Positions 1-64,000 of a stretch of DNA of 64,000 nucleotides are shown here, in pieces. A program made the translations under genes and the position numbers. Origin of the DNA: Cyanophora paradoxa CCMP329 (lineage: Eukaryota; Plantae; Glaucophyta); assembly GCA_004431415.1 (NCBI GenBank), contig QPMI01000046.1, positions 89,815 to 153,814 of the forward strand, read 5' to 3'. The notes under the pieces are model-generated. The model made no database searches and was not told where the DNA came from. It saw nothing but the letters and a program-made list of their open reading frames with translations. Within the stretch, counting starts at the first letter, position 1; every line of letters begins with the position of its first letter.

Positions 1-791
1 TACACGAAAGGATACGCCCAAGGGAGAATGCAAGTCAGCTCCAACGGAAGTTTTTGAAGCCGGTTGAGCAGGCGGACCGGTACGAACGGGGAGAACTCGT
101 GCAAGACGATGATGCCCCCGATCGAATTGCAGCTTTCTGGAGAGGGTACGAGAAGGCTACCAACAGGCCCGTGCATGGGCGCATTGCCCTTCTAGCGGAT
201 AATCTCAATGCGGGTTTCGGCCTCCTTCAGGGGTTTGCAGACGCCGGGGACCAGGCATCGACCTGGACCGTCTTTAGAAATGGTGAATTTGTCGAGGCGG
301 TGTTCTTCGACCACCCGACGGCAGTTCCAACACCCCCCGCGGGGTACATGGACTGGCTGTGGGCGAAATCTGGGCACCGGCGCCGGCGCCGCAGCGCCTA
401 TTTTGACGACGACGACGACGACGGTGACGACCAGTCGAGAGAGCTGTTATTCAATATCCTGATCGGGAACATCGACGCGCTTGGGCGCTTGTTCCCAGTC
501 GGCTCCGTTTCCGGCTTGCCCGAGATGTTGGGACGAGAAACCAACGAGGCCCTGGCCTTCATCGCCTGGATCCACCAGCCTGGTAATGGGATTCGGCGTT
601 GAGTGACCTGGCTTTCCTCAGCTGGAATGAACATTGACGGGGCGCCTTTTGTCGACCGGCGGAACTACGCCCGGTCGCGGCGGCCCCCGCCGCCGATAAT
701 GGCATTGGCCGGGTGTCTCTTCGTGTTAACTAGCGACGCAGCAGAGCTAGCTAGCAGGCTAGTAGCAGCGCTCGAGCTCAGGGCTAGCTGA
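1..791 (+). pseudogene. 5'-partial intronless ORF of unknown function with an in-frame TGA at 600-602
   Basis: Frame is open from position 3 to 602 with protein-like composition and an acidic D-run; the same frame continues to 791 after a single TGA. No family recognised. Confidence 0.35.
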
Positions 792-885
792 TCGCACGGG
801 CTCCGAATCCAGGTCCCATAGGGCCCTAAAGGCTATAGCTAGCATGCCGGCCCGTCGCCGCACGCTGTACGTAGCATGCCTGGCT

Positions 886-2302
886 CTAGAGCCTCTTGCT
901 AGCCCCGCCGCCCCCGGTACTGGCCGTCACCAAGGTGCTCGCAGCCCCCTTGCCAACAACGACTGTCACAGGTGGCAAATTGCCTGCCTCTGCATACTGG
1001 GAGGGCGTCAGCGGGGCGGGGCGGGGCGTCGGCGGGGCGGGGGCGGGGCGGGGCGGGGCGGGGGCGGGGCGGGCTAGAGCTAGCGGGGGCGGGGCGGGGC
1101 GGGCTAGAGCTAGCGGGGGCGGGCGGGGCGGGGCGTCGGCGGGGCGGGGCGGGGCGGGGCGGGCGGGGGCGGGGCGGGCTAGAGCTAGCGGGGCGGGGCG
1201 GGGCGGGCTAGAGCTAGCGGGGCGGGGCGGGGCGGGCTAGAGCTAGCGGGGGCGGGGCAGGGCGGGGCGAGACTATAGCTAGCGGGGGCGGGGCGGGGCG
1301 GGCTAGAGCTAGCGGGGGCGGGGCGGGCGGGGCGAGACTATAGCTAGCGGGGCGGGGCGGGCGGGGCGAGACTATAGCTAGCGGGGCGGGCGGGGCGGGG
1401 CGAGACTATAGCTAGCGGGGGCGGGGCGGGGCGGGCTAGAGCTAGCGGGGCGGGGCGGGCGAGACTATAGCTAGCGGGGGCGGGGCGGGGCGGGCTAGAG
1501 CTAGCGGGGGCGGGGCGGGGCGAGACTATAGCTAGCGGGGGCGGGGCGGGGCGGGCTAGAGCTAGCGGGGGCGGGGCGGGGCGAGACTATAGCTAGCGGG
1601 GGCGGGGCGGGGCGGGCTAGAGCTAGCGGGGGCGGGGCGGGGCGAGACTATAGCTAGCGGGGGCGGGGCGGGGCGAGACTATAGCTAGCGGGGGCGGGGC
1701 GGGGCGGGGCGAGACTATAGCTAGCGGGGGCGGGGCGGGGCGGGCTAGAGCTAGCGGGGCGGGGCGGGGCGGGGCGCACTTCAGGCAGCAGGTTCCAGTA
1801 GCGAGTGGCGACCGAGCAGAAGTTGACGAGATCATCGAGGTTTAATAACTTGACAATGCGCAGGACGGCATCATCCGGCAACTGTGGCGCGTGAGAAGAA
1901 GAGATACTGTGCGCAAAGAAGAACGCACATCATCCATACACGGCGCATGCTGTGACCGCGAGAGGCGAGGGGTCAGAGAGGCAGGCAAGCGCGCGCCGCA
2001 TGCCGCAAGCTGCTTCCGCACCATCTCGCCGGCCTCCGCCTGCGGCACGGCCGCACCGCCGGCGGCAGAACCGCTCTGAGGCCGGGAGCATCAGGGGAGG
2101 GAGAAGCGCGCGCAGAACGATGTTTGCGCACCCTCTGCTGCTCGTTCGTGTGCATCGCGGCCGCCGGCTCGCGCCCGGGCTGCAGCGGCGAACCGTCGTC
2201 ATCGCCGGGAGGCTTCCTGGCCTGCACACGCTTCGAGCGCCTCGGCTCGAAGCCGGTATCCTCCTCCTTCTCCTCCCAGCGCCGCCGCTTCTCCGGCGGC
2301 AT
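886..2302 (-). CDS. Spliced F-box protein (short, possibly truncated)
   Basis: ATG at 2302 (MPPEKRRRW). GT-AG splicing gives HAPCMDDLPDDAVLRIVKLLNLDDLVNFCSVATRYWNLLPE, matching the F-box pattern LP..vl..I...L...dl.....V...W..L. Last exon follows intron 997-1779. Confidence 0.65.
1011..1775. repeat. (GGGGC)n satellite punctuated by TAGAGCTAGC / GAGACTATAGCTAGC, inside an F-box gene intron
   Basis: Directly visible. Flanked on the minus strand by donor GTGCGC (1779) and branch/acceptor CTGAC...CCCAG (997). Confidence 0.9.
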
Positions 2303-2756
2303 GATGCTGGTGCACGCGAGGGGTACAGGGATGCGCGCGCATCGACGTACCCCCGGCGACCGACTGACTCGCCGGCGGTGCAGCGAGCGCCCCCGATCTG
2401 GACAGCGGCCCGCGGTGCGAACGATGGCGAGTGCTTCCGTGCGCCAAACGTGCGCGCTGCAGATGACGAAACGGCGACGGAGCCCGAGCCGAGACGACGG
2501 CAGCACCGCCGCCATCGACTTGTTCACGGTGCGCGGCTGCCGATAGATAACCACGCGCCGAGGCCTCAGCCGGTGCCCCGCAGCCCCTGCCGCGCGACAT
2601 CTTCTTCCGCATCGTGGCATTCTGTGCGAGCCCGCTCTACACGCTCTTCTGTGTGCTGGCCAGGGCGTGCAGAACGTTCCGAGATGCCGTGAGCGCTCAG
2701 CCAGCGGCGCCCGGGGCCCGCCCGCGCGCGCCGCGCGCGCTCATGCGACGACGCAG

Positions 2757-3684
2757 GCTCGGGCCTTCAGGGCGCCCCGCGTGATCTTCCGCGTCGAGTG
2801 CATGAAGTACCACCTGCCGTTCTCCGGCGATGTCGACATCCGCGTCGGCACCTTCCGCCAGGTGGGCGCGCCGCGCCCGCAGTGCGACCCAGCTAGCTCA
2901 TGGGGGCGCACAGGCCGTCGATGTTCTCCTCGGCCGCGTGCACATGTCGGCCGCCAGGTTTAAGAAGAAGAGGAGGACCGCGATGAAGCTCATCGTCTTC
3001 AAGCGCGACGTGGTCGAAGGCGACCCGGATCCACGCCGCTACGAGGCGAGAGGCCCCGCCCGACCCGCCCCCGCCAAGCCCGCCCCGCCCTGAGCGCCCG
3101 GCGGGCGCCAGGCTGTCAGCGCATACCTGCTCGAGGGCACCTTCACGGAGGTGACGGAGGTGGTCTTTTCCCTCGACCGCGTGGAGGGCGTCCTCGCCCA
3201 CCTGCCCCGGTTCCTCCTCGCGAGGCGGCCCGGGTCGATCGAGATCCGCTTGACGCGCGAGGGCTTCACCGGCCGCGGCAGGCCCGCGGCCTTCGCCCTC
3301 GTTGAGTACCTCATTCGAGCCGCCGCCGCAAGCCGGGGGCCTGCGGCGCTCAACTTCAGCGTCAGCACGTGGGACTACACGACCGGCAGCCTCCCGCCGT
3401 TCATCGCCGCCGCGCAGGAGGACGACTACTTCATCGTGAACACCGGCCTCACCGGGCACAGCATCCCGTCCAACGCCATCAACAGGGTGCGCTCGGGCGG
3501 GCGGGCCCCGCGGGCGGGCCGCTAAGCTCGCTGCCGCAGCTCGGTTTCAGCATCGACGGCCCTGCGCGCCCACCGGCCCCGCCGCCTCCTCCTCCTCGAC
3601 TGCGCCTCGCCCGTCGCGCCGCCCGCCCTTGCCGCCCTCGGCGCCAAGCACGTGTACTCCCCCCCCTCCGACGACTCCTCGTAG
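2757..3684 (+). CDS. Spliced gene or gene fragment of unknown function; start not identified
   Basis: In-frame exons ARAFRAPRVIFRVECMKYHLPF..., AVDVLLGRVHM..., AVSAYLLEGTFTEVTEVVFSLDRVEG... joined by GT-AG (about 2862-2913) and GC-AG (about 3046-3111) introns; high GC3. Confidence 0.5.
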
Positions 3685-4039
3685 CCCGGCGCCCGCCCCC
3701 CGTTCCCCTCCCCCCGCAGCTTGGACCGAAGCTTGAGCCGACTTTCGATCTCACAGCACGACGAAGGGGTAGGGGAGGGGGGAGAGGCTGAGGGGCACCG
3801 AGACCTCCCGGCACTTGTACAGGATGAGCTGGCGGGGCGGGCGAGCGGCCATCGCAGCGAAGAGCTCGAACAGCGGCTCGGCGAGGCGCCCCATGTGCGC
3901 CCTGCGGCGGCGCGGGCGTGTGAGCAGCGGGCGGGCGGGCGGGCGGGCGGGCGGGCGGCGCAGCGCGGCTCGCCCGGCGACATAGACGATGAGGGGGTGC
4001 GGGCACTCGAGGACGATGCGGCTGGCCGTGCGGATGATC

Positions 4040-5054
4040 AGGGGGGCTTCGGGCGCTGCAGTACGTGGCGCCCTGGGGGGCCACCCCGACGCAGCCCACC
4101 AGGGGCGTCTCCTTCCCCACGACGCACCAGCCCGGCTCGCACAGGCCCGTCTTGGTGCACTCCCAGCGCCTCACCCCCGTGGCGTTGGCGCACTGGATCT
4201 TCATCTCTCCCGGCTTGCAGCCGTTGAGGCAGAAGTCCCTCCTCGGCGTGCAGCGCGTCTCGTCGGCGCACCCCGTGATGGCGTACTCGTCGGGGAGGCA
4301 CCCGTTGTTGCAGCGGCGCAGGGGGCCCGCGCACGTGGTCTCGTCCGTGCACCCGCTGATGGGCCACTTCCCCGGCTCGCAGCGGTTGCCGCACAGCTTG
4401 TCGGCGCTGCAGACGGTCTCGTCCACGCACCCCTCGATCGGGGCCGTCCCCGGCTCGCACCCGCTGAAACACTCGCCCTTCCTGCTGCAGCGCGTCCCGT
4501 CGAGGCAGTCCTTCATCTCCACCTCGCCGGGCAGGCACTCGTTCTCGCACACCCCCGGCACCTCCGAGCACACCGTCCCGTCGAGGCAGCCGTCGATGGG
4601 GAAGAGGTGCGGGGGGCACCCGTCGAACCGCGAGCACTGGGTCGGGCAGCGCGGGTCCGCCATGTTGGGCGCGGCGGCGGGGCACCCGTTGCGGCAGATG
4701 TTCGGGTCGGCGCCGGCCGTCACGCACTCGCCGGCGGGGCTCGCCGGCGTCCGGCAGTTGTTGCGGACCGGGGCCGACGCGGGGCACCCGTTGAGGCACA
4801 CGTCGAGCCGGGGGCCTTCCGGCACGCACTCGCCGCACTGGTTCTTGATCGGGCGGTCGGTGGGGCAGCCGTTCCGGCACCCCCCCAGGGCGGTGGAGCC
4901 CGTGGGGACGCACTCGCCGCGGGGGTTGGCCGCCGTGACGCACCCGTTCCGCACGAAGTCGCGCGGGCAGCCCGTCGCCGCGCACGTCCCCTGCTCGAAG
5001 GAGCCCGCGGGGACGCACTCCTCGCAGTCGTCCTGCTCCTCCCCGGGGGGGCAC
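4040..5054 (-). CDS. Cysteine-rich tandem-repeat protein fragment (about 24-aa units GCxDxTxCS....CxNxCxPG)
   Basis: Regularly spaced Cys repeats within the 858-aa ORF. Fused in frame to a fibre-like domain upstream and continues into intron-like sequence at about 3900-3980. Confidence 0.6.
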
Positions 5055-5862
5055 GGCGTGCCGGACGCCTCTACCGACGCCGAGCTTGCGAAGAAGGACG
5101 CAACTCGCATTCTGAACAAGGCGATGTGGACGTCGCCAGACTCGGTCACCGTATCCACTGATACGACCTGGTTTGCTACCCTATAATTCGGCATCAGCAC
5201 CTTGTCGTGATCGGGCGGCAAGGAGTAGATCTCGAGGCGGATGCGGGCGAGCCGCCCTGCCGAGACGTCTGCAGGGGCGATGGGCCAGCCCTTGTAGTAA
5301 TTCGAATTCGACGTCTCGTTGTATTTGACGAGCACGCTATTCTGCACGGTGGAGGTCTGCCCGCCACGGGAGTGAGTCAGGCTCCCCCCCCAGAGTGGAA
5401 ACGGCTGGGAATCTTGAGTCGTCTTCAGAGACTCGAACCCCGCCCAATTCCAAGCATCGTTGATCGAGACCAGCATGCGGATCGCGCCGAGGGCGTCCGA
5501 CACGTCCCTGTCGAGCATGCACCAGATGGAGACACGAACGACACGGTACTCGCTGAAGTAGTTGTGCGGGATAAGGAGGCTGCTCGCGTTGGGGGCCAGG
5601 TCACCCGCAGCAAGGAGGCGCTCGCCGACGGAGGGGCCGACGACGGGGCCCCGGACGATAAGACCCCCGTCGAGGAAGAGGTCGCCGTTGTTGGAGAAAG
5701 CGGCCTTGCCCCCCGCAAACGTCAGGGCAGTCGACGAGGGGATCCGCAGCCGCGCGTGGTGGCCGAACACGCCGCCTCCCACAAGCACATTGAGGTCGGG
5801 CGAGTAGGCGGCGGCGCTGAAGTTGATTGGAGCCTCCATCTCGGTCCAGCTGATACCATCCG
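5055..5862 (-). pseudogene. Virus fibre/receptor-binding-like protein fragment (Asp-box end TDGISW plus C-terminal beta domain)
   Basis: Intronless and lower in GC. TDGISW...YSPDLNVLVGGG is followed by a domain ending GWPIAPADVSAGRLARIRLEIYSLPP...SSASVEASGTP; two paralogous fragments lie nearby. The viral-fibre call is an inference from motif style. Confidence 0.45.
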
Positions 5863-5938
5863 TGGGGCGCCAGTCCTCGGGGTCGAGCGCGAAGGAGTAG
5901 ACGTAGATCGGGCGCTTGGGCACGGTGGTGTGGTGCTC
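5861..5938 (-). pseudogene. Micro-fragment of an NCLDV-type double-jelly-roll major capsid protein (C-terminal motif)
   Basis: Encodes EHHTTVPKRPIYVYSFALDPEDWRPT, matching the conserved NCLDV MCP motif HHT..P...IY.YSFAL.PE..QPSG. Confidence 0.75.
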
Positions 5939-5949
5939 CGACGCCCGGG

Positions 5950-6262
5950 GAGGGACCGCAATCACCCTGCAGGCCGCCCCCGCGGACCCAGCGCTCCGGG
6001 ACGACGGGTGGCCGGTCTCATACGCGGACGTCCGGGGCGGCCGCCTCGTGCGCATCGAGCTCGAGATCTACACTGTGCCCCCTTCGCACGCAGACACCGC
6101 CCTGGTTGGCATCCTTGTCGATACCCACAGCGTTGGACCCGACGAGGTCCCCTGTCACACCACCGGCCAGCTGGCCCTGTCCGCCTCTGCCACCCTCCTC
6201 CACGGGCTCCGCATCCAACCCTCGGCTGGGCGCAGGTTCCTTTCAGGCTCGTACTGCGTTTT
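5950..6262 (+). pseudogene. Second, inverted paralog fragment of the fibre-like C-terminal domain
   Basis: GWPVSYADVRGGRLVRIELEIYTVPPSH aligns with minus-strand GWPIAPADVSAGRLARIRLEIYSLPPDH (about 5205-5290). Confidence 0.65.
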
Positions 6263-6298
6263 GGGGCCATTGCCCGCCTGTTCCCGGGGACGGCGGGG

Positions 6299-6379
6299 GG
6301 CGTGCCGGACGCTTCAACTGATGCCGAGCTCGCGAGGAAGGATGCAACGCGGATCATGAACAAGGCGATGTGGACGTCG
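6299..6379 (-). repeat. Third paralog fragment: 81-bp diverged direct repeat of 5055-5135
   Basis: DVHIALFMIRVASFLASSASVEASGTP versus DVHIALFRMRVASFFASSASVEASGTP; differences are mostly synonymous. Confidence 0.85.
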
Positions 6380-6399
6380 GCAAGCAGGTCGGGGCGGCT

Positions 6400-7040
6400 G
6401 CAGCCGGTTATTCAGCACGAATGGGGGACATGGATGAGGGCGAAATCAACACGCACATTCTCGGGAATGACATGGGCCGGTCCACCGCTTAATTGCTACT
6501 TTGCAGTGACGGCGAGGGGCGATGATGTTGAAGACGAATACTCAATCGCATCTGACATGTTCGTCCTGGGCAGCCGTGATGGAGGGCATTCGTGGGAGCC
6601 CACGGTTGAAGCCCGGCAAGGATGGGATGACAGCGATTTTAACCCAGAAGGATTCAGATGCATCGTTGCATCGGGAGATGGCCATGTCTTCGCCTTGAGT
6701 CATCCCACGAATTCCTACTGGGGATCCCAGCACCATGTCAAAATCATCGAGACTGTTGATGGGTCCACATGGTCGGTTGTCTCAAACGTGACATGCTCGA
6801 GCAATGACGGTAATTATTATGAATCTTCCTATGCCATTTACAGGGTTCTCATCTATGTGCCCGAGCTGAAGGCAACTTTCTACTTTGACGACTACAATGC
6901 GTACAGGCGGTCTGATGGGGGGGAATGGGAGGGCGGGTCCCTCGTGGATGGTGTCGACGTAATTCGCTGGTGGGGTGCAACATCCATCTTCTACTCCCCA
7001 GTGCTAAAGAAGCTCGTCGCCCTGTGTTCGTGGTTCGTAC
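6400..7040 (+). pseudogene. BNR/Asp-box beta-propeller (sialidase-like fold) fragment
   Basis: Asp-box-like motifs SRDGGHSW, TVDGSTW, RSDGGEW; YVPELK and YSPVLKKLVAL blade motifs; no own start or stop. Confidence 0.65.
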
Positions 7041-7205
7041 GCACGGAAAACCGCGGCCGGCTTGTGACGGGGCCGCCGGCTGGCAGGACTCGCCGGGGGC
7101 GGCGGCGGCCTGGGCGGAGTGCCCCCAGTGCCCCCGCGGCGTCTACAACTGCTGCCCCCCGCGCCCGCCCCAGCGCCTCGTCATCGAGCCGTGAGGGCGG
7201 GGCCT

Positions 7206-7505
7206 CTACCGCCGGGCCGCCGCGGCGGCGGCCGCCGCCGGGCGCTTCGGCGCCCCCCTCCGGCTCGCCGCCCGCTTGGCCCTCTTCGCCTGCTCCAGCT
7301 CCCGCACGCCCTCTAGTGTGTACTCGCTCAACCGGGCCCTCTGAAGAATCCTTTCCATAGCCTGCGTCGCCGCCCGCTGGGCCCTGAGCGCGGACCACTC
7401 GGGGTGCAGGCTGCGGACTCGCAGGTACTGCGCCAGGTACAGGTGCTGCAGGGCCGACTCGCTGAGGGCGCGGGGCCGCCGCGCGGGGGGGCGCTGGTAG
7501 GTCAT
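7206..7505 (-). CDS. Small basic intronless protein (99 aa), unknown function
   Basis: Complete ATG-to-stop ORF with a short AT-rich leader (AAATAAACAGCC-ATG), tightly packed between neighbours in virus-like fashion. Confidence 0.5.
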   Translation of the reverse strand: MTYQRPPARRPRALSESALQHLYLAQYLRVRSLHPEWSALRAQRAATQAMERILQRARLSEYTLEGVRELEQAKRAKRAASRRGAPKRPAAAAAAAARR

Positions 7506-7543
7506 GGCTGTTTATTTGCTGCGAGAAAAAACGGCGCCCTGCT

Positions 7544-8206
7544 CTAGTAAATTATCAGGACCAGGCCGTCGCCTCCGGTCCGCACGTTGTAAACCGTGGA
7601 CCCCTTCCCGCACGGGGAGACGTAGTCCGGGTCTGTGGCGTTGCCGGGGGTGTCATATGAGGCGGCGGATGTCGTACCACCGGTCACGACCGCGCTGCCG
7701 TAGTAGCTGGAGCCCCCGCCGCCGCCGTAGTAACCGCCACCGCCGCCGTAGTAGCCGCCGCCGCCACCGCCGCCGTCTGCCCCCGCGATGTCCCCTCCCG
7801 TGTACTTCGAGCCGGCTGTGCCGTTTGCCCCGGCGTCACCGCCTGCGGCCTGGGTGCCGCCGCCGCCCCCGGTTTTGGACATAATTACTTGGATACCCGT
7901 CAGGCCGCCGCCGCCGCCGCCTCTCTGGAAGTAACCCCCGCATGCCCCACCGCCCGCCGTGATGATGTCGTCGGTGCCTCCCTGGACCCGGATGGCGGAC
8001 CGCCCGCCCCCGCTCCCGACGTTCGTCTGGGACGCCGTGCACCGCCCGCCCCCGCCGTAGGTCGCGAGGTGCGCGTTCGGGTTGGGCCTGCCGCCCTGCC
8101 CCACGATGATCACGTAGGTCGCCCCCGGCGTTATCAGCGGCTTCCACTGCTCAACGTCGCGCTGTCGCCGCTGCTCCTCCTCCTGCTGATGCTCCTGCTG
8201 CTGCAT
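7544..8206 (-). CDS. Glycine-rich domain (ALK/LTK GRD-like) fragment with an unrelated Q/E-rich N-terminus
   Basis: TPGATYVIIVGQGG...GGGRSAIR...IITAGGG...GGGGGYYGGGGG...GGGGSSY...GGDGLVLIIY* is typical of this domain; apparent junction near 8138. Confidence 0.75.
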   Translation of the reverse strand: MQQQEHQQEEEQRRQRDVEQWKPLITPGATYVIIVGQGGRPNPNAHLATYGGGGRCTASQTNVGSGGGRSAIRVQGGTDDIITAGGGACGGYFQRGGGGGGLTGIQVIMSKTGGGGGTQAAGGDAGANGTAGSKYTGGDIAGADGGGGGGGYYGGGGGYYGGGGGSSYYGSAVVTGGTTSAASYDTPGNATDPDYVSPCGKGSTVYNVRTGGDGLVLIIY

Positions 8207-8457
8207 CGCGACGACGACGACGATGCGCGCGCGAGTCAGTTCGTTGTTGCGCTACCCCCCCCCACTCCCCCCCCCCTCCTGCATCAGTGTCGTCGTCAGC
8301 CGGCCAACCGGCAGCCGCACCGGGCGCAGACGCCGTGGTGTATGAGACATCCGACGAAGCCGGGCTACAGGATCGTCTTCAGCAGCATCAGCAGCGGCGG
8401 CAGCATGCCGAGCGAAGTCGACGCTGAGGTGGTCAGGTTGGGACTGGTGCGCGCGAT

Positions 8458-9415
8458 TCATCTGCCTGAATCCGCCATCCGCCTGATGATGCACGCGCGC
8501 CGGCCCGCAGCCCCGTGCGGGGCGCCGACGGCAGCGTCGGGGGCGCGGCCGGGCGCGGCCCGGTCCGGATCCAGCGCCGCCTCGGGGCGGGTGCGACGAC
8601 GGCCGCCGGGGAGGGTCGATCGGCGGTGATGGGGCCGTCGGCCGGCGGGCGCCACGGGCACCGGCGGCGGGGCGGGGCGGCGGGCGGGGCCGGGGCGGGC
8701 GGGGCGGGCGGCGATGACGGTCGTGATGTCGGCGGCGGGGAGGTGGGCGCCGGGGCGCCGGGTGCCGGGGGGCGGGGGCCGGGGCGGGCGGGACGGGGGC
8801 CGAGGGGCGGGCGGCGGGGACGGGCGGGGACGGGCGGGCGGGGGCCGGGCGGACGGGACGGGGGCCGAGGGGCGGGCGGCGGGGACGGGGCGGGGACGGG
8901 CGGGCGGGGCCGGGGCGGACGGGACGGGGGCCGAGGGGCGGGCGGCGGGACGGGCGGGGGCGGGGGACGGGGCCGGGGCGGCGGGCGCCGGCTGCTGGGT
9001 TAGCGCCGGGCCGGCCGCGGGCCGGTGCCGGAGCGGCGGCCGGGCGGGCGCCGGGGCGGGAGCCGGGTCGAGGGCGGGGGTGGGGCCGGGGGCGCCGGGG
9101 TCCGGACCGACCTTGAGGCGGAGTTTCAAGTGGTTGGAGGCGGGGTCGGCGGCGGCAGGCGGGCCGGCGGGAGGCGACGGAGAGCGCGGGCGCTTTGCCG
9201 GGGGCGGCGCCGACAAGTTGAGGTTCCTGAAGATTTCCTCACGAAGGCGGCCCCGGCACGCTGTGCAGGAGGGGCTGCTGCCCCCGTCGAACCGGGAGCG
9301 CATCATCGCGCACCCCGTGACGTATTGGTCGATCATGTCCAGCATCGACTTGAACTGACCGGAGCAGTGCGCGTGCACGTGCTTTCCGCAGCGCACCCCC
9401 TTGCACCTGAGCATG
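8458..9415 (-). pseudogene. Fragment with a partial PHD/RING-like Zn finger followed by a Pro/Ala-rich tandem repeat
   Basis: CKGVRCGKHVHAHC...CTAC; repeats of the type RPSAPVPSARPP at about 8750-8970. Confidence 0.4.
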
Positions 9416-9594
9416 AGGAGCACCAAGGAGGCGATGATGAACTGCGCCTCCCTCCGGTACCTGCTGGTGAACGTGGGCTCGCGGATCTCCAACATCGCCC
9501 TGGAGCATGCGGCGGCCGAGGCGGCCGCGGGGCCGCAGGCGGCGGCCCCGTGGTGGGCGGCGGTCGCGGCGGCCCAGGCGCAGGGGGTCGCGGC

Positions 9595-10295
9595 GGGCGT
9601 GCCCCGCCTGCGGCGTGCACTGGGTCCAGGCGGCGTCCGACTCGTGCCTCGCCTGCCGCCTCGGCCGCGATGCGGCCCCGCGCTTCGGCGACCCGGGGCG
9701 GCACGCCGAGGAGGCTGCTGCCGTCGGGGATGCCCTCGCGGCCTCCGCCTGGCGCCCCGTCTCCCCCGACATCGTCTTTGCGGCGCGCGGCTCCTGTGCC
9801 CCCGGGAAAGGCGCCCTCTACCTCCCCGATTTCGTCTTCTCCCTCCCGCACGCTATCTTCTGCCTCGACATCCTCACCAACTGCCACCGCGACGAGCCCC
9901 CCAGCTTCCGCGAGATGCGCGAGGACACCTACCAGAGCCTCACCACAATGGAGCGCCCCGTCGTCTTCCTGTACACCAACTTCGGCTCCTACTTGACCGC
10001 CGGCGCCCGCCTGCGACGTCAGGAGGACCCTCCCGGCACACGCTCTCTGCCATTTCGACCCCCCCCTATGCACTCGCCCGCCGCGCCGCTGAGAGGAAGC
10101 CTCAGCATCAATTACCCCCACATCTTCGTTCGTCAGCTGGAGGAGTCGGGCCTCCTCGCGGCCCTGCGCGCCCGCCCGCCCCGCCGCATCGTCATCGGAA
10201 GCTTCAAATCCTCCGCCGCGGCCGCGGCCGCCGCCTTCCCCAGCCTCCTCGCTCTCGGTGCCGAGGTTCAGCTAGCCGAGGTTGAGCTAGATTAG
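9595..10295 (+). CDS. Zn-ribbon plus degenerate PD-(D/E)XK restriction-like endonuclease domain of the kind common in giant viruses
   Basis: CPAC...CLAC followed by LPDFVFSLPHAIFCLDILTNCH...RPVVFLYTNFGSY, similar to RPDF.FD....VIVEVDE.QH...PVVFIRFNPD; the catalytic E-x-D is not conserved. Confidence 0.55.
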
Positions 10296-11159
10296 AGCCT
10301 TCTCCATTCATTCACGGCACATAAACAGCCCCTGTAAAGAAGGGATACCAGCGGGCGAGGACCCGGGCCCACCACGCGTGGGTCTCCGCCTCGGGCTCCT
10401 CCACGAGCGGCATGATGAATGCGGCAAGGGCGGGGGGCGGCGCAGGGTAGATCCCGTCCACGAGCGGAGCGCTGGGGGCCGGCCGAGTCGGAGAGCCTCT
10501 TCGGCGCCGTGCGGGCCAGCAGGCAGCAGTAGTTTAATGCCGTGTGATATCAAAACCAATCGCGTCACCTGCACCTCCCACTTTTTCCCAGCCAATATTA
10601 TCCATGACCGCAACGGCCGCTGGGCGGGGCGTTTAAGTCGACCTGCGCCTACGGCACTTGCGGCTCTGGACGGCGGCCTTCTCCATAATCGCTTCCTCGG
10701 CCGGCTCGAGTGCGCTCATCAGCTCCCTCTCGCGCCGCTCCTCCTTGATCTGGACGTGGGTCCTGCGCCGCTTCTTCTCGGGCGTGGGGGCGCGGGGGTC
10801 CTGGTCCTCGCACTCGGGGCGGGCGTTCGGGCGGTCGCAGTAGTAGCTGACGACGACGGGCCCGGCGCCGGCACTGCGGCGTTTGGCCTGGAGTTTGGCG
10901 GCGTCCATGCGGGCGAGGAGGCGGAGGGGAGTCAGGACGCGGGCGGGGTTGGGGCGGCAGCGGCCGCGGCGGCCGCGGCGACGGCGGCGGCCTCGAAGGC
11001 CGGCCCTGGCGCGGCGGCCCCGGCAGCCCCGGCAGCCCCGGCAGCCCGGCAGCTCCGGCCCCAGCCCCGGCCCGGCAGCAGTTGTGGGTGGCCCGATCCT
11101 GCAGCTGTGGCAGCAGGCCGCGGCGCCCGCTTCCACAACCATTGAGATCCTGCGACAAG

Positions 11160-11309
11160 CAGCCGTCGTTGGGCGGGCACGACAGCGTCCGTCAGCGAGG
11201 TCCAGCGTGGCTTGGCGGCGAGCCTGGCCGTCTCGATGTACATCGCCATGTCGGAGTCCTACCAGCTGCTGCTTGCGGGCGGGGCCACGCCGCAGCTGGA
11301 GGAGCAGGA

Positions 11310-11351
<42 letters not shown>

Positions 11352-11628
11352 ACCGACGGGCAGCGCGGCTGCGGGCGCGGTCCCGCAGCCGGGGGAGGAG
11401 GCGGCGTCGGTGGCACCCCCCCGGCCGCGCGCCACGGAGTGCGTCAAATGCCGGGAGCGCCTCCCCGCGGTGGCCCTGGTCCCGTGCCGCCACGTCCCCG
11501 TCTGTGTCGAGTGCTGGGGCCCGCACGTGGCCGGGCGCACCTTCAGCGACGAGGGGGCGGGCATCGCCTGCCCCCACCCCGGCTGCGGCCTCCGCGTCGA
11601 CGGCGCGCTTGTCGTGGTCCTGCCTTAG
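11160..11628 (+). CDS. C3HC4 RING finger protein, C-terminal part
   Basis: CVKC...PCRH...CVEC...CPHPGC, ending VVVLP*; intronless. Confidence 0.8.
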
Positions 11629-11675
11629 GCAGCTGCAGCGCGTGGTGTGTGTGTGTGTGTGTATTTAATTTTCCA

Positions 11676-11930
11676 CTACAACACGGCGCTAGCTAGAAGC
11701 ATCGATATCCGCTCTTCTTCGGCCGTGGCCCGCTCGAACTCCTGGCGCTCTTCCGCTGCCCTCGGCCCGTCATCGTCGTCGACTGTACCGGAACCAAGGA
11801 GGCGGTGCAGGCGGTCGATGCTCACGGGTTTGTGGGGTAGGCCGTAGAGCAGGTGCCTGATGATGAACTGGCGCTCCTCAAGGAGGCGCTGAATGCGGGC
11901 GGGCGGCCGGCTGGAGTGTATCGCTTCCAC
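11676..11930 (-). CDS. Small hypothetical ORF or fragment
   Basis: Protein-like helical sequence converging on the RING ORF across a short TG/AT-rich spacer. Confidence 0.3.
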   Translation of the reverse strand: MEAIHSSRPPARIQRLLEERQFIIRHLLYGLPHKPVSIDRLHRLLGSGTVDDDDGPRAAEERQEFERATAEEERISMLLASAVL

Positions 11931-12189
11931 CGCCCGCGGGCTCAGGAGGGTGGCGGAAGGGTGGCGCCACCCGACGTCCAGGGCGGACCACCACGCCCCC
12001 GGGTTCGCCCGAATGAGGCTCGCGATGAGGGGCGTGCCCCACCTTTTCCGGCCGCCGAGCCGGGGGAGCCCGGGGGGGGGCCGGGGGGGGCCGCAGGGGG
12101 CCCGCCGGGGGGCCGGGGAGCCCGGGGGGGGGCCGTGAGGCCCGCCGGGGCCCGGGGAGCCCGGGGGGGGCCATGGGGCCCGCCGGGGG

Positions 12190-15035
12190 GCGACTGGTTC
12201 AGCCCCGCTGTGAAGGTCGACGGGTTGCGCACCGAGTAGCCTTTCGCAGTGCCAGGCTCCTTGGGCTGAATGGCTGCACAGGGAATTAGGCAGGAGACTT
12301 TCTGAAGATTCCGTTGTGATTCACCTAGGTGTCCTCGGATCTGTTGTAATTCGCGAATCTGTCAGCTCGCGAATTCTAATAATAAAAAAACTAAGCTTCA
12401 AGTTCCAAGGCACCTCGAAAAGAGGCATGAACTGCTGGTGCTGGTGCTCTAGACAGTACCTGCAGCATCCCGCTCAGTCCTGGATCCAAAAACGCGACGA
12501 ACACTCAAACGGACAAAGTCGTCTGCCAAGTAGGGCTTTCGTCCCATAGGCCGAAGCGCGTGTTGGCAGTTGGATCGAAAGGAGTGCCCGGTTTAGATGT
12601 CGAAGCGGTGGCCGGATACGCTCGAAGATTGTACTGGAGCTCCCTAGGCTTTTGTAAGGTATCATAACGGAGCGGACAAAGCAAGAGCTGACCCGGCGAT
12701 GTGCCCTAGCCACCTTGGGAACGCCGAACCACCCGCCTTCACGTTCGGATAAAAAACAGAACTTGAATCGGGTAGAGTACGGCCTGGATGGCAAGGCTCG
12801 ACACGCCGAAAACAGAAACATGCATCTACTCGACACTAGATGCGTACCAGTCTCTGATTTAAAAATCGGGTAGTTCGCGGCAGTGGAATGCCGCTCCCTG
12901 CATCGAAAATCGAATGCATTAATTCTCGTTGGTAGAGAAAAGAGTTTCGTGTAGCAAGCCTACGGACCCGAACCACTTGCTGAAGCCGAGTGCGAAATCT
13001 GCCACAATTGCAATGCGATATTGATGGGAAAACACAAAGCCAGGACAGAGAAGACGCACTATCCAATCCAGGGGCCGCGACCTTGTTCCAGCTCGGATCG
13101 TACGTTGTTGCGAGCTGCGATATAACTCAGAGTGCGCCATGCTTTTCGATTACGGTCGAAAACTGTGCGCACTGAAAACAAGCCTGTTGTAGAAGAAGAA
13201 GAACGCAAAGATGTCAAAGATGGCTTTCAAAAAAAGCGGGACAGAGGACAGAGGTGAAACACGGGACAGAGGTGAGCTCACCGTCTGTGACATCCGTACG
13301 CCGAATCCTGCACATGGTTTAAGTAGAGCTCTGTGCAGATCGCAAGCTTTTCGTACCTCAGGCACCACTGGAGTGCAGAATTCGAAGTCGCGTCGGCGTG
13401 GGTTATCACCGAGAAAACCAAGAGAGGAAAGGCACGCACTGCATCGTACACGAGAATTGGTTGATCGCATTCGACGTACACGTCAAGGGTTTTGCTTGTA
13501 GGGTCTGAATTGCGCATGCTGTGTCAAAATTCGAGAATTCGCGTGCTGGTGCAAGTTTGAAAGACAAGGGACCGACCTCGTTTGGTACCATCTACGATCA
13601 CATTTTGTTTGCAAATGCCGAAAAGCGGAAAATCCTTCGGGCGAGTCTTTCGCGGGCATGTGCATTAATTCCAATGCCGTGCTCGACTGATTTGAAGGAA
13701 ATGTGCATGTACGTGTACCTTATAAACACCGCTAACTTTCGTCGGCAGCTGGAAGGCCACCCCCACCTTCTCCTGTGCTTTGCACTCTTTCGCATACGCT
13801 GTCGTAACCGTCGTGGCGCAAGGCCAACCCTTTCCGCTGTCGCCACGATTCGATTTTACAATGGCAACCTGCAAAACCCGTACTTGGTCGAGAGACAGGC
13901 ACGATCGCGAGAGCAAAGTTCATATATATATATATATATATATATCATCATGGGCACCCGAAATTCGAGGTTGGTAGGAATCGTGTCATTAAACCCTCCG
14001 GCTGTTTTGAATCCACTCTTTGTATCCGGAAAGAAAAGTCTGAAGACCTTCATTTCGATTTTGAAACAAGTGTGCATGTACATGTCTTAGCAACGCACGT
14101 GAAGTAGACAGAAGTGATGTTGATTGGCGCATTCATGTACCGCATACTGCGCGAAGATTTGAATAAATAGTATTGGCAAATAGGCTTCTAATTAAGCATG
14201 TCATTTTAGGCTTCCGAAAGCACAATTGTAAATTTACTTACCAGTAGAAGAAATCATCTGCAAGACGTCGAAGAGCAACGATTATGGGTATGGATGCAAC
14301 CAATTTCCGAAATATCGATACTCACTTGTCGGTCCGCGGGCCTCGATGACCTTCCCATCTGCCTGGTGGGTCGCAGGTTCTCCCGTGTCCGCATCGGATA
14401 AGAGGCAGTATTGGTTGTAGCGATTTTGTGTATCCAATTCCCAGTAATTTCCAATTCGAGCTTGGTCTGCGCATGCGCATGCGCAGTGGTTATATTAAAC
14501 GTTTTTAACACAGGAGTTGCTGGAGTGAAACGGGGCTAGGCGCACGCATGTAGTAGCTGCTCTCTTGCGAACTTTTCGTCAATCCCGCCGGTTCGCCGCC
14601 GGCCTTAGTGCCATCTCCCTTCAAGTAAGTCGAGATGATTGGCTTGTCGCCTGGTGCGCCGTCCGAGAAGCGGATGCCTGGTCGGCCCTGAACACCACTG
14701 CGCCGTCGCAATGCGCCAGCCAGATGAGCTATCGTCTAGAAAACCAAATTCTCGCGCTCCTCTATGTTCGCGCGCTCCTCTATGTTCGGAAGCTTATGCA
14801 TGTTCGGAAGCATTTGCACGATGCACGGGCACAGAATTCGAAGCAAGATCTAGATCTAGAGGACGCACACGGGGCCCATGTCTCCAGCTGTGCGGGGATC
14901 TTGACCCGCCGCCGCGTGCGAGACGGACAACACGAACGCCGACGCGACGAAGATCGCCAAGATGATCGAGGCCAGGCCGCTGGGCCGCGGCCGGCCGGCG
15001 ACCACGCGCCGGCAGGAGCCGGGCGCGCCCGCCAT
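12190..15035 (-). pseudogene. 3'-truncated inverted paralog of the giant receptor gene (N-terminal exons only)
   Basis: MAGAPGSCRRVVAGRPRPSGLASIILAIFVASAFVLS, SGVQGRPGIRFSDGAPGDKPI and SKTLDVYVECDQPI match plus-strand exons at 39786, about 40060 and about 41250. Runs into GC-rich patchwork at about 12.2 kb. Confidence 0.8.
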
Positions 15036-15508
15036 GGACGTGCGAGACCTCCGCCGATCAAGCCGCGCGCACTCCAACGCACGCGGGCCTGCAGCCAGCT
15101 ACAGCTGCCCTAAGCCTGCTCAGCAGCTGCAGCTGCAGCTGATGCAGCTGATGTCGATATAAGGGGAGCGAACGCCCACGAGTTGCAGGGACCGTCGCAC
15201 GGGCCAGTCTAGGCTAGGGCCGCTAGGCTACCCGACGACCTCTTACCGCACTACGGTAGTACCGTAGAGTCGGCGTAGACCCGTAGTACTGTACGTTCAA
15301 CGGTTCTCGACTCTGAGAGACTCTGAGATCTGCAGGCCGCCTGACTCTAGAGGCTGCAGCTGAGGCCGTACCGCCGGCCCGCCGCGGCCGCCGGGCTTCT
15401 ACTAGGCTAGCTTCTATCTTCGTACGCCGTGACGGTAGACTATCTACTAGTACTACGCCGTGTGACGGTACTACCGTTACAGTACCGTAATATAAGATGT
15501 CTAGACTC

Positions 15509-15549
15509 TAGAGTGTCTAGAGACTGTGGCCGGTAATTCACCAAAAAAC
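15509..15549. mobile_element. Solo TIR of the MITE family seen at 36481-36832
   Basis: GTGTCTAGAGACTGTGGCCGGTAATTCACCAAAAAA is the reverse complement of about 36783-36818. Confidence 0.7.
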
Positions 15550-17114
15550 ATATTTCGGCAAAACCTGAAAAATGTGCCAAGATTGTGGTTCGTCGCCGAG
15601 TCGGCATCATATTTTCGGCAACACATGTACAGCCAGTCCGCCTAGGCGGCGGGTACGTTGATCCCTCTTCTGCCATACATCTGCACAATTCTGGCACAAT
15701 TTATAATTACAGCCGCTGAGCAATTACTAGTACAGTAGTAGTACTCAGTGATTGGTCATAGTCTGGTACCGGTATAGCTGGCCGAGGCTGCTGGACGAAT
15801 GGGCTGCTCCCAATGTAACCAATCCCGGAGTCCGTGCTTTTTCGCGCGTCCGACGGTCTGATCATGATTATCACTGAGTATTGGTGCGATCATCGGATTC
15901 GGTCAATTTCGGTGGAATCGGTGCACGTGACCGCGCGCCGCGTACGGGCGGCGGCGTACCGTGCATGACTCAGTGACGGACCGGGACCTCGGTGACTCGG
16001 CGTCGAGTCGGCGACGAGTACTAGTCGGCGACTCGGCGTGTGCAGCTGCAGCCTGCAGCCTGCAGCTGCAGGCTGCAGCCTGCAGGGCCATGTCACCGGC
16101 CCATGTGCACGTGCAGGCTGCAGCCTGCAGCTGGCCATGGCCATGGCTGCCGCAGTGCAGCCTGCGCTGGCAGCGCTTCTAGATCTCCGAGGCTCAGGGG
16201 GCTGACAGGGGCCCGGCTTCAAAAAAGCTTCGGGGCAACTTAAGCTTGGCAAGTTCGGGCCCGCGCCGCCGCGCGCGCGCGACTCCGGATCCCCGGGCCG
16301 CGAGGGCTGCCAGCATTATGGCAGCATAGCGCGTGGCGGGCGCAGCGCTAGCTATATAGCAGCCTGCGGCCGCGCGCAGCTACTAGCTCCGTATATACGC
16401 GGCCCGCGAGCGCCCGGCCTCGCCGCGGCCGAGTCGTTCCCTCGAGCTCGCGCTCGCGGCCCCGCCCCTCGCGATCGTCCGCGCGCCGTGCGAGGAATCG
16501 CCGAGGACACGGACGTGATCCTGAGCTCGATCACTCGCGCGATTGCAGCGCGCGCGGACGCAGCTGCAGCCTCAATCGCGAGAGGTCCATCGGCCGTCGC
16601 TGTGCCACGTCCGATGCCTCGCGGCGCACGATTGCAGTTGGCAAAGAGCTCGAGCGGGTGCATGCGGCTTTGCGGCGCCGACGGCGACGCCGAGCGCAGC
16701 GGCTCGCCGCCTCTGGCCGAGGACGCGTGGCCGCGGGGCGCGGCGCTGGAGGCGGAGCGGGCGGCGCTGCTGCAGCGAGTGCGCGGGGCCCGGGGCGCTG
16801 CAACAGGGGAAGCCCGTCCTTTGGAAGAAGACTTCGCTTGCCCTCGCCGCCGACGACGTCCTCAAGCGCGGCGGCCTCCTTGACAAGCTTCTCAAGCTCG
16901 AAGCCGTAAGCGGCCCGCCCCGCTCCTAGCTCCCGTACCTTCCTCCCCTTCCCTCCCGCTCTTAGCACACCCCCCCCCCCCCCCCCCCCTCCCCCCCACA
17001 CACACCTCGGGCCGCCCTCCCGCGGCCGCCCCGTCCCGCCCCGGCCGCCCCGCTACCTCCCTCCCCTCGAGCTCCACCCTCCCTCCCTCCCTCCCCCCTC
17101 TTCTCCCCCCCCTC

Positions 17115-17440
17115 CTAGGCCGCCCCTACCCCTAGGCCGACCCCTACCCTAGGCCGCCCCTATAGCTACCCTAGACCGCCCCTACGTCGCCCCCTACCCC
17201 TAGGCCGCCCCCTACCCCTAGGCCGCCCCCTAGGCCGCCCCCTACCGGTAGGGGTAGGGGGCGGCCTAGGGGTAGGGTAGGGGGCGGCCTAGGGGTAGCT
17301 ATAGGGGCCGGCCTAGGGGGCGGCCTAGGGGTAGGGGTCGGCCTAGGGGTAGGGGGCGACCTAGGGGGCGGCCTAGGGGTTATTAAAGGGGCCGACCTAG
17401 GGGTAGGCCTACCCCTAGGCCGCCCCCTACCCTTAGGCCT
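17115..17440. repeat. Fold-back satellite of CTAGGCCGCCCCTACCC-type units
   Basis: Units switch orientation at CTACCGGTAG (about 17241-17250) and again near 17405. Confidence 0.8.
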
Positions 17441-17454
17441 ACCCCAACGCGGAG

Positions 17455-19340
17455 GTGGACACGGAGTCCCGCGCCTCTCGCGCCCGCACTGCGCCCCGCG
17501 CCAAGACCGACTACGTGCCCACTGAGGAAGCCGAGATCGTCGAATTCGAAGCAGCTAGCTCTCTCTCACTGTTCTATGGTTTGTGCGCTCTAGCACCCCG
17601 CGCGACGTTCGCAGAGTCCTTCTGGCAACTAAGCATCATCTTCGACACCCGCGGAACGGTTTCGGGTCGCCGCTGACGTCGCCTTCGCTCCGAGCCGACG
17701 AACCCGCGAGGTCCGAGCCGATTCGCTGCGCCGTGCTCTCACAGGCTCTCCGCAGCATTTCACGGGGAGAACATACCTTCTCATACATTCGCGCACTGCG
17801 CCCTCGCCCGTCGCCTTCGCGCGGACCAGCTGCAGATCCTGTCAACGCAACCGCGACGTTTCGGTTTCCGGCGCCGGCGCGTATTCCGGCCTCACCCGTC
17901 GCCCTGATTCTTTCGGCAGTGCTTCGGAAGTCCTTACTGACGTTCTGAGTGCCATTAAGCTCGCCGGCGCGAGCCGTGTTCCTGACCTGCTCATTCGCAA
18001 AATCCGTACCGGGATCTGTCCCGCGCAATACGTACCGGGATTTGTTCCGCGATTCTCATACCGGGATCAGTCCCGCGACGCTCCTGCGCAGACGCTTACG
18101 CTCATCCCATTCGCGCGCAAGCCTCGTACAGGGAACCGTCCCGCGCAACGCTTTCCCCTGCGCAGTTGCACGAATCTGACCCCCTAACCACTCGCCCTCG
18201 TCCCGCCTGACTCCCTCACGGCCTCTTGCCGTCCCGCCCTGCGCCACGCCGCGCAGTCCGAGACGATTCGGTCTACCCTTTACGACATCTGGTGTCTTGT
18301 ACCCCCTTCCGCGCCCAGCGCCCACCCCCCCTCGGCATTATCTGCCTTTCGCCCCCTGTCTGCCCCGCTCCACCAGAGCTCCTCCAGCTCCAGCTCGGGC
18401 TACACGAGCAGCTCCAGCAGCTCTTCGTCCTCCTCCTCAAGCCGCGGTGAGCGCGAGCGCCGCCGTAAACGACGGGATCGCAGAGACAAGCGCCACGGCA
18501 AGAGGTCGAGCAAGAAGTCCCGCACCAGCCGCAGGGTCGCCGCCGCCCCGGGCGCCGCCGCCCCCGACGCCGCCGCCAACGCCGCCGCCAACGCCAACGT
18601 CCGTGCTGACGTCGACGCCAACGCCGACGCTGGCGCCCCACCCTCTTCTGCAAGGCCGGCTCCTCCCGTCCGCGACCGGCAACCTCACCCAGCGGCGATC
18701 CCAGCCTACTTCAACGCCTCGCAGGACCCGCTGCCCTTTCCCGCGCTTCAGTACGCTTATGACGCTGACGGTCGCCTCGGGATTTTAGTTCCGCACGAAG
18801 AGAACGAAGGGGAGATCGGCGACCCCGTGCTGGCCTACGCAGCCGCGGCCTTCGGGATACCCCGCTCCGTCCTCCGTCCCGCGCCGACGATGACATCCGC
18901 GCCATCAACCAGCGAGCTGGGCCGTTTGGCGTCGTTCTGGCAGCGGGGATGGACAATGTCTACGCCCAGTGCCTCGCGATCGACGTCATGACAGCCTGCA
19001 GCTGCAACGAGCGTCTCGAGGGCCTGGAGAACGACTTCAACGCCCTTCGAGCTGCCACCCCTCCCGCCCCCCTATTTGCTCCGCCGCCGCCTCTTTATAA
19101 TTAGATCCGCCCGCTGAGCTAAGCCTGGTGCTTTCTAGCGCCCGGCCACTGCACGCCCACTCGCTCTAGTATCTTAAGAGGGCGTGTACAACAGCTGATC
19201 GACGACGATGCTGATCATGACCTTCGAATTCGCTCGCAGGCGAGCACGACGTCGCCCCCCAAGGCCAAGAAGCCCGTCCCCAAGAAGCCCAAGAAGTGAA
19301 CGCGTCGTAGTCGGAGTCGGAGTCGGAGTCGGAGTTTTAC
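17455..19340 (+). pseudogene. Degenerate coding-like region, unassigned (possibly a TE relic)
   Basis: Protein-like patches (VPTEEAEIVEFEAA; DDDIRAINQRAGPFGVVLAAGMDNVYAQCLAIDVM) with stops and frameshifts. Confidence 0.25.
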
Positions 19341-19523
19341 CTTCGCACCTTTTCAATTTTACCTGCGCCTTCGCGCGCGTGCACTTTTCACCTTTTCACC
19401 TTTCATTTAACCTGTACAGCAGAGCTAGCAGAGCTGCTAGCGCTGTTTCAAGCAGATGTCACAGTATACAGTACCAGAGCAGTACTATTTGGACAGTATC
19501 CTGATATCAACATGACATTATAT

Positions 19524-22500
19524 ATTATTGCAAGGGGGGAAAGAAGACCGAAGGTCTTCCCCCCTTGCTTCCCGTTCCCTCGCTTCAGCCAAAAGTTTTC
19601 TATGAGGCCGTTTTCGAGGTCCAGTTTGCAACGAAAATGTGCCGTTATTCGCGATCTGATTGGCTCGGTGGACCGGTCAGCTTTCGAGCTCGCGAGAGCT
19701 CTCTCGAACTCGCGAGAAGTGGTCTTCGAATTCCTTCCGATCCGCGGTTCTGCATGCCATGATGGAACCAGTTCTCCCTATATATATAGCTAGCTGTCTC
19801 CTCTAGATTTCGGCTTCCTCGCAGTGCGTCGCGTACGCCTTGGGAACCAGTTCTCCCTAGCTGTCTCCTCTAGATTTCGGCTTCGTCGCAGAGCGTCGCG
19901 TACGCCTTGCTCTTCGTTGCGCGGTTCTGCATACAATCACAGTGCGTGTGTACTTCCTAGCTGTCTCCTCTAGATTTCCGCTTCGAATTCCTTGCAGTGC
20001 GCCGCGTACGCCGCACGGTATCCGTGACGCCTGAACTACTTTTGACTGCATCAAGTTTGCACCGCAGCACTGCGTACCGAGCACGCGCCGCTGCGCGCAG
20101 CCGAGCACGCTGCCCGGCACTCGTGCTTGATAGAGCTTGCACCGCACTGCGGCAAAACCGCTTGCACCGCTGCCTATAGCTAGCTGCCGCAGTGCGCCGC
20201 TGATCGCAGCCGAGGACGCCAGGCCGTCCAGACTGTCATCTCTTGCTGCGCCGAATACGTCTGCGAAATCGAGTTTATACCGCAGTTTTGCGTGCGCCGC
20301 TGCCCGCAGCCGAGCACGTTGGCCGCGGCCCGGCCCGGCGCTTTTGTTGCGCTCGCGCGCGGTTGCCACTCCGCTGCACGGCTTCTCCGACTGGCGGCGG
20401 TGCTTGCTTCCGGCTACTAGGCTAGCAGCTTCGCGAGATTGCGCACTAGATGGGGCGGCGATCTAGATCTGCAGCCGCTTCTGTGCCCGGAGATGTCGTC
20501 CCTGGGCGAGATTTCCTGCCGTCGGACGCCCAATGCACGTTCTCATCGTCGTGCACTGGCGGAATTTGCTTACGTTGTCCGCCCGGAGTCCGTGAACACT
20601 TCTGCTATCGCAGAAGCTTGCTTCGTCATGTTCGGCAGCACAGTCGCAGCATCGCCACGCAGGGCACTTACAATTCAGCAGTGAGCATGCGTGCGCAGTC
20701 TTCAGTTGGCGTGCAGCTGTCTGAAATTATATATATATATTGCATACACAGGTCGCCGCAGCTGAAGACCACAGAAGTCCTCCCACAGGCTTATCGTCAC
20801 ATTTTCCTCTGGCGGTACCCTCTCGTTAATTGACATGCATATCCCGCCCGCATTGACGTGTACGCTCAGCCTGGAGCGTTTCAACTTCCTGAGAGGAACA
20901 TTGGAGCAGAGCCGGCCCGTCAAATCAATCAGGTTTGCGATAGACTGATATATTCATTTCGAATAATGTTAATGACTTGTTCCTCCAGGCTTTGCCACCA
21001 TCGTCGATCGCAGTGCGTGATGAAACTCAAGAGACTTAAAAAAGCTTATTCAAATTGCTGAAATGCTGTGCAGGAATTCTCAACCTCCTCGAAACGCGTG
21101 CGCTGCAATGGGAGATCAGCTGATCGTGTATCGTTTTCGGACGAAAACGATCTGAATCACGCGGACGAAAACGATCTGAATCACGCTGACTCAAGCCCCG
21201 AATTCCGCATTCCGAATTCTCAATCCCGAACTCATGGTCCCGATTTCCGCGAAAGCGAATGCGCATCCCGCGAAACTGAGCCATCCGTGAGCCGGGAAGT
21301 GCAACGGCTCGGTTTCCAACATCCCGGGCCGCATTGGAGAGCGGTGCGCCGTTTGGCACCTGGTCCTTAATGCTATCCCTCAGTGCGTTCGCATCAGATG
21401 TCGTGCAGCACCTGCAAACGGCTTTTCACAGACAAGTTCTCGTTCGACCGGCACATCGAGCGTGCGAAGTGCTCGCCGCAGGCTGTACCTTCCGACATGT
21501 CTATTGCGGCAACGGCAGCGGTCGGCCAGTACCCGTGCAGGCAGTGCTCTATTATCTGTCCGTCGGCTCCTTCTCTTCGCCAGCACGAGGCTGCACACGC
21601 CCGAGGTAATTTTTGTGATGTTTTCCTGAACCAGATCGATGTAGTGACGTTGCCCGCAATGCAGAGGCTGCGGAGGACGTAGTCGAGTCAGAATGCAGCA
21701 GCAGTTCGTCCGAGGAATTCGAAGAAGCCGACCCGGCGTTAGGCCGCCGGAAGCGAACGGCCAGACGGGCCACGCATAGCTGCGATCATGAGGGCTGCGG
21801 CTGGAGCGGCGCTTCTGCATCCTCTCTGCGGAAGCACAAAGAGAAGAAGCACCCTCCAGGTGGATTCTATTTTCGTGGACATGTGGATTCGGGATTCCCT
21901 CGCTAAATTGTCGATATCGCCGGTCAGATATCGCTCCTTGGGACGCACTGCCAGCTCTTACTACGACGTGGATGAAGACGTGGCCGCGAAACAGCACGTT
22001 TTGGACGTGCGCCTGCTGCGCGGAGTATCGGCCTGCCGCGGACTTCCCCAAATGCCCCTTCTTCCCTGCCTCGCTTGAGATCTTTACTCCCCTCTGGGTG
22101 TACAAGTGAGCACTCCGAACCTATTCTACATTTCCATTGCGCAGCACTTATCTGGGTGCAGGGAGGATATCGAGGCGCCCCCACCGTGGCAGAAACAGCT
22201 TGGCGTCGAAAAACGCGAGGGCTCTCTGCTGCTGCCGCCGGCCTTTGAGCGCGTCACCGGAGCGGAAAGCCGGCCGGGCCTGCAGCAAATGCTAGCCGTA
22301 CTCAAAGTCGAAGGCGACTCGGGCACCTTCGTCGAGTCGTGCCCTGGCAGGATGTGCAGCTGCAAGGTCGCCTGCAAATCGAACATTCCGCACTTTAATT
22401 TCGTCTTTGCCAGCGCTGCATCCCCACCCTCAAATCGGGCGACACGCCTCGGAGGGTGCACGTGCGCCCGTCACCGTGACTCTGAAAGTGCGGCCCTGGC

Positions 22501-23525
22501 TCATTCGTCGCGCTCTCTTCTGGCTGAAAAAGGTTTGCGGCCCATTGTAATATTCTCTTTCATGATCAGGTGTTTGCAACAGCGGGTGAGACCTTGTGCG
22601 CGCGCTTCGCAGAACAATATTCTGTATAAAAACATCGACATCAGCGAGGAGAATTTGGCCACATACAATCGGAACGTCATGGTTGTCCCGCAGGCAGGCG
22701 ACGTTGTGCATACAGCGGACGGGCCCGTCAATTCCTCCGAAATAATTGAGTCTGCGAAGCATTTGCCGCTCGACGAGGATCCCGAAGATGCAAAGACGGG
22801 TGCGCAAAGATTCAAAAAAGTGGACCGCCCTTACCTGACCTCTGTTCATGATTGCCACGGCAGGCCTGCAATCGAGGACCTCCACATGGGAGTCCTCACG
22901 CGCATCCGAGACGCCGGCCTCGCGGATATCGAACTTCAAGACCTTGTCTACCAGATGCGCGGCGGGAGCGAGCAGCGCGCCAGCCGCGCGGCTCTGCAGG
23001 CGCTCGAGGCGGCGGGCCGCCTCACCATGCTCTCGCAGCAGGGCCCTCTTCAGGACCGGCGCCGCTGGCTGCCGCTCACCCGCACGGCCGACTTCCGCCC
23101 CGACCCCCTCCAGAAGGCCTGGATCGCCTACGTTTACGGCGAGCCCTCTGCAGACAGCACCATCATCTTTTAGCCAGCTGTTCAGGGTTAGCGGTAGTCC
23201 GTGCGAACACAGTTCATGCGCAGCGTTTTTCCGCTCCAGAACAATCTTTCTTATACAGTGCGCTGAATTTGGCCTTTCGTTGAGCCTTTTCTTTATTCGG
23301 TTTGATCTCAGCGCCTGATTGGGTCTTTTCTACATCTGCTTATCGGGCCTTTTCTATTTTTTCAATCATAATCTGTGTTTATCTTTACACTTCAACCTGC
23401 CGCGCGCACTGGGCCGGGGTCGATCTACATTTGCCCCGTGCATGTTCGTGCCACTACGACTCTTTCATTAGATCCCGGTTCCCCCCTTGCACCCCCGGCG
23501 CGCCAAAACGCGGCCGGGCCCCTAG
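19524..23525 (+). mobile_element. Helentron/Helitron2-like element A (about 4.0 kb) with cargo gene
   Basis: 5' subTIR TGCAAGGGGGGAA at 19529-19541 forms a hairpin with 19557-19568. Internal tandem repeats at 19765-20000. Perfect 3' subTIR at 23479-23491, GC hairpin at 23494-23518, CTAG|T at 23522-23525. Both ends are shared with element B. Confidence 0.75.
20450..23173 (+). CDS. Multi-exon C2H2 zinc-finger plus CXC-like Cys cluster protein (cargo of element A)
   Basis: CSTC...H...C, CRQC...HEAAH and CDHEGC...HKEKKH fingers; WTCACC ribbon; CSCKVACKSN..CTC..CVC cluster; long final exon to the stop at 23173. Start is uncertain. Confidence 0.6.
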
Positions 23526-23529
23526 TATA

Positions 23530-23672
23530 TGACATTATCCTGGCATCTTTCTGACATTTTGGGATAATGTCGAGATAATGTCCAGATAATGGAAGTTGCA
23601 AACATTTTAATGTCAGGATTATGTCAGGGCTGACAATAGTTATAGTGTCAGAATGATGCCCGGATAATGTCA
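23530..23672. repeat. Small fold-back/MITE relic with 27-bp inverted repeats and repeated ATAATGTC motifs
   Basis: TGACATTATCCTGGCATCTTTCTGACA versus TGTCAGAATGATGCCCGGATAATGTCA (2 mismatches). Confidence 0.7.
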
Positions 23673-23688
23673 GTTCTACCCCATTCTA

Positions 23689-24798
23689 CTAGTGCCCGGG
23701 GCGCTCCGCCGGTTCTTCTCCTGCGCGGCGGCGCTGAAGCGGAGCTCGCCGTAGGCGCGGCCCGGGCGGAGGAGGCCGATCGGGCCAGGCCGCGAAGAGC
23801 GAAGCCTCGCACCCCCGTCCCCGGCCGGCCCCGCCAGCGCCTCACGGCGCTGCGCGGGCATCGCAGGCGGAGGCCGGGCGCCTGCGGGGCGCGGCGGCGG
23901 CGGCGGCGCCGAGCTCGAGGCCGCAGCGCGGAGGAGGGCCGGGGCCAATGTCGCCCCGGCCGCCTTGACAGCCGCCGCCGCCTCCTCCGCGGCCGGCGCC
24001 GCCGCGCGCCCCGCTCGGCTCGGCAGCGGAGGCCCGGCGGCCTGTGCCGGCGGTGCTGGGGCGGCCGCCGGGCCGCCGGCCGCGAGGGCCCCCGGTACCG
24101 GTCGATGCCCGGCGCGGCATCCAAGAGACCCAAAGGGCGGGAGTCGGGGGGCGGGAGTCGGGGCGAGGGGGATGCCCTAGCCTCCGGCCGCCGGGGCTGC
24201 CCCCGGGCCCCCTGGCCGCCGGGCCTGCGCCCAGAGACCTGGCAGGCTGATGAGAAGGTCATCTTTGATCCAAGCGCTTCAGGCCCATACAAACGGCCGC
24301 CGCGGTGTGCACCATCGGATTCGCCGCTCTCTCAAAGGGCGGGCAAAGTCCAACGGAGTCCTGAGCTCGAGGCGAAGGTCCGGTCCGGAGGGGCAGGGGG
24401 GTACGGGTATCTTGGACGCACCCCCACGACGTGCCGCACACCGTTCGATCGGGGATGACAAGGAGATTGCAGATCGGGGTGCCGGCGCCTCGAGCTCTGA
24501 GGGGGGCCGGGAAGAATCAACTTTCGGCCGACCACGTAGGCTTATAAAGGGCTTCAATACGAGTCAAATGAGCATAATCTCCGGCCCTGCGGAGCTCGAG
24601 GGGCGAAACGCAGGCCAGTAGCGACAGGCCTAGGGAAGGCAGACGATGGGGCTGAATATTATTAATCAAGCTTAAGCGGGAGAGGCAAAATTAGAAAATT
24701 AGCGGGAGAGGCAAGAGAAGGGTACACACGAGGAACGTTAACGTCACCATACACAAAATACTCGTTGCCAAAAACTATATATATATATATATATACGA
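23689..24798 (-). mobile_element. Non-autonomous canonical Helitron-like element C (about 1.1 kb)
   Basis: Minus strand reads A|TCGTATATATA... at 24798 and ...CCGGCGGAGCGCCCCGG-GCACTAG|T at 23689: TC/CTAG ends, subterminal hairpin, A|T target. Confidence 0.55.
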
Positions 24799-24806
24799 TC
24801 TGACGG

Positions 24807-26356
24807 TCATTATTGCAAGGGGGGAAAGAAGACCGAAGGTCTTCCCCCCTTGCTTCCCGTTCCCTCGCTTCAGCCAAAAGTTTTCTATGAGGCCGTTTGC
24901 GAGGTCCAGTATGCAACACGTGCACCAGAAAAAAATGGTGCTTTATTCGCGTTCCGATTGGCTGGGTGAACCGGTCAGCCCTCGACTTTGGAGCGTCAAA
25001 CTCGAGGGGAAAAAGTGGTTTTCGAGGGGAAAACCAGCTTCTGTCTCACGTGCACTCCTCTAGGCTCTAGCTACTGTATAGATCTGGGCTCTCCGGGCTT
25101 CTCCCTCGCGCGGCGCGGCGCTGCATCATAGCAACCAATTTTCCTTAGCTGTCTCCTCTAGTGTTAAAAATTCCCCTTCCTCGCACTGCGCCGCGTACGC
25201 CGCACGGTCCGCTTGCGCTGTTGCCTAGCTACGTATCGGCCTTGGGGAAAGGAGAGGCCCTTAGGTCTGTGCCTATCTTGTGTCAAACTTCAACTTGATT
25301 TTATAGACAAAATTTTTGGACCTAGGTACCCATTTTCGACCCTAGGGAGCACGATGGCGGCGCTACTTTTCAAATGTGACACCTCTAACAAGCACTAACA
25401 GCACGTACGAACGAAATTGTTCGCGTGAAGCCCGATCGCCATTGGCCAAAAAGCTCAATCGCCCCATTCACGGACAAGCGCAAATATCATTGGCTTCCAG
25501 CTTGCTTCCCCTTCGCCGATGGAAATTGCAAAAAGCCTCTGTACCCGGCTGGTAGGCTGGAGTCACCGCGGCCGTGCACGTGACCGAGCCGCGCGCGTCA
25601 CGCGTCGCTTCGCTCAGCTCAGAGTCACTGCAGCTGATATCGATATACGCGTACGATCGACTCGGTACGAGACCGCCACGCGCGCGGCGCGCGCGGCGTG
25701 GCGCAGTGGCGCACCGTGGCGCCGGCACGAATCGCTGGCGCTAGCTAGACCAAGCTACTAGGCTAGAAGCTACTAGGCTACTAGGCGGCGTACAGCCGCG
25801 TACTACGGTAGTCCTCTCCGGGCTCAACAGCTGCAGCAGTAAATATATATACTAGTAATAACCGCGCGCGGTTGCGGGCCCCCGTACGCGTTCTAAAAAC
25901 AAAGAGCGGCCACCCTCACGCCTTGAGTCCCCAAGACCCAAGGCCACTCCTGCTCCGCAGGGACTCGCTTGTATATATACGCCGCTGATCGCAGCCGAGC
26001 ACTGCGGCACGCCCGGTCAGCACGCGGCCGACATCGAGCTGATACGTATATACCGCAGAACCGCGTGCGCGTGCCCGCAGCCGAGTACGCCGGCCGGGCC
26101 GGGCGCGCGCGCAGTCGTGCTGCGCGTGGATGCGCAGCCAAGATTGAGTTTGCACCGCAAAACCGCTTGCGCCGCTGCCAAGCTGCGCCGCTGATCACAG
26201 CCGAGCTTGGCCGGCTGCCGGGGCGTGCAGACCGCTGGGCCGGGGTCGATCTAGATCTGCCCCGTGCATGTTCGTCCCACTACGACTCTTTCATTAGATC
26301 CCGGTTCGAATTCCCCCCTTGCACCCCCGGCGCGCCAAACGCGGCCGGGCCACTAG
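24807..26356 (+). mobile_element. Element B: non-coding, internally deleted relative of element A (HINE-like)
   Basis: 24809-24975 matches 19524-19690 and 26234-26357 matches 23408-23526; same subTIRs, hairpins and CTAG end; no cargo ORF. Confidence 0.8.
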
Positions 26357-26882
26357 TACTATGATACGGCAATTTAAAACATCGGCTAAAATTAAAATGC
26401 AATCCTACAGTTCTGGGCCAGTTAACATTAACGTTGGGGGCCTAGTTCGAACCCACTGCCAGGCTGGGCCGAGGGGCCGGGCCAGATCTAGACCCGGCGG
26501 CCGCCGGGGGGCCCGAGCCTCATGATCATACGCGGGGCCGAGGTGTCTGGCACAGCCTGGCCCAGTGGCAGTGGGCGATCTGATCATCATCATGACATCA
26601 TGATCACCGTGGCATCTGGCATGCATATGGCTCCCCCGGGCCGTGCACGTAGCCCCGCGGGACCGGGGGCCTCGGGCCTGGCCCTCTAGATCTGGCCCAG
26701 TACTAGTGGGCCCGAGTTTGGCCGTGGCACATCCACCGCGGCGCTTATCGAACAGCCAACATTAATATTTGAATCCACACATATGCATCACCAACAAGCT
26801 CTCTAAATTTTAGACTCCGAAGTCTGGAGTCTGGCTGGACTCTGGACTCTGGATGCCGGAGCCCCAGATCGGGAGGCTACGG

Positions 26883-29800
26883 CTAGCGGCTGCGGAAGAA
26901 CTGGGGCACAGCGGTGCCGGTGGAGGTGCGGTGCGCGCCCTGCGGGCCGGCCGAGTGGCTGCCCCGCGCAGCCTGCTCCTTAAGCCACTTGCGCAGCTCC
27001 TCGAAGACCCCCTCGTACGGCGGGTAGTACACGTATCTGCCGCCCGCGCGCGTCAGCGGGGGTGGCAGGGGGCCGGCGGGGGGCGCGGCACGGCATTACC
27101 CGCGGTCAGGGATGACGGAGGGATCGATGTACGGGGCCGGGCCCCGGTTCGAGTAGTCCGGGCTCTGAGACTGCCCGTACCCCTGCTGCTGCTGCTGCTG
27201 GGCGTACGATTCGTACCCCGGCTGCTGCTGCTGCTGCTGCCGGCCGTAGGATTCGTACCCCTGCTGCTGGCCGTACGAATCGCCGTACCCCTGCGCCTGC
27301 TGCTGCTGCTGCTGCTGCTGGCCGTAGCCGGCGTCGCTCTCGACGTAGCGGCTGGTGGCGGTGTCGGGGTCGAAGTAGTACCACTTGCCCACCGCGGCGT
27401 CCCAGTGGTACGCCCGCCCGTCGTTCGGCGGCGGCGGCGGCTGCTGCTGCGCCGCCGGCTGCGGCGGCTGCGGCGGCTGCGGCGCCGACCGCATCGCCGG
27501 CGCCCCGGGCGGCGCCGAGCGCATCTGGGGCGCCCCGGGGCGGGGCGCGCGGGGCGCCGGGCGGGGAGCGCGGGCGCCCATGGGGCCATCGGAGCCGGGG
27601 CAGCGTAGGCCGAGGCCGGCGGGGCGGCGAGGACCTCCCAGCGGACGCGGATGTGCGACTGGCGCCTCTGCAGCTCCTGCATCGACACCTGCGGGCCGGG
27701 AGGGTCGGGCTCCCGCCCCACGCCCCGGAGCGGGCGGGCGGGCGGGCGGGGGCACCTCGCCGGTGTCGCTGGTGCTGAGGGGGTGGACGGCCTCGAGGGC
27801 CGGGGGCGCCCCGGGCCCCGCGCGCGCCTCGGAGAGCGGCAGCGCCGCCTCCCCCAGGTAGTCCTTCCCGATCAGGTCCTTGTCGAAGACCTGCGCGCGG
27901 CGCGGCGGGGCAGGGCGGGGCGCGGCGAGGTGAGCGCGGGGCGGGGCAAGGCAGGGCGGAGGAGCGGGGCGGGCCTTGACGAGGACGACGTCCGAGGGGT
28001 CGTGGCCGCCCCGTGCCACTGCGCGGAGGGTGTGTGTGGGGGCGCCGGGGCGGCGCTCGGGGCGGGCGGGGCCGGACCCTGGAACTCGACGCGGTAGTTC
28101 CAGACGGGGTCCAGGCTGTTCGAGACCGCCGGGCTCGTCCCCACCTCCCTCCCGTTGTACGTCACCTGCCCCCGCGGTCAGCGCGGGGCGGGAGGCGGGG
28201 TCCGGGGCCCGGGGCGCGCGCGGGCGCGGTCGCTCGCCTGGACGAAGGGGTCGCTCTTGCCGTTGAGGTCGCGCGGGACGAGCCCGTGGCCCGAGAGGAT
28301 CGTCAGCGCCACCGTCTCTCCGGCGCCCACCAGCCGCCCCGGCGCCTCCGCCGCCGGCGGCGGCGGCGGCTTCCACTGCGGCAGCCGCTGCGGCTGCGCC
28401 GGCGGCGGCGGCGGAGGCTGGTACCGCGGCTGCGGCGGCGGCGCCGGCGGCGACGGCTGCTGGTAGGCCGGCGGCGGCGGCGGCGGCGCCTGGCGCTGCT
28501 GGTAGGCGGGCGCCGGGGAGGGCTGCTGATAGGCCGGCGGCGGCGCGGGGGCCGGGTGCGGGGAGCGCGTCATGGACGGGGGCGGGCCGCCGAGGCGGGG
28601 GAGGGTGGTCCCGTACGGGGGCGGCGGCGGGGGCGGGCCCGGCGGCCGCAGGTGGTACGGGGGCGGCTGCGGCGTGGGGCCGGGGCCGTAGGCGCCGCCG
28701 TAGGGGTCCGGGCCCGGCGGGGGCGGCGGGCCGCCCTCCCACGTCTGCCGGAAGCCGCCGGCGGGAGGCGGCGAGAGCGCGCGGGCGGCCGGCGGCGGCG
28801 CCGCGAAGGAGCTGATGTTGACCGGCATCGCCCGGTGCTGCTGGGGCGGCGGCGGCGGCGTCTGCTGCGGCTGCTGGTAGTACGCGTCGGCGTACCCCTG
28901 CTGCTGCTGGCCGTAGTAGTCGTAGCCCTGCTGGTCGTAGTACTGCGGCTGCGGCTGCGGCGGCGGAGCGGCGCTGGCGGCGTCGGGGCCGCGTAGGCGG
29001 AGCGCTGGCGCGGCGGCGGCGGCTGGTACTGGACGGGCGGCGGCGGCGGCGGCGCGCGCGGCGGCGAGGCCCGCGGCGGGAGCGGCGCCGGCGCCGCAGG
29101 CGGCGGCTGCCCGTACGCATCGTCGCCGTAGTAGGATCCGGGCCCGAGCTGCGGCTACGCGCGCCCCGCCCGCCGCGGCGCGCGCGGTAGCGGTCGCGCT
29201 GCGGGCGCCGCAGCGTCAGCGGGGGCAGCGGAGGAAGGGGCCCCGGGGGGCGGGGCGGGGCGGGGCGGGGCGGGGCGCGCCTCCTCGTCGCTGTACTCGT
29301 CCGAGAAGACATCTTCGGTGTAGTCGTCGGGGATGCGGCCCCGCGAGCGCGGCCGCAGCCGCCCCGCGCTCCGCCGCCCCTCCTGCCGCCCCGCCCCGCT
29401 CAGCCAGACCGGGGCGCGGGGGGGGGGGGGGGGGGGAGGGGGTACCTGGAGCTCGGCGAGGCGGAGCTCGAGGCGGATGACGTGCTCGAGGAGGGCGCGC
29501 TCGAAGGTCGAGCCGGGGCCCCCGCGCCGTGCACGTTCACGTTGATCCCTCCGCCACCTGCCCGCCCCGCTCGCCCGCCCGCACGCCCGCCCGCACGCGC
29601 GCGCGCGCGCGCTCTCGCGCACCTCGCGGCGGCTGCGCGTGTCGAAGTCGCGGTCGCGGTCGCCGTAGCGGGAGCCCGTCTCCTCGTCCCCGCGCAGCGA
29701 GCGCCGGCTGCTCGCGCCCGCAGTGCCGGCGAGCGCGAGCGCGGCGGCGACCCCGCGTCCCGCAGCCGCCGGTCCGCCAGCGCCGACGCCGCCTCCCGCC

Positions 29801-32800
29801 GCTCGCGCTCCCGCTGCCGGCGCGGCGCGGCGCGTCAGCGGCGCCGGCCTGCGGCTCCGGCGGCGGCGCCTGCGGACCTCGCGGTAGCGCTCTTCGAGGG
29901 CGCGGTCGGCGCGGTCGCGGTCGCTCAGGGCGCTGATGGGCGACGCGAAGCCCGAGCGGGCGCCCCCGCGGCGCCGCTCCTCCTCCTCGTCCTCGCTGCT
30001 GTCGCCCCCGCCGAAGAGGCCGGTGAAGAAGCCGCGGAAGCCCGGCTGCTGCAGCTGCTGCTCGGGGCGCGGCGAGCGGGCCCCGCGCAGCTCCAGCGGC
30101 TCCGGGTCCACCAGCTGCCCGCTCTGCGCACGCGCCGGCGCCGCGTCGTCGGCCCGGCCGGCGGGGCGGACGCGGGGCGGGGGCGCACGGCGGGGCCGTG
30201 CGGGTGGTGGATTGGGGCCGGCGCGAGGCCGGTCGCCATGGAGGCGGCGAGCTTGGCCGCCAGGTCCGTCGCCCGCTGCGCCCCGCCCCGTCAGAGCGTG
30301 GCGGGCCGAAGGTGCGAGCGGGGCGGGGGGCGCCTGGTGGAACGAGGGGTCGTCCAGGGGCGTGAAGCCGTAGCAGAGGGAGCTGGAGAGGAGGGCCTTG
30401 GTCTCGGCGTCCGGCGGGGGCACCTGCAGCCGGCCGGCGCCGGCGCAGCACCCGCGCGTCAGCCTCGAGAAGCCTCGGGGGCGGCTCGGCGTGGAGGGCG
30501 GGGGCGGGGGCGGGCCTGCTCGCGGAGGGCGAAGAAGACGGGGATGTCGCGGATGAGGGCGATCTCGAGGTCGCGCCGGCACGCCGCCGAGCGCAGCGAC
30601 GGGCCCGACACCACGAAGACCATCCCCCGCGCCGACTTGATCCGCTGCCGCCGGCGTCAGAGGGGCCCAGGGGGGCGGGGCGGGGCGGGGCGGGGCGGGG
30701 CGGGCCTGCTCGACGTCGGCCTTCTCGCGGCCGCGGGGCTCGCGGACCTCGTCGAGCCAGCAGGGGACCTTCCGCGCGAGCAGCGCGTCCCGCAGCCGCA
30801 CCGCGAAGTCACGCAGCTCCGGCGGGTGCGCCGGCGCCACCACCACCGCCTGCTCCCCCCGCTCGGGCCGGCGCGTGGGAGGGGGAGGGCGGCCGCGCGG
30901 GCGCGCGGAAGGGCACCTCGCCGACGGGCTTGAGGGCGGGGCCGAGGCCCTCGGCGACGGCGCCCGGGCCGGCGCCAGCGAGCGCCCGCTGTACGCCCCC
31001 TCGTCGCGCCCGTCCAGCGCGAACTTGCTGCGCCGGCGTCGGCCCCGGCCCCTCGGGCCCCGCCCCCGCGCGGGTGCACCGGAAGGACTCCTTGTTGGCG
31101 TCGCGGGCGGCGGCCTGCTCGCGGGCGAGGCGCAGCTGCTCGCGCTCCCGCTCCAGGCGCTCCGCGGCGAGCGCCGCCTCCTCCTCCAGCCGCTGCTCCT
31201 CGACCGGCGGCAGCGCGGAGCGCCCGAAGCTGGCGCGCGGGCGCGCCGGGGACTGCTCGGGCGCGGGGCGAGCCCGCTGAAGAGGCCGTCGCGGGGGTCC
31301 GCGAGGTCCACGGGGGCCTTCCCGTCCCGGTTCCGCACCGTCACGCTGCCCCGCCCCCGCCCCCGCCCGCGTCAGCCGGCCCCGCCCGCCTCGCGGCGCC
31401 GGCGCGAGGCGCACGAGGCGCCGGCGTCGAGGAGGAGCTTGACGACGTGGTTCTGGCGGAACTGCACGGCGCTGTGCAGCGGCGTGTTCCCCTGCAGGTC
31501 CTGCGCGTTCACCTCCGCGTTCCGCGCCACCAGCTGCGCCCCATCAGACTCGGCGCGGGGCGGGGCGGGGCGGGGCGGGGGGGCGGGCCTTCTGGACGAT
31601 GGCGGGGTGTCCGGCCTTGGCGGCGTAGTGGAGCGGGGACTGCCCCGTGCGCTCGTTGGCGTGGCAGAGCGACTCGTGGTCGAGGCGGTCGATGAGGAAC
31701 GAGGCGATCTCGCCGTGGCCCATCCGGATCGCCACGTCCAGCGCCGTGTCCGTCGCCGCGTCCTGCGCGCGGAAGCTTAGCACGCCCGCCCGCGGCTGGG
31801 CCGAGGGGCTTCCGGGGCGGCCGGCCGGCCCGACGGACCTCGCGGGAGAGGACGCAGCCGAGGTCGGCGAGGCCGCGGACGAGCTCGAGCGAGCCCGTGC
31901 GGACCGCCAGGTGCAGCAGCGGGTTCCCGTCCAGGTCCATCACCCCCGCCTGCCCCGAGGAGGCCGCGTGGGCCGGGGAGGGGGGGTGGGGGAAGGGAAG
32001 GAGAGGGGGGTACGCGCCTTCATGGAGACGAGGGCGGGGAGGGCGCCGGGGAAGCCGACGTCGGCGACGTCCTGCAGGAAGCGGACCATGCCCTCCGACG
32101 AGAGGCGCGCGCCGCGGCGCACGTCCCGCAGCACCGCGTGCAGCTGCAGCAGCGCCTCCAACTCCCACGCCAGGCCCTCCAGCGTCGCCCCCCGCGGCCC
32201 GGCCGGCGGCGGCGCGATGGCGCCCGTCGCCCCGGGGCCGCCGTAGCCGCGGCCGGCGGTGCGCGGGTTGGGCGGGATCAGGTCCAGCTTGACGCAGGCC
32301 GTGTTGGTCCGCAGCGCGTCGACGACGGCGCGGACCGCCTTGCGGCCGAAGGCGTTCCCGCGCAGCATCAGCGCGTTGATCGCCTGGTTGGCACGAAGCA
32401 TCTCCGCCAGCGCCCGCGTCCCTGCCCGGCGGCTCGGCTCGGCGGGGGCGGGGCGGCGGGGGCGGCGGCGGCGCACCGCTCGGGCCCTTGGCGCCGATGA
32501 AGTTGTAGGACATGTCGAGGATGGTCAGCGTCGTGTTGGTGCGCAGGGCGTCTGCGATCACGCGCGTCTCCTCGTCGTGGATCTGCCGGCGCGGTCGGCG
32601 GCGGCGGCCGAGGCGGCGGGGCGGGCCAGCGCACCGGCGCCGGGCCGTCGTACTCCTCGCGGTCCATCGCGAGCCACTCCGACTCGGCCAGGGCGAGCTC
32701 GCTCTTGTGCCCGCCCTGCTTCCAGTCGCGCAGGCCGAACGACGACGACTGCCGGAGCCTCAGCGGTGCGGCGCAAGGTCAGCGGCGGGGGTCTGTCGGA

Positions 32801-33543
32801 CCAGGTTCAGAGAGGTGATCGAACGGTTGTTGCGCAGCACGTCGGCGAGCGCGGAGGCGGCGGTGAAGCAGCTGCGCGGAGGGCGCGAGGACACGTAAAG
32901 GAAAGAAAAGGAAGTGGTTGCGGGAAGAGGTCGCACATGCAGTTGCTCGACAGGTCGAGCACCTGGAGCGTCGAGTTCATCTGCATGCCGCGGGCGAACT
33001 CCAGGACCTGCCAGCCCGCGGGGTCGGCTGCGCACGGAGCTTCGAACACGCGGGTCGGAGGGCTCACGGGCTTGTCGTAGAGCAGGTTGGGCTGTTCGTG
33101 GAGCTTCACATAGAATTCGTTTTCGATGGGGCGACCGTCGGGACCCGCGTCGGGCTGCTTGGCTTGAAGCTCAGGCTGCTTGAAGATTAGCTGGGGCGGC
33201 GAGGGTGAGGCCGCGACTCTCACCATGCCGAATGCGCCCGAAAGATCGAGGAGCTTCACATTTCTGTTCGCCGAAAGAGCTGAGGGGCGGGGCCGTTAGC
33301 CGGCGGTCAGGGCCAAGCAGGCGGGCCGCTCGAACCTGCGCCGAGGCGCTTCCCAATCTCCGGGTCGCAGCTGCCGCGGGCGAGGCGGAGCGACTGGAGC
33401 GGCCCGTTTCGGGCGAGGTCCTCGGCGAGGCGGAGAAGTGCGTTTCTGTCGGGCGGCGACCGAGACAGGTCTAGCTCTGTCGGCTGCTCGAGGCCGATGG
33501 TCTGCGGGACCCCGCTGGCCCCGCCATACCACGCCGGCGGCAT
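26883..33543 (-). CDS. Large multi-exon LRR (RI-like) - ankyrin - TIR - Pro-rich - C2 - OCRE/WW-like protein
   Basis: LRRs NSTLQVLDLSSN and LRTNTTLTILDMSYNFIGAKG; ankyrins GNPLLHLAVRTGSLELVRGL, GQSPLHYAAKAGH and GNTPLHSAV; TIR RKVPCWLDE..IKSARGMVFVVSGPSLRSAACRRDLEIAL; C2 GHGLVPRDLNGKSDPFVQ..VFDKDLIGKDYLGEA; YHWDAAVGKWYYFDP; ends FFRSR*. Continuity across 28.8-29.6 kb is less certain. Confidence 0.75.
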
Positions 33544-33633
33544 CGCTGAGCCGAGAGGCGTCGAATCAAGTGGCGTACCCCAAAACCGAGTGACCAAGCC
33601 ACAGCGAATACAGCCCGCGGCCTGAGCGAATAC
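33544..33633. promoter_or_regulatory. Putative bidirectional promoter (90 bp between divergent ATGs)
   Basis: ATG at 33543 (minus) and ATG at 33634 (plus). Confidence 0.5.
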
Positions 33634-35950
33634 ATGGACGCAACCGAGACCGCAACCGCGCTCGCTCGGCGGGCGCTCGAGCTCGAAGACTCCGACCCCG
33701 CCGAGGCGTCCGCTCTCTACGCGCAGGCGTCCTCGTACGCCGTGCGTGCCGCGGGTATGGAGCCTTCGCAGGATTGTCAGGCGCTCCTCGCCATCGCCAG
33801 CGACTCGTTCCGCGCACGCTCGGGCGTCGTCCGCGAGCGCGCCGCCGCCGCCGCCAGCCCGCAGCCGCAGGACGGCGCCCTATCGGGTCGCCCACAGGCA
33901 CCCGCACAGCAGCCCCTGAGCGCCGAGCTGCCGCCTCTGAGCGGGGAAGAGGCCGAGGTGCGCTCCACTCTCTCTTTGCGCGCGCATTTCGCACGATTGA
34001 TGCTCACGACGTCGCAGATGGCCGAGGGGCTGCTCGCGAGCGTCCTCGAGCGGTCGGCAGAGCGCTCGCTCGAGGAGCGCCGCCCTCTCTTCTCGATCGC
34101 CCTCGCCCACGCGTGCGCGTCGCAGACGCCCGACGACGCGCTGGGGGGACGTCGCCGGCGCCTCCGAGGCGAAGGCGGCCCTGCACGAGAGCGTCATCCT
34201 CCCCGCGCTCATGCGTGCGCCCTCGCTTCTTAATTTTCGCCGCCCGCTTCTCATTCGATGTCCTCCGCCTCTCTGACGGACGCATCGCCGGCCCCCGGCG
34301 GCCGCAGCGCACCTCTTCCGCGGCGTCCGCCAGCCGTGGCTCGGCGTGCTGATGCACGGGCCGCCGGGCACCGGCAAGACGCAGCTCGCGCGGTGCGGCG
34401 CGCCCCCTCGCCGCCGCCTCTGCGCCCGCGGAGGAGTGGCCCCGCGCAGGGCGACGGCCGCCGAGTCCGGCGCCTCCTTCTTCGCGATCGGGCCCTCCGT
34501 TCTCATGTCCAAGTGGTGCGGAATCGCACCTCTCTTTAAGGCTTCCCGGCGCCCGAGGCCGACCTCCCCCGCGCGCAGGGCGGGGCAGAGCGAGCGGTGC
34601 GCCCCGAGCGGCTGCTCGCCGCTCAGCCTCCTCCACCGCCGCGCGCGCGCGCTCGCGCAGGCTCGTGCGGCTGCTGTTCCGCCTGGCGCGGGAGGAGGCC
34701 CCCTGCGTCGTCTTCTTCGACGCGCGCCCGCCCGCCCGCCGCGGGGCCGCGCAGCCTCCGTTCGAGGAGGGGCTGAGAGCGCGCGCCCGGCGCAGGAGGT
34801 GGACGCGCTGACGGGCTCGCGGGGCCGCGGGGGCGACGGCGACGGGGCCGGGGGCCGGCGCGTGCTCACCGAGCTCCTCATCCAGGCGCCCTCCCCCCGC
34901 CCGCTCGCTCGCTCCTCGAGTGCGCGCTACTCGCCTGCGCCTCAGATGTCGGGGCTGCGGCCGGAGGAGCGGGTGACGATCCTGGGGCCACGAACCGCCT
35001 CGAGGACATCGACCCGCCATCCTCCGGTCCGCCCCGCCCCCGCCCCCTCCCCAGCCCCGCGATCGCCTGATCCCCCCCCCCCCCCCCCCCCCCGTCCTCC
35101 CGGTTTTCCCCGCCCCCGTCGAAGGCGCTTCGAGCGGCGAGTCCTTGTACCCCTCCCGGACCTTTCCGCCCGCGAGGCCATCGTCCGGCGGTGCGCATAC
35201 CCCTCCGCTCTGTGCAGCCACCTATCCCGTCACACTACCGCTCGTACCCTTCCGCAGGCTCCTGGCCGACCTGCCCTGCGACCCTGCGTTCGACGCGCGG
35301 TGCGGGCGGAGTATCATTTTTCAGGACCTGTGCCCCATTTTTCTGAATTTCATAGGTTTGTTGATCTTGTTGCCGTTGGGCAGGGCGCTGGCGACGGCAA
35401 CCGACGGGTATTCTGGTGCTGGTGCTGCCCTCGGAGCCCCCGTGCTTTCTCCCGCTCCAGCAGTCTAACTTGAGCTTGCAATTGTGCCCTTCGCGCTCAG
35501 ATTTGGAGTGCCTCGTCCGGGTACGTATACGTGATCTCTTCATTGCGAGCAACCCGGTGCCTCTTCAGCGTGTGAATCCGATGTGGTACCCGTGCAGGAC
35601 GCTGTGATGGTTCGTCTGCCGAGCCGCATCCCTATGCCTGTCTGTACCCCCGGGCTTTGCTTCACCGTGCACGTAACCCTCCCTGCAGGAGCCCGTCCGC
35701 GAGCTCTCGGCTGCCTTTGCTGGTGCCAGTACCGTTGCGGGGGTATCGCATTCGGCGGCCGAGCCCCGCCCGACCCGTGCTGCCGACTTCGAGGTCCCCC
35801 CCCCCCCCCCCCCCCCCCCGACCCCCCCCGCTCCCCTTCCAATTCTTTCCTACACCCTTAAGCTTACCCACCCCGCGCCGGCTGTGTGTGCGCACGCAGG
35901 CCGCACTGAGGCGAATCAAGCCAGCAGCGCATGCGCAGGCCGCAGCGTGA
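33634..35950 (+). CDS. MIT-domain AAA+ ATPase of the meiotic clade (VPS4/katanin/spastin/fidgetin-like)
   Basis: MIT-like N-terminal helices; Walker A GPPGTGKT; pore loop LMSKWAGQSERLVR; Walker B VVFFDEVD across a GC-AG intron; SRH ATNR...D.AILRRFERRVLVPLPD; GYSGADL; ends ADFEAALRRIKP...*. Confidence 0.9.
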
Positions 35951-36480
35951 CATTCATGTACGGGTGCATGTGTAAAACACTGTATTGGGACTGTTAACGT
36001 TGTCGCGGGCGAATTCGAAATCTGATATAATTAGGCGGCTGCCAGGCCTAGCTATATAGGCTGCAGCCTTTGTTGCCTTAGTAGTTAGACTGGGCCATTG
36101 GCCAATCATTCATGCTGAGACGGGCTGACGTCGTTGCGTAGCTAGTACTTAGTAGCGGGTTGGGTCAGTACCCCCCCGTTGTTCAGTCGTGTACCCAGCT
36201 GCAGAGGGACCAGTCGCATCTTCTGCACGCACGCCGCCCACGTGCACGCGCTCCTGCCGACTCGGCGCCACGCCCGAGCACATGGGGGACCCTCGGGGGA
36301 CCTATCTATAGCTAAGCTATTCTGACCTTATATAATTATATGATATATATGATTCATTCATTCAATTTCATGCCTTCCGTGTTCGAATCGCCCTGCGATG
36401 AGAATCACGCCTTCGAATCCCGCCCGTTCCACATAATTCCGTTCGATCATGCCCCACGGTCCCCACCTTGCCTGTATACG

Positions 36481-36832
36481 CCCCCACAGTGCTGGAGTAG
36501 ACTAGAGGCTGTGCACGTGGCCGGTAATTCACCAAAAAAAAATGATATGATTATTGCAAGTGGGGGTCAGCTGCTCAAACCACTATTAAGCTTGCTACCC
36601 GTCGGATTGTACTTTTTTTTGAATTGTCTGTCCTTTAAATTTTGTCAGGCTTTTGTACATGTCCAAGTCGGCCAGTTCGCAACACGGACTTTTTCCCGTC
36701 GTCGAATCGACATGTTTTTGAAGTACCCCGCGGCCGGCCCGGCCGGCGCCGCAGCGCAGCTCCTAGCTATAGCTATATTTTTTTTTTTGGTGAATTACCG
36801 GCCACAGTCTCTAGACACCAGCACTGCGGGGG
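36481..36832. mobile_element. MITE (about 350 bp) with about 55-bp TIRs
   Basis: CCCCCACAGTGCTGG...GTGGCCGGTAATTCACCAAAAAAA versus TTTTTTTGGTGAATTACCGGCCACAGTCTCTAGACACCAGCACTGCGGGGG. Confidence 0.75.
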
Positions 36833-38002
36833 CTGCCCAGGGGGCATAGAGACAAAATAGCAAAATAACTAAGACAAGAGCACGAAGAGCTATAGGCTAT
36901 AGGCTATAGCCTATAGCCGCGCATTAATATTGTCAGTTCGTGGCATGCAATCGAGCCTGCGCGCGCGGCGGCAAACCGGCGAGGCTTATAGCTAGCTAGC
37001 GGCGAGTAGGCGAGTGGCGAGCGAGCGGCCGCGGCCCGCGGGCCGCTTGACGTGCTGCTCACCGACCCGCCTCCCGCGGCCCCTAGGTCTGCGCCGCGCG
37101 CCGAGGCCTAGGCATCTTTCGTCGCGAATTCGAAGGCCGCGCCGGAACTGCGCGCTGCTGACCGACTTCGTGCTGCTGCGCGGGTCCGGCCGCGGATGGC
37201 GCCACGTGCACGGATCACGGGGCGGTGCGAAGCGCGCGCGGCGTGCGACGGGGCGCGGCAGACAGCGGCGCAGCTGCTTCGGGCGGCTGCGCATGCGCGG
37301 ATCGCTGGGCCCGGCAGCGGGCGAGGCGGAGGCGGAGGCGCGGCGGGCGGCTGCACGGCTCGAGCTCGGCGGGCGGCGGAGCGGAGGCGCGGTGGGCAGC
37401 CGCTGAGCTGCGCAGCTCGGCGGGCGGGCCGAGGCGCGGCTCGCTGGGCGGGCGGCGGCGCGGCTCGCCGGACCGTCGGACGGGGCGGAGGCGCGGCGGG
37501 CGGCGGCGCGGCTCGCCGGGCGCGGTGGATCGGAGGCCTGAGGCGCGGCGGGCGGCTGTGGGGCCCGCCGAGCGCGGCGGAGACGCGCGCGGCCGGGGAC
37601 TCGCCGCGCGCCGGCGCCGGGCAGGACGGCCCGGCGGATCCCGGAGGCGCGGCGGGCGGCGGCAGGGCTCGCCAGGCGGGGCGCGCGGAGGCACTAGCGT
37701 CGGAGGTGCCACGCATGCACGGTGCGACTCGTGCGAGCTGCCAGGCTGTTCCAACTTCCAAGTCGCGATCATCGGATCGAGTCTAGAATGATCTACCGGT
37801 AGATCCGATGATCCCGCGGCCCAGGCCTATATATGGCCTACGCACTGCCAGCAGTGCCAGGCTGCGGCAATGCAGCGGCATATATACTATGATAGCGAGC
37901 GCTACTAGGCTAGTTGCAGGACGAACAGATCATGAGATAGCTTTAAATGGATACTAGACTATTACTAGTACTGTACATGTTCATTTACCCCGGTAGCTAT
38001 GC

Positions 38003-38469
38003 GAAATATATATGACATCCCCAAATTATGTCGGCATGAAAGTTTCAGGCTTGTATGGGGCGGTAAAATTGGGGGGTACTGTCTGGGGTGGCTTAGTGAG
38101 CCCGTATTAATTATGAGTCATTTATGACGTCCCCAAATTATGTCGACGTCGTTTTGTCCCGTCCGAGGCGACATAATTTCGGGACGACATAATAAAGTAG
38201 TGTGCACGTGAGGGCTTTATAATTTTAAGAGCCCGGCGCGTGCCGCAGACTAAGGCCCGCAGTGCGTGTTGAGAGGCCTAGGGATTTTGTCATTCCCCTG
38301 TACTTCATTATGTCATCCCCAAATTATGTCGCCGAAAACTTGACATGACGACATAATTTGAGGACGACATAGTAGGGCGTGCTTAGTGCTACCGTAGTAC
38401 CCCCTCAATTTACCGCCCCATACAAGCCTGAAAATTTCATGCCGACATAATTTGGGGACGTCATATTTC
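38003..38469. mobile_element. Fold-back/MITE with about 75-bp inverted arms and reiterated CCCAAATTATGTCG motifs
   Basis: 38003-38079 is the reverse complement of about 38395-38469; the motif also recurs internally in both orientations. Confidence 0.75.
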
Positions 38470-38749
38470 TCATAGAGAAGGGTCCGGATTTCAAACGACA
38501 TAAATTTGACCGTCATATTTTCCTGGATTACGGTATACGTGCACTCTTAAAAAACAATTTGATTAAAAAAAACAAATTTTCTCTGCGGCTGGTCATGATT
38601 CGTCGCTTTCCGGCCCTCCGATTGGCTGAAAGACTGGGAGTCTGGGACTAGTACTAGTCTATTCAATCATGAGGCTATCGCCCGCCGCGCGCGGCGGCCA
38701 CGCGCCGCGGCGGCGCCAGCCGCCGCGGCCGTTGCAAATGACGTTATTT

Positions 38750-38884
38750 TGCCGCAGAGTGACGTCAAAGCGTTGCATTTCAAGCTCTTCATGAATGTTA
38801 AGGCTAAGATTCCTCCTTGCGAAGACGTCAACTTGTCGCAGAGTGACGTCAAAGCGTTGCATTTCAAGCTCTTCATGAATGTTT
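38750..38884 (+). repeat. About 50-bp direct repeat, two copies
   Basis: CGCAGAGTGACGTCAAAGCGTTGCATTTCAAGCTCTTCATGAATGTT at about 38753 and about 38837. Confidence 0.85.
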
Positions 38885-39785
38885 AGATTTCGTGTTGCGA
38901 AGAAGCCTTTCAGTCGGGGCGTCAAAACACAAGTTCGACTCCGGAAAGCTCCCTATGCACACGGACCCAAAGCGTCTCGGCGAGTCCACGCCGACTCCAC
39001 GCCGAGTCCACGGCGACCACTGCAGCTGGGACCGAAGGGCTCGCGACTCGCGAGTCGCGATCGAAGGTAAATTAAATGTGTACAATTGCTTTTATCTATT
39101 TAAATGTGTACAATTGCTTTTTAAATTAGTATACGTAATTATAATGTTATAGACATTTGGTACTGGTTAACCAAATTACTAGTTGAAACTTTTAATTAGA
39201 AATCACCAGCCTGGATCATGGAAGGCCGGCCCTGGATGCCTGGCCGGCACTGCGTCACTGCGGCACTGGCCCAGTGGATGCCCAGTGCGCATGCCCACTA
39301 TAGTATAGCTAGTACTGGGCCACTGCCCACTGGGCCAGTGCCCACTGTGACTGGGCCACGCCGGGGCCGGGGCCAGCCTAGGCAGTGCGCACCAGACTGG
39401 CATGCTTCAGGACTCAGGAGTCAGCCTGGGACTCACTGAGTCAGGACTCCGGGAGTCAGGACCCCGGGCCCGGGGGGTACCGGGTACTACCGGCGCGGTT
39501 TACGTACTACCAGCTGCAGTACTGCAGTACTACCGTACCTAGCCTAGCGCTAGCCTATCGATATATACTATAGTAGTAGCCGACTCGGCGGCGACGCCGG
39601 CCCGACGGTCCCTGCAGCTCGCGGGCGGAACTTCGCTCAGCGACTACAGTATCGACATCAGCGCTTACTCGGTGACTGCATCAGCTGCAGCAGTACTAGT
39701 GCAGCTGCCGCAGTGCAGCTGTAGGCTGTCGGGCCCGCGTGCGTTGGAGTGCGCGCGGCTTGATCGGCGGAGGACTCTCACGTCC

Positions 39786-42700
39786 ATGGCGGGCGCGCCC
39801 GGCTCCTGCCGGCGCGTGGTCGCCGGCCGGCCGCGGCCCAGCAGCTGCAGCCTGGCCTCGACCATCCTGGCGATATTCGTCGCGTCTGCGTTTGTCCTCT
39901 CCGCCGTGCACGCGGTGATCATGAACCCCCGCGAAGCTGGAGACATGGGTCCCGTGTGCGTCCTAGGCCTCTTCTGGATCATGATCATGCGCTTGCGAAG
40001 ATAGCTATAGGCGCGCGCAATATCTTATCTCGTAGCTAAGACTTCGCCGCTCTCTCCAGCGGCGTCCAGGGCCGCCCCGGAAAACGCTTTTCCGACGGTG
40101 CGGTCGGCGACAAGCCCATCCTCTCGACGTACGTCAAGGGCGACGGCACAAGGGGCAGCGGCGGCTTGCCGCTACCCAGGGCTTGGGACGGCAGCCAGAT
40201 CAGAAATGATTCAGTCACGAAGACCCCTTACATCCGTGCGCCACGCTCTTGATGCATGCACATGCATGCATAGCATTCACGGCTAATGTGGGCGATGCTC
40301 AACAGACATCCAGAGAATCGGCAACTGGTGGGACCCGCCGGGAGTAGAGTCCGGCAAATCATCGCAAGGGTTCTCGTCGGTCAACTGCTGGCCTGTGGGC
40401 GACACGACGACCGATCACCCGGCCCCCAACAGCAATACTGGCGGCGGAAGGTTCGGCGGTCGTGGACCGATGAGTACGTGTTCAATGCAATGCAATGCGC
40501 AATGCAATTAATTCTGCAATTGCAATTGTTTCTGAACTTTCGATTTCGTTGTGGCTCTGTTATCAGGGGAATGGTACTGGTGGTGCGTATTGTTTAAATT
40601 TTGCGGTGGAATAAATGAAGATATATGTATGTGCATATATAATCAATTCATTGACTCACTGCGATCAGCCACAAGTACATGAACACACCGATGAAAGCCA
40701 CATCCGTTTACTTCACGTTGAGCATCTTTTAACGCTTACTTAGGATACCTTTTATCCTGAAATTTAGCCTGCAGCACGTTCCACCCTGACACCTACCAAA
40801 ATTTCCCTGATATCGGAACGAATACCGGCTACGTTAATACCGCTTTCACTCACACTTACAGTGTATGTCTGGCTTTACACGTTTTGCGACACCGCCTGAC
40901 AGTCAACAGGTGGAATTCGTGCGGTCGAATAAGGGCGACTCGACAACCTATCCTGTTGGCTCGGTGTCTCGAATTAAGGATGTTCTGAACAACCCGTCTC
41001 CGGACAGGAACACGTTTGCATGGAAATGGCCTGAAGATGACGTGCGTTCTGCGTATTCTAGATCTGCGTATTGTTGTGATGAATTAATTTCTTGAAAATC
41101 GCAGACCCGCGTTGGGACATTCGATCTCATCGCCACGTGTGGAAATGTGACCATCACCAATACTGATATAGGTTCACGAGCTCTGTGTATGGATGTATTT
41201 GTGGTCGATGTGCCCTGCTCATAGTTGCATATGCGGCGATTCGTTCAGATCCTGTAACGAAAACGATTGACGCATACGTCCAGTGTGCGAAGCCCATCGT
41301 TCTCAACTACGCGGTGCGTTTTGCAAGATTTTCGAAGGATCATGTTTCTGATAATCTAATATCTGAGCAGTGGTGTCTCAAGTGCGCTCTGATCGTTTGA
41401 TGATGTTGGACGATCGTATCTTTTGTAATGCAATTGATAACATTGGGTCCTCATGATTGCACCGCAGAATCAAGCGGGTTGACAAACCCGGAGGTGAGCC
41501 CCACTGCGCATGCGCTGTATATGCCTGGTAGGATGCAATCAGATGCTGATGCAATCGCCCGGACGTTCGCGTGCCACGACGTTAGCGCGCTTCTCGGTAA
41601 TCTTTTATGTTCACTTTCAAAACATCAACTACAAACAAACTCCTCACTTTTTTCGATCAGATGACGTCTTTGTTCGACCCAACGTGGTATCGTCTCTTCT
41701 CTCCTAGCCGTTTGGATATGATGGGGTCCCTCTCTCGCACTCGTCAACACTACCTTGGGTGTGTGTTGGAATTTGATTTTCTGCAGTTTAATCTTGACTG
41801 TCAATTTAGATTCCGCGAGCCGTATGAAGTGAAGAGGTCCACAGCCCTTGCCACGTGGACCGCAACGATCGGGGCGGAGCTCACAAGAGCGGGCGGAAAA
41901 TCGGGAAAAGAAGCAGGAGGTGGCTCGGTAAGTCCTAGGCCTTGCGCGAAACCGATCTGATCGACTTCTCACTTCGCCGCGCCAGTTTCCTCGTTGGCTT
42001 GGTGCTCAGTTTTGATGCTCCATGCTAGATTCTTATGCGCATATGCACCCGCACATACGACGCTTGCAAAATTGACTCGATTCCCGATTCGCTTCGCTGT
42101 TGTCCAGGCCATTCGCTTGGGTGCGGCTGTGCTGAGACTCGTATTCTTTGATCCTCGAGCTCTGACGCGCTCTCCACAGCGAGCTGCAGTACTCGTACAA
42201 CTTCAAGGACTACCAGGCGATCCAAGACCTCGACGAGAACTACAACTGGGATAAAATGCTCCTTCCCCTCAGTACTTCTCAGACCTGGAATACCGAAGAA
42301 AGGTACATAGTCAGTTCATGTTTATGCTGAGACAGTAGGTGCTGTGCGCGTTCCTGGGCTGAATCGTTCGAGGAAAGATTGTGCGTCAACGACCAGAACT
42401 CCGAGTATCGGTGAGTGCCTGGCGGTGACCCTTTTTAGCAATATAGCATGTACCCGAGTACCTGAATGAGCTCGAACAGACCCCTCTTCGAGATCCGCGG
42501 CCACATGGGTCTGAGGATCTGGTTCTGCTCTTGAAGCGAACAATTTCTGTTTCTCATATCCGATTACGCAGCTGTCAACGAAGAAAACCGCCCGCGTGGC
42601 GCCTACCCTCTCCCATGGGACTTCTATCTCCCAGACTTCGCGAGGGGGCTCTACAACCACACCGACTACTTGGTCATCGGGAAACACATCATGACAGCCA

Positions 42701-45700
42701 TCAACGCCCGCACGGGCTCGCTCGGCAGCAGCGGGCCGATCCCCGACGACATCCCTGTTGGCTGGACTCGCCAGCGCCGCGCGGCGCACGGCCTCTTCGT
42801 AGACATCGACAAGGATGGGGTGAGTGGGCTCTTTTTTATTTTGAATGTCCTCCTGATATTGATGACTCGCGCGACACGCGATCGTCCACTGTGCAGTGGA
42901 ATACGTGGCCAGGTGGGCGGCGCGCCGTCAACTCTGATAAGCCCTGTCTGATGCGTCTGCGCGCAGTGTGGGACGACTACATCGAGGCGGTGGACCCCCA
43001 AGCGGACGGCACGTGCTCGAAGAATGGGACCGGGTGCAGGACGGGAAGGTGCGCACTTAGTGAGAGAGCCACTTTAATTGAATTTCCTCTCCTCACTCTC
43101 TGTCAGGCAAATGGCCTACTGCGGCGTACGAACTCTGTTTTTTAAAAAGTGCACTCGATGTTCTTTGCCAGCTTCTGATCCTATCATTACATGCAATTTT
43201 TCGTTGCCCGTACCAGGATTTTATCGTGCGCGAGTATATCCGCGGTCGCGACCGCATTTGATTTCTACAACTACTGACTGTCCATACCAATCGCAGACGC
43301 AAGGGATTCCGATCGAAGGTTGGGGGACAACTTACAGGGGGGGGTCAGCGAAGGTTAATCTACTCGGCCCGTATTTGGTTCGTTCAAGGCGTCGAATTCG
43401 AATGCAAAGCCCCTAAGGTTTCTCAGGATACCACTGCTGGCGGCAACAATGTGGTCGCCTACAAGAGTCCGAAGTCCGGAATCAGGAATGTGACGGTGGA
43501 AAACGACGGGATAACGGTCGTGCACGTCATCCCCGGTACCCCCGACGGCATCAACCCCGATGGAGGCGTCGGCTACTTGACGCACATACACACGTGCCTA
43601 CTTTTTAATACGTATACCCTGCAGCTGCGATGCACGCTCTTAAACCCCGCAGCTATTTCTTCCGCGAAGACGGCGACAACTTCGAGATTTACATCGATTA
43701 CACCATCGTGTAAGTAATGCGTCTTCCTGCACACGCACGCAATGCGAATGAAAGGTCTTTCTAACAACTGAATGAATGTGCTCAGAAATGATAACCCGAA
43801 GAACTGGGGCGTCGAAAAAGGTAATACATTCGAGTTTTGGTTGTGCAAAGAAAATGGAACCAACCGCGGCCCCTGTAGTGAACTACTACATTCGTCAGAT
43901 CGACCCGGACATCGACCAGCAAAAAGGTACTATTGTTTATACTCTTTTAACGACGCGACTTCCGTGAGGCTGCACCAGGAACTCTGGCTGGTATTAACAA
44001 CACGGCGCAAATCCCTGCCGGGCTCGATCGCGGCGACTCCAGATACATCCACTGGGGCCCGTCGCGGTTTGTTTGTTCAACTTCAGATTATTCTCTTCAT
44101 GCTTTATTGCGCTATCGTTTCCGCTGTATTCAAATCACTACAGGCAAGCGTACGATGCCAACATGGCGGATGTGTCGTCCGGAGTTTTCGAGGGCGTAGA
44201 CTTCTCGAAACCAGAGGACAAAGGCAATTGGTTCATCAACCCGAACTCGAAGACCACTCCATCTAAGCGCGGTAAGGAGATTTATTGCAACTTTCGCAAA
44301 ACGGTGACACGCAAAACGCATTTCGTCCTCTGCTTTTGTAGAAATGCACGGTATGTATGCTTTCTTTGATCCACGGTGCTCTTGATCATGATCTAGCAAG
44401 CTCACTCGTTGCATCATCCAGTCACCAAGAACAAGGTTTACAGACAGCCGAGCAACGAAAACAACCCCAACGGCCAGGGCACGATTGCAGCGATTGGTGC
44501 CAAGGGCCTCCTCTTCGGTGCGCCTGCCAATGTTCCGGAATGAGAAAGCGGACGAGAAGCGAACCCACCTGACCACTCCCCGTCCACGCGCAGAGCGCTG
44601 TTTCGTTGGGTGCGCTTGCTGTTGGTTGTGATCAGCAAATTCATAGTTCTGAACTCGAGCAGGCTCGCCCACGACGAAGGCCAGCAGGGGTCGCACAACG
44701 CTAAGGCGCAGGTTGGACTGGGCTTCAGTCCAGACACGGGCGTTTCAGGTGAAATTCTTCCTGACCCCACCCTGACGAAGCTCGAGGAAGCGAAAACGGC
44801 GATCGGATACGAGAACATCGCAAACGATCTCCTCACTCTTTGGCTCGACTGGAGGAAGCGGCACGCTGCGTACCTCGTCCCCAAGGACGGGCTGTCAATC
44901 CAGTTCGCCTATGTCTTCACTGAGGGGCGATTGCAAAACTGGACCGACTTCCAGCGCTGGCACGCGCCGAAGCCGGAGCCCATCGGCCTCGACTACATGG
45001 TCAGGTGGAAGAATCCGAACGGCTCCAACCCTGAGGAGCGTCTCACGCCGTACGGCTACAACATTCTCGTCATTCTGGTGAGTTGTTTTCCTTCTTCCGA
45101 TGAACATGAGTTCCGTGCCAGCAAGTTGACAAACATATTTCAATTACAGCTGAAAACGTCTCCTGCTCCTGTGCAAATACCTGGATCGGATCCTCCGCAG
45201 TACGCCGACCTGACAGCAGTCCAAGACCACGAACGCGTAACACACGTGGTGAAGAACATCGCGAACACGACCGAGTCGTTGGACCTGATGACTTTGGAGC
45301 CGCTGCCCTTCTACTGGATGTGCATTAAAGACCGCGTCTACCGGATCCTCCTCCGCGCCATGAACAGATTTGGTGAGGACCTTCACGTAGTTGAATGCGC
45401 ACTCGTGATCACAGCGATCACACGCGTACGCGCTTTGCGCAGGGGGCTATCGCGAAAGCAGCAGGGATTTCAAAGCGCAGAACTGCACCGGTTCTCCGCC
45501 AGTGCCGCCTCCGGATCCAACGCCTCCCCCCGCCCCAACCATTCAAGCCCAGATCAAGGTTGGTCGAAGCGTTTACGCATTCCCTTTCTGAAGAAGACGC
45601 ACGTCGTAGGAGTCTCACGCGCGCACGCTTGCAGGCGGAGGTCTCGCCTCCGCCGGGGGACAGCCTGAACATTTGCGAGAAGCAGACGGTCGTCATCCGC

Positions 45701-48700
45701 TGCAACTCCTCGTCCGCAACCTACCCGGGGTACGTGGAGAAGGCCAGCCAGAAGTGGTATGACCGCCGGAGCGGCTTGATCAACGACCTTACCCTGTGCG
45801 CACCCGTGAATGATTCCGGTCCAGATGCTGATGAGTATCCCTAACGGTGCAAATGAACGATTGCGCAGGTATCAAAACAAAGAAATTTCCTCGCCTCCTT
45901 CGTTCTACCAGGCGACCGCCAGCAATGATAATACTCTGACCTTGACCCCCGAGTACCTCAAGACCATCAAGTACTCGCTGAGTAAGTGGTTGTGTTGCTT
46001 TAAACCTTTTCATCTTTCCGGCGCTCACCGGTGACCCCGATAATCTTCTGCAGACACGAATTACTACATTGTGCGCGATTTACTTCGATATTATTCAATT
46101 TTGTTAAAACATTTTTCGATATTAAATTATGGCCACTCTGCAGGGCTGCGAAGCCCAAGCGGTCGATCCTGAGAGCGCTGGAGACACGATTTACTCCAAC
46201 TTTCCTGAAGCGACTGTTCGCTTCATCGGCCCGCCGGCTTCGAGGAACCCAGGAACTTGCACCGTTTCGCCGACTTCGGCCATCTTCCAGGAGGCGACCT
46301 TCACAGTGACGTGTTCAAACTGGCAGCCACCATTCAACGCGGCAAACGCGCTTCCGCTCACCTACGCGCTCAAGGTGCAAGCGAGTTTTTGCGCAAGGTA
46401 GTTTTCGAAAACTGCAACATCTGACGAATCGCACTTTGCAGCTGAATGCGACGGGCGAGGTTCTTGTGCCGGCTGGCTCTAGCAGCACTATGACCCCTTC
46501 ATACGTCTTCCCGGCCGGCAATCACGGCCTCGTCGTGACAATCTGCTCCAACAACGACTGCGGATGCTCCGGTACGATCTCGCATTGAATTCGCCGCTTT
46601 CCTTGTCGCTGAGCCGTGCTCAACTCGTGCGCAGACGTTCCGCTTAAGATCTCCGTCAAGCCGAAGCTCTCAGTGAAAGTCGAGGTGCCGCAGCGATGTC
46701 GATGGCTGGGCGCTGCTCGGGGCACTGGAGGTTGACGTTCCACAGGTGGAGGTATCGCCCCCGCCGGGAACCCCGGACACTGCATGCCTCAAGCAAACCA
46801 TCGTCGCCCGCTGCACCTCCTCGGCCACCGGCTACGAGACCTACCCCACCCTGGCCATACAGACGTGGTCTGCTCCGAATGGCGAGTCGATCCTGGCGAA
46901 CCTGAACAGCTCCCCGTGCGAAATCGCCGTGCTCTAGATAATAAGCTCGAATTCATTTGCGTCTGGCGCAGTTACTTCAAGGCAGTCTCGAAGGTCGATG
47001 ATTCCCTGACCTTCACGCCGGATCTTCGCCCTGCCTTTGCTATCAGTGAGCCCAACGATTCTCTTCTCGTTTGTCGAAGACCCTAAGCGTGCATTGTCTT
47101 TTGGCGCAATGTTTCTGCAGACACGAACTACGTTATTGTCAGTTCTTCCTCCGCCGTTTTTCTTCTGCGCACAGTTTAATATGCATTTTTCGTATAATTT
47201 GCAGCGCTGCTCTGCAACCGCGGACGACCCTACGAACCCGGGCACTCTCCTCGCGGCGGTAACCGACCAGGCCACTATCCGGCTGATCGGCGCGCCTGAG
47301 ACCTCGCCTGCTGGCCGGGGAACCTGCACGCTTGAGACGATCGTGGGCTTGTATCCTGAAACGCGCTACAAAGTCACGTGCTCGGGCTGGAGCGCCCCGT
47401 TCAACGTCGAGAAGGCGCTCCCGCTCACGTACTCCCTAAAGGTTAGCAGCTCTTGAGTCGGACGCCTTGCTCCGCGAAGCTGCGTCTGACCGCAGGCTTT
47501 GCAGCTGAAAGACAAGGTCCTGGTGGCGCCCTCGACGACGGCGGAAATGATCACCGCCGACGTCCCGTTGGGAACGCACACGCTCGTCGCGACCATCTGC
47601 TCGCCCAACGAGTGCGGCTGCTCCGGTGCGTGGGATGCTGTAAAAGCCGTGACGAGTCAGATTTTGAAGCCGAGATCCCCCGTTCTTTCGCAGAATTTGC
47701 GCTCCCGCCCGTGGTTGTCAAGGCCATTTTCAACGTTAAGGTCCAGGTACTCAACTTTTTGTTTCGGCATATAGAGCTGCATGGGCGGATCGCCGACTGG
47801 GCGTGCACAGGTCGAGGTCTTCCCGCCGCCAGGAACGTCCGAGAGCGTCTGCTACAAGCAGACCTACGTCGCCCGCTGCCTCTCATCCGCCATCGGCTAC
47901 CCCAACTACCAGAACCTCGCGATCCAGCGCTGGTCCGCGCCGAACGGCGAGCCGATACTGGCGAATCTCAACACTTCCCCGTGCGTGTTCGATTCGAAAC
48001 TGAATGAATTTGACCTGACCCGTTTCGAATACTTGACAGGTACTTCAATGCGTCTTCAAAGGTCAATGATTCCCTGACCTTCACGCCGGAACTCCGCCCT
48101 GCCTTCGAGTACAGTGAGTGCTGAGCTTTTCTCGGAATCTCCACGTGCTTCCTTGCTTGACTTTTCTTCTGCAGACAAAATATACAAGCTTGTCAGCCAT
48201 TTGTATGTGATCTGTTCGACTGTATCTAAACTCGAGCCGCCCTTCGCAGAAATGCTACGCGACGGCGCCCGACCCTGAAGATCCCAGCGTCGAGCTCCCC
48301 TCGGTGGCCGACGAGGCCACGGTTCAGCTCATCGGCCCGCCGGCGTCTCAGAACCCCGGCACCTGCGCGATCTCGCCGACGGAGGGCACGTTCATCGCGA
48401 CGACCTTCACCGTGTCGTGCCCCGGCTGGACCCCACCCTTCAACCTGGGGAAGGCCCTTCCGCTCACCTACTCGCTCGTGTGGTCCAAGGCGCGCTCCAC
48501 CCCTTCAGCTTCGAGGCGAATTCGAATGCGCCATCCACATCTTATCGATTGCCGCGCAGTCGCCATCGGAGATTCTGGTCCGGCCCCAACTCAACAGCGT
48601 CATGACCGTCCCCCCGATTCAAGTCGGCGAGCACACCGTCACCGCTGTCATCTGCTCGAACAACACTTGCGGGTGCTCTGGTGCGGATTACATGCCCGCT

Positions 48701-51700
48701 TCGAAATCATCCCCGCTTCAACCTCTGAGCCGCTCTGTGCGCAGAGGTGCCGATGAAGGTCACGATCAAGCAGCCGGACGACCCCTGCACGACGTACAGC
48801 AGCACGATGGCCGTGATCAGCGCGCAGTTCGCCGCCGGCACCATCACCGAGCAGCGGAAGACCATCATGGAGGCCGAGGCGATCGAGGCGCTGAGCAGGC
48901 ACTACGTGGGCCTGGGTGCGTCCAAGTCTGAGCTTGATCATGAATTCGAAGTAGAACGAATCGTGCTTGACGCCCAGCTTTCGTGCAGGGCAACCGCCTT
49001 GCTTGAACACCCTTATCGACAACGCGTGCTCAGCCGGTAGCGCTGCGCAGCGGCTGCAGAACCTTGCCAAGAACACGGGCGATATTGGAAAAGCGTTCCC
49101 AGAGCTGGAGGCGATGCTGAAGGCCATCAACACGCTGGCCAATGTCTCCAGCTCGTTCGTCTTTGCTCGTATCATTCGTTCATATGTCTGAGCATTTACC
49201 ATTCGCTTGCAACAGGTTCGTCAACTCGACGCTCTTCGAGAAGCTGACGAGATGCAAGCCCGAATTTGACCCGTGCGACTTTTTGAACCTCGATCTCAGC
49301 GTCTATTTGGAGCAGGTGCTCATATGTTACCTATAAGTAGCCATTCAAACGAAATGTGTATTGATGTCCCTTGCGCAGACCACTCAAGAGCTCTCCGCCG
49401 CCATCGCGAGCCCGGACTGGGTCGGCACCGCTGGCACGGGCCTCACCGGGCAGGCCGAGGCGTCGAGCAGCCCGCTCGCCAACCTGCTCAACACGCTCAT
49501 CAAGGGGCCCCAGGGCCGTCTCGCCAAGTGCGCTTATTCTTCACGCCACGACCTTGCAATTGCCTGTTCCAACACTGGGCTTCGGCACTGACGTCGACAC
49601 TTCTTCCTCTCCCAGCTGTCGGAGCTGCGAGGATGGCCTCCGTGGGGCAGCTGCCGATGCAGCAGCTGTGGTGCGCATTCTGTTTTCTTGACCATGTTCA
49701 TAACGAATCTCCAGAATACCGCCACTGAGTAAGCCCCGCTCGCTTGCACTTTGAACGCAACAGACGGCTGGCAAGAGTGCGTTTCACTTTTCCGATTTCA
49801 ATTTACAATAAGAATCGCTCTTGAACCATGTTTTGTCTTCTTACAGTTTGCTTCACGAACATCAAGTGCGAATTCGGAGCCTTGGATTTAAATTAATGCT
49901 TCTCGCCCGGGACTCGTTTGATGTCCAACGTTAACCCTCGCCTGCAGGGTCTACTACCCTATCCCAACTACTGCTGGCGGCTTTGGCGTCAACCCGGCAC
50001 TCGTCTTGCTTCCCTTCGAGGTCCGCGACTTCGTGCCCAAGGACGGCGGCCAAGACGGGTTCGAAACCTTCTCCTGTCCTTTTCTCGACGTGTTCTCGGG
50101 GATTCTCAGCCCTCTGCGCATCTCAAAACCGTAGATTCGGCGTGTCCATTCTCAACATGGAGCGGTCGCCGTGGCCGCCCGTCTGGAGGGGCCCCGAGGG
50201 CGGCCTGATCGTCGGCGCCGTCAAGATCACGGGCGGCTTCGTCGACATCTCGGTGCGCTCCGCTTCTTCGGAAGTGACGACCAGGCGGAATGCTTACAGC
50301 GATCGGCGCTCAGGTTCTCGGCTTCCGGATTGAGGGTCTCTCGCACGCGAAGCCGATTATCATCGAAATCCCGTACCCGGTCAATCAGACAACGATGCCG
50401 ACGGAGCAGCAGTACCTCATCTTCTGGAACGAGACCTCCAATAGCTGGGAGCCGTGCCAGACGCGTTATAAGCCGAAAATCAACATGTGGGTGCGTGATC
50501 GTTTGCACCTCTGTCAAGTAATTGAAGAAGAGCCGATGCCTAATCGCGATCGCTTCAGCTCGGCGTTGCGGATAACCCCGACCCGATGGCGACAAACGCT
50601 GGCGATCTCTTCCAGCGTAATGTGCGACATTCTTGATTTAATGCAAAAAAAGAAGCCTCCTCATGATCTCGTGCCAATTATGAACGTAGGGTATCTGGTA
50701 TGCTCGTGGATTCTGCACGCATTTGGTGCGTCGTCTGCCATTCGCACATGCGGACGCGTTGTTTTTTATTAATGCATTTTGTGCGCAGACCACGGCAAGT
50801 CTGAAAAACCATCCTGCGTTATCTGCGAAATGCAAACTTTTTTCTAATATCGTCGCGCAGTTCACACTTGGCCAAATCATTCCAAACTACTTCTCGGCAG
50901 GCCAGCCGGCATTCGCCGCTGGCATTAGCGAGCTCCCGCCGCAAGATGGTGATCGTGGCCAGGGCAACAGCAACCAGGTGACCCCAGTCGCTCTTATTCC
51001 CAAAAAAGTAGTGATTTTTAATAACACGTTCGAATTCCTGTCATCTGTTACAGATGTCGCACATCCTGCCGCTCGCGTTCGGCATCGGCGCTGCCGGTCT
51101 CCTCGTCGCTGGCCTCACCGCGGCGATCGTGAAGGGCACCCTCCGCGTGCCCAGCATCTTCCCGAAGGGCAAGGCGACGACCCCGTACGAGCCCTACACG
51201 GGCTCGGGCACCGGCACCGGCACCGGCGAGGGCGCGGGCGTTGGCTCACGGGACCTCGGCGGCCTGGGGAAGACGCCCTACAATCCGACAGGGCCGGGAG
51301 CTGGGTTGCCGGGCTCCGGGCTGGAGGCGCCGGCCCCGAGCCCGCTCGCCCCGTCGAACCTCTCCCTCACGAGCGCCGGCGAGAAGGGCCCCGGCTCGGG
51401 CAAGCTCACCTGGACGCCGCCGCTGGCGGGCCAGCCCGCCGGCTACAACGTCCTCCGCGACGGCGAGCCCATCGGCACCGCCCCCGGCAACCGCACGGAG
51501 TACCCGCTCTCCGGCCTTCCGACCAACGGCAAGCCCACGAAGCTGCAGCTCGTTCCATTCGACGAGAACGGCGTCGCCGGCCCGCCGTCGCACCCCCTCA
51601 CGACGGCCCTTCCCAGGGATCCGAACAGTGGCATCGCGCTCACGGCCCAGCCGATGGGCCCCGGCCCGAACCCCAGCGGCCATCTCGCCTGGAACACGCC

Positions 51701-54700
51701 TGCTACCGGCGCTGCGGGCGGCATCGGCGGCTACGCAATTCTCCGTGACGGCCAGCAAGTCGGCGTGGTCAAGCCCCCGAGCCCGACGCCGAGCGGCCTG
51801 AACACCTACACGGTCCGGAACCCCGGCTACAACCCCGGCGAGGAGGCGTTGTTCTCCGTGGCGCCCATCTCGCCCAGCGGCGAGATCATCGGCGCCCCGA
51901 GCGGCAAGGCTCCGTTGACTTCGTACCCGATCGGCTCCGGCGCGGGCCCGAACGCCAGCCAGCCGTCGATGGCGCCGACGGGCCTGCAGCTGACCAGCGC
52001 CGCCGGCATGTTCAGCTCCGGGAAGCTCTCCTGGAACCGCCCTGCCAGCGGGAGCCCGGCCAGCTACGGCATCGTCAGCGATGGCGAGATCGTGGGCACC
52101 GTTTCGGGTAGCGCGACCTCCGCCGACGCGCCGCGCGGCGGCAAGGTGTTCCAGGTCCTCCCCATCGACCGCTTCGGCAACGTCGGCCCTCCGTCGCTGC
52201 CCGCGTCGGGCGATCCCGGGATGGGCGCCCCTGGCCCTTACAACCCACTCATCGGCCCGGGCGCCGGCATCGCCGGCTCTGCCGTCGAGGGAATTCCAGC
52301 GAGCCCGCTCGCCCCCTCGGACCTCGCCCTCAGCAGCTTCAACGGCAGCGGCCCCGGCTCCGCCACCCTCTCGTGGCGCCCGCCTCAGAACGGCACTCCC
52401 AACAGCTACACCGTTCTCAAGAACGGGAAGCCCATCGGCAGCGTGCCCGGCAGCCAGACCTCGATCCCGGTCTCCGACCTGCCGACCAACGGCAGCCCAT
52501 CGACCCTGCAGGTCATTCCGTTCGACGAGAAGGGCTACGCGGGCCCGGCCTCGTCGCCGCTTGCCAGCGTCCTGCCGCGCGACCCGAGCTCCGGCATCGC
52601 CCTCACCTCGACGCCCATCGGCAACCCGAGCAACCCGAGCGCGCTTCTTTCCTGGACCACTCCCGCGAGCGACCTCCAGCCCGGCGCCGGCGGCCCTCCA
52701 GGGTGCGAATTCTCCCGCGAAACAGTGCTAGCGCAAGATTTCAAGCGAGCATTTGAGAGCAACGTTTTGATGGCTGACTTTCGGCCTCTCGCCAGGTACG
52801 CCGTGCTGCAGGACGGCCGCCAGATCGGCACCGTCAAGCCGTCGCCCTCCGGCATCAACTCGTTCACCGCGAAGAACCTGCCGAGCAGCACCGTCGCCGA
52901 GTCCCTCTTCTCCGTTGCACCCATCTCGCCCGCCGGCGACATCATCGGCCCCGCCAGCAGCAGCGTGCCCCTGCTCTCGTACCCCGTCGGCTCGGGCGCG
53001 GGCCCGGCGCCTCAGACGGCTATGATGCCCTCCAACGTGCAGCTCACGAGCACGCCGGGCCTCTTCGGCTCGTCGGGCCGTCTCTCGTGGAACCCGCCGG
53101 CGGCCGGCTACCCGGCTAGCTATGCCGTGGCGGAGGACGGCAAGGTTACCAGCACAGTTCCCGCCAACCAGACGACCTACGAGGTCTCTCCGAAGCCCGG
53201 CAGCGTCTACCAGGTCCTGCCAATCGACCGCCTTGGCTCTACCGGCCCTGCGTCACAGCCGGCCGTCAGCGGCAGCGATCCTTCCGGTGCCTCCGCTACA
53301 CCTTACGGCCCTTCGAACACTTTGATGGCGCCTGGCGCGGGCATTGCCGGATCTGGGCTTCGCGCGCAGCCCCCGAACCCGCTTGCCCCGTCGAACCTCG
53401 CCCTCAGTAGCTTCAACGGCAGCGGCCCCGGCTCCGCCACCCTCTCGTGGAGCCGCCCAGACAAGGGAGTTCCGGCGAGCTACACCGTCCTCAAGGGCGG
53501 CGTGCCCATTGGCAGTGTCCCTGGCAACCAGACCTCGATCCCGGTTTCCGGCCTGCCGAACACCGGTGGCGCTACAACCCTGCAGGTGGTGCCGTTCGAC
53601 AGCAACGGCGTTGCGGGCCCCGCCTCTGCTCCGCTTTCCGCCACGCTGCCTAGCGACCCGCGGACGGGCATCGCCCTCACCTCGACCTTGTCGGGTCCTG
53701 CGACGAACCCCGGCGCCGTTCTGTCGTGGACGACTCCGTCGGCAGCTCTCGAGCCTGGAGCGGGTGGTCTTGCGGGGTGAGCGTCGCATCTGAATCTCTT
53801 TAGTAAACTAATAAGTTTGCCGAAACTTTGTCGCTGAGGCACCTCTCTTGTTGCAGCTTCGCAGTCCTGAAGGACGGCGTGAAGGTGGCCAATGCAACGC
53901 CGTCCCCGACGGGTGTCAATGCTTTCACGATCAAGAGCCTCCCGCCCTCGGCCGGCGACTCTCTCTTCTCCATCATGCCTCTGTCGGCCAATGGCACGCC
54001 TATCGGGCAGGCAAGCAACAGTGTGCCGATCTCATCGTACCCGGCCGGCTCGGGCGCGGGCCCTGCGAGCCCAGCGGACATGGCGCCGTCGAACATGCAG
54101 CTGACAAGCTCGCCGGGTCTCTTCGGCTCATCGGGCCGCCTCTCGTGGAGCCCGCCGCGCGCGGGCAGCCCCGCGAGCTACGCTGTCGTCGGCAACGGCA
54201 AGGTCCTCGGCACCGTTCCGGCCAACCAGACCGCTTTCGACGTGACGCCCAAGAGTGGCGAGGCTGGCAGCGTCTACCAGGTGCTCCCAATCGATCGCTA
54301 CGGCAATGTTGGCCCTCCCAGCAGCCCGATTTCAAGCTCCGGCCCGGCTCCTGGCCCGTACAACGGCACTGGCGCCGGCGCGCCCGTTAGCGCTGATCCC
54401 TCTTCTCCGTACGGGCCCTCTTCTGGCCCCGGTGCGGGCATCGCTGGCTCTGGCGTCGACGTGCCCCCGTCGAATCCTCTCGCCCCGTCGAACCTCGCCC
54501 TCAGCAGCTTCAACGGCAGCGGCCCCGGCTCCGCCACCCTCTCGTGGAAGCGCCCGGCCTCGGGCTCGCCGGCCTCGTTCACCGTCCTCAAGGACGGCAA
54601 GCCCGTCGCGTCGGTCCCCGGCGGCCAGACCTCGGCCCCGGTCTCCGGCCTGCCGACCAACGGCGGCGCCTCGACCCTGCAGGTGGTGCCGTTCGACGAC

Positions 54701-57700
54701 AACGGCGTCGCGGGCCCGGCCTCCTCGCCGCTCGCGGCCTCGCTGCCGAGCGACCCGAGCTCCGGCATCGCGCTGACGTCGACGCCGGCGGGCTCCGGCT
54801 CCAGCCCGAGCGTAATTCTGTCGTGGACCAGCCCCGCCGGCCAGGGTGGCGTGTCGAGGTAGGTTTCTCGAATGCTGACACACTGATTCAAATGATTGAT
54901 TGGTATGCTCTTCTGCGCAGCTATGCTGTCATGCAAGACGGCCAGAAGATTGCATCGGTGCAGCCTTCGCCATCGGGCGTCAACACGTTCGCTTCGCGCA
55001 ATCTCCCTCCGGCAACTGCCGCGAAATCCCTCTTCTCTGTGGTTCCGCTGTCTCCTTCGGGCAGCCCCGCAGGACCGGCCAGCAGCAGCGTTCCGCTTGC
55101 CTCTTATCCGGTTGGATCGGGAGCTGGTCCAGCAAGCCCGTCTGCCATGGCGCCGTCGAACCTGCAGCTGACGAGCACACCCGGCCTCTTCTCCTCCAGC
55201 ACCTTGTCGTGGAGTCGTCCGCGCGCGGGCAACCCCGCGAGCTACGCGGTCGTCGGCGACGGCAAGGTCCTTGGCAGCGTCCCGGCTATTCAGACAACGT
55301 TCGATGTCTCGCCCAAGAGCGGCGAGCCCGGCAGCATCTTCCAAGTCGTGCCGGTCGATCGGTTCGGAGCGGTCGGCCCCGCATCAAACCCAATTAACAG
55401 CGGATCTGGCCCGGCTCCCGGCCCGTACAACGGTGCCGGCCCGGACTCCCGCGGTGTTCCTTCGACTCCGTACGGCCCGTCGTCCGGTCCTGGCGCGGGC
55501 ATTGCCAGCTCAAACGTCAACCTGCCCCCTGCGAATCCACTCGCGCCCTCGAACCTCGCCCTCAGCAGCTTCAACGGCAGTGGCCCCGGCTCCGCCACCC
55601 TCTCGTGGAGCCGGCCCAGCCAGGGAGCGCCCTCTGCGTACTCTGTCCTCAAGGACGGCAAGCCCGTCGCGTCGGTCCCCGGCGGCCAGACCTCGGCCCC
55701 GGTCTCCGGCCTGCCGACCAACGGCGGCGCCTCGACCCTGCAGGTGGTGCCGTTCGACGACAACGGCGTCGCGGGCCCGGCCTCCTCGCCGCTCGCGGCC
55801 TCGCTGCCGAGCGACCCGAGCTCCGGCATCGCGCTGACGTCGACGCCAGTCGGTACAGTTTCGAGCCCAGGCGCGCTGCTGGCGTGGACTTCTCCTAGCG
55901 GCCTCGGCAACGTCCCCAGGTGCGGCAGCCGTATCTCGCGCGTGGGGTCGGCTCTGCGGGCGCTGACGCGCTTTTGTGCGGCAGCTTCGGCGTCCTGCAG
56001 GACGGCCGCCAGGTCGCCACTGCCAAGGCCTCGCCGTCGGGCGTCAACACCTTCGCGCCCAAGGGCCTCAGCCCGAGCGCGGCGGCCAACGCGGAGTTCT
56101 CGGTGGTGCCGCTGTCGCCGTCGGGCAGCCCCGCGGGCCCCGCCAGCAACAGCGTGCCTCTTGCCTCGTACCCGGCCGGCTCGGGCGCGGGCCCCGCGAG
56201 CCCTGCGGACATGGCGCCGTCGAACCTGCAGCTGACGAGCTCGCCGGGCCTGTTCGGCTCGTCGGGTCGCCTCTCGTGGAGCCCGCCGCGCGCGGGAACC
56301 CCCGCGAGCTACGCTGTCGTCGGCAACGGCAAGGTCCTCGGCACCGTTCCGGCTAGCCAGACCTCTCACGAGGTTCCGGATCTTTCGCCAAGCAGCGTGT
56401 ACCAAGTCCTGCCAGTCGCGTCGAACGGCGCTGTTGGCCCCGCCTCGAGCCCTGTCACTGGCAACTCTGCCACCACTGGCGCCCCGAGTGCTGGCTCGCG
56501 CTCTGTTCCGTTTGGCCCTTCGAGTCCTTCCGCAGGGCCCGGAGCGGGCATCGCCGGCTCCGGCGTTGAAGTACCATCATCGAGTCCCCTTGCGCCCTCA
56601 AACCTCGCCCTTAGCAGCTTCAACGGCAGCGGCCCCGGCTCCGCCACCCTCTCGTGGAAGCGCCCGGCCTCTGGCTCGCCGGCCTCGTTCACCGTCCTCA
56701 AGGACGGCAGACCCGTCGCGTCGGTCCCCGGCGGCCAGACCTCGGCCCCGGTCTCCGGCCTGCCGACCAACGGCGGCGCCTCGACTCTGCAGGTTGTGCC
56801 GTTCGACAGCAACGGCGTCGCGGGCCCGGCCTCGTCGCCGCTCACGGCCTCGCTGCCGAGCGACCCGAGCTCCGGCATCGCGCTGACGTCGACGCCGGCG
56901 GGCTCCGGCTCCGGCCCGAGCGCGCTCCTCTCCTGGACCACCCCCACCGCTGCTCTCAGCTCAGACGCTGGTGGCCTCGCAAGGTGCGATTTATTACCGT
57001 ATTTTGTACCGAGCGTTCTCTGATAAGCGAATGCACGTCATCCAGCTTCGCCATCATGCAAGACGGGAATAAGATTGCGTCGGTGCCGCCGTCGTTGACC
57101 GGCGTGAATTCCTTCCCCGTCAAGGGCCTTTCCCCGAGCGCAGTCGCCACTTCGCGTGTCTCCGTTGTGCCCCTGTCGCCGAACGGCTCTCCGATTGGGC
57201 AGAGCAGCAACAGCGTTCCGCTCGCTTCGTACGCAGCGGGCTCGGGAGCGGGTCCTGCGAGTCCCGCGGAGATGATGCCGACGAACCTCCAGCTAACAAG
57301 CGCACCGGGCCTCTTCTCTTCCAGCACTTTGTCATGGAGCCGTCCGCGCGCGGGCAACCCGGCGAGCTACGCAGTCGTCGGCGATGGGCAGTTCCTCGGG
57401 GCCGTCCCTGCTATCCAAACGTCGTTCGAGGTTTCGCCCAAGAGCGGCGAGCCCGGCAGCGTCTACCAGGTCGTGCCCCTCGACAGCTTTGGAACAGCGG
57501 GCCCGTCGTCAAATCCGGCAAGCAGCGGCTCAGGCCCGTCACCTGGTCCGTACAATGGGGCGGGAGACGGACCTCTCTCCGGCCCCTCTTACCCGTATGG
57601 GCCCTCGTCTGGCCCTGGCGCCGGCATCGCGAACTCTGGCGTGGACGCGCCCGCCCCGAGCCCGCTTGCCCCGTCTAGCCTGGCCCTCAGCAGCTTCAAC

Positions 57701-60700
57701 GGCAGCGGCCCCGGCTCCGCCACCCTCTCGTGGAAGCGCCCGGCCTCGGGCTCGCCCGCCTCGTACACCGTCCTCAAGGACGGCAAGCCCGTCGCGTCGG
57801 TCCCCGGCGGCCAGACCTCGGTCCCGGTCTCCGGCCTGCCGACCAACGGCGGTGCCTCGACCCTGCAGGTGGTGCCGTTCGACAGCAACGGCGTCGCGGG
57901 CCCGGCCTCGTCGCCGCTCGTGGCCTCGCTGCCGAGCGACCCGAGCTCCGGCATCGCGCTGACGTCGACACCGACGGGCTCCACTTCAAGCCCGAGCCCG
58001 CTTCTGGCGTGGACCACGCCGAGCGGCCTCGGCAACGTCCCGAGGTGCGGCAGCCATGTTTCGCGCGCGGGGCCGGCTCTGCGGGTGCTGACGCGCTTTT
58101 TCGCGGCAGCTTCGGCATCCTGCAGGACGGCCGCCAGGTCGCCACTGCCAAGGCCTCGCCGTCGGGCGTCAACACCTTCGCGCCCAAGGGCCTCAGCCCG
58201 AGCGCGGCCGCCAACTCGTACTTCTCGGTGGTGCCGCTGTCGTCATCGGGCAGCCCCGCGGGCCCCGCCAGCAACAGCGTGCCTCTCGCCTCGTACCCGG
58301 CCGGCTCCGGCGCAGGCCCCGCACACCCCGCGGACATGGCGCCGTCGAACCTGCAGCTGACGAGCTCGCCGGGCCTCTTCTCGTCGAGCCGCCTCTCGTG
58401 GAGTCCGCCACGCGCGGGCAACCCCGCGAGCTACTCGGTGATCGGCGACGGCAAGGTCCTCGGCACCGTTCCGGCCAACCAGACCGCGTTCGACGTCTCG
58501 CCCAAGAGCGGCGAGCCCGGCAGCGTCTACCAGGTTGTGCCGGTCGCGGCGAACGGCGCGGTGGGCCCGGCCTCGAATACGGCCACCAGCGGCTCGGGCC
58601 CGGCGCCCGCCTACAGCGGCGCAGGCGCCCCCGGCTACGGTGGCGCTGGCGCGGGCCCGTACGGGCCCTCGTCTGGCCCCGGCGCCGGCATCGCGAACTC
58701 TGGCGTGGACACGCCCGCCCCGAGCCCGCTCGCGCCCTCGAGCCTGGGCCTCAGCAGCTTCAACGGCAGCGGCCCCGGCTCCGCCACCCTCTCGTGGAAG
58801 CGCCCGGCCTCGGGCTCGCCCGCCTCGTACACCGTCCTCAAGGACGGCAAGCCCGTCGCGTCGGTCCCCGGCGGCCAGACCTCGGTCCCGGTCTCCGGCC
58901 TGCCGACCAACGGCGGTGCCTCGACCCTGCAGGTGGTGCCGTTCGACAGCAACGGCGTCGCGGGCCCGGCCTCGTCGCCGCTTGCGGCCTCGCTGCCGAG
59001 CGACCCGAGCACCGGCATCGCGCTGACGTCGACAAGCTCTGGTGCCGGATCTAATGCGCTGCTGGCGTGGACCACTCCGAGCGGCCTCGGCAACGTCCCG
59101 AGGTGCGGCAGCCGTGTTTCGCGCGCGGGGCCGGCTCTGCGGGTGCTGACGCGCTTTTTCGGGGCAGCTTCGGCGTCCTGCAGGACGGCCGCCAGGTCGC
59201 CACTGCCAAGGCCTCGCCGTCGGGCGTCAACACCTTCGCGCCCAAGGGCCTCAGCCCGAGCGCGGCCGCCAACTCGAACTTCTCGGTGGTGCCGCTGTCG
59301 TCGTCGGGCAGCCCCGCGGGCCCCGCCAGCAACAGCGTGCCTCTCGCCTCGTACCCGGCCGGCTCCGGCGCGGGTCCCGCGAGCCCCGCGGACATGGCGC
59401 CCTCGAACCTGCAGCTGACGAGCTCGCCGGGCCTCTTCTCGTCGAGCCGCCTCTCGTGGAACCGTCCGCGCGCGGGCAGCCCCGCGAGCTACTCGGTGAT
59501 TGGCGACGGCAAGGTCCTCGGCAGCGTCCCGGCCAACCAGACCTCGTTCGACGTCTCGCCCAAGAGCGGCGAGCCTGGCAGCGTCTACCAGGTTGTGCCG
59601 GTCGCGGCGAACGGCGCGGTGGGCCCGGCCTCGAATACGGCCACCAGTGGCTCGGGCCCGGCGCCCGCCTACAGCGGTGCAGGCGCCTTTGGGTCCCCGT
59701 CATTCGGATACGGCACTCCTGGTGCAGGGACCGGATATCCTGCAGGCAGCCGCGACGGCCCATCCTATGGCCCCGGTGCGGGCATCGCTGGGTCGGGTGT
59801 CAACGCACCTGCCCCGAGCGCACTTGCACCCTCGAACCTCTCTCTCAGCAGCTTCAACGGCAGCGGCCCCGGCTCCGCCACCCTCTCGTGGAGCCGCCCG
59901 GCCTCCGGCTCGCCGGCCTCGTACACCGTCCTCAAGGACGGCAAGCCCGTCGCGTCGGTCCCCGGCGGCCAGACCTCGGTCCCGGTCTCCGGCCTGCCGA
60001 CCAACGGCGGCGCCTCGACTCTGCAGGTTGTGCCGTTCGACAGCAACGGCGTCGCGGGCCCGGCCTCGTCGCCGCTCACGGCCTCGCTGCCGAGCGACCC
60101 GAGCTCCGGCATCGCGCTGACGTCAACGCCGGCGGGCTCTGGCTCCAGCCCGAGCGCGCTGCTGACGTGGACCACGCCTGCTGCTTTCGGCAACGTCCCG
60201 AGGTGCGGCAGCCGTGGTTCGCGCGCGGGGCCGGCTCTGCGGGCGCTGACGCGTTTTTTCGCGGCAGCTTCGGCGTCCTGCAGGACGGCCGCCAGGTCGC
60301 CACTGCCAAGGCCTCGCCGTCGGGCGTCAACACCTTCGCGCCCAAGGGCCTCAGCCCGAGCGCGGCCGCCAACTCGAACTTCTCGGTGGTGCCGCTGTCG
60401 TCGTCGGGCAGCCCCGCGGGCCCCACCAGCAACAGCGTGCCTCTCGCCTCGTACCCGGCCGGATCCGGCGCAGGCCCCGCACACCCCGCGGACATGGCAC
60501 CCTCGAACCTGCAGCTGACGAGCTCGCCGGGCCTCTTCGGCTCGTCTGGCCGCCTCTCGTGGAGCCCGCCGCGCGTGGGCAACCCTGCGAGCTACTCGGT
60601 GATCGGCGACGGCAAGGTCCTGGGCAGCGTCCCGGCCAACCAGACCACGTTCGACGTCTCGCCCAAGAGCGGCGAGCCCGGCAGCGTCTACCAGGTTGTG

Positions 60701-63700
60701 CCGGTCGCGGCGAACGGCGCGGTGGGCCCGGCCTCGAACCCCGCTTCCAGCTCGGGCTCCGGCTATGGGCCTGGCCCATACGCCGGCGTCGGTGCGGCGG
60801 CCCTGAGCGGCGCCGGCTACGGCGGCGCGCCGGCGGGATCGGACGGCCTGTATTCCTCTGCGATTAACCCGCGCGGCGATGGCGCCGGCCGCGCTACTTC
60901 GCCGACCGGTGCGTCCGGGTCCGGCAGCTTCGGCGGCGCGTTCGGCCCTGCCAGCCCGTCGAGCCCCGGCGCGGCATTGCCGGCTCTGGCGTGGACGCGT
61001 CGGCCCGAGCCCGCTCGCGCCCTCGAGCCTGGGCCTCAGCAGCTTCAACGGCAGCGGCCCCGGCTCCGCCACCCTCTCGTGGAAGCGCCCGGCCTCGGCT
61101 CGCCCGCCTCGTACACCGTCCTCAAGGACGGCAAGCCCGTCGCGTCGGTCCCCGGCGGCCAGACCTCGGTCCCGGTCTCCGGCCTGCCGACCAACGGCGG
61201 CGCCTCGACCCTGCAGGTGGTGCCGTTCGACAGCAACGGCGTCGCGGGCCCGGCCTCGTCGCCGCTCGCGGCCTCGCTGCCGAGCGACCCGAGCTCCGGC
61301 ATCGCGCTGACGTCGACGCCGGCGGGCTCCGGCTCCAGCCCGAGCGCGCTGCTGGCGTGGACCACGCCGAGCGGCCTCGGCAACGTCCCGAGGTGCGGCA
61401 GCCGTGTTTCGCGCGCGGGGCCGGCTCTGCGGGCGCTGACGCGTTTTTTCGCGGCAGCTTCGGCGTCCTGCAGGACGGCCGCCAGGTCGCCACTGCCAAG
61501 GCCTCGCCGTCGGGCGTCAACACCTTCGCGCCCAAGGGCCTCAGCCCGAGCGCGGCCGCCAACTCGAACTTCTCGGTGGTGCCGCTGTCGTCGTCGGGCA
61601 GCCCCGCGGGCCCCGCCAGCAACAGCGTGCCTCTCGCCTCGTACCCGGCCGGCTCCGGCGCGGGTCCCGCGAGCCCTGCGGACATGGCGCCCTCGAACCT
61701 GCAGCTGACGAGCTCGCCGGGCCTCTTCTCGTCGAGCCGCCTCTCGTGGAACCGTCCGCGCGCGGGCAGCCCCGCGGCTACTCGGTGATCGGCGACGGCA
61801 AGGTCCTCGGCAGCGTCCCGGCCAACCAGACCTCGTTCACGTCTCGCCCAAGAGCGGCGAGCCTGGCAGCGTCTACCAGGTTGTGCCGGTCGCGGCGAAC
61901 GGCGCGGTGGGCCCGGCCTCGAATACGGCCACCAGCGGCTCGGGCCCGGCGCCCGCCTACAGCGGCGCAGGCGCCCCCGGCTACGGTGGCGCTGGCGCGG
62001 GCCCGTATGGGCCCTCGTCTGGCTCTGGCGCTGGCATCGCCAACTCTGGCGTGGACGCGCCCGCCCCGAGCCCGCTCGCCCCGTCTAGCCTGGCCCTCAG
62101 CAGCTTCAACGGCAGCGGCCCCGGCTCCGCCACCCTCTCGTGGAAGCGCCCGGCCTCGGGCTCGCCCGCCTCGTACACCGTCCTCAAGGACGGCAAGCCC
62201 GTCGCGTCGGTCCCCGGCGGCCAGACCTCGGTCCCGGTCTCCGGCCTGCCGACCAACGGCGGCGCCTCGACCCTGCAGGTGGTGCCGTTCGACAGCAACG
62301 GCGTCGCGGGCCCGGCCTCGTCGCCGCTCGCGGCCTCGCTGCCGAGCGACCCGAGCTCCGGCATCGCGCTGACGTCGACGCCGGCGGGCTCCGGCTCCAG
62401 CCCGAGCGCGCTGCTGGCGTGGACCACGCCGAGCGGCCTCGGCAACGTCCCGAGGTACGGCAGCCTTGTTTCGCGCGCGGGGCCGGCTCTGCGGGCGCTG
62501 ACGCGTTTTTCGGGGCAGCTTCGGCGTCCTGCAGGACGGCCGCCAGGTCGCCACCGCCAAGGCCTCGCCGTCGGGCGTCAACACCTTCGCGCCCAAGGGC
62601 CTCAGCCCGAGCGCGGCCGCCAACTCGAACTTCTCGGTGGTGCCGCTGTCGTCGTCGGGCAGCCCCGCGGGCCCCGCCAGCAACAGCGTGCCTCTCGCCT
62701 CGTACCCGGCCGGCTCCGGCGCGGGTCCCGCGAGCCCGCGGACATGGCGCCTCGAACCTGCAGCTGACGAGCTCGCCGGGCCTCTTCTCGTCGAGCCGCC
62801 TGTCGTGGAACCGTCCGCGCGCGGGCAACCCCGCGAGCTACTCGTGATCGGCGACGGCAAGGTCCTCGGCAGCGTCCCGGCCAACCAGACCACGTTCGAC
62901 GTCTCGCCCAAGAGCGGCGAGCCCGGCAGCGTCTACCAGGTCGTGCCGGTCGCGGCGAACGGCGCGGTGGGCCCGGCCTCGAACCCCGCTTCCAGCTCGG
63001 GCTCCGGCTATGGGCCTGGCCCGTACGCCGGCGTCGGTGCGGCGGCCCTGAGCGGCGCCGGGTACGGCGGCGCCCCGGCGGGATCGGACGGCCTGTATGC
63101 CTCTGCGATTAGCCCGCGCGGCGATGGTGCCGGCCGTGCGACCTCGCCGACCGGTGCGTCCGGGTCCGGCAGCTTCAGCGGCGCGTTCGGCCCTGCCAGC
63201 CCGTCGAGCCCCGCGCGGGCATTGCCGGCTCTGGCGTGGACGCGCCCGCCCCGAGCCGCTCGCGCCCTCGAGCCTGGGCCTCAGCAGCTTCAACGGCGCG
63301 GCCCCGGCTCCGCCACCCTCTCGTGAAGCGCCCGGCCTCGGGCTCGCCCGCCTCTTACACCGTCTCAAGGACGGCAAGCCCGTCGCGTCGGTCCCCGCGG
63401 CCAGACCTCGGTCCCGGTCTCCGGCCTGCCGACCAACGGCGGCGCCTCGACCCTGCAGGTGGTGCCGTCGACAGCAACGGCGTCGCGGGCCCGGCTCGTC
63501 GCCGCTCGCGGCCTCGCTGCCGAGCGACCCGAGCTCCGCATCGCGCTGACGTCGACGCCGGCGGCTCCGGCTCCAGCCCGAGCGCGCTGTGGCGTGGACC
63601 ACGCCGAGCGCCTCGGCAACGTCCCGAGGTGCGGCAGCCGTGTTTCGCACGCGGGGCCGGCTCTGCGGGCGCTGACGCGTTTTTTCGCGGCAGCTTCGGC

Positions 63701-64000
63701 GTCCTGCAGGACGGCCGCCAGGTCGCCACTGCCAAGGCCTCGCCGTCGGGCGTCAACACCTTCGCGCCCAAGGGCCTCAGCCCGAGCGCGGCCGCCAACT
63801 CGTACTTCTCGGTGGTGCCGCTGTCGTCGTCGGGCAGCCCCGCGGGCCCCGCCAGCAACAGCGTGCCTCTCGCCTCGTACCCGGCCGGCTCCGGCGCGGG
63901 TCCCGCGAGCCCCGCGGACATGGCGCCCTCGAACCTGCAGCTGACGAGCTCGCCGGGCCTCTTCTCGTCGAGCCGCCTGTCGTGGAACCGTCCGCGCGCG
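39786..64000 (+). CDS. Giant polycystin-1/adhesion-receptor-like protein: signal peptide - unknown domains - 3 REJ-like modules - GAIN/GPS - single TM - FN3 array (3'-incomplete)
   Basis: Signal LASTILAIFVASAFVLSAVHA. Three modules GTC.(V/I)SP....F.V.C..W.PPFN...ALPLTY (45.6-48.8 kb). Helical region, then IFWNETSNSWEPC...GFCTHL|TT|FTLGQ. In-frame splice 50977 to 51054 leads into TM ILPLAFGIGAAGLLVAGLTAAIV-KG. Not every exon in 40-45 kb was resolved. Confidence 0.8.
51348..64000 (+). repeat. Coding tandem array of at least 12 units (about 0.96-1.19 kb), each with three FN3-like domains
   Basis: Unit starts near 51348, 52311, 53385, 54482, 55543, 56592, 57668, 58732, 59827, 61018, 62078 and 63263. 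FN3 pattern APSNL...ATLSW..P.......YTV......LQVVPF...G..GP.S.P. Confidence 0.9.

What the first reader, a model, noticed from the sequence alone, without database searches (positions are those of the whole stretch)
5055..11930. Scrambled mosaic of short giant-virus-like gene fragments in both orientations
Seen: pieces of roughly 80-1000 bp from unrelated intronless genes are joined end to end and alternate strands. They include an MCP motif, three fibre-domain paralogs, an Asp-box propeller, a Gly-rich domain, a PHD-like piece, a nuclease and a RING finger; most lack their own start or stop. A decaying provirus would normally stay collinear. Inference: either a shattered and re-ligated endogenous viral element, or a locus that archives viral fragments as templates for antisense or small RNAs (piRNA-cluster-like memory).
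Basis: partly seen in the sequence, partly recalled or inferred. Interest (0 to 1): 0.85.

Follow-up and report, generated by a model that had tools for sequence, protein, structure and literature searches.

The report
Patchwork of giant-virus gene scraps
A read-supported stretch of a likely algal genome is a patchwork of 80-1,000-base gene pieces in both orientations, including a scrap of a giant-virus capsid gene, likely stitched together from broken viral DNA by DNA repair and likely inert, though it is untested as a source of antiviral small RNAs.

Summary
The mosaic is real. Single short-read contigs of 3 of 3 DNA runs span 3965-8252 without a substitution. It starts near 4045, left of the finding. 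In 4045-8208 lie ten stop-free pieces of 78-1,010 bp, with four strand flips and third-position GC from 0.63 to 1.0. Only one is diagnostically viral: 27 codons of an NCLDV major capsid protein, cut at both ends. Four neighbours form two paralogue pairs with no database relatives; 'fibre' is unsupported, the Asp-boxes are real. Several pieces are native multi-gene blocks with their own stops, one resembles a host gene family, and the window lacks about 10 bases in 8.27-11.3 kb, so frame switches there are unreliable. No resident copy of the paralogue pieces was seen at 80% or more; the capsid scrap has a 93% copy elsewhere. Best reading (0.6): a complex insertion of shattered giant-virus DNA joined by end-joining repair, like complex numts and the chimeric viral relics of Acanthamoeba. 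A small-RNA archive is not excluded (0.12) but has no positive evidence.

The parts
3751..4044 (-). 3' end of an intron-containing host-type gene that lacks its 5' part; left neighbour of the mosaic
   Evidence: sequence reading; weak likeness to the last exon of the transcribed gene at 3541-3681 (23 of 2000 shuffles reach the score)
4045..5054 (-). A: intronless Cys-rich repeat piece, no start or stop of its own; outside the finding's coordinates but part of the mosaic
   Evidence: third-position GC 333 of 337, 0 internal stops; internal repeats; no relative in viral contigs
5055..5138 (+). B: 28-codon piece, paralogue of the start of F, likely inverted between A and C; joint with C lies somewhere in 5139-5186
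   Evidence: 86% identical to 6299-6382, all 9 third-position changes silent on +; strand scores favour + in 3 of 4 tests; the minus reading is not fully excluded
5187..5859 (-). C: tail of a propeller-like repeat plus an uncharacterised C-terminal domain, cut at both ends
   Evidence: 0 stops in frame, 8 in the opposite frame; only weak propeller-repeat hits among 1.84 billion representatives; paralogue of E
5860..5942 (-). D: 27-codon internal fragment of an NCLDV major capsid protein gene
   Evidence: Pfam PF04451 E=1.3e-4; PDB 8h2i E=0.0018; up to 18 of 30 residues shared with intact MCPs; a second copy elsewhere, 54 of 58 nt, whose match ends at 5860
5943..6240 (+). E: paralogue of the C-terminal domain of C, in opposite orientation; right end approximate
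   Evidence: tblastn E=3e-8 from 5943; 39% identity
6242..7030 (+). F: helical N-terminal segment plus part of an Asp-box beta-propeller, no stop; ends approximate
   Evidence: two Asp-boxes, 0 of 10000 shuffles; 12 stops in the opposite frame, 0 in frame; no homologue found
7060..8130 (.). G-H-I: likely native three-gene block: 3' end of a + gene (stop 7192-7194), complete 99-codon - gene (7505-7206), 3' part of a - Gly-rich gene (stop 7544-7546)
   Evidence: 11-bp and 38-bp spacers, AT-rich stretch before the ATG; ALK_LTK_GRD E=1e-8; PHROG hits of unknown function
8131..8208 (-). J: Gln/Glu-rich 5' end of another gene, fused in frame to the Gly-rich piece
   Evidence: ATG at 8208-8206; joint bridged by three contigs
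8252..9500 (-). K-L-M: Pro-rich gene or pieces with a partial zinc-finger (PHD/RING-like); possibly one gene broken only by window indels
   Evidence: zf-RING-like E=0.018 and 0.067; window lacks bases here
9500..10040 (+). N: zinc-ribbon plus putative DUF559-like nuclease piece
   Evidence: Atlas lead 0.86 only; second copy elsewhere over 9600-9993 with 48 substitutions and 8 gaps
10041..10295 (+). O: 3' end, with stop, of a gene resembling the spliced host family at 3541-3681
   Evidence: 87% over 38 nt, E=9.5e-6; protein score reached by 9 of 2000 shuffles
10312..10909 (-). P and Q: 3' end of one gene and a likely complete 92-codon gene, with an AT-richer spacer between them
   Evidence: diverged copies elsewhere from 10737 on
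10930..12050 (.). R (+, C3HC4 RING, stop 11626-11628) convergent with S (-, stop 11676-11678); likely native pair
   Evidence: RING E=3.8e-6; 47-bp spacer

Best explanation
The locus is a patchwork of stop-free gene pieces, one of them from a giant-virus capsid gene, that was likely built when broken giant-virus DNA, with some host-type DNA, was joined end to end by non-homologous or microhomology-mediated repair, and that likely now sits as inert, silenced DNA. Shown: the joints, the capsid fragment, the paralogue pairs, the mixed orientation, the lack of internal stops, and no close resident copy of pieces B, C, E and F among one run's contigs. Inferred: viral origin of the pieces other than D; the repair route (donors are missing, so microhomology could not be measured); a single or few events; silencing. 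The run of paralogous propeller pieces beside a capsid scrap is most simply read as local shattering of a virion-gene neighbourhood, either of incoming virus DNA or of an endogenous copy that was consumed in the event. The host is likely the glaucophyte Cyanophora paradoxa, inferred from intron style and the style of a gene identifier (both recalled, not verified).
For: Joints bridged without substitution in 3 of 3 DNA runs. Capsid fragment cut on both sides; a 93% second copy stops matching at the 5860 joint. 0 internal stops in 11 of 11 pieces scored in 3961-8208, third-position GC 0.63-1.0. No shared joint motif: 26 of 200 random sets reach the observed sharing; no terminal or joint repeats. 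Second copies at about 88% and 93% match the 85-95% partial duplicates, GC shifts and chimerism described for Acanthamoeba viral relics (PMC12210455 section 9). Multi-fragment insertions with blunt or microhomology joints are the known fate of foreign DNA in nuclei (PMC6215612 section 6). Methylated giant-virus elements are reported in C. paradoxa (PMC12344493 section 9).
Against: Only 1 of about 18 pieces has a diagnostic viral match; the rest have no relatives or generic domains. Pieces as short as 78-84 bp are finer than the few-hundred to several-thousand-nt blocks described in Acanthamoeba. Four successive joints keep the third-codon-position phase (1 in 81 post hoc; 5 of 8 overall, p=0.088), which random ligation does not predict. 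Five adjacent pieces are capsid or likely virion-surface genes, a bias that needs the extra assumption of a local donor. CpG observed/expected is 0.94-1.10 over 4-12 kb, so there is no mutational trace of long methylation.
Confidence: 0.6

Rival explanations
1. The shuffling happened in the virus. A giant virus carried a region where propeller/attachment paralogues and other gene scraps recombine or accumulate, and the region later entered the host as a block.
For: Two paralogue pairs within 2 kb, one pair inverted. Phase is kept over four joints, leaving an 862-codon open minus frame.
Against: No recombination-site repeats at the joints. No recombinase domain among the pieces scanned. No virus with these pieces: 5 of 5 protein or alignment scans of viral contigs confirmed no relative, and 0 of 68 capsid loci have neighbours like the other pieces. 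Host-type pieces lie at 3751-4044 and 10041-10295.
Confidence: 0.15
2. The locus is an immune archive. The host captures short viral pieces next to a transcribed gene and turns them into double-stranded RNA and siRNAs that target related giant viruses.
For: Pieces are short, undecayed, from several genes and biased to capsid and likely surface genes. No resident donor for B, C, E and F at 80% or more. C. paradoxa encodes Dicer, Argonaute and four RdRP homologues and makes abundant small RNAs (PMC3700990 passages). A spliced, transcribed gene points into the locus from 2385-3738.
Against: Mixed orientation, whereas the mosquito EVE cluster is unidirectional and antisense (PMC7161354 abstract). 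No long inverted repeat to fold a hairpin, and no repeat-spacer layout. Multi-gene native blocks and host-like pieces are poor designs for an archive. PIWI proteins are not known in this lineage (recalled).
Confidence: 0.12
3. Most pieces are host or Polinton-like-virus genes scrambled in an unstable, repeat-rich region, and the capsid scrap is a minor passenger.
For: Only D is diagnostic. O and the left neighbour resemble a spliced host family. RING, zinc-finger and Gly-rich domains are not virus-specific. Glaucophytes hold many Polinton-like viruses (156 in a supplement row of PMC12220804). Mobile-element-like repeats follow at 12-27 kb.
Against: Compact intronless blocks with 11-47-bp spacers differ from the intron-rich host genes of the window. 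Third-position GC of C and F (0.83, 0.61) is below host exons (0.91, 0.94). D is NCLDV-type, not a Polinton-like capsid.
Confidence: 0.09
4. The 862-codon minus frame (3479-6067, gene model P0003) is a working chimeric gene.
For: The frame is open across several joints and is annotated as a 732-aa protein.
Against: It reads E and probably B antisense. It has no relatives over its length. Once the phase is kept, few stops are expected in short GC-rich antisense pieces (0-2 per short piece).
Confidence: 0.03
5. Misassembly or amplification chimera.
For: The runs laid are flagged as possible sources of the DNA; three gaps between contigs are unbridged.
Against: De novo contigs of runs from 2019 and 2024 carry the joints identically, and differ from the window by indels elsewhere, so they are not mere copies of it.
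Confidence: 0.01

Closest known systems
Degraded, chimeric giant-virus endogenizations of Acanthamoeba (PMC12210455; sections 9 and 18 and passages read)
   Same: Partial viral chunks, chimerism, abrupt composition shifts, partial duplicates at 85-95% identity, mobile elements nearby, no terminal repeats.
   Different: Here the grain is finer (down to 78-84 bp), pieces carry no internal stops, paralogues abut in both orientations, and methylation is untested.
Complex and mosaic numts/nupts of plants (PMC6215612; abstract and section 6 read)
   Same: Several unrelated fragments of foreign DNA ligated into one few-kb insertion without a repeat scaffold.
   Different: The donor is viral, not organellar, and is not on hand, so blunt or microhomology joints could not be scored.
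Methylated giant endogenous viral elements of Cyanophora paradoxa (PMC12344493; section 9 and passages read)
   Same: Likely the same host; Nucleocytoviricota-derived DNA in gene clusters.
   Different: Those are described as neighbourhoods of viral genes; this locus holds 27 codons of one hallmark gene and scrambled pieces. The locus identifier is not in the one supplement file held.
Flamenco-like EVE piRNA cluster of Aedes aegypti (PMC7161354; abstract read)
   Same: Fragments of viral genes gathered at one locus.
   Different: That cluster is 143 kb, unidirectional, antisense-transcribed and PIWI-linked; this one is 8 kb, of mixed orientation, with no small-RNA data.

Membership tests
Giant endogenous viral element (intact or latent) | Nucleocytoviricota hallmark sequence | tested here: met
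   27-codon MCP fragment
Giant endogenous viral element (intact or latent) | Long collinear run of whole viral genes with several hallmark genes | tested here: not met
   8 kb, pieces of 78-1,010 bp, one partial hallmark; flanked by spliced host genes and repeats
Degraded chimeric giant-virus relic (Acanthamoeba type) | Chimeric joins, composition shifts, partial duplicates at 85-95% | tested here: met
Degraded chimeric giant-virus relic (Acanthamoeba type) | Methylated, heterochromatic, silent | not testable with these tools
   no methylation data on hand; locus identifier absent from the supplement held
Complex foreign-DNA insertion (numt/nupt type) | Several non-contiguous donor fragments in one insertion | tested here: met
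   at least 8 joints in 3961-8208, bridged by contigs
Complex foreign-DNA insertion (numt/nupt type) | Blunt or 1-10-bp microhomology joints against the donor | tested here: inconclusive
   donors not found; only indirect hints (phase kept at 5 of 8 joints, p=0.088; a short shared G/C run at the A/B joint)
piRNA cluster (flamenco-like EVE cluster) | Fragments in one orientation relative to a long precursor | tested here: not met
   6 minus and 4 plus pieces in 4045-8208
piRNA cluster (flamenco-like EVE cluster) | Abundant PIWI- or AGO-bound small RNAs from the locus | not testable with these tools
   only assembled contigs were served; short RNAs are lost in them
Polinton-like virus or virophage | PLV/virophage-type capsid, terminal inverted repeats, integrase | tested here: not met
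   capsid scrap is PF04451 type; no inverted repeat pair bounding the locus among the 25 longest of 77 listed; no integrase domain in the pieces scanned
Shufflon / invertible tail-fibre cassette | Repeated recombination sites at cassette ends and an adjacent invertase | tested here: not met
   joint word sharing at chance level (26 of 200); no recombinase hit
CRISPR-like or repeat-spacer archive | Constant repeat between captured pieces | tested here: not met

The most novel reading that the evidence does not exclude
A glaucophyte keeps dedicated loci where short pieces of giant-virus capsid and attachment genes are captured and read into siRNAs by its Dicer/RdRP/Argonaute pathway: a heritable, PIWI-independent anti-giant-virus memory in the sister lineage of plants.
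Probability: 0.12. Interest if true: 0.88.

Novelty: new variant of a known kind. Interest (0 to 1): 0.45.

Why it matters
If the best reading holds, the locus is an unusually fresh, fine-grained snapshot of how giant-virus DNA is shattered and re-ligated in a protist nucleus. It records an uncultured virus with a propeller-protein family absent from the collections searched, and it warns that gene models such as the 732-aa P0003 can be chimeric artefacts of such debris. If it instead yields small RNAs, it would be a direct handle on whether protists keep sequence-specific memory of giant viruses; the likely host has the RNAi genes, and small-RNA and methylation studies of it are published, so the test is cheap.

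Tried and rejected
No whole genome was held, so donors and sister loci could not be searched genome-wide. No RNA holder was listed for 4900-8300. Homologue searches without result: F among longer proteins, 0 of 1232 candidates; N, 0 of 112; capsid scrap, only the window's own model among 14 candidates; C against 1.84 billion representatives, self plus 9 low-complexity or weak repeat hits; Atlas, none for C; viral contigs; metagenomes; prokaryote genomes; phages. NCBIfam and PDB gave only chance-level rows for F and N. Cluster look-up could not be made. Single-sequence folds of F and C had mean pLDDT 38.5 and 30.6, and the fold search of F was meaningless. A first coding-segmentation model was too weak, calling most of 6-12 kb non-coding. 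Rfam found nothing in 1-27000. A suspected likeness of S to M was rejected (500 of 2000 shuffles), and C versus F is not significant (176 of 1000), so that B/F and C/E are two ends of one family is inference. The reading of B as the minus-strand continuation of C was tested: E gives it no support (1786 of 2000 shuffles) and 3 of 4 strand scores favour plus; 1 of 12 training pieces in that test was out of frame. The capsid loci were selected by a motif that holds the Trp, so they do not place the virus. Literature searches listed no description of this locus or of a fine-grained giant-virus fragment archive in a protist; the library lacks most subscription papers, and a term search of PMC13242883 found none of six terms.


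Full report
Setting. The window comes from a GC-rich, intron-rich eukaryote. Contigs of run X22, guessed to be RNA, cover 710-3738 in spliced pieces that belong to two divergent genes with F-box-like motifs (Pfam E=5.5e-4 and 0.14). Repeats follow at 12-27 kb and ordinary host genes beyond. The window's own gene model P0003 is listed by EukProt as tig00000180_g13630.t1. That identifier style and the introns suggest Cyanophora paradoxa; this is recalled, not verified. No whole genome was held.

Is it real? Yes. Of 3 DNA runs laid, all 3 give one contig across the left part: X1 3965-8272 and X20 3965-8252 with no other letter and no gap, X8 3965-8641 with no other letter and 4 gaps. Further contigs cover 8969-9899, 9964-11291 and 11361-12249. 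The runs are flagged as possible sources of the DNA, and the three gaps between contigs are not bridged in the rows shown. The contigs are longer than the window by 4, 3 and 3 bases in 8272-8641, 8969-9899 and 10993-11291, so same-strand frame switches in the right half may be errors of the window. I therefore count joints only in 3961-8208.

Anatomy. From left to right: A, Cys-rich repeats (4045-5054, -); B (5055-5138, +); C (5187-5859, -); D (5860-5942, -); E (5943 to about 6240, +); F (about 6242-7030, +); G (+), H and I (-), 7060-8130; J (8131-8208, -). None of the 11 pieces scored (these 10 and the left host-type neighbour) has an internal stop. There are 4 strand flips in 9 adjacencies, not a strict alternation. 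Third-position GC differs sharply: 333 of 337 in A, 186 of 224 in C, 131 of 216 in the propeller part of F, against 0.91 and 0.94 in two host exons. G-H-I is a native-looking block with an 11-bp convergent spacer, a complete 99-codon gene and an AT-rich stretch before its ATG. In the right half, stops at 10295/10312 and 11628/11676 are convergent and also look native, and Q looks complete. So the mosaic has two textures: internal scraps of 83-780 bp in 5.05-7.03 kb, and blocks of about 1 kb with native spacers to the right.

What the pieces are. D is 27 codons of an NCLDV major capsid protein: Pfam PF04451 E=1.3e-4, PDB 8h2i MCPv1 E=0.0018 and 8rbs E=0.6. Of 68 loci fetched with the motif, 64 printed rows place it inside open frames of up to 566 codons, mostly about 65-75 codons before the end; 4 of 4 such frames tested are capsid proteins by Pfam. 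In D both flanks of that motif are missing. B and the start of F are 86% identical with 9 of 12 differences at third positions, all 9 silent on the plus strand. Because B shares its third positions with the minus frame, I tested the strand: 3 of 4 scores favour plus, and E gives no support to the minus reading. Either way the same 84-bp block lies once inside minus-strand and once inside plus-strand coding DNA, so one copy is an inverted scrap. C and E share a domain (39% over 80 columns; 0 of 2000 shuffles) and face opposite ways. F has two Asp-boxes (0 of 10000 shuffles). That B/F and C/E are the two ends of one propeller family is inference (C versus F: 176 of 1000 shuffles), and the label 'fibre' got no hit anywhere. 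I is an ALK/LTK-type Gly-rich domain, R a C3HC4 RING. L is a weak zinc finger (E=0.018) and N only a DUF559 lead (0.86). O resembles the last exon of the neighbouring spliced gene (87% over 38 nt; 9 of 2000 shuffles). So 1 of about 18 pieces is provably viral, and one is probably of a host family.

Donors. At 80% likeness, run X20 laid 41 records on 4950-7300. Apart from the locus itself the longest is a 3,240-nt contig that matches 5860-5917 at 54 of 58 bases and stops at the D/C joint; the rest shown are 46 nt or shorter and GC-rich. Depth is flat over B, most of C and most of F (a filter can drop contigs, and 81 rows were not shown). N has one further copy (48 substitutions and 8 gaps over 9600-9993) and Q has diverged copies. 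So the genome seems to hold relatives of the capsid scrap, N and Q at about 88-93%, but no near-identical template. That argues against recent copying from an intact resident provirus. It fits capture from an incoming virus, or a shattering event that consumed the donor. No relative was confirmed in viral contigs, metagenomes, prokaryote genomes, phages or the protein collections, and none of the 68 capsid loci has neighbours like the other pieces.

Mechanism. There is no repeat scaffold: word sharing among 7 joints is reached by 26 of 200 random sets, and no joint or terminal repeats were found. The best-supported route is end-joining of broken DNA into a complex insertion, as for mosaic numts and nupts (PMC6215612, abstract and section 6), with the later fate described for Acanthamoeba: chimeric, shattered, partly duplicated and silenced viral chunks (PMC12210455, passages and sections 9 and 18). 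Methylated giant-virus elements are reported in C. paradoxa (PMC12344493, passages and section 9); its one supplement file held does not name this locus. The repair route and silencing are inferred, not shown. Two things stay unexplained. First, four successive joints keep the third-codon-position phase even across strand flips (1 in 81 post hoc; 5 of 8 overall, p=0.088). This leaves the 862-codon open frame behind P0003, and it may reflect easier microhomology between in-phase, GC3-rich DNA. Second, five adjacent scraps are capsid or likely surface genes. CpG is not depleted (0.94-1.10), which with the lack of stops suggests a young event.

The archive idea. C. paradoxa has Dicer, Argonaute and four RdRP homologues and many small RNAs (PMC3700990, passages), so siRNA production is possible. 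But the known EVE cluster of Aedes is unidirectional and antisense (PMC7161354, abstract), while this locus is mixed, holds native multi-gene blocks and host-like pieces, and has no long inverted repeat. Small RNAs could not be examined. I give it 0.12. Other texts seen: PMC12220804 (passages, section 13 part 1 of 2, supplement search), which shows that glaucophytes hold many Polinton-like viruses; bioRxiv 10.1101/809541 (passages); Ostreococcus outlier-chromosome papers as a search listing only. Supplements of bioRxiv preprints were not seen and could hold locus-level methylation data.

Verdict. A real, fresh and unusually fine-grained patchwork with a giant-virus capsid scrap; a new variant of a known kind. 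Interest 0.45; 0.88 if it proves to be a small-RNA archive.

Noticed in passing
window 710-3738: Two divergent spliced genes with F-box-like motifs (1657-1929 minus, Pfam E=5.5e-4; 2551-2781 plus, E=0.14), both covered by contigs of a run guessed to be RNA; one intron (about 997-1779) is a 30-bp G-rich tandem array.
   Followed up: partly
window 3479-6067 (-): The 732-aa gene model P0003 reads through the capsid scrap, piece C, piece B antisense and the Cys-rich piece: a likely chimeric annotation artefact now in public protein sets.
   Followed up: partly
window 8272-8641, 8969-9899, 10993-11291: The window lacks 4, 3 and 3 bases against short-read contigs.
   Followed up: partly
window 3-602 (+): An intronless frame of at least 199 codons, open at the window start, third-position GC 0.68, no family hit; may be another foreign piece.
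   Followed up: no
window 51056-64000 (+): A very long gene of tandem units about 1,060 nt long (11-12 copies) with fibronectin type III domains (Pfam E=1e-7).
   Followed up: no
window 19524-19632 and 24809-24917: A 109-nt direct repeat, 98% identical, 5.3 kb apart, around a 364-codon frame with no Pfam hit (22079-23173): a possible mobile element.
   Followed up: no
window 14976-15089 / 39732-39845 and 15513-15548 / 36783-36818: Long-range inverted repeat pairs (114 nt at 97%; 36 nt at 100%), likely copies of non-autonomous repeats.
   Followed up: no
window 17114-17445: A palindromic array of CCTAGG-rich 12-18-nt units with a 90-nt inverted repeat.
   Followed up: no
L054, L056, L045, L041: Metagenomic capsid-protein genes (44-48% GC loci) with the same DPEDW variant of the motif as the window's scrap; two share 18 of 30 residues, the best found.
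   Followed up: partly

Follow-up and report, generated by a model that had tools for sequence, protein, structure and literature searches.

A giant single-pass membrane protein with REJ-like modules, a GPS-like motif and an FN3 array is most likely encoded by one many-exon gene of Cyanophora paradoxa

The stretch of Cyanophora paradoxa DNA analysed here (the window; 64,000 nt) most likely contains, as judged from its sequence, one many-exon gene for a giant single-pass membrane protein. The encoded protein is predicted to exceed 6,000 residues and to be a type I membrane protein specified by one spliced gene; with all of its parts taken jointly, this explanation is rather probable. The first-pass annotation of this DNA had proposed a single gene for a signal peptide, REJ-like modules, a GPS-like motif, one transmembrane (TM) helix and about 35 FN3 domains; the splice model, a held-out control and a paralog that continues in one frame support this layout, but not the GAIN fold that was part of it. 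The locus is a real, probably intact gene of a lineage-specific family. All strong relatives of known source are from C. paradoxa, distributed over at least 10 contigs, and matches outside this species are weak, the named ones being bacterial or metagenomic; a metagenome scan gave no match. The protein encoded by the window (P0002) stops at the window's last base; from this we infer a contig end at that base and a gene that is cut, with its C-terminus absent.

The splice model was seeded with 20 hand-picked GT–AG introns, mostly of 61–80 nt. It is free of stops from the ATG at 39786 (forward strand, as for all features of this gene) to the TM exon, and predicts 68 exons and 67 introns (median intron 70 nt), including 15 exons of 20 nt or less, which together encode 2,151 residues upstream of the TM exon. 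From 51054 to 60960, nine predicted exons encode a further 3,116 residues without a stop. The annotated EukProt protein P0085 (tig00000180_g13646) equals the window tail without mismatch, except for a read-through intron of 31 aa, which identifies the window as contig tig00000180, and the EukProt matches to the long open reading frame from 51054 are C. paradoxa proteins. Under a model trained only downstream of 45635, the N-terminal part scores +184, compared with -86 to -164 for the controls (12 shuffles and the reverse strand). The two model runs place roughly one in three exon borders of the N-terminal part differently; thus, this part is real, with its details uncertain.

The start codon opens a predicted signal peptide (39786–39914; aa 1–43), recognised from sequence and hydropathy, with a basic n-region, an h-region at aa 27–42, VHA as the likely cut point, and a KD19 value of 2.51 (aa 27–43). 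The splice models place behind it an N-terminal ectodomain of ~1,000 aa (39915–45558), composed of ~36 short exons and ending in a Pro-rich spacer, for which exon-wise searches gave no Pfam or Atlas match. Three REJ-like modules follow (45635–46684, 46746–47746, and 47811–48770), each with ~230 aa and 8 Cys, and all built on a common exon pattern; module 1 has a 17-nt microexon inside. The presence of three such modules had been claimed earlier, and the Pfam profile search agrees, with a REJ match in each: E 6.3e-6 for module 1 (on exon 46144–46374), 1.2e-4 for module 2, and 8.3e-7 for module 3. All three matches are partial (profile positions ~312–351 of 452), and two are at or above the cut-off.

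The region between the REJ-like modules and the stalk (48786–50884) is, from its sequence, likely to be a GAIN domain. By position and residue propensities, it begins with a helix-favouring region of ~200 aa (48786–49670), a candidate for GAIN subdomain A. The splice model and paralog comparison then give a beta-rich region of ~180 aa (49764–50884), a candidate for subdomain B, which contains the GPS-like motif FW..W..C ... CTHL|TTF. GAIN domains comprise ~320 aa, with a helical subdomain A and a 13-strand subdomain B, in that order (PMC3321182); the helical-then-beta region totals ~385 aa, and its order and size, as judged from residue propensities, fit subdomains A then B. Candidate subdomain B has 48–75% identity, exon by exon, to the paralog P0009 (tig00021532_g22184). 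The motif includes the His-Leu-Thr triad followed by x-Phe, and CTHLTTF is also present in P0009. In latrophilin-1, the disulfides are C834–C820 and C832–C801, and the catalytic residues are H836, L837, and T838 (PMC3321182). The triad and a counterpart of the C820–C834 pair are present in the two Cyanophora paralogs, and both Cys of the C801–C832 pair are absent from them; both GPS Trp are kept, and the kept Cys pair is spaced by 41 residues vs. 14 in latrophilin-1.

Profile and structure searches did not identify a GAIN domain. Even with E values of up to 10 allowed, neither the individual exons nor the uninterrupted stretch of the paralog matched Pfam GPS/GAIN, and a PDB sequence search of the GAIN exons also gave no match. 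An AlphaFold model of the last 125 GAIN residues of P0009 was too poor (pLDDT 46), and the fold search was without a match. In the Atlas, this region had a weak lead to ZU5 (0.88); ZU5 is a related self-cleaving fold. Homologue searches with the GAIN part found neither an annotated ectodomain nor another species, a blank that is weakened by length limits. For the GAIN-like region that the first-pass annotation described as ending in CTHL|TTF, the motif and its position were recovered, but a profile match and a confident fold were not.

The CTHL|TTF sequence arises only via a 6-nt microexon (50789–50794), which encodes Thr-Thr, including the predicted nucleophile, and which is followed by a GC–AG intron; the same Thr-Thr is found in the paralog protein. 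The unguided splice model chose this microexon unprompted. Its acceptor is at the 92nd percentile and its donor, although GC, is otherwise a good fit; without the microexon, the intron would be 135 nt, ~2x the usual length. Skipping of the microexon would keep the frame and lose the nucleophile. An alternative that we regard as unlikely retains the gene and topology as described, but has the GAIN-like domain uncleaved or drifted to a plain spacer, so that the protein would be an uncleaved tether or scaffold. The conservation of His-Leu-Thr followed by Thr-Phe in two paralogs that are ~50% identical nearby argues against such drift, as does the strong microexon acceptor, even though the absence of profile and fold matches to GAIN, the loss of one of two disulfides, the long insertion in the GPS hairpin, and the dependence of the nucleophile on a skippable exon would be expected from it. 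In BAI3, a crystal form that is not cleaved still has the fold (PMC3321182), which is compatible with loss of cleavage.

The splice model predicts that a stalk of ~40 aa (50885–50977) connects the TM helix to the final strand of the GPS. The in-frame splice that had been proposed between stalk and TM exon is predicted as a phase-0 GT–AG intron of 76 nt (50978–51053), from the splice model and paralog comparison. In the public annotation, a separate gene begins at MSHILPL, which would imply two genes: one for a secreted REJ/GPS protein, and another for a membrane-anchored FN3 protein. EukProt g13646, g13624, and tig00000459_g1071 all begin at this Met, and the donor at 50978 is middling (31st percentile). 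However, a separate FN3 gene is unlikely because the two parts are 76 nt apart with an acceptor directly before the ATG, and because P0009 has GPS, stalk, TM, and FN3 in a single frame, with its TM exon starting with Leu rather than Met. The 23 residues before the TM helix in P0009 are, from the protein, likely to be a 69-nt read-through intron at the same place, and the public annotation contains a missed intron within g13646 too. We therefore consider two genes very improbable, and the charge rule would still place the FN3 chain in the cytosol if there were two. For the single spliced gene, the split in the public annotation means that its layout is missed by database searches. The P0009 cluster also includes a spurious 36-aa member, which leads to an unrelated animal-like contig (L001).

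Hydropathy and charge count identify a single TM helix (51063–51131), with a net charge of -1 before it and +4 after it. Its KD19 value is 2.11, and apart from the signal segment no other segment of the model is near or above 2; additional TM helices upstream, looked for by KD19 in the preferred model, were not found. The hydropathy scan of the model thus bears out the signal peptide and one TM helix where the first-pass annotation had placed them. By the same measure, no 7TM or channel part is present within the window, and such parts were rejected as candidates; one TM helix, with FN3 directly after it, stands in their place, as had been proposed.

Given one gene, the FN3 tail is probably cytosolic, from several features of the sequence. 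The charge difference across the TM helix is +5, and +4 or +5 in P0009. There are 48 Cys in the ectodomain and 0 in the 3,086 residues of the tail; FN3 domains without Cys are normal on either side of a membrane. The FN3 units had been described as rich in sequons (NGS, NQT), as extracellular domains are, and the topology had been doubted on this ground. The tail has 26 sequons vs. 25.7 expected from composition (O/E 1.01), the NGS Asn is confined to the close subfamily, and the NQT Asn position varies (S/G/T/N) among divergent paralogs; sequon richness was rejected as a sign of an outer tail, the counts being at chance level. Since that doubt comes down to two chance sites present in repeated copies, a cytosolic tail is better supported than was earlier thought. 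The sequon test has low power, since the ectodomain itself shows no clear excess of sequons (O/E 1.21, p 0.2). P0031 combines six FN3 domains of the same type with a CBM20 (26.7 bits, above the cut-off) and a coiled coil, and has neither signal peptide nor TM helix; Cyanophora starch is cytosolic (PMC13666283). If P0031 is a Cyanophora protein, this FN3 type would work in the cytosol, although the P0031 model may be chimeric. For the proposed type I topology, these features are to be set against the low proportion of charged residues in the tail (7%), which resembles secreted proteins, and the weak charge bias (+1) of two other TM+FN3 relatives.

The first donor could be either of two sites that share a phase, GT at 39956 (4.9 bits) or GC at 39989 (1.9 bits), and the choice bears on a different topology. 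Use of the GC donor would extend the sequence behind the signal peptide by 11 hydrophobic residues, in a segment with a KD19 value of 1.85. This second hydrophobic stretch could flip the chain, or the TM helix could insert reversed, and in either case the FN3 array would be outside the cell or lumenal. We regard this as quite improbable: the GT donor is far closer to consensus, a flip would make the GPS and the Cys-paired REJ modules cytosolic, and the charge bias of the TM helix and the absent sequon signal both disagree with an outer tail. The GC donor nevertheless gives an intron of typical length (71 nt) and was chosen by the held-out model; the low charge of the tail and the identity of the nearest named relatives outside Cyanophora, which are bacterial FN3 proteins, would also suit an outer array.

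The FN3 array (51342–64000), recognised from Pfam, motif counts, AlphaFold, and fold searches, consists of 12 units, each with domains A, B, and C plus a linker of Gly/Pro/Ser/Tyr. The motif count gives 12 A, 12 B, and 12 C domains, with the last C domain truncated where the window stops; these 35 domains and a fragment of the 36th match the earlier estimate of about 35. Each unit has one intron, which splits domain B. AlphaFold predicts the FN3 fold with a pLDDT of 84, and the seven-strand sandwich matches solved FN3 domains in fold searches. The description of the array as a titin-like rod was overstated, because FN3 trimers alternate with linkers of ~40–100 aa; beads on flexible linkers fits better. 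The long linkers contain an RGD tripeptide and Ser/Thr-Pro motifs (60870–60880 and 63115–63125), which are probably chance occurrences or kinase sites.

Within the array, the part from 60970 to 64000 has single-base deletions, which become denser toward the contig end; the deletions from ~60970 on are probably long-read consensus errors. The 65-nt introns of the late B domains (58045–63693) hardly differ from one another, and certain units have linkers of a common type (7/10 and 9/11); this sameness may be due to recent unequal crossing-over, gene conversion, or uncertain assembly. A copy of the TM+FN3 part with 97% identity is present on the same contig (P0003, tig00000180_g13624), and by this identity is a recent duplication. 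Taken with the frameshifts beyond ~60970 and the near-identity of late units and introns, it would accord with the present copy being a decaying duplicate, or partly mis-assembled, in which case the domain count would be an artefact of collapsed or expanded repeats. This is most improbable, as the first ~5,250 codons contain neither a stop nor a frameshift, and the late lesions are all single-base deletions, clustered at the contig end and with no extra substitutions.

Other family members in C. paradoxa differ in their outer and terminal parts. P0012 (tig00000396_g24884) lacks a GPS motif; its TIG repeats, which span ~3,200 aa and contain no Cys, are accompanied by one TM helix and the same type of FN3 tail. 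Thus, the FN3 tail is common to differing ectodomains. P0008, P0010, and P0086 have paralogous FN3 arrays whose C-terminus is a short, conserved hydrophobic helix carrying a C-x-x-C motif, possibly an acylation or dimerisation site. A GPI signal in this helix was rejected, because the helix abuts the last FN3 strand with no spacer.

The layout of signal peptide, REJ, GPS, and one TM helix is that of SpREJ1, and of SpREJ8 and SpREJ9, of the sea urchin, in which the GPS also precedes a single predicted TM helix and REJ is partial in SpREJ8 and SpREJ9 (PMC1934368). The likeness is one of layout, with Pfam REJ as the only sequence link. Unlike the Cyanophora protein, these proteins have no described FN3 array after the TM helix; the Cyanophora protein also has three short REJ-like modules and an N-terminal part without a family match. 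The polycystin-1/PKD1 family likewise has REJ-type Ig modules, a GAIN-like region, and a GPS before the first TM helix, but its PLAT domain, 11-TM channel part, and coiled coil were not found in the Cyanophora model within the window, which has the FN3 chain instead. Features in common with adhesion GPCRs (latrophilin-1, BAI3; PMC3321182) are the His-Leu|Thr site, one GPS disulfide out of two, and the helical-then-beta order; the Cyanophora protein differs in having no 7TM, a stalk of ~40 aa, and no FAVLM-type agonist consensus. The fusion of GAIN to 7TM is reported to be confined to holozoans (PMC12716839), and GAIN outside adhesion GPCRs is on record in non-holozoans (PMC3321182; PMC12716839).

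For the tail, integrin beta4 offers an analogy only: it is a type I protein with cytoplasmic FN3 domains linked to the cytoskeleton (PMC2132717), but has four FN3 domains vs. at least 35 here and no GPS, and signs of homology are limited to the fold. Titin/twitchin and RIM-BP have intracellular tandem FN3 super-repeats and match in fold, although extracellular FN3 domains match equally well; by contrast with them, the Cyanophora protein is membrane-anchored, has no visible Ig or kinase domain, and has long Gly/Pro/Ser linkers and low charge. Neither REJ/GPS with one TM helix and an FN3 tail, nor an array this large, was found in the part of the literature searched. As single-TM proteins with REJ and GPS are already known (SpREJ1, 8, and 9), only the FN3 tail is new.

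To our knowledge, nearly all that is understood about GAIN domains concerns those followed by a 7TM or channel part. In the Cyanophora protein, the ectodomain would enter the ER lumen, where the GAIN-like domain would cleave its own Leu2110–Thr2111 bond, His2109 acting as the base, and the cut halves would be held together by the last beta-strand. The TM helix would stop transfer and leave the FN3 chain in the cytosol, such that the cut would yield a membrane piece composed of stalk, TM helix, and FN3 chain. As neither a 7TM nor a channel is present as the target of a tethered agonist, the cut would most likely serve as a breakable or sheddable joint. By analogy with integrin beta4, the protein may connect the cortical skeleton with the cell exterior, or with the lumen of the cortical alveoli, via a long multivalent chain of FN3 trimers; its binding partners and host membrane are guesses. 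Cyanophora is wall-less, and has alveoli and an epiplast beneath the plasma membrane (PMC6212826). A bolder and tentative proposal is that of a Cyanophora-specific self-cleaving single-pass family in which GAIN would be a mechanical fuse, with the outside or alveolar lumen on one side of it and, on the other, a cytosolic chain of tens of FN3 domains anchored at the epiplast or cortical microtubules; the 6-nt microexon would toggle cleavage by splicing. If true, a cytosolic FN3 chain as the output would show GAIN function without a tethered-agonist target, and would provide a simple test of a force-limited joint. The family would also supply named candidates for links in the glaucophyte cortex (plasma membrane, alveoli, and epiplast), whose proteins are mostly unlocalised (PMC6212826).

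Two further coding regions were observed in the window: a gene split by introns for an AAA ATPase, which has a Walker A motif and by eye resembles katanin/spastin (34277–35470, forward strand), and an intron-free open reading frame of 858 aa (3482–6067, reverse strand).

Follow-up and report, generated by a model that had tools for sequence, protein, structure and literature searches.

Does a stretch of only six bases, ACCACG at 50789-50794, supply the nucleophile of a self-cleaving site in a protein of the glaucophyte alga Cyanophora paradoxa, and is its presence in the message constant or subject to regulation? The question was raised by a first-pass annotation of the window (the whole 64,000-nt stretch of DNA analysed here, which belongs to C. 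paradoxa contig tig00000180), in which a GPS cleavage threonine was assigned to this microexon and a splice-controlled choice between a cleavable and an uncleavable receptor was envisaged. Our analysis points to ACCACG as a genuine, presumably constitutive micro-exon that would complete a GPS-like site, a reading which we hold to be probable on the strength of the splice signals, the reading frame and the comparison with paralogous proteins described below.

In mechanistic terms, the splicing machinery would recognise the 63-nt GT-AG intron and the 66-nt GC-AG intron on either side of ACCACG as separate whole units (intron definition). The spliced message would then read ...W..W..C...C-T-H-L/T-T-F-T-L... 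(here and below, the slash marks the predicted scissile bond), with the Thr nucleophile set directly behind His-Leu, and the protein would cut itself between Leu and Thr in the manner of GAIN/GPS domains.

Domain composition and public annotation of the gene

The predicted product of the gene that hosts the six-base exon is polycystin-like and is encoded by many exons; REJ-type repeats are followed by a GPS-like motif, then by a single membrane helix and a long tail of fibronectin-III repeats. With reference to Table 1, REJ-type sequence is found upstream of the GPS-like site, which is the arrangement by which the Polycystin-1/REJ family is recognised, and the modules cover only positions ~312-357 of the 452 positions of the Pfam REJ profile. 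The Polycystin-1 hallmarks of a PLAT domain and an 11-helix channel-like C-terminal part are absent from the gene, in which a single helix (51063-51131) is followed by fibronectin-III repeats (Pfam fn3).

The exon carrying the helix opens with an ATG at 51054, and the 908-aa frame read from that position is 100% identical to P0006 (EukProt Cyanophora paradoxa tig00000180_g13646.t1). This public model begins at the helix exon and the GPS exons are missing from it. The public C. paradoxa gene models were made by BRAKER1 with RNA-seq hints, and since g13646.t1 is without the GPS exons, the annotation gives no confirmation of expression or splicing in that part of the gene. A near-copy, g13624 (P0001), is 94-98% identical, lies on the same contig (tig00000180) and was the sole match in a protein search with the helix region. 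An in-frame 93-nt intron at 52703-52795 is kept in g13646.t1 and is spliced out in the model of the near-copy. A word-index protein search with region 1-106 of the read-through frame 50690-51745 returned no match. GC content amounts to 50-57% in the head of the gene (about 44.5-51 kb) and to 70-76% in its tail.

Table 1. Features of the gene and exon-intron layout around the predicted cleavage site, in window positions. The cut-off of Pfam REJ (PF02010) is 25 bits; P0003 is a paralogous protein and A1 the exon-by-exon alignment to it.
Feature	Position	Strand	Evidence and remarks
REJ-type module 1, exon-bearing open frame	46129..46401	+	Pfam REJ PF02010, 26.8 bits, E 2.5e-06
REJ-type module 2	47196..47456	+	Pfam REJ, 22.2 bits, E 6.3e-05, slightly below cut-off
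REJ-type module 3	48304..48600	+	Pfam REJ, 29.9 bits, E 2.8e-07
Exon part, 5' end open, on P0003 residues 1-32	50157..50252	+	tblastn 48% identity, alignment A1; donor GTGCGC at 50253
Intron, 61 nt, GT-AG	50253..50313	+	frame kept between ..FVDIS and VLGFRIEG.., paralog ..FVDIT-VLGVPISG
Exon, first half of GPS-like motif (..LIFWNETSNSWEPC..KINMW)	50314..50490	+	tblastn to P0003 residues 32-87, 55% identity
Intron, 199 nt	50491..50689	+	acceptor ..acgtag before 50690
36-nt exon, GGT..TTG = GIWYARGFCTHL, ends C-T-H-L	50690..50725	+	aligns to paralog ..YYARGRCTHL (A1)
Intron, 63 nt, GTGCGT...tgtgcgcag	50726..50788	+	T-run/TAAT element at 50762-50773; in frame, stop-free
Candidate 6-nt micro-exon, ACCACG = Thr-Thr (predicted P1' nucleophile and P2')	50789..50794	+	acceptor ttttgtgcgcag, donor GCAAGT at 50795
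Intron, 66 nt, GC-AG, GCAAGT...tcgtcgcgcag	50795..50860	+	42% GC; T-run/TAAT at 50838-50848; in frame, stop-free
Exon, TTCACACTTGGCCAA, FTLGQII.. to ..LIPKK	50861..51007	+	tblastn to P0003 residues 108-149; donor GTAGTG at 51008
Intron, 46 nt, GT-AG	51008..51053	+	T-run/TAAT at 51015; joins ..LIPKK to helix exon in phase
Exon, membrane helix and first fibronectin-III repeats	51054..53776	+	Pfam fn3 E 2.3e-10; identity to P0006

Exon-intron layout around the site

The exon, donor and acceptor assignments of the first-pass annotation at 50690-50725, 50789-50794 and 50861 were all recovered in the sequence. The three exons share one frame, and the accompanying claim that skipping of the microexon keeps the frame holds as well, the six bases being dispensable for it. 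Both conserved Trp residues and the first Cys of the motif are located in the exon at 50314-50490, which ends at a GTGCGT donor at 50491. The second Cys and the His-Leu pair (P2 and P1 of the predicted scissile bond) are carried by the 36-nt exon, and the exon at 50861-51007 would contribute the predicted last strand after the cleavage site, followed by a 49-residue stalk.

The interval 50491-50689, given as one intron in Table 1, may alternatively hold a 63-nt exon (50559-50621) with a 68-nt intron on each side. Opposite this interval the paralog has 8 unaligned residues (A1), which makes it longer than the window by a net 5 residues. An alternative in-phase donor is also present within it, at 50518.

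Improbability of the six-base exon by chance

The splice signals of a micro-exon are in place at the site, reading ttttgtgcgcag/ACCACG/gcaagt (slashes at the exon borders), and the flanking introns of 63 and 66 nt are long enough for splicing. Four frame-keeping internal exons are possible within 50726-50860, and ACCACG is the only one with a consensus-like donor. The likelihood of such a candidate arising by chance was estimated from 100,000 Markov-simulated introns of 135 nt (n = 100,000 for every figure that follows). Any 6-nt candidate of the form AG..G[TC] appeared in 26% of the simulated introns and one beginning with Thr or Ser in 4.3%, and the frequency was 0.05% for a candidate encoding exactly Thr-Thr and 0.09% for one followed by a G[TC]AAGT donor. 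Thr-Thr and the G[TC]AAGT donor together were encountered in 0/100,000. Coincidence does not account for the ACCACG exon.

The two sub-introns resemble their neighbours in composition and size. A T-run followed by TAAT has only three copies in 49-55 kb, each with a putative acceptor 11-38 nt downstream, and each sub-intron contains one of them. The GC content of the sub-introns is 49% (63 nt) and 42% (66 nt) against 50-56% in the adjoining exons, and their lengths compare with those of 46, 61, 80 and 93 nt in neighbouring introns. The C. paradoxa genome has a mean intron of 86 bp and 9.2 introns per gene (PMC6704402). Given this mean length, a tiny exon would present no recognition problem, and with introns so short their removal one by one is to be expected, which would make inclusion of the exon the default. 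As neither intron contains an in-frame stop or shifts the frame, isoforms that retain them would be translatable too. As a separate observation, the hexamer GCAAGT is present in the window at 7-8 copies per strand against 11.7 expected, a count that is uninformative on donor usage.

Comparison with the paralogous proteins

A protein search returned the paralog P0003, whose cluster also contains its tandem twin P0004 (EukProt Cyanophora paradoxa tig00021532_g22184/5). The two are 99% identical and therefore count effectively as one independent paralog. A further member of the cluster, P0005 (36 aa, ENA), is an unrelated peptide that was mis-clustered. Metagenomes were scanned with A2, an alignment of conserved exon sequence, and with a DNA pattern taken from one exon, and neither scan gave a match.

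Both paralogs read ..WEPCDPYGTGLNMAIFFKDGTYYARGRCTHL-TT-FTVGEIELN.., followed by a helix and FN3 repeats. In the exon-by-exon alignment A1 and by tblastn, the exon at 50690-50725 reaches as far as ..CTHL, the sequence from 50861 onward starts at Phe 108, and the sequence from 51054 onward aligns with the paralog helix; identity over the four larger exon pieces, which are intact and in frame, is 33-56%. Exactly two paralog residues are left uncovered between CTHL and Phe 108. These are TT, the two residues that ACCACG supplies, and the match supports its predicted inclusion in the message, in a comparison made with protein models only. The H-L/T-x-F site reconstructed in the first-pass annotation is likewise supported, as the paralog models carry CTHLTTFTVGE at the same place.

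The paralog also bears on two other ways of reading the locus. The 66-nt GC-AG stretch could be retained in the message, which would create an exon at 50789-51007 and place a 22-residue insert (ASLKNHPALSAKCKLFSNIVAQ) between HL/TT and FTLGQ. This is unlikely in our judgement, even though the stretch 50795-50860 is in frame and stop-free, the Thr nucleophile would be preserved and another in-frame intron of the gene (52703-52795) is kept in the public model. The paralog is without an insert at that place (A1); the 42% GC, the T-run/TAAT element and the CAG acceptor of the stretch resemble those of neighbouring introns; the conserved Phe would no longer stand at +3; and a stop-free frame, found in 27% of shuffles of the 66-nt intron (44% for the 63-nt intron), gives no sign of coding. 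The other reading is that ACCACG is never used, so that 50726-50860 would be a single 135-nt intron and the protein, reading HL-F, a cleavage-dead relative. A length of 135 nt is normal for an intron here, 6-nt exons are generally rare and the GPS is recognised by no profile, all of which would suit this reading; it is nevertheless improbable in view of the frequency of Thr-Thr with such a donor by chance (<0.1%), the presence of TT in the paralog models and the occurrence of two separate T-run/TAAT elements.

GPS-like identity of the motif

With ACCACG included, as in the micro-exon reading, the protein reads C-T-H-L/T-T-F-T-L, in which C-T-H-L is encoded at 50714-50725, T-T at 50789-50794 and F-T-L from 50861, and the His-Leu/Thr-x-Phe cleavage signature is complete only in a message that contains the 6-nt exon. 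The first membrane helix (51063-51131) comes next after the site, and about 54 residues separate it from Thr+1. The GPS of latrophilin (CL1) has the disulphides C801-C832 and C820-C834 (PMC3321182). In an alignment made by eye, both Trp residues (..FW.., ..SW..) and the equivalents of C820 and C834 are present in the C. paradoxa protein, and both partners of C801-C832 are jointly absent.

Profile and structure searches were also performed. Pfam on each exon-bearing frame of 44.5-51 kb, with the exons taken singly, returned REJ and fn3 only; Pfam GPS PF01825 and GAIN PF16489 had no match to single exons or to paralog P0003:1-260 and 1-135 at E up to 10, Pfam ZU5 and FIIND had none to single exons or P0003, and a PDB sequence search gave no match. 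AlphaFold2 was run on the paralog with shallow alignments and produced two models with pLDDT 42.8 and 44.0, too poor for use. ESM Atlas neighbours of the paralog N-terminus were ZU5 (0.87), GPS (0.80) and FIIND (0.78), all below the level of 0.9 that counts. ZU5, GPS and FIIND are commonly described as self-cleaving beta domains.

From the motif and its context, the site is termed GPS-like here and would most likely work like a GPS. Because a Pfam GPS/GAIN profile match is absent, we infer the names 'receptor' and 'GPS' rather than assign them, and a GAIN-like fold for the protein is likewise putative.

Probable constitutive inclusion against a proposed splice switch

The splice-controlled switch put forward in the first-pass annotation, in which regulated inclusion or skipping of the exon would produce a cleavable (HL/TTF) or an uncleavable (HL-F) protein, found no support in the surrounding sequence, as no RNA structure or inverted repeat brackets the exon and the flanking introns look complete and ordinary. 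Predicted folding of the RNA at 50716-50870 did not exceed that of shuffles (z = -0.26). The donor is a perfect, classical GCAAGT in sequence of roughly 50-56% GC, and the short introns favour removal one by one. Such a switch is quite improbable on these grounds, although a skip of 6 nt would leave the frame intact and the downstream donor is GC, not GT. On average, the GC donors of animals are weaker and show alternative splicing more frequently.

The fold of the domain is a further consideration. The cleavage-threonine mutants T838A and T838P of latrophilin-1 were unfolded (PMC3321182), and deletion of this residue together with its neighbour may for that reason misfold the protein, which argues against a clean switch. 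By analogy, taking both Thr out of the tight turn may harm the fold and do more than block cleavage. The broader proposition, that the 6-nt exon is skipped in some conditions or the in-frame GC-AG intron is retained, giving self-cleaving and non-cleaving (or degraded) forms, is assigned the same slight chance as the switch itself.

In a last reading, the REJ/GPS head (about 44.5-51 kb) would be a decaying or separate unit outside the expressed tail gene, and it would no longer matter how the micro-exon is spliced. This is very improbable, for the start of the public model at 51054, the GC content of 50-57% against 70-76% in the tail and the failure of a protein search with the read-through frame to find a model covering the head are opposed by intact, in-frame exons with 33-56% identity to the paralog (four larger pieces), by a paralog model that unites GPS, helix and FN3 in one protein and by the 46-nt intron 51008-51053, which links ..LIPKK to the helix exon in phase.

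Comparison with known systems and significance

A micro-exon at this locus, if real, would be of consequence for annotation. Standard aligners and gene finders tend to miss such an exon, and models of the gene family would lack the cleavage nucleophile or break there, as g13646.t1 does; knowledge of the exon would allow correct annotation of the entire family. It would also mean that the full His-Leu/Thr-x-Phe signature is retained in a GPS-type site outside animals, and the occurrence of the signature in a glaucophyte protein makes a test of cleavage worthwhile. Were the switch true, GPS-type autoproteolysis would be controlled through splicing, in a lineage distant from animals.

The closest parallel is the GPS that adhesion GPCRs and polycystin-1 carry within their GAIN domain (Arac et al. 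2012, PMC3321182). The C. paradoxa site has in common with it the H-L/T-x-F context, two conserved Trp, and a Cys two residues ahead of His whose predicted partner is the Cys behind the second Trp. In both cases a large ectodomain closes with the motif and the first helix follows closely, and polycystin-1 has REJ-type sequence upstream, as the C. paradoxa gene does. The latter differs in that a Pfam GPS/GAIN match and one of the two disulphides are missing, in possessing a single helix with a fibronectin-III tail where those proteins have 7 or 11 helices, and in a motif distributed over three exons with its predicted nucleophile on a 6-nt exon, unlike the GPS of adhesion GPCRs and polycystin-1. 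The sea-urchin REJ/PKD1-family proteins with few helices resemble the present gene product in the order REJ module, GPS-type site, membrane anchor; the present gene comes from a glaucophyte alga, encodes a long array of FN3 repeats beyond the helix and has its REJ signal in three short repeated modules. In the C. paradoxa gene the stalk between site and helix, at about 54 residues, is longer than in adhesion GPCRs and polycystin-1.

The autoproteolytic ZU5/FIIND domains (H-F/S type) are beta-rich and self-cleave before a Ser/Thr that follows His and a hydrophobic residue, in which they resemble the present site; their place as nearest language-model neighbours of the paralog N-terminus is taken as a lead only. 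To our knowledge, they are cytoplasmic and have no link to REJ repeats.

The micro-exons (3-27 nt) of animals and plants are, as here, tiny frame-preserving exons between complete introns that carry functionally critical residues. In animal neurons, micro-exons are regulated and the introns beside them are long, whereas the introns of 63 and 66 nt at this site provide a setting that suggests constitutive, intron-definition splicing.

Splicing around the GPS-like motif

The 199-nt putative intron upstream of the 36-nt exon that ends in C-T-H-L may conceal an additional 63-nt exon, whose use would leave a 68-nt intron on either side, at 50% and 40% GC. If this candidate exon were used, 21 residues (LGVADNPDPMATNAGDLFQRN) would be added within the GPS-like motif. 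In the exon-by-exon alignment with the model of paralog tig00021532_g22184 (P0003), only 8 unaligned residues of the paralog lie opposite this intron, a net of 5 more than in the window. An alternative in-phase donor inside the same intron is also possible.

A T-run followed by TAAT was observed at three positions lying 11–38 nt upstream of the acceptor and, within 49–55 kb of the window, this element is confined to three consecutive short introns. It may constitute a branch-site or pyrimidine element that is particular to lower-GC introns.

Features of the gene under study (window coordinates)
Feature	Position	Sequence or boundary
Putative intron, 199 nt	50491-50689	
Alternative in-phase donor	50518	GTAATT
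Candidate exon, 63 nt, 60% GC	50559-50621	acceptor cgcttcag, donor GTGCGA
T-run/TAAT, first	50762	TTTTTTATTAAT
T-run/TAAT, second	50838	TTTTTTCTAAT
T-run/TAAT, third	51015	TTTTTAAT
Membrane-helix exon, start of g13646.t1	51054	
In-frame, stop-free intron, 93 nt	52703-52795	GT-AG
End of g13646.t1	54862	

Public gene model and base composition

The public model tig00000180_g13646.t1 (P0006) begins at the membrane-helix exon, and the gene is thus split in two by the model. The 93-nt intron is kept in this model and is spliced out in P0001, which models g13624, a nearly identical gene copy on the same contig, while FN3-like frames go on downstream of the end of g13646.t1. An abrupt change in base composition was also seen within this apparently single gene (window 38000-64000), with the REJ/GPS head at 50–57% GC versus 70–76% in the FN3 tail.

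Cluster member and nearest neighbours of paralog P0003

The 36-aa ENA peptide P0005 is placed in the 90% cluster of P0003, yet the two show no visible similarity. The 190-kb contig of P0005 (L001; ENA ERZ21742408 ctg5755l) carries Spond_N, TIL and PAE matches; it is unrelated and was set aside.

The closest language-model neighbours of the paralog's GPS-like region (P0003:1-135) were ZU5 domains (0.86–0.87), followed by GPS (0.80) and FIIND (0.78), all of these scores being under the 0.9 level. ZU5, GPS and FIIND are all commonly described as self-cleaving beta domains.
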